Virus record (IMG/VR): IMGVR_UViG_3300027586_000025
Coordinates: 1 to 33,007 of that record
Reading direction: 5' to 3' (one strand)
Source: a virus
Taxonomy: Duplodnaviria > Caudoviricetes
DNA: 33,007 nucleotides
This document shows, in pieces, positions 1-33,007 of this stretch (its first letter is position 1; every line of letters starts with the position of its first letter). The notes under the pieces are model-generated. The model saw only the letters and a program-made list of their open reading frames with translations, was not told where the DNA came from and did not search any database. The translations under genes and the position numbers were made by a program.

Positions 1-1035
1 CCCATTTGTTGTCGTTGTCGAGCCACCTATAGCTAGCATGGGATTGGGCAGCGCTGGATATGCCGCGTTATATACGGCTGCTGTAAATACGTGGATTTTT
101 GCGCCCGGAATAGCCCGCCCGGTTGCGTCAGCGTATATCAGGTTATCTGGGCCGCCGTAATCATGGTCTACGACGATGTTTCCGCAGCCGGCAATTGGCA
201 GTACAGGCCCCGGGCGCGCAGAGGGTTCACCACCAACCTCGATAGCGTAGGCGGTGTTGGTAAACGGCAGCAAGCCTAGTTTCACCTGATAGATAATCGG
301 CACATTGCGAATAGCGGCGGCGATTTGAATGCTGTCAATAAGCCAGCGTTCGTCACTTGCGCTATTCACCCAGATGTCGCCGCCATTAAGGGCCGGGAAG
401 CCGATGACGCGCGCAGTAATGTACGGCTCATTCCGCGTCGTGCCTTTGACTTCGTTGTCTACGTCTCCGTTTATCGTCTGCGTTGATAAGTCCCAGCACT
501 GCATTGGGAGCGCGGGATGGTAGCCGACTTCAAAGCCTGTCCCGCTACAAACAGGGCAATCTGCGTCTAACAGTTCTTGGGTTAACTGGTCCCGGCAGCG
601 CGCGCATGGCGTACCAAATCGCATTGGTTTGACCAGATAGCCGGGCACAGAAACGTATTTATGCCGGACGCGTTCTTTGCGAATAATTTCTCGCGATAAC
701 ACCCAGTCGCGCTCATGCAGCTCGCCGTAACAGTTAGCCGCCTGTGAAACGTATACATCTGTCGGCGTCGTGAGCGTAACGCGATAATGGCTCAATAACT
801 CGTAGCCAGACTCGTGCCAGGCCGGGTCGTACGCCAGATACCCGTTTGTGACTGGGCTCCCGATGTTGCGCCAGTCTGCAGCGTCTCGTAGCCCGGTTTT
901 ACCCAGCTGCAATTGAAATATGTACGGCCCTGGCTGATTGAACGTCGGCTCGAGCTGCCACCAAACGCGCGTGCTGCCGCGGACCATATGATCAACGGAA
1001 ACGCGACGAAACGGGAAAACGCGAGAGTGGGACAT
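1..1035 (-). CDS. Putative neck/head-completion protein with Zn finger (3' end runs off the window)
   Basis: Missing from the ORF track because it has no stop in the window. Manual translation from ATG at 1035 (in-frame TAA at 1042-1044 just upstream) stays open to base 1: MSHSRVFPFRRVSVDHMVRGSTRVWW...CARCRDQLTQELLDADCPVCSGTGFEVGY... A CxxC...CPxCxGxG motif directly after the adaptor gene fits neck proteins of large myoviruses. Confidence 0.7.
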   Translation of the reverse strand, partial: MSHSRVFPFRRVSVDHMVRGSTRVWWQLEPTFNQPGPYIFQLQLGKTGLRDAADWRNIGSPVTNGYLAYDPAWHESGYELLSHYRVTLTTPTDVYVSQAANCYGELHERDWVLSREIIRKERVRHKYVSVPGYLVKPMRFGTPCARCRDQLTQELLDADCPVCSGTGFEVGYHPALPMQCWDLSTQTINGDVDNEVKGTTRNEPYITARVIGFPALNGGDIWVNSASDERWLIDSIQIAAAIRNVPIIYQVKLGLLPFTNTAYAIEVGGEPSARPGPVLPIAGCGNIVVDHDYGGPDNLIYADATGRAIPGAKIHVFTAAVYNAAYPALPNPMLAIGGSTTTTNG

Positions 1036-1064
1036 AGGTCTTTAGTGCATACGGGGATGACACA

Positions 1065-2075
1065 TTAAAAGCGAACGCGAAGAGCGTCAGAGTAGGCGCT
1101 GTATCTGTAAGTAGAGCTGACTTCGCCGTAACAGCCTTCGAGGTTCAAGCTGGCTTTTGTGGCACGCACCCAATCTTTGTATCCCTGCCACCGAGTCTGC
1201 GCTGCCCGTTCGTAGCTGGCTTCTTTGTTTTGGTCGTCTACGGTCATGCCGGCGGCCGAGTAGCTCAACTGGTTGCGGCGAAACTGCTCCGCCACCATCA
1301 TGAACAAGTTTGCGCAAATCCCCTCAAGCCAATGATATCTATACGGAAAAGTCTGGGTGCTAAACACTGCGTCGATCGGGGGCGGAATCTCGTTCCAGTA
1401 CATAACCGGGCGGGCAATGGCTAGGGCTATCTCGGCGTCATCGAACATTAAGTTATCTAATAGAAAACTCTCTGACGGGCTCGAGTCGCGCAGGTGGAGC
1501 CGAATCTCTGCGATGCTGGGCGGGCCGCCGGCCATGCCTAGGCTGTCAAACGTGCTGCGCGAGATCACGACAGAGAATGTGTTTGAGAAGATAACGCACG
1601 GCTGCGACAGGATTTGCGCGGCTGTGTTAATAAGCGCCATTTCGCCGTAATAGATACCCGGCACGTTGGTCATAGCCTGCGTTAAGTTCACGTGTACGGT
1701 GCCGGTGGCCGCGTCGTCGATAACAGCGTCCAGCGGAGCCGGCGAGCCGCCCAAAGCCAGCTGCTCTTTTAAGCGCAGTGTAACTTTAAACGGGTTGCTT
1801 GGGAGCGTTGGATCTACAACGTCTAGGCCTGCTGGCGTGAGGTCTACAGGCCGTCCGTCCTTGTCATGGAGCTGCCAGCTTATAACTGCGCACTGGCCTT
1901 GTGTGATCGATATAGCCCGCATGCGCGTGAAGTTAGGCGCGCCGTTTACAGTCGAAATCGGGGCACTGATAACGTTCTGCGTAGCGCACGAAACCGGCGT
2001 AAACTGTTGGCCGGAAGCGTCGTTGGCGCAACAGGTTACAAGTGGATGCGGAGTGGGCGTAGCAATGACTGGCAT
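1065..2075 (-). CDS. Putative head-tail adaptor with N-terminal beta-sandwich (BppU-like) domain
   Basis: Start moved to ATG 2075 (GGAG 8 nt upstream). C-terminal half IRLHLRD...LLDNLMFDDAEIALAI...WNEIPPP...RNQLSYSAAGMTVDDQNK resembles large-phage adaptors. N-half has a D..G.PVDLT / G.V.V.LT...T..PG.YYGE pattern. Lies downstream of the capsid genes. Confidence 0.6.
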   Translation of the reverse strand: MPVIATPTPHPLVTCCANDASGQQFTPVSCATQNVISAPISTVNGAPNFTRMRAISITQGQCAVISWQLHDKDGRPVDLTPAGLDVVDPTLPSNPFKVTLRLKEQLALGGSPAPLDAVIDDAATGTVHVNLTQAMTNVPGIYYGEMALINTAAQILSQPCVIFSNTFSVVISRSTFDSLGMAGGPPSIAEIRLHLRDSSPSESFLLDNLMFDDAEIALAIARPVMYWNEIPPPIDAVFSTQTFPYRYHWLEGICANLFMMVAEQFRRNQLSYSAAGMTVDDQNKEASYERAAQTRWQGYKDWVRATKASLNLEGCYGEVSSTYRYSAYSDALRVRF

Positions 2076-2105
2076 AACATGTTCTCCGGTAATAGATGTA
2101 GTATA

Positions 2106-2143
2106 CAAATAAAAAGGCTGGCCGCTTTCGCAACCAGCCTTTT
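2106..2143 (-). terminator. Rho-independent terminator after the capsid gene cluster
   Basis: Minus strand reads AAAAGGCTGGTTGC-GAAA-GCGGCCAGCCTTTT-TATTT: a long stem (two G-U pairs), a GNRA tetraloop and a U tract. Confidence 0.85.
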
Positions 2144-2171
2144 AAAAAGAACAACAGATCGTTATGCCGGA

Positions 2172-2495
2172 TCAATCATACCAGCCAATCGGGAAGCGGA
2201 CACCCAAGGTCCCGTCGAGCTTGATCTGCCGGATATCGCCGGCGGTTTCTTCCCCGATGTCCGTGAGGTAAACAGCCGGCGACTTAGTGATAACCAGATC
2301 GCCCTCTTCGAGCGCCCTTTCGAGCGCCGAAAATCCGCGGCTGCTTTTCTTGCCGCCCAACGAAGCGACCAAGTCGCCGCGGACGGTGTACGTGGCGTTA
2401 TTGGCCAGCCGCTTGCCGTGTGTGCCTAGAAAGCCAAACACGCGCGCGCCGCCAGAGATATTCTTAACAGTTGTGTAGAGCCCAGATACAGACAT
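2172..2495 (-). CDS. Small hypothetical virion protein (possible capsid accessory)
   Basis: 107 aa with an AGGAG RBS; last gene before the terminator of the capsid cluster. Confidence 0.7.
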   Translation of the reverse strand: MSVSGLYTTVKNISGGARVFGFLGTHGKRLANNATYTVRGDLVASLGGKKSSRGFSALERALEEGDLVITKSPAVYLTDIGEETAGDIRQIKLDGTLGVRFPIGWYD

Positions 2496-2536
2496 AATAT
2501 GTCTCCTATCAGATTGAATTGAGTAGCTGTTTAATT

Positions 2537-2926
2537 TCAGTTGTCAGACTGCGCGGCCAACGCGGCTGCAGCTTGAAGTGTCAAAATCGAGTGCGCAATG
2601 ACCGGGCTGGTAGTAGCGGCGTAGCGGCCAGCGTCGGCGTAATTAGCCACTTTTTCAACCGGCTCAATAAGGCCTGCGGCGGCAAGTACGTCATCTAACT
2701 GCCGGCTTTGGGCAGTTAAATTCGATACTTGCTCAGCCGCAACCTTTTCTTGTGCCGACGAATAGAGCCGATGTAGCTTTGAAGCAATAGACCACATTTC
2801 AACAGCCTCAGATTCAGAGTTCGGGACATACCCGTACGCTGCGCATTTCTCATAGAAAAGCGGACCCGAAAGATGGCCGAGGACCGCGTCTTTAGCTTGC
2901 GCGACCTCTTCTTGAATACTGCTCAT
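2537..2926 (-). CDS. Hypothetical head-associated protein with EKxA motifs
   Basis: 129 aa, AAGGAG RBS, immediately after the MCP; contains EKCA and EKVA twice. Confidence 0.75.
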   Translation of the reverse strand: MSSIQEEVAQAKDAVLGHLSGPLFYEKCAAYGYVPNSESEAVEMWSIASKLHRLYSSAQEKVAAEQVSNLTAQSRQLDDVLAAAGLIEPVEKVANYADAGRYAATTSPVIAHSILTLQAAAALAAQSDN

Positions 2927-2959
2927 AACTACGCTCCTTAAAAATTAATTACGCAACAA

Positions 2960-3886
2960 TCATACAAAATCGACGCGAGCCAAGCCGTTCGTGTGACCGA
3001 ACGATCCGCCTGACGTCTGGTAAGCAAAATACTCAAGCATGTACGCTTCACGACGGATGTACATCGTGGTTGGTTCGAGCTCGTAGTTCTTGCCGATAAA
3101 CTTAGGTGATGCAAACATTAAAAGAGCATCTGTCGGGACAAGATTTCGCTTGATAGTCACAATCCAACGGCAGTTGAGGAAATTGGTTTCCGCCCAACCG
3201 TTCTTGATGATATCCTGCGAAAAATCGCCGCCCATTTCATCGCGCCCGAACTTGAGCAGTTCCTTGATCGTGATGTTATTCACGAGGCAAGTTTCCACTT
3301 CGAAGCGCGAAGGCGTGCGGGGCATAACCTTCAGTGCGTCTACCAGCGTCTCACGGGTGATCCCGCCGCTGATCGTCTCGTACTGAACTTCATTTGACAT
3401 AGCCACAGTGGCATCGGCAGTGGGCAGCACGGCGTTGAAGGCAGCAATAAACTTGCCGTCTTCTTCAGCGAGCATGTCCTTGATCATGTTGTCAGAAAGA
3501 ACCTGACGAATGTCGATCACGTAGGTCCGCAGTTCATCGACGTCCTTAACAGCGCGAGGCGACACAATCCGGTCAAACATGACGCGGTAGCGTGGGCCAC
3601 GGATGTAGAAGTTGATGGGGAGCGTCGCAAACGGGAGCGAAACAGCCGCCGGGGAATCTGGCTCTTTGTCCACAACCTTAACGGGCTTGTCAGTATCAAC
3701 CTGACGGTCGAGCTCGTCGTTGGTGATGGTCAGCGGCGGCATAATCCGTCGGTAGAACCCATCTTCACGCATCTTGGTGCGCGTGAAATCGTTAACTGCA
3801 TCAATGGCCTGCTTTTGCATGCCTGGGGTGTCGAGCTGCTCAAACAGTGTTTCGTTGAGCAGTTGTACTTCTTGCTGAGTGGGCAT
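2960..3886 (-). CDS. Major capsid protein (probable HK97 fold)
   Basis: 308 aa, strong GGAGG RBS, canonical protease-scaffold-decoration-MCP order. Pattern REDGFYRRIMPP...PRAVKDVDEL...IKDMLAEEDGKFI and a terminal GLARVDF fit HK97-fold capsids. Confidence 0.8.
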   Translation of the reverse strand: MPTQQEVQLLNETLFEQLDTPGMQKQAIDAVNDFTRTKMREDGFYRRIMPPLTITNDELDRQVDTDKPVKVVDKEPDSPAAVSLPFATLPINFYIRGPRYRVMFDRIVSPRAVKDVDELRTYVIDIRQVLSDNMIKDMLAEEDGKFIAAFNAVLPTADATVAMSNEVQYETISGGITRETLVDALKVMPRTPSRFEVETCLVNNITIKELLKFGRDEMGGDFSQDIIKNGWAETNFLNCRWIVTIKRNLVPTDALLMFASPKFIGKNYELEPTTMYIRREAYMLEYFAYQTSGGSFGHTNGLARVDFV

Positions 3887-3890
3887 TGTT

Positions 3891-3904
3891 GGACCTCCAT
3901 GTCC
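3891..3904 (-). promoter_or_regulatory. RBS hairpin with ANGGAG hexaloop (CsrA/RsmA-type site) before MCP
   Basis: Minus strand GGAC-ATGGAG-GTCC, ending 4 nt before the ATG. Confidence 0.6.
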
Positions 3905-3924
3905 TTAAAGTAAAACGTAAAATA

Positions 3925-4488
3925 TTAGTCGACAGTAGCGGCAGTGCCAGCAGGCAAATAAACAGGCCAGAACGATAACGTGCTGACGCCGTTATGATTT
4001 GTTGCTTTACCTGACGAAACAACACCGCAAACAGCGGTGACGTACTGGGTAACACTGGCATTCGTCAGCACGCCGCCGACAGCGCTGTCTTCGGACGCGT
4101 TGCCCACAGGCGCCTTCAACAGTTCGTTAGGCGCGTACGTGTTTGCAGTGACAAATTCTGTCGTTGCAATTTCGTATCCGCCCGTGGCAACCAGCCCTGA
4201 CACAACGCCGGTAGGCGAAATAGCCTGATGCATAAACAAACCGCCAGCAGTGGTGCCGGGGTTGCTCACATCAGCGGCATTCGAGCCGGCAATGAGAAAG
4301 ACAGCCATTTGCGTAAGCTCAACGCCCGGCTCAAACGCGCCGTTCGCGTTTAAATGAACCACGCGACCAGCTGGGACAACATAGTCCACAGCGCTCGCCA
4401 TCTTGGCGGAGTGGTCGAGCGACGTCATACCAAACCAGCCCTTTTTTACATCAAGGCCGTGTTCAAACATTTGATCTGGAGCAGGCAT
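3925..4488 (-). CDS. Putative capsid decoration/cement protein
   Basis: 187 aa, beta-rich and small-residue-rich, immediately upstream of the MCP, GGAGG RBS. Confidence 0.65.
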   Translation of the reverse strand: MPAPDQMFEHGLDVKKGWFGMTSLDHSAKMASAVDYVVPAGRVVHLNANGAFEPGVELTQMAVFLIAGSNAADVSNPGTTAGGLFMHQAISPTGVVSGLVATGGYEIATTEFVTANTYAPNELLKAPVGNASEDSAVGGVLTNASVTQYVTAVCGVVSSGKATNHNGVSTLSFWPVYLPAGTAATVD

Positions 4489-4491
4489 TGT

Positions 4492-4507
4492 AAGACCTCC
4501 GTGTCTT
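4492..4507 (-). promoter_or_regulatory. RBS hairpin with ANGGAG hexaloop before decoration gene
   Basis: Minus strand AAGAC-ACGGAG-GTCTT, ending 3 nt before the ATG. Confidence 0.6.
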
Positions 4508-4545
4508 GGTCAATTATGGGGAGGTTAGTCCCCGGGTAGTAAAAA

Positions 4546-4968
4546 TCAATTTGTGGGGGGATTCAATCCGAGGCCAGTAAAAAACTTCACGTCAGAGGCT
4601 TTAAGCCGGCCGTCACGAGCACCCACGTACCCGCTGGTCAGACTTGAAGAAGGATCGTAGCTAGCCGTCTTGGTTGTTTCAGACGAGCCGATACGGGACA
4701 TCTCGGCCGCATTTTTGTGCGACGCAAGTTTAATAACTAACTCGAGTGCGCGAGCCGGATCTTGAAGCGCTGCTGCCAGAGCTTCTTTTTGGTGCGCTTC
4801 AATTCGTTCGTGTGTCAAGCAGGCCTGTACGGCAGCCGGAATCAGTTGCGCCAGCTTTTCCTGCGCAGCGTCGTGAGCCGTCAGAACCTCGGCAGCCTTG
4901 GTCATTGCTGCATCGGAGTACCCGATGTAGTCAACAATCTTTTGTACAAGAGCATTATTGGTGGACAT
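4546..4968 (-). CDS. Hypothetical helical head/scaffold-associated protein
   Basis: Start moved to ATG 4968 (GGAGG RBS, removes overlap with the upstream gene). About 140 aa; contains KAA, KLAS and KTAS. Confidence 0.7.
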   Translation of the reverse strand: MSTNNALVQKIVDYIGYSDAAMTKAAEVLTAHDAAQEKLAQLIPAAVQACLTHERIEAHQKEALAAALQDPARALELVIKLASHKNAAEMSRIGSSETTKTASYDPSSSLTSGYVGARDGRLKASDVKFFTGLGLNPPTN

Positions 4969-4984
4969 TAAAACCTCCGGGGTA

Positions 4985-6334
4985 TCAACGACTTGTAAGT
5001 TCGATAACATGCTGTTTCATCATGTCCCGCAGTTCGCGCGAACGCTTTGTGCGGGCTTCTTTAACCTGGAACTTACCGGAACGCTTGAAGTTAATCACAG
5101 CGCGGCCGATGGCATCTAAGTCAGAAGCGAGTTTGGGCGCACCGCCCATAGCGGCTAGATCAGCTTCTGGAGCAGGTGCGCCGCCTGGTGCTGCGCCGCC
5201 TGGTGCTGCGCCGCCCTGAGACAGCGCTTCGATCAGTGCTTCCGGTGGGATGCCCAGTTCTTCCAGCGCCATAGCTAATTCTTGTACTGCGTCGTCAGGG
5301 CTGCCTTCTTCGCCGCCCATTTCAGGTCCGCCCATCATTTCTTCGCCGCCCATTTCTTCGCCGCCCATTTCAGGTGCGCCTTCTGCGCCGCCCATCATCT
5401 CGGCGAGGCCTTCTGGGGCTGGAGCATCGCTTGCGCCAGATGCTGCATCTTCGGGGGCGCCGTGATCTTCACCCTCGTCTGCTTCGGCTGTGGGGTCTGC
5501 AGCAGCCGATTTCGCGGCGGCCCAACCAATAAACAGGTCGGCCATCTCGTCAGCTTCGCGCAGCGTGTTTGCGCACACTTCGCTGACATGAGCTTCAGCG
5601 GCAGTCTTGTCGAGGCCGAGCAGTTCAGCCAGCTCGTAGCCGGCAAGAAATGCAGCTTCTTTTTTCTCTTCTGCTGCGCTCTCGTCGCCAGCAGCGGAAG
5701 GCTCCAAGTCAACAGACTCTGTTTTGTTAGCGCCAGGAACAGTTACTTTTTCTTCCTTCGCGCAGCTGTCGGTTTTGTCTTCGATTTTGCTTTTCAAAAA
5801 CGCTGGCATCTCCGACTGCTTCGTTAAGTTAGCTGCACCAAAGTTAATAAAGTTAGCAAGGATATCATTGCCAAGCGAACCGCATTGTGCCCGCGCGGTT
5901 TTAAACGTTACAGCGCTGTACTTTTCGCCGTCATTCGTTTTAGCTGGGTGCGTCGTGCCCGGGTCGTCCTTGGTGCCCTTGTAGTCGCGCTCAGAGGAAG
6001 GATCTTCCCCCGTGGCAGCGGCTGTGGTGCCAATGTTCAGCTGCACGTCATCTTGCCGACCTTCTTGCGACAAAGCTGGCGTGCTGTCCACGCTCAGTGG
6101 GCCTTGCTGCTTCTTGAGGTCTGCTTCGTATTCGCTGGATCGTGCGCCTTCGACGGCAGCCTGCACACCATTGTCGGCGTGAGCCGTTGGGTGAGTTGAA
6201 GCGCCGACATAAGTGCCGGGATCAGCGGGTGTTGGGCCAGCAGCTTTAACAGCGGCGGCCTTAACAGAGCTGTGCGAAATCTCTTCGGCAAGTGAATTGA
6301 GTTGTGCGAACAGTGAACGTTGAGTCCGTGCCAT
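4985..6334 (-). CDS. Putative capsid scaffolding protein
   Basis: Acidic, Ala/Gly/Pro-rich, low-complexity protein of about 449 aa between protease and MCP. AAGGAG RBS favours ATG 6334. Confidence 0.65.
   Translation of the reverse strand: MARTQRSLFAQLNSLAEEISHSSVKAAAVKAAGPTPADPGTYVGASTHPTAHADNGVQAAVEGARSSEYEADLKKQQGPLSVDSTPALSQEGRQDDVQLNIGTTAAATGEDPSSERDYKGTKDDPGTTHPAKTNDGEKYSAVTFKTARAQCGSLGNDILANFINFGAANLTKQSEMPAFLKSKIEDKTDSCAKEEKVTVPGANKTESVDLEPSAAGDESAAEEKKEAAFLAGYELAELLGLDKTAAEAHVSEVCANTLREADEMADLFIGWAAAKSAAADPTAEADEGEDHGAPEDAASGASDAPAPEGLAEMMGGAEGAPEMGGEEMGGEEMMGGPEMGGEEGSPDDAVQELAMALEELGIPPEALIEALSQGGAAPGGAAPGGAPAPEADLAAMGGAPKLASDLDAIGRAVINFKRSGKFQVKEARTKRSRELRDMMKQHVIELTSR
5178..5400. 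repeat. Short coding tandem repeats in scaffold gene (GGAAP x3; GGEEM/GGPEM units)
   Basis: 15-nt unit gcgccgcctggtgct at about 5178-5215 and repeated ttcgccgcccatt-like units at about 5308-5400. Confidence 0.8.
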
Positions 6335-6379
6335 GATCATCTCCTTGGGTATCTAATCGTATAAGCGATTAGCGTCCGT

Positions 6380-7837
6380 TCATGTGACATAATTTTGCAG
6401 TACGCAGTGGGTTGTTGTCAACCAATTATTTCCATATTTTTCACAAATTGTTGCAAGTGCGGCAATCTTATACAAAGCGTAATGTTGCGCAAGAGCCGTT
6501 TCTGCGTTGCCACTAGCTTGTTTTTCTAGTGAAAACTCGGCTGTCCGCACATTCCGAAGCGCAGCTAAATAGGCGCGTTTCTCGATGTTTAGCGGTAGTA
6601 CGCTGTGTGTAATGGCCACCTTTTCAGCCCACGCGCGCACAGCTGGTGCTGCTGACGGCGCAGGATAATATGAATTATTTTCAAGTAACGCTACAACGTC
6701 CGTGTTGTTGGCGACGTCTGAGAAAACGCTCGGTAAAGCATAACTCACTGCGCTTATTAGTCTCGCATCGGCTGACTTTACTGTCAATGTTAAAAAGTCG
6801 CGTAACGGCAAAATGACGCCGACATCAGCGAGGCCGCGCAAAACTTCGGCTAGTTTTATTGCTGAAAAACTTGACACGTCGATGGGTGGTTGCACGGCTG
6901 GAGATGAGGCCAGCGCTACCTGTGTCCAGTTTTGCGCGAGCGCAGCAGACTTTTCGGCCTGTACCAGCTGGTTTAACACAGCAAGTTGTAACTGCCCGCG
7001 CACAGACGGAGGTGTAGAGAACTCAAACCCGATCGGCGCAGTCACGCCCAGCTGCTCAGCTAACTCGGCGCCCGACATAGTGCTTACACCGGCTGCTTTT
7101 TCGAGCTTACCGGAGATATACGCAATCCTGTCTGCCGGGCGAAAAACGTGCGATATATCGAAGAAACTAGGGTTGGGGTTATCGGCGTGTAACACGTGCC
7201 CGTCTTCTAGTACTCGGCCAATGTTGTGCTTTAACCCGCCGGCTTTACAGTGCCCGCCATGCTCACACGAGTCACAATACTCCGCGCGCGTCTTGGCAGA
7301 GTTACCGCACGCTGAACACTTGTCAAACGGAATCTTGCACGCCATGGACACGGCGATGTCTTTGTCGTCAGCAAGCTTTTCAATCTCTTTGTCGGCAAGC
7401 AGGCCGCCGTTACGCTCGGCAGCTTCTTTTGAGCCGTTTAGTGCAACGACAAGTTCAATGCGGCGCATGGGCTCGTGGTAGGCGCTGGCTTTAATGATAC
7501 CGAAGCTTTTAGCCGGGTTTTTATTTGCGTGGTCCCGGTAAAACCGAGCAAACTTCTCAAATGTCGGGTGGTACTGCTGGCAGCACTCTCGAGTAAAGCC
7601 GTCGCCGTTGCGGTTTGGGCCGTAATCCTCGGTCGCTCCGATGGCGATCATATGCACAGGAACTTCATCTTTTGCGAATTTAATGTGCTGTAGTTTGTTG
7701 GCAAATTCAGCCCCGGCCCGCTTGATAAGCACCTGTTTGTCGGCGCCCAATAGGCCGCGACTAGATATCTTAATCAGCGCTGCAACCGGTTCGCTAAAGT
7801 CTTGCGCGCCGGGTTGAATAACTTTAATCATGCTCAT
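6380..7837 (-). CDS. Prohead (maturation) protease with Cys/His Zn-binding insert
   Basis: PNRNGDGF...FYRDHANKNP...RRIELVV...VSMACKIPFDKCSACGN...YCDSC...HC...FFDISHVFRPADRIA: His/Ser assemblin/HK97-type protease pattern of large phages, located just upstream of the scaffold. Confidence 0.75.
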   Translation of the reverse strand: MSMIKVIQPGAQDFSEPVAALIKISSRGLLGADKQVLIKRAGAEFANKLQHIKFAKDEVPVHMIAIGATEDYGPNRNGDGFTRECCQQYHPTFEKFARFYRDHANKNPAKSFGIIKASAYHEPMRRIELVVALNGSKEAAERNGGLLADKEIEKLADDKDIAVSMACKIPFDKCSACGNSAKTRAEYCDSCEHGGHCKAGGLKHNIGRVLEDGHVLHADNPNPSFFDISHVFRPADRIAYISGKLEKAAGVSTMSGAELAEQLGVTAPIGFEFSTPPSVRGQLQLAVLNQLVQAEKSAALAQNWTQVALASSPAVQPPIDVSSFSAIKLAEVLRGLADVGVILPLRDFLTLTVKSADARLISAVSYALPSVFSDVANNTDVVALLENNSYYPAPSAAPAVRAWAEKVAITHSVLPLNIEKRAYLAALRNVRTAEFSLEKQASGNAETALAQHYALYKIAALATICEKYGNNWLTTTHCVLQNYVT

Positions 7838-7847
7838 AGTAGTTCAC

Positions 7848-9215
7848 TTAGCCCCCGGCTATCGCCTGAACGTTATTTATCTGCTTTACTTCCGCTATCG
7901 CCTTATCGCGATCTGCGCGCAGTTTGTCCATTTCTAACAACTGCTTCACGTCAAAATCTGCCAGCCCGCCAGACTCGAGGCGTTTACGCAATACAGACCC
8001 CATCAAACCCGGCGAATCAGCAAATTGCGGCGCCAAATCTGTAATAGAGTTAAACGCCTCTGCAATCTCTGCCGGATCGTGGCCCGAGATAACCGGGTCG
8101 TTTAACATCAGATCGTGCAGGACGCCGTTGGTGCGAATTTTATGCATTGCCATTTCGTGCGCCGGGTCCTGCAGTTCGTCATAGATCTTTTTAACTGCCC
8201 CGGGTGGCTTGTCGCTTGCGCCAAACACTTGCGCCGCCGGGTCGCGCAAGATGCCGCCTACTGCACGTACTGGCGCCATCGGGTCCATAAGCGTTGGTTT
8301 AAACGGTTTATCGGACGGAGCAGAGCTTTTTAATAACACCGGCTCATCGGCTGGGTTGTTTAAGATCGAGCCTGTCAGAAATTGTTGGGCGGCTTTCTGA
8401 CTAACCGCGTTTGCTTTTTTTGAGCTGTGTGCCTCATTTGCGCCGTTATAGGCTTCGACACTACCAATGACGTCAGTCACGAGCGTGTAGATGGGATTGT
8501 CGCCAAAGTGCTGTAACTTAGTCGCCGCCTGTTTTTCAAAATGTGGATAAACTGCGGCAATCTTCTGGAGAACAGATACGCCGGTGTCTCCTAGTCTCAG
8601 GCCGACTTCCGTTACGGCGTCTTGGAACGACATATTTCCAGGAGTGCGGAAATACGTGTTAAGTTCTTCGAGGGCCGCGGCCGCCTTGTTATACGTAGCT
8701 GTAACGACACGCCGCGATTCTTCTTCGGCGTGCTTCACAGCTGTCTTTTCGCTGTGGGCGCGCATGGCTTCGGCGTGGGCGTCCCGGGGTGGCGCAACAT
8801 ATGTTTTAGCCGGCAACGCAACTTGGGCAGCCGCTGTTTTATCAAGCGCGCTTCGGCGACGAGCTAAAAAGCCACTGGGCGGCACTGCGTACTCAGTCGA
8901 CACAATTGAGTTCCGCACAATCTCGCCAGAAGTCTTGACTTGTTTTGGATACAAAGCTTCGGTGACTGCGTGAATGTCGGCGAGCTGGAAGTCCGCCGAT
9001 TTTTCTAGCGTATCTTCGCCCTGTTCGCGCTGCTTGGTGGTGCGGCCCGTGTTGTACGCATGCACCATCAGGTTAATATGCCCGGCCGGAATTTCAGCCT
9101 CGGAGGCGCTTTTGATGATAGCCTCATTGGGGGTTGCGCCAGCATTTACGCGATTGGCGGCGTTTTCGATTGCCGCGATTAATTTTTGCTCTGCTTGCTT
9201 ATTAAGTGGGCGCAT
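7848..9215 (-). CDS. Hypothetical internal head protein, KxA-rich and Cys-free
   Basis: 455 aa, helical, at least 11 K-x-[AS] motifs, no Cys; overlaps the upstream gene by 14 nt. Confidence 0.75.
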   Translation of the reverse strand: MRPLNKQAEQKLIAAIENAANRVNAGATPNEAIIKSASEAEIPAGHINLMVHAYNTGRTTKQREQGEDTLEKSADFQLADIHAVTEALYPKQVKTSGEIVRNSIVSTEYAVPPSGFLARRRSALDKTAAAQVALPAKTYVAPPRDAHAEAMRAHSEKTAVKHAEEESRRVVTATYNKAAAALEELNTYFRTPGNMSFQDAVTEVGLRLGDTGVSVLQKIAAVYPHFEKQAATKLQHFGDNPIYTLVTDVIGSVEAYNGANEAHSSKKANAVSQKAAQQFLTGSILNNPADEPVLLKSSAPSDKPFKPTLMDPMAPVRAVGGILRDPAAQVFGASDKPPGAVKKIYDELQDPAHEMAMHKIRTNGVLHDLMLNDPVISGHDPAEIAEAFNSITDLAPQFADSPGLMGSVLRKRLESGGLADFDVKQLLEMDKLRADRDKAIAEVKQINNVQAIAGG

Positions 9216-10164
9216 CTTTATTCTCCGGGAAACGCAGGTCTTGAATTTCTTGATGGTTAGGCAGAGTGCCGCCAGTGTTAATTATTAGCAATTCGTCGTT
9301 TCTTAACTCGGTAGCGTTCTTATCAAAGGGTAACACTTTTACGGTCTCGGAATCAATTGTTGTCCCCACTTTGAACGGAATAGAGCTCAACATAGCCCCA
9401 ATGTTTTCCATGATAGATGACTGTGCTTTAGCCGCATTTTCGGTTGTACGCTCGATTTCGACATACTTCACAAACGCCTCAATGATGGCCATTTGCGTGT
9501 GGCTGTTCGTCTGGACGGTGAGGGCAGCGACAGCCGCCTTGTATTTCATGGTGTTTACAGCAAAATCTTGAAAAAAGCCAGACACGTTTTCGGCACCTTC
9601 TGGGCGAGGTGTTTTTGTAAATTTACTAATTACCGCGTTTAAAACATGTGGCCCGCCGTGATAACCCAGTAGTTTCCACAGTAAGTCGTGCTGCCGCTCC
9701 TGAAGCCCACGCATAACCGCAGCTGTTAAGACGACTGCCGAGACATAGTCGGTGTGCGCCATTTTGTCGCGAACGTCGAAAAAGAGACCCTCAAAAGCCT
9801 CGATAACTTCCGGCACTGTGCCTAATTTATCGGCTATTTCTTCGTCTGTTTCGCCGGCAAGTATGCGCGCCTCAATACTCCAGCGCGTTGCGGCCCTGTC
9901 GTCTGCCCAGATCGAGTGCGCCCAGAATACATTGCTGTCGCGCTCTAGTAGGCCGTAGACAGCTCCTGGCATATTGCCGCTGCGCTCAGTGCGCCGCTTG
10001 TGCCTCAAAGCCCTGCGAATCCACTCATAGCCTTTTGCGCCATCACGCTGCCGAGCTGCTTGAGGCCCGCCAGCGTCAATTTGCACAGCGCGTAACCACC
10101 GCCAGTGCGGCACTCGGTTGGGATTGCTGCGGACGGCTTCTGCGCCAACTGCGATTGCGGTCAT
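9202..10164 (-). CDS. Hypothetical protein with HTH-like segment
   Basis: 320 aa; EARILAGETDEEIADKLGTVPEVIEAFE resembles a helix-turn-helix; no Cys. Confidence 0.7.
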   Translation of the reverse strand: MTAIAVGAEAVRSNPNRVPHWRWLRAVQIDAGGPQAARQRDGAKGYEWIRRALRHKRRTERSGNMPGAVYGLLERDSNVFWAHSIWADDRAATRWSIEARILAGETDEEIADKLGTVPEVIEAFEGLFFDVRDKMAHTDYVSAVVLTAAVMRGLQERQHDLLWKLLGYHGGPHVLNAVISKFTKTPRPEGAENVSGFFQDFAVNTMKYKAAVAALTVQTNSHTQMAIIEAFVKYVEIERTTENAAKAQSSIMENIGAMLSSIPFKVGTTIDSETVKVLPFDKNATELRNDELLIINTGGTLPNHQEIQDLRFPENKDAPT

Positions 10165-10210
10165 AGATAACTTAATGCGGCTAGGGTCTTAACTTGGATA
10201 TCCCGGCATG

Positions 10211-13289
<3,079 letters not shown>

Positions 13290-13399
13290 TAATATAAAGT
13301 TTACCGACTACGCCCTTTGCAGTAAAGGGGGACTAATCTTTTCATATAAGTTACATCTGGATAAGCAATTATTGAATAGTTTTGCTCTGTGGTTAACCG

Positions 13400-13780
13400 T
13401 TACCGAAGCATCGGCGTTTCCACGGTCACCGACAGGACAAAGTTTTTGCTGCCAGAACCGGCCGGTGTAATGTGCAAATACAAGAATCTCTGGGCCACTG
13501 ACGGCGAGCCGTCGCGATTCATGTACGCCACGTTCACATTCGTGTCCTCTGCATCGGCCAGACTGAGCACATGAAAAGCCGCGGCAGGAAGCGAAGCGTT
13601 GGGCTCTGTAGCCCGGCTGCTTGAATACAGATCGGCCGTGAAGCCGACGGCGGCGCCAGTCAGCTGCACAAGTGAATAGCCGCGCAGAATGCCGCGATGG
13701 GGCATCGGGACCGGCACAACTGTTTCTGCGGCGCTTGGTGCTGTAAACGCTTTGCTACCAGACCAAATCGTACTTGCCAT
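13400..13780 (-). CDS. Hypothetical beta-rich protein
   Basis: 126 aa, AGGTGA RBS, co-oriented and tightly packed. Confidence 0.7.
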   Translation of the reverse strand: MASTIWSGSKAFTAPSAAETVVPVPMPHRGILRGYSLVQLTGAAVGFTADLYSSSRATEPNASLPAAAFHVLSLADAEDTNVNVAYMNRDGSPSVAQRFLYLHITPAGSGSKNFVLSVTVETPMLR

Positions 13781-13790
13781 GAATCACCTA

Positions 13791-14195
13791 TTAAGAATTT
13801 TCGACTGGGAGGGAAACAGCGGCCGCGGCTTTCGCGCGCACAAGCGGCAACAGGCTTTCGATAGCGCCCGATACAACGTGCAGAAAAATAGCGCGCACAG
13901 CAGCCCGGGAGAGCAGCCAGAATGGGTATGCAAGCGTCGGCACGCAGCTGTCGGCAAAGGCATCAAATAAAGCTGCTGCGGCATCAACGGCCCAGACTTT
14001 CTTTTCTTCGCCGGTCACCGGCAAAACATCGATAGTCGTCATCACGACTTGCAGCAGGGCTACAGTCAGCTCGCCAAACTCGGACAGCGTAAGCCCGTTC
14101 CGGGCGCGGTCTTTTGCGACGGCAATAAAAGTAGCTATTTTTTCGGCAAACGCTGCGGGGGCTTGCGCAGCCTGGACGGGGGCTAATGATATCAT
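13791..14195 (-). CDS. Hypothetical hydrophobic helical (possibly membrane-associated) protein
   Basis: Start moved to ATG 14195 to avoid overlap; about 134 aa with amphipathic/hydrophobic helices. Confidence 0.65.
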   Translation of the reverse strand: MISLAPVQAAQAPAAFAEKIATFIAVAKDRARNGLTLSEFGELTVALLQVVMTTIDVLPVTGEEKKVWAVDAAAALFDAFADSCVPTLAYPFWLLSRAAVRAIFLHVVSGAIESLLPLVRAKAAAAVSLPVENS

Positions 14196-14208
14196 TGGTT
14201 TTGCTTTC

Positions 14209-16590
14209 TTATGAGTTACCAGCAGAAGCACCGAGGTCAATTTCTTGGGCTGCGTCTTCGGGATGCGCTTCGATCGTTTTCTGCTTGAGAAACAAGATTA
14301 CGTCGCCGAGCATTTCAAAAGCGTTCCGCAGCGAGTCTTCTAGTTCGGGCATATCAGACTTGCCGTACCGGTCAGCGAACTTATCGCCGTGCCAGTAGAA
14401 CATGAATAAAATACGGCCGAGCTTGTCGAGGCCTTTGGTGAGATCGCCCATGTAGCGGTCAACAAGGCTGTCGTCGCGCACAGCCCGCAGCATAGACCCG
14501 ATCATGGCCGTATCGAACACTTCTTTTTGGCCAGACTGCGCAGCGTCGACAACCGTGCGAACATCTTTTTTGTCAAACATAGGATTCGGGTTGTAGACGC
14601 TGCGATCAGTGTTACTAGCGCTCATGCCAGATACAGGAAGGCCGACGTCGACGCCCATTTGCGTGGGGACGCTGGCGCCCATAATAGTCTCGCCGCCCAT
14701 GACAGGCCCTGGGTCGGCCGGGGCTGTTGCGCCCTGGTTGACCATCATTGGCGCGCCGTATGGGTCGGCATATTTCACTCGGCAGGCGAACTTTCGGTAC
14801 GTGGCTGCTTTGGACAAGATATCTCGAGCAGCGTCTTCGCGTAGGCCGTGGGTTTGAACAAGCGAGATCAAGCCGCCGATCGCCGATGTCTTCTCGCCGT
14901 TTACCGTGACCTCTGTGCCGTTATGGTACACCGTGAGCATGGCTGTCTTTTGCATGATAGCCAGCTGTGCGTCGGCCAGATTGCCGGGCATGAGAGCCGG
15001 GGTATCGCTTTCGCCACACCCGCATGCGCCTTGGCCATCTGCGTCAGCTACATCGTCTTCGCCCTTGCTAACCTTGAGCAGCTTATAGCCTTCTGGCACA
15101 AAGATATCGCCCATGCTGATGCGGAGCTTGGAGCCTTTTTTGGCGTTCAAATGGACGCGCACGCCATCTCGGTACTTGTCGTAATTCAGTGGGTCTGTGT
15201 AAGCGCAGCCCATGATGCTGCCGCGGGGCATGTGATTGGAGTGATCTTCAAGATGAACTTCGTATGAAGTGGTTCCTTGTTCACCTTCACCGTCACCATA
15301 CTCGCGCAAAACACGCACAGGCACAGTTGCGTCGCCGTTTTTGCCAATGAGCATGTGCCGGGCCAAGCCGCTGGGCAATGTGTTGGCGTCCGGGAGCTTG
15401 TCAAACCACTCGTCAAACTCTTCGCGCTCAATCTGGACTAATGCGAATACCTGGTCTGCGCGAACGCTAACCCAATCCGGCGTGCCTTCTGTGCGCACGA
15501 CGGTTACAAAGTTAGTCCGTTTCGTAGCGCCTTGGGGAAACACGGCGACATAACAGCGCTCAATGTTGCCCGGCTTTACAAGAATGTCGTAGAGCCCGCT
15601 TTGGGACGGCGTAAACAACTTCTTTTCGACTTGTACGTTATACGGGACAGAAACGTTGTCGCGGTCCCGGTCGTCTTTGATCAGCACGCCGTCGCGCAAC
15701 AGCTTTTCTTGGTCTTCTTCGGTATACGTGTGCGGCAACTTTGTCTGAATAGTCACTTCGGGAGACAGGATCTTGAGCCCCGACATAGCCTCTGGGACTT
15801 TAGGCGCGTCAGACAAAATGCTGGCCACTTTGACGCTGGTTTCGCGCGCAGTTGCTAGGGCCACAGCTTCTTTAATGATATCTAATCCGTGAAACTCATC
15901 GATGGCTGCTGCGATCTGTGGCGCGTACTGGCAGGTCTTTACAAGCATCTGCAGCGTGACGAGCCGAGCTTCTTTCAGAAACTTCTTAAGATCAAGGGCC
16001 CGACCCATTTCGCTAAAGGCGTTTGCGGTGTTAAGCGTCGCTGTTTTAGCCAGTGCCGGCATCACAGCCGTCATCATTTCTTTGAGCGTGGGCTTCGCTG
16101 ACCCGAACTTCGACGGCGAGCGCGAAAGCTGCGTAAAGTCCGGCTGGCTCTGGCCAAGCTGTGTAAGGTTCTTGTCGACGCCGCTCCCCAGAATGTTGGG
16201 CTTACGGTTAATCAGGTAGTTAATCCAGTTTTCCTTGAGCGGCACGAACATATCTTGATTCTTGATGTACAAGAGCTCGTGGCCCTTGAGATCGCCGTTT
16301 AAAAAGAAAACGGGCGCGTACAGCCAGTTTGCGCCGACTTTAAACGCAAACACGCCGACAGCCTTGGTGTTCTCTCGGTTGCGATCAAGCAGCTGGAACC
16401 CGATTTCGTGGTCGAGCAGCTTGGGGGCCGAGTCACGGAGATAAGCATGCGCCAAATTGCTGAAAGACTGCTCAAACGACGTGTCGTCGCCTCGGCCGCC
16501 TAAATCAGCTTGCTTGGTCTGGCTGCGGTCGTGAGAGCGCATGACCGTTAACCAATGCTTCAGTGGCGTTTCTTTGCTTTTGTTATACAC
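14209..16590 (-). CDS. Large hypothetical protein (candidate inner-head/core protein)
   Basis: About 793 aa; GTG at 16590 follows a GGAGGTGA RBS; multiple KxA motifs (KQAD, KTAT, KVAS, KTAM, KYAD). Confidence 0.8.
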   Translation of the reverse strand: MYNKSKETPLKHWLTVMRSHDRSQTKQADLGGRGDDTSFEQSFSNLAHAYLRDSAPKLLDHEIGFQLLDRNRENTKAVGVFAFKVGANWLYAPVFFLNGDLKGHELLYIKNQDMFVPLKENWINYLINRKPNILGSGVDKNLTQLGQSQPDFTQLSRSPSKFGSAKPTLKEMMTAVMPALAKTATLNTANAFSEMGRALDLKKFLKEARLVTLQMLVKTCQYAPQIAAAIDEFHGLDIIKEAVALATARETSVKVASILSDAPKVPEAMSGLKILSPEVTIQTKLPHTYTEEDQEKLLRDGVLIKDDRDRDNVSVPYNVQVEKKLFTPSQSGLYDILVKPGNIERCYVAVFPQGATKRTNFVTVVRTEGTPDWVSVRADQVFALVQIEREEFDEWFDKLPDANTLPSGLARHMLIGKNGDATVPVRVLREYGDGEGEQGTTSYEVHLEDHSNHMPRGSIMGCAYTDPLNYDKYRDGVRVHLNAKKGSKLRISMGDIFVPEGYKLLKVSKGEDDVADADGQGACGCGESDTPALMPGNLADAQLAIMQKTAMLTVYHNGTEVTVNGEKTSAIGGLISLVQTHGLREDAARDILSKAATYRKFACRVKYADPYGAPMMVNQGATAPADPGPVMGGETIMGASVPTQMGVDVGLPVSGMSASNTDRSVYNPNPMFDKKDVRTVVDAAQSGQKEVFDTAMIGSMLRAVRDDSLVDRYMGDLTKGLDKLGRILFMFYWHGDKFADRYGKSDMPELEDSLRNAFEMLGDVILFLKQKTIEAHPEDAAQEIDLGASAGNS

Positions 16591-16608
16591 AATCACCTCC
16601 ATGCGACC
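16591..16608 (-). promoter_or_regulatory. RBS hairpin with ANGGAG hexaloop before the ~793-aa gene
   Basis: Minus strand GGTCGC-ATGGAG-GTGATT (6 pairs, three of them G-U), directly followed by the GTG start. Confidence 0.5.
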
Positions 16609-16673
16609 TGCGGAGCTGCTACACTTCTTAATAATTTACAGTGTCTAAGCCCCTCTATCCTACCGAAATACGG

Positions 16674-18548
16674 TTAAGGCTTCCACCCGCTTACTGTGCC
16701 GGCGACGCCAAACGTTTCACCGCGGGCTAGGGATGGTACATAACTACTACTGTTTGTGTCGCTGGTGGCGCCGCGGTGCACGCTGTCCATAAGGCCTTTT
16801 TCTTGATATGAGCCGAGCATTCGTGTCATCCAGTCGGGGTCGTTAGAAATGTTAGCCATTCCGCGAACCATTTCTGGCTTAAACGGCGGCGGCTCTTTAT
16901 GGGCTTGGATTGCGTTAATACCGTACTGCTTTAAATTTGTAGTCACATTTTTACCAATCTTTGTGCCGATTGAGTAGTGCAATACTGGTTGCTCTAAATA
17001 ATGCCCGGCTAGGCTGCCTGGCGCGCCCAAGACGCTGCCGTCTCGCGGGGCCCAGTTTCGCTCAAGCATCGAATACGGTACAACGTCGTCCGGGGAGTAG
17101 TCGCCGTGCTCGTCAGTGAGCCGGACATGATTAATAAGCCCGCGCGAAAGCAGCTCAACGTTGCGTCTGTGCACAGGGATATTGCTGTTCTTCATAACTT
17201 GGCGCATAGCTGTTACAAAGTAACGCCGGCCTTCGCCGATGCCTTTGTGCTGCACGATTTCTGCTGGACTCGGCATGCCGTCTGACATAACGTCGCCGGC
17301 TTCTAGCTCGTCGCCTTTTTTAACGCTGACGCTTCGCCCGGTCGGCACATAGTGGTCCTGCCCGTTTACTTGGACGTAAAAACCGCCCTGAGCTGCCGGC
17401 CGGATTTCTTGCACGCGGCCGTCTGTCTGTGAATGCGTCGCGCCGTCTGGATATTTCTTAGGCACTTGTACAAGCGCATTTAAAGCTTTAAAGCCAGCGA
17501 TGCCGCCAGCGCCGCCGACGCCGCCGGAGTGCTTGCTGGATATCTGCGCCTGTGTGGTCGGCTCAGAGAGCGCCTGGGCCGCGGCGATACCGACATAGTC
17601 ACCAATGGGCGGCACGCGGCCTTTTTCTCGGTAACCGACGTCATTGGCATACACGCCGCCGTCTTCTGGGCCGCCGACGATCGGGCTGCGCACTAAGATA
17701 TCTTTGACGCCCATGCCTTTGATGTCTTGCAGGATCTTTGGCGTCAGTACGGTATTGCGCTTATACGGCCCAACAGCGCGCGATAACATAGCGCCCTCGT
17801 TGTCTACGTCGTCTACATCGGTCGGGAAGCCGCGCTCGTGGGCAGTTGCGTTGCGTTCCGTGTCAGCCTCGTCGACGTCTGTGACCAGCAGCCTGTGCGC
17901 CATTTGCGTAAGCTGCTTGCCGTAATATCCAGCGTCCGCAGTAGCTGACTTTAAGTCAATAACGCCTTTTCTCGTGCCAAAAGCGCCGGCAAAGTATTCA
18001 ACTGGCGTCAGCCCCTGCGAGTACCCGTGCGTGACTGGAATTGGAATCGGCTCGCTGCGGTGGTCGAGATACTGCATGTCTGCGCCAAGTAACGAGTTCA
18101 GCTGAAACTTGTTACCGACACCGCTGCCTGTAACCTGGTGCGCAAGCGGGTTTCCCGATCCCACCGCTTCGGCATACACGTCGTTTACAAGCTGCGTCTG
18201 GGCTGACGACTGTAACTGCAGGATCTTTAAATTACGCTGTTTATCGTCAAGCGCTCTATCGGCCAAGATGCGTTGCAACTGCTGCCGGACGTGTAACTGC
18301 GTTTGTTTGGCGGCTAAACTAGGCTTAATATCGTTTAGTCCGACTGATAGCCCGTTGGTGGTGTACGCCGCGTCAAGCGCGACATCGTGCAGGCGCTTCA
18401 TCGTATCGCGATAGTTGTCGGGGTGCTGCTTGGCTAATTGTGTGGCCAACGCGCCCATTGTCTTTTTGTCTAATACGCGGTTGTAGTCCCGCATATCGGC
18501 CGGAAGCGCCTCGTTTATCAGCACCTGCCCCATCGTTGTTTTTAACAT
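16674..18548 (-). CDS. rpoC: DNA-directed RNA polymerase beta' subunit, C-terminal part (bridge helix, trigger loop)
   Basis: KTTMGQVLIN; GLSVGLNDI; YSQGLTPVEYFAGAFGTRKGVIDLKSATADAGYYGKQL (bridge helix); VGIAAAQALSEPTTQAQISSKHSGG (trigger loop); HRRNVELLSR. Start ATG 18548 with GGAG. Confidence 0.93.
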   Translation of the reverse strand: MLKTTMGQVLINEALPADMRDYNRVLDKKTMGALATQLAKQHPDNYRDTMKRLHDVALDAAYTTNGLSVGLNDIKPSLAAKQTQLHVRQQLQRILADRALDDKQRNLKILQLQSSAQTQLVNDVYAEAVGSGNPLAHQVTGSGVGNKFQLNSLLGADMQYLDHRSEPIPIPVTHGYSQGLTPVEYFAGAFGTRKGVIDLKSATADAGYYGKQLTQMAHRLLVTDVDEADTERNATAHERGFPTDVDDVDNEGAMLSRAVGPYKRNTVLTPKILQDIKGMGVKDILVRSPIVGGPEDGGVYANDVGYREKGRVPPIGDYVGIAAAQALSEPTTQAQISSKHSGGVGGAGGIAGFKALNALVQVPKKYPDGATHSQTDGRVQEIRPAAQGGFYVQVNGQDHYVPTGRSVSVKKGDELEAGDVMSDGMPSPAEIVQHKGIGEGRRYFVTAMRQVMKNSNIPVHRRNVELLSRGLINHVRLTDEHGDYSPDDVVPYSMLERNWAPRDGSVLGAPGSLAGHYLEQPVLHYSIGTKIGKNVTTNLKQYGINAIQAHKEPPPFKPEMVRGMANISNDPDWMTRMLGSYQEKGLMDSVHRGATSDTNSSSYVPSLARGETFGVAGTVSGWKP

Positions 18549-18573
18549 AAGGCGGCTCCGACTGACGCGCATA

Positions 18574-18783
18574 TTAATTGTCTAAAACAGTCACCACAGG
18601 GGCAGTGTCGCAGCTAATTAATTTTAAAAGTCCGGGGAAGTCTTTTTGAGTTACGTCAGAATAAACAATGCCATCAGACATGTGCATGGCCACAAAAATA
18701 GGGTTGCCCATGTCGTCGTGTAGAACGAGGCTGTCGGCAGAGTGCTCTGCCGGCTGCATGTTGAACAACGTCTTAACGAGCAT
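18574..18783 (-). CDS. Small hypothetical protein between the split RNAP genes
   Basis: About 69 aa from ATG 18783; overlaps the upstream stop and fills the gap exactly. Confidence 0.6.
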   Translation of the reverse strand: MLVKTLFNMQPAEHSADSLVLHDDMGNPIFVAMHMSDGIVYSDVTQKDFPGLLKLISCDTAPVVTVLDN

Positions 18784-19384
18784 TGTCGGTGAAACTCCGA
18801 CAAAGGGCGGCGACTGCACTGGCTTTCACGTATAACGCGTTTGCGGCTTTGCCGGCAGACGGATCAGGCGGAGCGCTTGGAGCGGGCGGCGCAGACGGGC
18901 CAGCCGGAGCAGCCGGGCTAGGCGGAGCGGGTGGAAGTGGCGGGGCCATTGGGCCGCCCTGCATTGCCGACTCAGCCGGCGGGGCTGTTGCCGAGCCTGG
19001 TGGCAGAACAAGCGCCTCTGGCGGCAATTGAATGCCCATGGCGTTCATGATCGCCGTAAGCTGTTGCTGCATATTGTACTGCCGGTAATCGTTCATAAGC
19101 ATGAACTGCTCGGGCTTCATCTTGGCTGGCCCTGCGGCACCTGGCGCGGCTGGCGGCGCAGCTGGCATCGGGGCTGCGGCCATCATGGCTGGGTCCATTG
19201 GCGGTGCTGCGCCCATCATAGAGGGGTCCATTGGCGGGGCAGCACCCATCGTGGCTGGGTCTACTGGTGGCACAGCGCCCATCATGGCAGGGTCCATCAT
19301 GGCTGGGTCCATGGCTGGATCTACGGCCGACTTCTCAAACAAGTTATTGGCCAGCGACAGTAGTTCTGGGTTCACTGTGTACAT
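18773..19384 (-). CDS. Pro/Met/Ala-rich low-complexity protein between the split RNAP genes
   Basis: 203 aa, GGAGG RBS, EKSA motif followed by DP(A/S)(M/T)MGA(A/V)PP(M/V) repeats. Confidence 0.8.
   Translation of the reverse strand: MYTVNPELLSLANNLFEKSAVDPAMDPAMMDPAMMGAVPPVDPATMGAAPPMDPSMMGAAPPMDPAMMAAAPMPAAPPAAPGAAGPAKMKPEQFMLMNDYRQYNMQQQLTAIMNAMGIQLPPEALVLPPGSATAPPAESAMQGGPMAPPLPPAPPSPAAPAGPSAPPAPSAPPDPSAGKAANALYVKASAVAALCRSFTDNAR
19178..19325. repeat. Imperfect 33-nt coding tandem repeat (DPAMMGAAPPM)
   Basis: Recurrent catcatggctgggtccat / gggtccattggcgg units. Confidence 0.8.
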
Positions 19385-19400
19385 AAAACCTCCATGTTTT
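19385..19400 (-). promoter_or_regulatory. RBS hairpin with ANGGAG hexaloop before the Pro/Met-rich gene
   Basis: Minus strand AAAAC-ATGGAG-GTTTT immediately followed by ATG. Confidence 0.6.
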
Positions 19401-19402
19401 GA

Positions 19403-22400
19403 TTACTTATCTTCCACAATATGCACAGGCGTGTCTACGCCTATTTCGCCGCGGCGGTACGCGGCCAACGCCGCTTGTTTATTCTGGTACACGCTAGGCT
19501 TTGTTTTGGTGTTAGTTCTGCTCGACGCGACGTAAAGCCCAGTTTGATAGTCTCTGTTGGGGACGTAATGCGCTTTAAACGACGCAGCAGAGAATAAATT
19601 CTTACTAGGAAGCATTTTAGCCACAGCTTCTTGAGCGGCGGCTTCGGTGCTAGGCACATGATAAGCCATCGCATCTCCGTCAAAATCAGCGCCAAACCCC
19701 TTTACTATTAAGGGGTTTATTTCCATGACTTTGTTCTTTGTCAGGCGCGGATAAAACGCCATCATGCCATATCTGTGTAAAACCGGCGCTCTGTTAATAA
19801 TAATTGGCCGCGAGCCCATCTGCGTGTTTAACTCGGCAAACGCAGCTTTGTCTTTCTTTTCAACAGCTTGGAGCGCCTGCATCCGAGGCATCCCACGGCG
19901 TACCAGCCCGCGCACCACAAACGGCTTGTAAATATCCCACGCTTTTTCTTCTGGCAGCGCAACTTGGTCCATGTCGAGATCTGGGTTGGGCGTGATGACA
20001 GCCCGGCCAACAAGATCGACAGTACTACTTAAAAGTTTGCGCTGCACGGTGCCGTACTTAGGCGAGCTGCCGAAGACTTTTGCTAAAAAACCCTTCACGT
20101 TCCGTTCGACGTTTTTGGGCTGCAGCGGTTCGCCAAGGCCGTGAACGGCTTTCATGGAGTCATATAAGTTAAGCCGTTCGTTGCCGACGTCTTCGAGAAC
20201 TCCGGCGCTTTCTTTGAGTACTGAGTTTGAGTCGAGCAGTTCTTTGTAAAGATAGTTAGCGTCATCTACGAGCGGCAGCTTCTTGGCGCCCATCGTTGAA
20301 ACCGGGCGAAACATCGGCGGGAGTACAGGTACTTTAGTGAGCATCCAGCTTTGTGGGTGAATCCCTGTCTTCTCGGCGGCTTTGAGATAGCCGAGTTTGC
20401 GCACAGCGGCGTCTCTGACAGTCTTGCGGCCCGACTTGATATCTTCTCGAGTCTGCTCAAGAGAGTGCGCGACATTAATTTTAGCCAAGGCGCCGCGAAT
20501 AGCTTCTGGGCCAGTCTTGTCAAATAACTGCTCTTGGCCAGACAACACGCCACGAAACTGCTTCTCTGTTAAGCCCAGTATGCGTCGAATCGGGTCTTCC
20601 ATCACGGGATTGGGCATCGGTTCGTGGAGCGTGATCTTGGACCAACGTGTACCGCCATGCCCGCCCGTAAGCGTCTCGTCAAAGAGGCCGCCTGCTTTTG
20701 GCTTCAGGCCGCTTTTCCAATCAACTGTTTCGCTGTTCTGAATCTCTCGGGCGCCAGCAAGACCGTCTACGTCCTTGTCTGTCATGGCCATAATGTGCGT
20801 CTTGGTGCCTTCACGTACAGTGTTAATGCCAGCTGCTTTGAGCTGGTTGATAAACTTTTCGTACACGTGCGGGATCTTCGGCAAGGGCGGCGCATATCCG
20901 GCCATGAATTGCGCCCAGTACTCAGGATTGGCTTGCCCGCGCACCATTTTGGCATCTCGAATAACGCTGCCGGCCCCGTGAGATAACAAAGCGCCCAGGT
21001 CTAACATGCCGACACGCTTCGCGCCTTCGCTGCCGCCCTTAGCTGGTGTGCCTTCTGCTGTATAGCCGCCTGTGGATCGCCCTTGGCCTTTTGACTCGCT
21101 GGTGTGGTGCAGCTTCATAAAGAATCTGCTCCCTGTAAGCACGCCGGGTATTTTGCGGCCTGTCTCTGGATCAACGACGTGCTCTGTATCTGTCAGCCCG
21201 TTTTTCTCCAGTTCTTTCTGCGCAAACTCAATTAAGTCTGTGGCGTTATCAAAGTCTTGGATTTTATAAGACTTCCCGGTTTTTGCGGCTATTTTGCCCA
21301 GAACAGCTTCGATGATCTGGGCTGGGTTTCCGCGGCTAATAAGACCCAACGGACTGACGAGCGACTCAAATGGCAGACCGTCTTTGTCGTGCGGCATCTG
21401 ATCGTCTGGCACCACTTCGGCAATAACGCCTTTGTCGCCGAATCTGCCAGTGAGTTTATCCCCGACTTCCATCTGCGCTTGGTTCTTCACGACAACGCTT
21501 ACGCCCTTATCTGTGTGCTCTACGTCCGTCACAATCCCGGGCGAATGATGGTCCCACGTAATAGTCTCATTGGCAAAGTTTCCTGCGCGGCCTCTGTGTA
21601 CCTTGCCGTATACCGTGTCGCGCTTTTTGGCGATGAGCACAAGAGGGTCACCGTAATTAACAGTCATGCCCTTTTTAACCGCGCCCTTGTCATCAAAGTT
21701 ATCGAGTATTTTTTTGTCATACTCGCCGGGAAACAAGCCGCGAAACGCATTCTTACCAACGTGTGTGTTGTCATCCCATTCGGCTTCGTGCTGATACATG
21801 TGCTCGCTGGTAAGACGCTTTGCGGCAGACTCGGAGATCACGATAGCGTCTTCATAGTTCTTACCTCGAAACGGCAGATAAGCTGTGCGCAAGTTCATAC
21901 CAAGGGCTGCTGCGCCGTCTTTATTTGTAAAGTTCGACGTAGCAATAAGCTGGCCGGGCTTTACAACATCGCCGGGCTGCACCGTTGGCTTCTGCGTCCA
22001 AAACGTTTTTCTATTAAACGGCATGTCGTTATACAAGTCGATCGTGTGCTTTACGCCGTCTTTATCTCGCACGACCATACTGTCAGCTGTGATTGAGTCT
22101 ACGCGCCCATGAACAGCAGCTTTTATTGCGCCCAGTGTTTCGCCCATGTCATCTTCATATGAACGTGTCGGGTCATCTGCGCGGCCTGACTGCACGTGTG
22201 GCGCCTCAGCGTTTACGAGCGGCAGAGCTTGCGTAAACATTCTTGAGCCCATGATCACGCGGTGGCCTTTGACCATTGTTTTCATTGGCACCATGTTCGT
22301 GAGCCCAGAGAACGTGTTATCCATGTTAGGTAACCCGTACTGAGCTTCTGCGCGCGGGATGTATTTCATCTTGCCGCCAACCAGAGCAGACACCATGGGC

Positions 22401-23863
22401 AAATTGCTCTTCTCTTCGCCAGGAAACGCCAACGGAATACTTGCCAGTTCGTACGGCGTTTTATGCGTAATTTCGCCAGTTTTTAGGTCTACAACGGGCG
22501 TATAAATCTTGCCGTTTTCGCCTTTAAATGCGCCCCTGGCAAAGCGCATATCGACGCCGACTTTACCGCTTTCTGGGGTGCGCAAAAAATCTACAAAGCC
22601 CAAATGACTAGGCTGTACGCTGCGCGATTCGGCCGGCACAGCGTCAAGGCTACCGATACCGCCTTCGCCGAGCCGGGTAACACGCGTCTGATGGTCGTAG
22701 ATTTCAGCCGGGTTTATCTCTTCTAAACTCGAGCCTAAGCCAGAGCCGATGAGCGCAGCACTAATAGCTTTGTTAAACACACCAGTTGGAATGTGGTCGA
22801 GCGATTTGCGGGCCGTGGCTTTCCAAAGTAACTGACGCAAGTTCTTTTTATCTTTGGTAAACCGCTCGCCTAGCAAGTCTTCTGGGCCGTGAATCGACTG
22901 GAAAGCCATGCTGTCTCGGTCATCTGAGTCAGCTTCTTTGCGATTGACAGCGATGAGCTTTTTTGTGATAGCCAGTACGACTTCTGGCGTTAAATTTTTA
23001 TGGGGCGCGCCAAGCGTGTGCTGCATAACATCTGGGTCGAGCTCAGTCTTTACAAACTCTGCCAAGATAGCCGCGGCTTTGGTGGCAGCGTCGGCGTCGG
23101 GGACTGGCTTAAACACCATGCGCTGATACAGCTTATCCAGCGTGCCAGCATCGCCTTTTTCCATATTCGCCGTGGTGATCTCGTTGCCCCACGCTTTGCG
23201 AATATCTTGTTCTGGTATGCCGAGCGTTTTTAACAGAGGCATGAGCGGAATCTGAGCTTGGCCAAGTTGCACTTTAAATACGCCGGTCTGCGCGTCGAGA
23301 TAATATCTATGCGAGCGCCCTTTTCCTGGCAGCGTATTCACGTGCGACTCGAGCTCGCCGTTTTCTTTCTCGCGGGTATACACGCCCGCTTTTAAGCGCA
23401 TTTGGTGGGCAAGCGTGTACTCTACGCCTTTGTTCACGAACGTACCGGAGTCAGTTAAGTACGGCACGTTAGCGATCGTGGCGCGGCGCTGGGCAACCTG
23501 TTCGCCCGTCTTGTTGTCGAGCAGCGTCCATGTGCCCTGCATCTTGCGCGTTAACGAGCCGCGCGTCAGCACAGCTTTCTTCTGGTCTGCTCGCGTGTAG
23601 GCTTCAGGCCCAGAGTAATCAACATCGTGCAAGCGCAACGTGTACAAGTCATTCTGGATTGGCTCTATTCCCTGGGCACTGCTGAGAGTTCGCTCAAAGA
23701 TATTTTTACGCAGGCCCGGCACGTCGCCAAACTTGCGTAACTTTGGTTGAGCAGCCGGCTGCATGAGCATAGGCGCAGCGAGCGGCGGAAGTGCTGGCGG
23801 CCCGGCTGGCATAGCGGGCATGGCTGGCGTGGCGGGCACACTAGGCAAAATCGACTCGATCAT
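19403..23863 (-). CDS. rpoBC: DNA-directed RNA polymerase beta subunit fused to N-terminal part of beta' (catalytic DFDGD)
   Basis: beta motifs: PYLTDSGTFVNKG, RTPESGKVG, MGSRMFTQALP, GKNYEDAIVISE, GDKLTGRFGDKGVI, PLGLISRGN, FMKLHH. beta' motifs: GGLFDETLTG, VPVLPPMFRP, VDLVGRAVI, NRAPVLHR, GADFDGDAMAYHVP. Junction at about 20790-20830. Confidence 0.96.
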   Translation of the reverse strand: MIESILPSVPATPAMPAMPAGPPALPPLAAPMLMQPAAQPKLRKFGDVPGLRKNIFERTLSSAQGIEPIQNDLYTLRLHDVDYSGPEAYTRADQKKAVLTRGSLTRKMQGTWTLLDNKTGEQVAQRRATIANVPYLTDSGTFVNKGVEYTLAHQMRLKAGVYTREKENGELESHVNTLPGKGRSHRYYLDAQTGVFKVQLGQAQIPLMPLLKTLGIPEQDIRKAWGNEITTANMEKGDAGTLDKLYQRMVFKPVPDADAATKAAAILAEFVKTELDPDVMQHTLGAPHKNLTPEVVLAITKKLIAVNRKEADSDDRDSMAFQSIHGPEDLLGERFTKDKKNLRQLLWKATARKSLDHIPTGVFNKAISAALIGSGLGSSLEEINPAEIYDHQTRVTRLGEGGIGSLDAVPAESRSVQPSHLGFVDFLRTPESGKVGVDMRFARGAFKGENGKIYTPVVDLKTGEITHKTPYELASIPLAFPGEEKSNLPMVSALVGGKMKYIPRAEAQYGLPNMDNTFSGLTNMVPMKTMVKGHRVIMGSRMFTQALPLVNAEAPHVQSGRADDPTRSYEDDMGETLGAIKAAVHGRVDSITADSMVVRDKDGVKHTIDLYNDMPFNRKTFWTQKPTVQPGDVVKPGQLIATSNFTNKDGAAALGMNLRTAYLPFRGKNYEDAIVISESAAKRLTSEHMYQHEAEWDDNTHVGKNAFRGLFPGEYDKKILDNFDDKGAVKKGMTVNYGDPLVLIAKKRDTVYGKVHRGRAGNFANETITWDHHSPGIVTDVEHTDKGVSVVVKNQAQMEVGDKLTGRFGDKGVIAEVVPDDQMPHDKDGLPFESLVSPLGLISRGNPAQIIEAVLGKIAAKTGKSYKIQDFDNATDLIEFAQKELEKNGLTDTEHVVDPETGRKIPGVLTGSRFFMKLHHTSESKGQGRSTGGYTAEGTPAKGGSEGAKRVGMLDLGALLSHGAGSVIRDAKMVRGQANPEYWAQFMAGYAPPLPKIPHVYEKFINQLKAAGINTVREGTKTHIMAMTDKDVDGLAGAREIQNSETVDWKSGLKPKAGGLFDETLTGGHGGTRWSKITLHEPMPNPVMEDPIRRILGLTEKQFRGVLSGQEQLFDKTGPEAIRGALAKINVAHSLEQTREDIKSGRKTVRDAAVRKLGYLKAAEKTGIHPQSWMLTKVPVLPPMFRPVSTMGAKKLPLVDDANYLYKELLDSNSVLKESAGVLEDVGNERLNLYDSMKAVHGLGEPLQPKNVERNVKGFLAKVFGSSPKYGTVQRKLLSSTVDLVGRAVITPNPDLDMDQVALPEEKAWDIYKPFVVRGLVRRGMPRMQALQAVEKKDKAAFAELNTQMGSRPIIINRAPVLHRYGMMAFYPRLTKNKVMEINPLIVKGFGADFDGDAMAYHVPSTEAAAQEAVAKMLPSKNLFSAASFKAHYVPNRDYQTGLYVASSRTNTKTKPSVYQNKQAALAAYRRGEIGVDTPVHIVEDK

Positions 23864-23878
23864 GGCGGCGCTCCCGGT

Positions 23879-24775
23879 TTATTCGGTGGCGCTGCGCTGC
23901 GAAAGCAGTTTGACGTTTTCGAGTTCTTGTGGGTCAACCCATTGCGTCGGCAGAGACTGTAGGCGCCGCTGCAGTTTTCTTGCTTTTTCAGTGTTATTAC
24001 CAGCAGCAAGATTTTTTGTGCGGTTGTACATGTAATGCGCGCCCACTCCGCCAAGGCCAACGCCGCCGATTAAACCCAGAGCAACAGTGTTCTCGGCCCC
24101 AGCGCGCACTAACTCGGCCAAAGCAGAGTGCGCGCGAGTAGCCCAACTCGCCATTTTTTCGTAAGCGGCGTCAAGCGAAGCAGACTTTGTACCGGTGAGC
24201 GCGTCGAGGTACTCTTGCTTGGCTGCCATAACATCAGCAGCTCGGCGTTTTCTTTTGCGCGACTCTACAAAATGGCGCATCATGGCGTTCCCTGCAAGCG
24301 CGCCCGCAGCTGGCCCAAGTACGCCAAGCGCCCGGTCTGTGCCGCCTTGCATGTAACTCATGTCTTTGTGGCCCGGGGCGTGAGGGAGCAGCCCTTCGGC
24401 ATTCCCGGCAAGAGACGAAAGCAACTGGCCCGGGACATTGATTGCTTTTCCGGCAGCCCTATAAATGTTGCGTTGAATGTCGGCTAGGTCAGCAAATTTG
24501 CTTAACCCGAGATCTTTCTGCGCTTCTTGTTCCTCGGCTCGGCGTTTCTGCTGCCGACGAACGTGCTGCATAAGATAATACAGGCCCGTGGCTCCGGCAC
24601 CGGTCCCAACACCGATGAGCGTCTTATTCAGCAACCGCTTACCGACATCCTCGTATTGCGCGTCGGTCACAGCGCCTACTGGAGCAGCGGGCGGAGCTAC
24701 CGCGGCTTTCGCTGGCGCTGGTGTATCGCCCCAGAAGCCCTCGGCCATCTTTTCGTTGCTCTTGTGTTGTGCCAT
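23879..24775 (-). CDS. Hypothetical Gly-zipper protein (candidate ejection protein)
   Basis: 298 aa, three Gly-rich hydrophobic segments each followed by a basic stretch, KMA/KFA/KSA/KMA motifs, no Cys. Confidence 0.75.
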   Translation of the reverse strand: MAQHKSNEKMAEGFWGDTPAPAKAAVAPPAAPVGAVTDAQYEDVGKRLLNKTLIGVGTGAGATGLYYLMQHVRRQQKRRAEEQEAQKDLGLSKFADLADIQRNIYRAAGKAINVPGQLLSSLAGNAEGLLPHAPGHKDMSYMQGGTDRALGVLGPAAGALAGNAMMRHFVESRKRKRRAADVMAAKQEYLDALTGTKSASLDAAYEKMASWATRAHSALAELVRAGAENTVALGLIGGVGLGGVGAHYMYNRTKNLAAGNNTEKARKLQRRLQSLPTQWVDPQELENVKLLSQRSATE

Positions 24776-24802
24776 GTTACGCGGCCCTTTTCTAGCCTTA
24801 AT

Positions 24803-25153
24803 TTATCGTGCTGGCGGCGCTACGCCGTAAATTTGCATCCACTCGAGCCAGACACGAAAATGCGTTTTACTCTCGTCCCAGTTGTCGATGCGCTTTAATA
24901 GGCGGTACCAGCCATTCACGATCTTACCATGTATATTGTCAAATTCTGCTTTTTGCGCCGGGTCCCAGAGCTCAAACATATTCGATTTAAAGTCGTACTG
25001 TAAGTCTATGTCTTCGACTTCGTCTTGTTTTAAGTCCCGTTTAGCCGCCGGATTGGCTAATACAGGGAACCCGTCCATTGTGCCGGGCCACTGCAGCCGG
25101 TAGTCGCCGTGCTGGGCGCCAGATGACTCGCCGTGGTACTGTGTAAAGCTCAT
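24803..25153 (-). CDS. Hypothetical protein
   Basis: 116 aa, globular composition, tight packing with neighbours, no Cys. Confidence 0.75.
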   Translation of the reverse strand: MSFTQYHGESSGAQHGDYRLQWPGTMDGFPVLANPAAKRDLKQDEVEDIDLQYDFKSNMFELWDPAQKAEFDNIHGKIVNGWYRLLKRIDNWDESKTHFRVWLEWMQIYGVAPPAR

Positions 25154-25168
25154 AGTTATCTAGCTAAG

Positions 25169-25585
25169 TTATCTAGCCGACTTGTAATCGTAATTTTTCT
25201 TGCGCGTACGTAGTCTGGCAGCATACGCCCGATATGTCGCTGCTAATTCTTCATTTTTAATATCTTCTGCCGATATATCTGGCTCAGTTGTTCTGGCGGC
25301 GCCATAACCCAGTGCCGCGCCGCCCAGTAAGCCAGCAGCAGACGGGAGCCCAATAGCCAGCCCAGCGGCAGCTGGAAGAACTTGCGTAGCCGCGGTGTGG
25401 ACCACTTTTGGCGTTGCATAAGCAAGGCCGCCCAAAGCTGCAAGCCCAGCGGTCCCCAGCCATTTCCAGGGAAAAGCTTGCTTTACCCGCATATCTAAGT
25501 TCTCGCCGGCAAGGCCCTCTTCGGCGCAACGAGCTAAAAAGCCGAGTTTAAACGCCATTTTGGGGTCATAGTTTGTGAAGTCCAT
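25169..25585 (-). CDS. Hypothetical Gly-zipper protein
   Basis: 138 aa; N-terminal KMAFKLGFLARCAEEG...KQA followed by GxxxG-rich hydrophobic segments. Confidence 0.75.
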   Translation of the reverse strand: MDFTNYDPKMAFKLGFLARCAEEGLAGENLDMRVKQAFPWKWLGTAGLAALGGLAYATPKVVHTAATQVLPAAAGLAIGLPSAAGLLGGAALGYGAARTTEPDISAEDIKNEELAATYRAYAARLRTRKKNYDYKSAR

Positions 25586-26077
25586 TTAAAACTCTCCCGG
25601 CAAAATTAGTTTCTTAGGCGGCGCGCCAGCGCTAAAGTCGGGCGTGGCGTACCGGCCTGTGTCTTTACCCAGCGGCATGGCTCCCGGAAGTGCCGACCGG
25701 AAATTAGCGCTGCTGGCCAAAGATATCTTACTCTTTCGCCCCGGACGGTGTCTCATGAACCAAGCGTCTACTTTAGGGTCGTCGCGGTCGCCCTGCTCTT
25801 TTGCCTCTTTCGTACAAGCCACCATGTCGTCGATGGCTATCTGTAAGTCGAGCCTGTCGGAAACAATCCATTTATGGCTAGGCGTGTCGGCCATCATGGT
25901 GCGCAGCCGTTGAGCTTCTTCGCTTAATGCCTGCGCCCGCTGAAGAAATTCTTTACGGGTTAAGACAAAGAACTCGCCGGTTTCTTCGTCGTGCATGCAC
26001 ACAAACCCGTTCTGGGCATAAAACTTAAGGCCGCGGTACGTGTAGCATTTACCGGTATTTTTCGCTAGTTTCGACAT
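25586..26077 (-). CDS. Hypothetical protein
   Basis: 163 aa; its stop directly abuts the next start. Confidence 0.75.
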   Translation of the reverse strand: MSKLAKNTGKCYTYRGLKFYAQNGFVCMHDEETGEFFVLTRKEFLQRAQALSEEAQRLRTMMADTPSHKWIVSDRLDLQIAIDDMVACTKEAKEQGDRDDPKVDAWFMRHRPGRKSKISLASSANFRSALPGAMPLGKDTGRYATPDFSAGAPPKKLILPGEF

Positions 26078-26111
26078 GCTGCGCCTAGAGGATAAACGGC
26101 TGTATTTCCGA

Positions 26112-26426
26112 CTACTTGTCAGAAGAAACGTCAGGTAAAGGATTGGCTTGAAGCTGCATGCTGGGCCGCTTTGGCCCAGTCCCGACGCTCCCTGTTTTGC
26201 AGTTCTGGCACTTTGTCCAGCTCAGCCCGTCGCCTGTGGGTACGCGACCGGTGCCTTTACAGACCGTGCAGTCTTTTGTGTCTACCAGTACGGGCGCTAC
26301 CGCCGTACGAGGAAGCAGAGCAGCATAAGCAGCCTCTGCAGCGACCACGCTGACATAATCTTTTTGTGGCGGCGTGGAGACATTGGTAAGCACCGGGGCC
26401 AGTAATAAAAATAACCACTCAAACAT
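26112..26426 (-). CDS. Signal-peptide/membrane-anchored protein with DnaJ-like Zn-finger motif
   Basis: Hydrophobic N-terminus MFEWLFLLLAPVL; CTVCKGTGRVPTGDG...KCQNC. Confidence 0.7.
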   Translation of the reverse strand: MFEWLFLLLAPVLTNVSTPPQKDYVSVVAAEAAYAALLPRTAVAPVLVDTKDCTVCKGTGRVPTGDGLSWTKCQNCKTGSVGTGPKRPSMQLQANPLPDVSSDK

Positions 26427-26453
26427 GCGTAACCTTTCTATACTGTGCGATTC

Positions 26454-27479
26454 TTAAATGTTGCCTAGCGCGCCGTAGCTCTTGAGAGTCTTCGGCGGCC
26501 ATCCGTTTACGCCCGACACTGCGACCATGTAACGATTTTTGATGTCTGACCACTTCGCCCAGAACGAGCCGACTGGAATATCGACTGTTGTATTAAGTAT
26601 GCGCCGGCCACCTTCGTTCCACGCGCCCCAGCTATTCTGGACCATGACAAGGGGCTCGCCGTAAAGCTTAATAATCTCTGGCCGATCGTCTACAGCTAGA
26701 TACGCTAAAGCGTGGCCCCACCCGCCTTTTCTTGACGATACGCCGTTAGCGTCGCGCACACTTGAAAAGCCTTCGCTGCCACACGAGCTAATGCAGTAAC
26801 CGTTGGCGAGTAAGTCGCGCAGCGGTTCGTAGTCTTCAACTTCTGTAACAGTCTGGACAAGATGCAACTTGCCAACTTCGCGCCAAGAGGCCGGCGGCGT
26901 GCGCGAGCCATAGATGCCCGCGTTCCTTGAGCTATATGTTGTGAAGTCTACGCCGATCTCAGGATAATCTTGGCGCAGCCACATGCCGCTGTCGTTAAGC
27001 AGGACCTGAGCTGCTTCGGCACAGCTCCAGCCATCGCCGCCATGGCGGCGCCAGTTATAAATAGCCTCAGTACTTAGCACGCCGTTGAGCCGGGCAACGT
27101 CACTGACGCTGGGCGCGCCCTCTAAGCGGCCGCTGTTTACGTCAGGCGCGCCGCTAGTGATCTCACAGCACATGGTGCCCAGCGCACTATTGCGCGCCGA
27201 CCAGGATACACAGTCACCACGGCCCTGCGCGCCACCGGGCAGACAGTCGGGGTAGAGCTTTAAGATCTCCACAAACGGCAGGCTTAGTTTGCCCTTCCCC
27301 GTTTCTTCCAGCTTATACGCTGTACAAGCTGCGGCGCCGTCGACGATTCCGCCGGCCGCTGTAATTTGGGACCGAAGAGCTTCTGCGGCTTCTGGGTTAC
27401 CGTAGGCCCCAACAAAGCCACTTTCGTACGCTGCCACAACGTCATAGACGTTCTCGAAAAACTGCTCGTTGTCGGCCAT
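26454..27479 (-). CDS. Papain-like (C1 family) cysteine peptidase
   Basis: QGRGDCVSWS (oxyanion Gln plus catalytic Cys), WGHAL (His), VQNSWG (Asn). Confidence 0.88.
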   Translation of the reverse strand: MADNEQFFENVYDVVAAYESGFVGAYGNPEAAEALRSQITAAGGIVDGAAACTAYKLEETGKGKLSLPFVEILKLYPDCLPGGAQGRGDCVSWSARNSALGTMCCEITSGAPDVNSGRLEGAPSVSDVARLNGVLSTEAIYNWRRHGGDGWSCAEAAQVLLNDSGMWLRQDYPEIGVDFTTYSSRNAGIYGSRTPPASWREVGKLHLVQTVTEVEDYEPLRDLLANGYCISSCGSEGFSSVRDANGVSSRKGGWGHALAYLAVDDRPEIIKLYGEPLVMVQNSWGAWNEGGRRILNTTVDIPVGSFWAKWSDIKNRYMVAVSGVNGWPPKTLKSYGALGNI

Positions 27480-27521
27480 TGTGCGTCTCCAGCATGCGTT
27501 TAAAGTGCGGCGAAAAGCGTA

Positions 27522-27974
27522 TTATCGAGCTGAAGAGCTGGCGATAACTTCGCAGGCGTCTACGAGCTTTGCGCGGGTATCGGGATTCCCGGGTAACACA
27601 TCAAGCGTGCCGAGCTTTTGCTCAAACACAGCTTCGATGGCAACGTCGAGCCCCGGGTAGGCGCCTTTACCGCCACCGATAGCCAGCTGTAATGTGTTGG
27701 CGTGCAGGCTAGCCCACTGCTCCGTTGTCGTGACGCGTTGGCCGGCGTCTCGCACAATGATCTCTGCCAAGGCTGTGTACACGCCGTTGATCCTGGCCTT
27801 GTCGGCGGCTGGCGCAAATGCCAGCAGCTTTACAATCTCGGCGTCTGCTACGACCGATGGGTTTACAGGCTTGGGCTTCTGTGGACTCGAGAACCCATTT
27901 GGAAATACAAGCGAGGCGATCAGTAACGCACCGGCCAGCCAGACGAGCTTAGCCAAGCAGTTTTTACAGGTCAT
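27522..27974 (-). CDS. Membrane-anchored hypothetical protein
   Basis: Start ATG 27974 forms an ATGA overlap with the upstream stop; N-terminal TM/signal LVWLAGALLIASLVFP. Confidence 0.75.
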   Translation of the reverse strand: MTCKNCLAKLVWLAGALLIASLVFPNGFSSPQKPKPVNPSVVADAEIVKLLAFAPAADKARINGVYTALAEIIVRDAGQRVTTTEQWASLHANTLQLAIGGGKGAYPGLDVAIEAVFEQKLGTLDVLPGNPDTRAKLVDACEVIASSSAR

Positions 27975-28282
27975 ACAACGCCCTTTGAAGGTGATTGATA
28001 CTCGACAATGACGCGCAACAGTACGGTGCAAGCTTCGACACCTTCTGGGCACTCTTCAGCAGCAAGGCGATCGCGCAGCTGGGTGACCGATAAGATATCA
28101 TTGACCAGCGAGACAGCGATCGAGGGCTGGGCTACTGGAGCAGCCGCGTTGCGAGGACCCACAACTGGCGAACTTCCGCCGCCGCCAAAAATAGCGCGCA
28201 GGCAAGCTACAAGCGCGTGGCGGTAGACCAGCAAAGCTCCTACAACAAATACAGCAGCACACACGATTTGAAATTGAGTCAT
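27971..28282 (-). CDS. Small membrane-anchored hypothetical protein
   Basis: 103 aa, N-terminal TM (IVCAAVFVVGALLVY), GGAG RBS. Confidence 0.75.
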   Translation of the reverse strand: MTQFQIVCAAVFVVGALLVYRHALVACLRAIFGGGGSSPVVGPRNAAAPVAQPSIAVSLVNDILSVTQLRDRLAAEECPEGVEACTVLLRVIVEYQSPSKGVV

Positions 28283-28325
28283 AGTATCTCCAGTTTAACT
28301 TGAATTGTGTTAAGTAAACACCAGT

Positions 28326-29168
28326 TTACCAAATCTTGGGAACGAGCACTATGTTGTACTCACAGCCGTTAATGACAATACTGCCGGTAATACGCTCATT
28401 TTCGGCGGCTGTCAGCGCGTATTGCGTCGTCCGCTTGCCGTACAGACTTACAATTTCTTTGATATCGCCCTTCTGGGGCTTGGTGTGCTTTGCGTCGTAA
28501 TAAGGCGCCATAAGATTGCCGTTCGCTAAGTGCGGCAACCCGAGTGCGTGGCCGATTTCGTGGCACATGACGGCGACGGCCATATCAAATGACCAGTCTT
28601 CAGCCTCGTCAAACATCTGGTCGAGTTGCACGTTGGCGGTCACGTCGCACGGCAACTCGCTCCAAGCTAGCGTGCCGCCTTTGTTATCTAAGTGATTCTC
28701 TTTACCAACGCCTGAGCGCGCATAGATATTGGCATTCTTGGCAGCGACTTGCTTGGGCTCGATAGCGCACACTTCTGCCCACTGAGAGATCGCGAGCGTA
28801 TACGCGCGCGATACTTCGTCTTTGCTCAGGCCTGGTAGCTTCAGATCGTGGCAGTACGTGATTTCAGCCATCGGCCACTTGCAGGGCTCTGAGCTCTTGA
28901 GCGTCATGCTAAAGTCAGGCAGGCCGCAGCGGGCGCGGTTAATCTTGTGCGCTGTTTTAGGGCCGACAAGTCCCGTGGGCAGCAACCCATTAAACTCTTG
29001 ATACGTGCGAATAGCACTTGCCAGCGCGCCGCTGCCTAGGTTTTTCACTTGCTCGACAGTTCTGTCGCCAAAATACCCAAAGCGCATCAGGCGCTTGATA
29101 ATCTCTGCTTCTGGCAGCACATGATGGGCGGCCGAGTCTTCAGCTTGTTTTGTTGGCTTCCTTGCCAT
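28326..29168 (-). CDS. Matrixin/M10 family zinc metallopeptidase with PGBD-like prodomain
   Basis: LMRFGYF...AIRTYQEFNGLLPTG (PG-binding-like prodomain), ARCGLPD (cysteine switch), HEIGHALGLPH (metzincin motif), LMAPYY (Met-turn). Confidence 0.92.
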   Translation of the reverse strand: MARKPTKQAEDSAAHHVLPEAEIIKRLMRFGYFGDRTVEQVKNLGSGALASAIRTYQEFNGLLPTGLVGPKTAHKINRARCGLPDFSMTLKSSEPCKWPMAEITYCHDLKLPGLSKDEVSRAYTLAISQWAEVCAIEPKQVAAKNANIYARSGVGKENHLDNKGGTLAWSELPCDVTANVQLDQMFDEAEDWSFDMAVAVMCHEIGHALGLPHLANGNLMAPYYDAKHTKPQKGDIKEIVSLYGKRTTQYALTAAENERITGSIVINGCEYNIVLVPKIW

Positions 29169-29195
29169 AATACGCGTCCTTGCAGATAAAATGCG

Positions 29196-29624
29196 TTATT
29201 TCTGCCGCACTGAGAAATCAGCTACGCGAATAATCTCGTCGGCATCTTCGTTGTCTAACTCGTCGCTTACTTTGTACAACGCCATCAATAGCGGGTTTTC
29301 GCCAGAGCCGTTTACAGCAGTCACGGTCGATTTGTTTTCGTGCCACAGGATGAGCAGCTGGCGGCGCAGCCGAATGGTTTTACGCTTCGGCAGTGAGCGC
29401 AGGTCTCGCAAATACCCGGCCAGTTCAGCCTGGGCAGTCTTGTCTTTTCGGCACGCTACGACGATCTGGATCACAAGCGAGATAATGCCAATGATAATAA
29501 GCACGCCGATTTGGTACGAACCGTCTGAATGAAACTCGAGCTCTTTTTGCAGCTTGAGTTTCAGCTTTGTCAGGATCGGCGACAGGTCGACACACTCTTG
29601 TACTTTGGCCAGGTCGTTATTCAT
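29196..29624 (-). CDS. Single-TM hypothetical protein
   Basis: 142 aa; hydrophobic IGVLIIIGIISLVIQIVVAC followed by a basic segment. Confidence 0.7.
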   Translation of the reverse strand: MNNDLAKVQECVDLSPILTKLKLKLQKELEFHSDGSYQIGVLIIIGIISLVIQIVVACRKDKTAQAELAGYLRDLRSLPKRKTIRLRRQLLILWHENKSTVTAVNGSGENPLLMALYKVSDELDNEDADEIIRVADFSVRQK

Positions 29625-29648
29625 AGTTGCGGCTCATAGAAGGCGTGT

Positions 29649-30035
29649 TTACCACTGGGACAATTGATGCTGCGTGCTGGCGTTAAACGTTTGCATCATG
29701 TACTCGCATTTTGCCTTGTACATGGTTATGCGAAGCTCATTGCGTGATGCAATGTACTTCCACACTAAGACAGTGTTAAGAATAATAACTTGCGTAGCGG
29801 CGACTAATGACGTCACGGCTTTCGACACAGCTTCGGCGTCTGACTGGTTGAGCCAGCCTACAAGGACAGCTACTGTCAGTAAGTTTGCGACAGCAGCGGC
29901 GGCCATTGTCCAGAACTCGGGCGTGCGCCAGTTGCCAATGTCTACAGTAATGTCGTTAGACGCGGCATTGATAGCGCGCAGTTCTGACCGTACGGTTTCA
30001 ATGCTTCTTTTCTCAGTAGGACGCTTGGCAGTCAT
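29649..30035 (-). CDS. Holin-like membrane protein
   Basis: 128 aa with two hydrophobic helices after WRTPEFW, charged termini, first gene of the protease cassette. Confidence 0.5.
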   Translation of the reverse strand: MTAKRPTEKRSIETVRSELRAINAASNDITVDIGNWRTPEFWTMAAAAVANLLTVAVLVGWLNQSDAEAVSKAVTSLVAATQVIILNTVLVWKYIASRNELRITMYKAKCEYMMQTFNASTQHQLSQW

Positions 30036-30070
30036 AAAATCCTCGGTAGTTAGGCTGACTCACTAGGTTT

Positions 30071-30099
30071 ATTTTGCCACAAGGCCTGCAATCCGGCAA
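30071..30099 (-). promoter_or_regulatory. Possible sigma70-like promoter before the lysis-like cassette
   Basis: TTGCCG-N17-CAAAAT with TG at the extended -10 position, inside a 79-nt intergenic gap. Confidence 0.3.
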
Positions 30100-30114
30100 T
30101 CGCTGAATAGCGCC

Positions 30115-31140
30115 TTATCTCCCGAACAGAGTCGGCACAATTGCGTGCATCATGCCGCCCCACAGCCCCATATCTTGCAGCTTGTTCTGCCCAGCTGGCG
30201 TAAGGCCACCCAGAGCTGACAACGCCCGGCCGGCTATATTAGCCGTCGCCAGACCGACGCCAGCTGATGCAATCCCGCGAATAACAGTCATGGGGCTAAT
30301 GATAGGCGACTGATGCTGGGCACTTAAGCCCGACATCATGCCCGTCATCGCCGCGCCGTACTGCGGGGGCGTGTGCGTTTGAAAGCCGTTCGCAGCCCCG
30401 CGGCCAACGTCGCTCCACACAGCGTTATTAAACTGCGGCACATTGATAGACGGCGTGTGCAACCTTGGTTGATTAAACTGGTTAAACGAATCAAACGACT
30501 CTTTGACGTATTCAGAGATCGGCGTTGCGCTGTTAGACGTAAACAGGCCGCGCAGCGTATTGGTCCCTGTGGCGCGCCCATTCACATAGGCATTGTTTAA
30601 GCCTAGGCCTACGCCGGTCAGGGCGCCCACTGCGCCGAGCGTGCGCCGCAGTTTACCCCGGGCTACGTATCTTTCTGGAAACAGTTGTTCAGCCAAAGCC
30701 CCAGCGCCGTAGCCCAGACCGCCGGCTAAAAGTCCAGTGACAATGCCATTTGAGAGAGGCGTTGGGCCGCCGAGCATTCTATTGGCTGCTTCCCAAGGGC
30801 CGACGTTTGGAAACTGTGACCCGCGTTTCACGCCAATAGCGTTTGCACTATCTGCTTGGTTAGCCGCGAGCTTGAACCTGAGTTTCGTAGCAACGACACC
30901 GCGGTCGTTTTGCACAGAGTCCCAATAGATATCATATGCCTCTTTGGTGAGCGGTTTGCTTGTGTGCAGCGTGACTGCGTCTGTTTCTGGCGCCCACGTC
31001 ACTGCGCTTGTAGCCAGCGCACCGATTTTCTCGGCGGCCTGTTCGTGCGCCAGTAGCACAGTAAGCGCCGTAGGCAGCAAGTCAACGACGCGGCCAGGAA
31101 CGCCGCGCCAATCTGTGCGATGCAATCTAGATAGCGCCAC
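30115..31140 (-). CDS. Hypothetical Gly-zipper protein (candidate ejection protein)
   Basis: 341 aa, GTG start, several GxxxG segments (GLLAGGLGYGAGALA; GAVGALTGVGLG; GIASAGVGLA), no Cys. Confidence 0.75.
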   Translation of the reverse strand: MALSRLHRTDWRGVPGRVVDLLPTALTVLLAHEQAAEKIGALATSAVTWAPETDAVTLHTSKPLTKEAYDIYWDSVQNDRGVVATKLRFKLAANQADSANAIGVKRGSQFPNVGPWEAANRMLGGPTPLSNGIVTGLLAGGLGYGAGALAEQLFPERYVARGKLRRTLGAVGALTGVGLGLNNAYVNGRATGTNTLRGLFTSNSATPISEYVKESFDSFNQFNQPRLHTPSINVPQFNNAVWSDVGRGAANGFQTHTPPQYGAAMTGMMSGLSAQHQSPIISPMTVIRGIASAGVGLATANIAGRALSALGGLTPAGQNKLQDMGLWGGMMHAIVPTLFGR

Positions 31141-31161
31141 AAAATAGCCTTTCTATACAGC

Positions 31162-31449
31162 TTACTGGCCAAGCGTCGCAATACTGCGCACAGCTCGCCA
31201 CAAAAAGCGTAAACCGAGTGTAATCCATGCTAACAGGCCGCTGAGGGCAAAAAAAACTACTATGCCCGTAAATGTAATAGCGCCGCCGAGATTCCACCAG
31301 TTAATGCCCTGTAAAATCTGCCACGCTTTATAGTAGTTTACTAGCGCCGGCGAAGTAACAGCAGGGCTCACAGGCGCCGGCTCCGGTGGCGGCACAAGCG
31401 GCTTCTTTAAGCCAAGTGTACGTTTGAGTTGCTCAAGCCAGTCAGCCAT
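31162..31449 (-). CDS. Small membrane protein
   Basis: 95 aa with a long hydrophobic segment LGGAITFTGIVVFFALSGLLAWITLGL. Confidence 0.7.
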   Translation of the reverse strand: MADWLEQLKRTLGLKKPLVPPPEPAPVSPAVTSPALVNYYKAWQILQGINWWNLGGAITFTGIVVFFALSGLLAWITLGLRFLWRAVRSIATLGQ

Positions 31450-31464
31450 ATTGCACCGTATATA

Positions 31465-33007
31465 TTATGAGTTGCCCAGCAGGTTTATTGCGCTGTCGCC
31501 GTAGTTGGTAATCATTCTGTCTTTCCAATCGAGCTGCGGTTGCTCGCCGCGAATGGCCTGCTGCGCTAAGTAATTGCGGTACTGCGGGTCTAGCTGCGCG
31601 CGGTACGTTTGCTGGTTTTGCTGGGCGCGCAAAATAAAATCCCCGCGCGCTTTCATGTCCAGCAATTGCGCGCGAATATTTTCGTGTACGGGCTTCTTGT
31701 GGTCGTAGTTCTTGATGGGCGTGCGCAGCTGCATCAAGTTGTTCAGCTGGTTGGCGTAAACGCTGCCAGCAAATTTAAGGCTGCCCGGAATAGCCGACGG
31801 CGGCGTGTGAAAGCGAAACTGAGTCGGCTTGTGCGTGATGCCTTTGTACTTCGGCTTCGGGTCGTCAACCACCCAGTCCTGCGGCGCCTTGGCCATAAGC
31901 CGGGCTAAGATATCATGTTTGGCGGCATAGCGCTTATTGTCAGAGTGTTCTTTGGCCGCGAGCAGCTCTTTTAAGATCTGCGTCCGGGCAAGCTTATCGT
32001 TTATCTTTTCTTCTTCGTAGTCGCCGGCATCTTTTTGCAAATGATCCGCGGCAGCGGCTTTGGCGACTTGATCATTACTTGCGTGTCCTTGCTCATCTGT
32101 TAGCCCTTTCGCTAATGCCTGGGGTAGAACTTTACTGCTGGAAAGAATAGCTGCTGCCGGTGGTTGCAGAGCTAATGACGGATACGCGGCAGTTTCTTGA
32201 AATTTCTTTAATCGGGCTGCCAGCAGTTCTTTTTGCTGTTGACTTTTTAACCACGCACGCGCGATGAGCGCCAAGTCAGTCATTTCTTTATCAACATTGC
32301 CGCCCGGCGTCGACATAGCTGTCTGCGTGTCCGTTAAATGTTTTGGCAGCGCAGCCAGCAGGTGTTCGCGATCGCTCCACTTAGGCGATAGTTTTGTAAT
32401 GTCTGCGGCCGCTTTGAGCTCGCCGCGGCTAATAGGATTGCTAAAGCTTTCGCCTTCGGCTACTTCGACTGGAGTTTCATATCCTTTGGCCTGCCCGTTG
32501 TCGCTGAGCACGCCTTTACGCCGCACAGCTACGAGAATGTGAAACTTGCCTTGGTCGCGCGGGGTTGGCGACAAGCCGTAGCTTTTGCGCAGAGCCGACA
32601 GGCTGGGCGCTGATATCTGCAGTGCCCACGCCTTGCTGACGCCCGGCATGTGCGACACGGCGAGCTCTGTCATGCCAGAAAGCGCATAGCCAAAGCTGTG
32701 CCCGCGCTCGTTAATACTATCCGCGCCGATCTTGGCTACCTCGTCAGCGGTCATGACGGCTATGTTGGCGTTGAGCAGCCCAGCCTTAGCGTCTGTGTCG
32801 CCTGTTGCGCTCTGGGTGGGTAATTCCGCCCCTGGGGCCGAGATCGCGTCAAACACGCCGCGCACTAGGGCATTAGGCACCGAAAGCATGAGCCAGTTGG
32901 CCTTGGTCAGGTACAGCCGGCCGGAAAGCGGATAGCTCACGCTGGCTTGTTTGTTTCCCCGATAAAGCCACGCGAGCGCGTTGCCTGAGATATACGCGGG
33001 GTGTTGC
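31465..33007 (-). CDS. Multi-domain protein with degenerate 2H-phosphoesterase-like domain (5' end probably beyond the window)
   Basis: The frame is open upstream of GTG 32940 to the window edge (QHPAYISGNALAWLYRGNKQAS-VSYPLSGR). NANIAVM...SLSALRKSYGL...FHILVAV resembles a 2H fold. No Cys in the visible ~513 aa. Confidence 0.7.
   Translation of the reverse strand, partial: QHPAYISGNALAWLYRGNKQASVSYPLSGRLYLTKANWLMLSVPNALVRGVFDAISAPGAELPTQSATGDTDAKAGLLNANIAVMTADEVAKIGADSINERGHSFGYALSGMTELAVSHMPGVSKAWALQISAPSLSALRKSYGLSPTPRDQGKFHILVAVRRKGVLSDNGQAKGYETPVEVAEGESFSNPISRGELKAAADITKLSPKWSDREHLLAALPKHLTDTQTAMSTPGGNVDKEMTDLALIARAWLKSQQQKELLAARLKKFQETAAYPSLALQPPAAAILSSSKVLPQALAKGLTDEQGHASNDQVAKAAAADHLQKDAGDYEEEKINDKLARTQILKELLAAKEHSDNKRYAAKHDILARLMAKAPQDWVVDDPKPKYKGITHKPTQFRFHTPPSAIPGSLKFAGSVYANQLNNLMQLRTPIKNYDHKKPVHENIRAQLLDMKARGDFILRAQQNQQTYRAQLDPQYRNYLAQQAIRGEQPQLDWKDRMITNYGDSAINLLGNS

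Follow-up and report, generated by a model that had tools for sequence, protein, structure and literature searches.

Introduction

N4-type virion RNA polymerases (RNAPs) are single chains of about 3,400 aa with a T7-type fold. Within the Schitoviridae, the virion RNAP (N4 gp50, DEV gp71) is ejected into the host, and both this enzyme and the ejection proteins are described as Cys-suppressed (PMC11445570). Two-barrel virion RNAPs are also known. The enzyme of phiKZ and AR9 is built from four separate subunits and is accompanied by a second, non-virion RNAP. In phiKZ, the virion enzyme has 16 Cys in 2614 aa, including a pattern in gp80 that resembles the second beta' zinc site (site 2). Its gp180 is without the Cys pattern of the N-terminal beta' zinc ribbon (site 1), which the non-virion gp55 has (PMC7824862). 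The crAss-like phage phi14:2 has a virion two-barrel RNAP, gp66, with 2 Cys in 2180 aa and near-Cys-free virion proteins as neighbours; it is a single chain, described as much diverged from cellular RNAP (PMC7481178). That source also describes the mReC phages, whose phage-encoded beta and beta' are readily aligned to bacterial RNAP. Its criteria are beta and beta' matches of at least 800 aa each and NADxDGD in beta', and the phage rows in two parts of its Supplementary Dataset 2 all give beta and beta' as separate proteins, none as short as 624 aa.

The closest known systems to the RNAP described here are those of Salmonella phage Arash (gp206 and gp216; OQ632216) and the Vibrio phages D69, D148 and D181. 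Mass spectrometry of Arash virions is reported to have yielded 128 unique peptides for gp206, which ranked first by spectra, and 40 for gp216 (PMC10585845). The particles came from a sucrose gradient, the proteome includes many enzymes, and the authors allow for co-purification. Nothing on a fusion, zinc or cysteine appears in its main text, and our literature search, largely without subscription papers, found no description of Cys or zinc loss in the Arash-like RNAP family. The RNAP of YerA41 is expressed early and keeps its Cys and zinc motifs, yet it was detected in particles. Thus, detection by mass spectrometry alone is soft evidence of packaging.

Results

The window is the whole stretch of DNA analysed here, 33,007 nucleotides of a virus record from IMG/VR. 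Its source is an uncultured lake phage. Contigs from four lake or freshwater runs (four studies) span 30, 30, 30 and 27 of 30 region bins. The following features were recognized.

2960..3886, minus strand: major capsid protein, homologue of Arash gp226 (phmmer E 1.6e-35); 2 Cys
6380..7837, minus strand: homologue of Arash virion protein gp222 (phmmer E 3.9e-31); 10 Cys
7848..9215, minus strand: K-x-A-rich protein; 0 Cys, 11/21 homologues Cys-free
14209..16602, minus strand: homologue of Arash virion protein gp218 (phmmer E 3.7e-12); 6 Cys
16674..18572, minus strand: RNAP chain B, which supplies the beta' C-terminal half; 0 Cys in 632 aa, counted from the first ATG
17634..17690, minus strand: second beta' zinc site (RSPIVGG...DVG), all four ligands replaced (MAFFT)
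19403..23863, minus strand: RNAP chain A, in which whole beta is fused with the catalytic N-terminal half of beta'; no Cys in 1486 aa
19693-19673, minus strand: catalytic aspartate triad GADFDGD in chain A (MAFFT alignment)
20627..20692, minus strand: position of the deleted beta' N-terminal zinc ribbon (GGLFD...SKITL), closed by a short Gly-rich linker
23879..24775, minus strand: Cys-free protein directly upstream of chain A; 5/5 distinct homologues Cys-free

The Pfam and PDB matches of both chains are those of a two-barrel RNAP. Chain A matched Rpb2_6, Rpb2_3, Rpb1_1 and Rpb1_2, with bacterial beta and beta' as its PDB sequence matches; chain B matched Rpb1_5 and also had PDB sequence matches, and its best Foldseek matches were all bacterial beta', at low TM. 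Chain B probably starts at 18548, the second ATG, where the database homologues begin; this gives 624 aa, the length of the homologues. The first-pass annotation had begun the RNAP region at 17630, which cuts this gene in the middle; the gene extends to 16674. An AlphaFold model of chain B had a mean pLDDT of 65 and fell below 50 at residues 189-226 and 289-350, the replaced site 2 included, and we rejected it as a guide to how that site is stabilized.

The RNAP genes lie among head genes on one strand. Their placement among virion genes, proposed from the first reading of the sequence, was confirmed by window ORFs matching the Arash capsid protein, gp222, gp218 and gp233. From its position, the gp222 homologue is likely the prohead protease. 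CxxC proteins are still encoded at these loci, as is a zinc peptidase of the M10 type. Chains A and B are 32% and 25% identical to Arash gp206 and gp216, which have the same beta+beta'N fusion, separate beta'C and 32-residue ribbon deletion. Homologous capsid protein, gp222 and gp218 are common to the Arash lineage, as are, in relatives, the portal, terminase, sheath, sigma factor and helicase. Variants of the catalytic motif were compared across 150 representatives; Arash has AADYDGD where the window has GADFDGD.

The window phage is not an mReC member by the criteria of PMC7481178. Its GADFDGD motif lies in the fused chain and its second chain has 624 aa. The window capsid protein had no Pfam match at all, the mReC capsid family PF07068 was found in 0/5 relatives by a search without a positive control, and for the mReC terminase (PF03237/VOG01069) the terminase of one relative (G003) matched only PF05876 on the Pfam side. 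The gp66 of phi14:2 was not among the 40 tblastn matches listed. The fusion, ribbon-1 deletion, virion module and tree placement are all those of the Arash-like fused RNAP lineage, an informal grouping for which we found no published definition.

Both four-Cys beta' zinc sites were present in 4/4 cellular controls, and the window RNAP has neither, as the first-pass annotation had claimed. These sites are generally regarded as structural. Regulators such as SspA are also described as docking on the N-terminal one (PMC7515715). In a MAFFT alignment of the window beta' with four cellular and three other phage beta' sequences, site 1 was a clean deletion of 32 columns that took out all four ligands. 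The same gap was found in Arash, D69 and two further relatives (G004, G005), and ribbon 1 was missing in 149 of 150 distant representatives and not located in the other. Two ribbon-like Cys patterns among these 150 were rejected as polymerase ribbons, both lying inside inteins. At site 2, G, Y and D stand in place of the three distal ligands, and a short acidic insertion stands where the upstream ligand would be. No site-2 Cys was found in the 120 nearest homologues.

That neither chain contains Cys was also borne out, over about 2,110 residues in all. The probability of 0 Cys in 2110 aa depends on the reference: it is 2e-7 with the mean Cys content of the window (0.73%), 3.8e-4 with non-ligand Cys in four cellular RNAPs (0.37%) and 3.3e-3 with the best-covered virion proteins of Arash (0.27%). 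The other two frames of the chain A ORF hold 73 and 61 TGY triplets, so the absence is not an effect of DNA composition. Cys was absent from 109 of the 120 nearest homologues of chain A and from 118 of the 120 nearest of chain B. Farther out, the core of 125 long representatives had 86 Cys in 180,999 aa (0.048%, or 0.12% with 129 Cys at domain edges that were excluded from this count), and the inserts (inteins) of the same representatives had 1742 in 86,743 aa (2.0%). Two basal RNAPs that are single chains, L149 (2056 aa) and L150 (2067 aa), contain no Cys other than the four site-2 ligands. Arash and D69 have only 1-2 non-ligand Cys, and some family members (P0183, P0232, L132) retain 4-7 core Cys.

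A FastTree of 48 rows and 1218 columns, with no verified mReC sequence among the rows, grouped the window RNAP with Arash and apart from bacteria and from YerA41 and Carin-5 (clade support 0.895; all supports are from FastTree only). All four site-2 ligands are kept in Arash, D69 and seven environmental loci. On the tree, site 2 is retained in the basal branches and missing in a nested clade (support 0.88), with an apparently separate loss in one locus (L127). The non-ligand Cys purge and the site-1 deletion are family-wide, and the loss of site 2 came later, in a subclade. We estimate that the family comprises about 1,000 matching IMG/VR stretches; no cultured member of the subclade of the window phage was found. 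PF00623 was found at one locus in each of 5/5 complete relatives, although a far-diverged second enzyme could escape this search. In the separate phage RNAP lineage (YerA41, RHph_Y65, Va2, Carin-5), ribbon 1 is kept in 4/4 and Cys is at cellular levels, and the RNAP adjoins replication genes in 3/4.

The Cys purge is specific to RNAP, sigma factor, helicase and a few unknown proteins. Orthologues of the Arash sigma factor gp10 had 0 Cys in 5/5 complete genomes, and those of the SNF2 helicase gp217 had 0 Cys in the 3/3 genomes having one; none was found in the other two complete genomes. In relatives' genomes read piecewise, Cys counts were 8-14 for portal, 10-12 for terminase, 8-12 for sheath, 13-16 for DNA polymerase and 9-10 for the gp222 homologue, whose family has 2.5% Cys. 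The gp218 homologue, directly downstream of chain B, has 5-10 Cys in the clade and was Cys-free in 0/24 distinct homologues. In Arash, the capsid protein, gp227 and gp228 are also Cys-free, and the best-covered virion proteins average 0.27% Cys versus 1.21% (p=2e-5). Low Cys is thus a trend of these virion proteins in general, which accounts for part of the signal. Short sigma-like proteins are often Cys-free regardless. The proposal that a non-packaged sigma factor has Cys is true in Arash and D69, but was rejected on the second sigma factor of G004; in the other lineage, 3/4 checked proteins upstream of the beta' gene were Cys-free, one of them annotated as a sigma factor.

From the published Arash data, spectra per 100 aa were 231 for gp206, 200 for gp216, 200 for gp10 and 243 for gp217, beside 434 for capsid, 151 for portal and 98 for sheath. 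The ratio of unique to theoretical peptides was 1.2-1.85 for gp206, gp216, gp10 and gp217, which puts these four with the best-covered proteins of the proteome, and 0.04-0.26 for eight cytoplasmic enzymes. Through these homologues in purified particles, packaging of the window RNAP in the virion is a well-supported prediction. By analogy with Arash, the phage sigma factor and SNF2 helicase may be packaged with it.

A phage-specific two-part motif occurs in 6, 4 and 6 copies in three close relatives, on the coding strand only. In the window, this promoter-like motif had one match (18613-18641, non-coding strand, 3 mismatches), which we took as chance (2/100 shuffles). Whole-genome k-mer counts were set aside, as they yielded coding bias. 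Between 13001 and 33000, neither sigma-70 promoters (8 versus 10.7 in shuffles) nor terminators (27 versus 27.6) were in excess. A host search of genome contigs gave only two contigs of 3-4 kb from one unclassified MAG, and an Atlas search with a neighbouring peptidase gave viral clusters only.

Discussion

Virion RNAPs are a known kind, to which the window RNAP probably belongs; what differs is its near-cellular two-chain form without Cys or zinc motifs. It has the absence of Cys in common with the N4 enzyme, but is a two-barrel bacterial type with a sigma factor (in relatives) and not a single-chain T7 type. Unlike the phiKZ and AR9 enzymes, it has two chains, and its complete relatives have a single PF00623 locus.

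Based on the directly observed layout, Cys and ligand loss, conservation, head-gene position and single cellular-type RNAP per relative genome, we have proposed a model that we consider probable. An Arash-like phage with a genome of about 200 kb would make its two-chain, bacterial-type RNAP, free of Cys and zinc motifs, late and together with the head proteins, and would then pack it into the capsid. The RNAP would enter across the host envelope together with the DNA and start transcription at the phage's own promoters. As the N4/Schitoviridae precedent suggests, the mature chains may pass partly unfolded through an oxidising compartment, and selection may have removed their free thiols for this reason. 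On the tree, ribbon 1 would have been deleted and the non-ligand Cys purged first, with the four site-2 ligands kept; later, a nested subclade including the window phage would have swapped out these ligands too. A more ambitious version is possible, and we offer it tentatively: the family may inject a ready-made kit of recut beta/beta' core, sigma factor and SNF2 helicase in about equal amounts, the core of the subclade may refold and work without zinc and Cys, and this sole RNAP may act without the host in reading the phage's two-part promoters.

It is also conceivable, if unlikely, that the RNAP is packaged but lost its Cys because the particle must last for a long time under oxidising conditions outside the cell, and not for unfolded periplasmic passage, with folded or shielded delivery possible. 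The Cys-poor class of well-covered Arash virion proteins, capsid protein included, would fit this; the four-Cys zinc site of Arash is hard to reconcile with a chain that unfolds completely in an oxidising periplasm, and the phiKZ virion RNAP is delivered despite its 16 Cys. However, non-ejected structural proteins in the clade (portal, sheath and the gp218 homologue) keep their Cys, and the purge affects the RNAP, the sigma factor, the helicase and a few unknown proteins. A cytoplasmic, non-virion RNAP for middle or late genes, whose Arash peptides co-purified and whose Cys loss reflects intracellular redox or metal economy, seems to us improbable. The Arash proteome does hold many enzymes, and the RNAP, as the sole cellular-type one in 5/5 complete relatives, may also serve late genes. 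Yet the reported Arash RNAP peptides saturate as those of structural proteins do, which the peptides of cytoplasmic enzymes do not; the phages' own cytoplasmic enzymes (DNA polymerase, terminase) retain about 1.3-1.9% Cys, and the RNAP genes sit among head genes.

The retention of site 2 in Arash, D69 and the seven environmental loci, with its later loss in a subclade, shows that this loss is not needed for packaging and that losing both sites is not what makes the RNAP packageable. The interpretation in the first-pass annotation is therefore partly supported. Packaging agrees with the Arash particles and with a purge conserved across the family; loss of both zinc sites as the adaptation for it does not hold, and homologues keeping zinc ligands, which had been named as evidence against the whole idea, were in part found. 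The stepwise order might suggest that a single freshwater subclade lost site 2 through neutral decay or to spare zinc, with no connection to delivery, and the basal retention, nested loss and apparently separate loss in L127 agree with this. We regard it as very improbable, as it leaves the family-wide loss of non-ligand Cys and the Cys-free sigma factor and helicase unexplained, and CxxC proteins and the zinc peptidase persist at the same loci.

A natural RNAP that lacks both zinc sites and is still readily aligned with the bacterial enzyme would show what zinc does in folding, promoter opening and termination. If the kit version is true, the enzyme would be a cellular-type RNAP that is free of zinc in nature, and the tree would trace the loss step by step. 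The Cys-free signature of ejected proteins, known from N4-type and crAss-type enzymes, would also cover a polymerase that is near-cellular and sigma-associated. As Arash is cultured, the delivery question is testable now.

Two neighbouring Cys-free proteins may belong to the same system. For the RNAP itself, we rejected K-x-A as a signal for cleavage or packaging (11 versus 10.6 and 1 versus 2.8 expected; unconserved near residue 260). The product of 7848..9215, with 11 K-x-A versus 4.5 expected, is a candidate internal head or ejected protein, and that of 23879..24775 is a candidate co-ejected protein.

Polymerase chains and their zinc sites

The long ORFs of this 33,007-base virus record all lie on the minus strand, among them the two that encode the RNAP:

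19403-23863, minus strand: ORF-A (chain A), 1486 aa; beta domains, then the catalytic part of beta'; 0 Cys
16674-18572, minus strand: ORF-B (chain B), C-terminal half of beta'; 0 Cys

The first-pass annotation had described an RNAP without any cysteine that has lost both beta' zinc sites, and our analysis confirms both points. Neither chain contains a cysteine, versus a mean of 0.73% over the 32 window ORFs counted. The probability of finding none in 2110 residues is 2e-7 at the window mean rate and 3.8e-4 at the rate of cellular non-ligand cysteines. When aligned to four cellular beta' sequences, the N-terminal zinc ribbon (site 1, 20692-20627) is a clean 32-column deletion, and the second four-Cys site (site 2, 17690-17634) has G, Y and D in place of three ligands; the fourth ligand is gone in a short acidic insertion. 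Four runs, one from each of four studies of lakes or fresh water, yielded contigs over 27-30 of the 30 bins of the RNAP region, so this region is not an assembly artefact. Two small ORFs (18574-18819 and 18773-19384) sit between the chains, the second rich in Pro, Ala and Met.

Conservation of the cysteine purge

A cysteine count across homologous RNAPs, which the annotation had called for, showed the same pattern. No Cys was present in 109 of the 120 top-ranked homologues of chain A; four had one, and seven had 11-13, all except one residue lying within a ~350-aa insert. For chain B, 118 of the 120 best homologues were Cys-free and the remaining two carried an intein-like insert. We also examined 150 distant representatives (43-59% identity). 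Nineteen of the 25 shortest had no Cys; the other six comprised two with intein-like stretches and four with 1-7 core Cys. The 125 longer representatives held 226 insertions; their polymerase core contained 0.048% Cys (setting aside 129 domain-edge Cys; 0.12% with these included) and the inserts 2.0%. Inserts were called inteins from their end motifs. The RNAP of the Arash-like family is an intein hot spot. In P0167, P0189, P0193, P0205, P0256 and P0267, an intein with its own four-Cys finger lies exactly within the short linker that replaces ribbon 1. Chain A of the complete relative G005 (locus L074) has a ~370-aa insertion at residues ~245-620 that is not intein-like; it contains a CxxC...C...WC cluster, several K-x-A motifs and a stretch similar, as judged by eye, to the 2H-phosphoesterase-like ORF of the window. 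Neighbouring protein families in the 40 loci examined retain Cys: none of 24 gp218 homologues, 28 homologues of the window protein at 26454-27479 or 29 M10 peptidases was Cys-free.

Relationship to Arash and order of zinc-site loss

In a tblastn search of cultured phages with chain A, the matches listed included Salmonella phage Arash and three Vibrio phages (D69, D148 and D181), four records that each cover 95% of the chain at ~32% identity. The window and its complete close relative G003 have in common with Arash the capsid protein, gp222, gp218, gp233, terminase, portal, sheath, sigma factor gp10 and helicase gp217; the capsid protein, gp222, gp218 and gp233 bear out the earlier placement of the RNAP genes among virion genes. 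Each of five complete relatives (204-224 kb) has one cellular-type catalytic locus. By the criteria in the available text of PMC7481178, the window RNAP does not belong to the phage group mReC, from which its lineage differs in how the chains are laid out, in the catalytic motif and in the families of both capsid protein and terminase (PF05876 in G003). The words zinc, cysteine and virion are absent from the available main text of that paper.

The annotation had paired loss of both zinc sites with packaging, and this pairing does not hold. Arash gp216, the chain B homologue, has four Cys in all, and these are precisely the ligands of site 2; D69 shows the same arrangement. Seven environmental loci also retain site 2 (L038, L124/L125 taken as one, L136, L139, L142, L149 and L150). 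L149 (2056 aa) and L150 (2067 aa) encode the whole beta-beta' in a single chain, and their sole four Cys are the site-2 ligands. A tree built with FastTree from 48 rows and 1218 columns (site-2 state unknown for five rows) groups the fused RNAP family in one clade (support 0.895) with L149 and L150 as its deepest branch. Site-2 keepers occupy basal branches, with 0-2 core Cys each, and the rows that lost site 2 fall in a nested clade (0.88), apart from L127, which is of uncertain placement. On this tree, the cysteine purge and the ribbon deletion came first, and site-2 loss was a later step. Site-2 loss is dispensable for packaging, and the two-chain split of the window RNAP may be derived. 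The annotation had said that close homologues with Cys and zinc ligands would count against it; homologues that keep these exist for site 2 (such as Arash and D69) but not for ribbon 1, which is missing in 149 of the 150 representatives and was not located in the remaining one.

Probable virion packaging

In the available Arash proteome of purified particles (PMC10585845), the chain A homologue gp206 is the top protein by spectra (128 unique peptides, 3516 spectra), and gp216 gave 40 unique peptides and 1210 spectra; the authors allow that abundant enzymes could co-purify. After we normalised these data, gp206, gp216, gp10 and gp217 gave 200-243 spectra per 100 aa, compared with 434 for capsid, 151 for portal and 98 for sheath, values that give no copy number because spectral counts saturate. 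Observed/theoretical peptide ratios were 1.2-1.85 for the same four proteins and 0.04-0.26 for eight cytoplasmic enzymes. Taken together, the analysis makes it very probable that the RNAP is packaged in the virion; the annotation's proposal of packaging is supported for the Arash homologues, with saturated peptides in particles, and extends to the window phage by homology.

Comparison with other phages gives a mixed picture. YerA41, RHph_Y65, Va2 and Carin-5 all retain ribbon 1, three of the four retain a site-2 pattern, Cys is at cellular levels, and in three the RNAP genes are adjacent to replication genes. YerA41 subunits are expressed early yet also reported in particles, according to the part of PMC7354516 available, so detection by mass spectrometry alone is soft evidence. 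In phi14:2, the virion RNAP (2180 aa) contains 2 Cys, both at the ends of the chain, and Schitoviridae ejection proteins are described as Cys-suppressed in the available portion of PMC11445570. The four phiKZ virion RNAP subunits have 16 Cys in 2614 aa, unlike the zero of the window RNAP; phiKZ gp180 lacks the ribbon pattern, as does the window RNAP.

Arash gp10 and gp217 contain no Cys, versus 3 in the undetected sigma gp196 and 5-9 in the three other Arash helicases. Each of the five complete relatives has a Cys-free gp10 orthologue; gp217 has an orthologue in three of them, always Cys-free, and none in the other two. The relatives carry 8-16 Cys in portal, terminase, sheath, DNA polymerase and the gp222 homologue. 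In G003, 9 of 61 coding-strand ORFs of at least 300 aa are Cys-free. Mean Cys content in Arash, with 150 of 252 CDS entered, is 0.27% in the 22 best-covered proteins versus 1.21% in 79 poorly covered ones (p=2e-5), and thus a general virion-protein trend exists.

In the model that we consider most likely, both RNAP chains would be made along with head proteins, enter the particle alongside a sigma factor and helicase and reach the host together with the DNA; free thiols would be selected against during this passage. We favour this model with some reserve; the reason behind the purge is less sure than packaging itself. The functional class, virion RNAP, and the cysteine rule are already known. 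We found no description of a near-cellular, sigma-associated RNAP without any zinc motif in the literature searched.

Other window genes

4546-5010: head-region protein; 6 K-x-A versus 1.5 expected
6380-7837, minus strand: head-region protein; 13 K-x-A versus 4.3 expected
7848-9215, minus strand: head-region protein; 11 K-x-A versus 4.5 expected
10211-13186, minus strand: collagen-repeat fibre gene inside the head-gene block; GC ~46-49% versus 52-57%
14209-16602, minus strand: head-region protein; 10 K-x-A versus 4.7 expected
26112-29168: conserved block; CxxC protein, C1-like peptidase (Atlas lead), M10 metallopeptidase with peptidoglycan-binding domain
31465-32940, minus strand: Cys-free 491-aa protein; weak 2H phosphoesterase match (E 2.6e-4, under cut-off)

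K-x-A is enriched 2-4 fold over the four head-region proteins, and Arash gp220, gp223 and gp225 contain a stricter version of it; K-x-A is a candidate prohead-protease or packaging motif. The block at 26112-29168, with homologues in 29-37 of 40 loci, is possibly a lysis module, and the 31465-32940 product is possibly a co-packaged counter-defence enzyme.

Candidate regulatory motifs

A two-part intergenic motif found in G003 occurs in 6, 4 and 6 copies in the complete relatives G001, G002 and G003, always on the coding strand; a reversed control and two distant genomes have none, and the window has no credible copy. An exact form was found in 8 IMG/VR stretches on 6 contigs, four of them RNAP-bearing. 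The motif may serve as a promoter read by the phage sigma factor. At G003 101,800-108,300, a hairpin, T-run and AGCTAT ends directly precede several copies, which suggests putative terminator-promoter pairs. Genome-wide in G004, another complete relative, the palindrome AAAACCGGTTTT, a candidate promoter or operator, is present in 25 copies, of which 15 lie between genes, often right before a ribosome-binding site.
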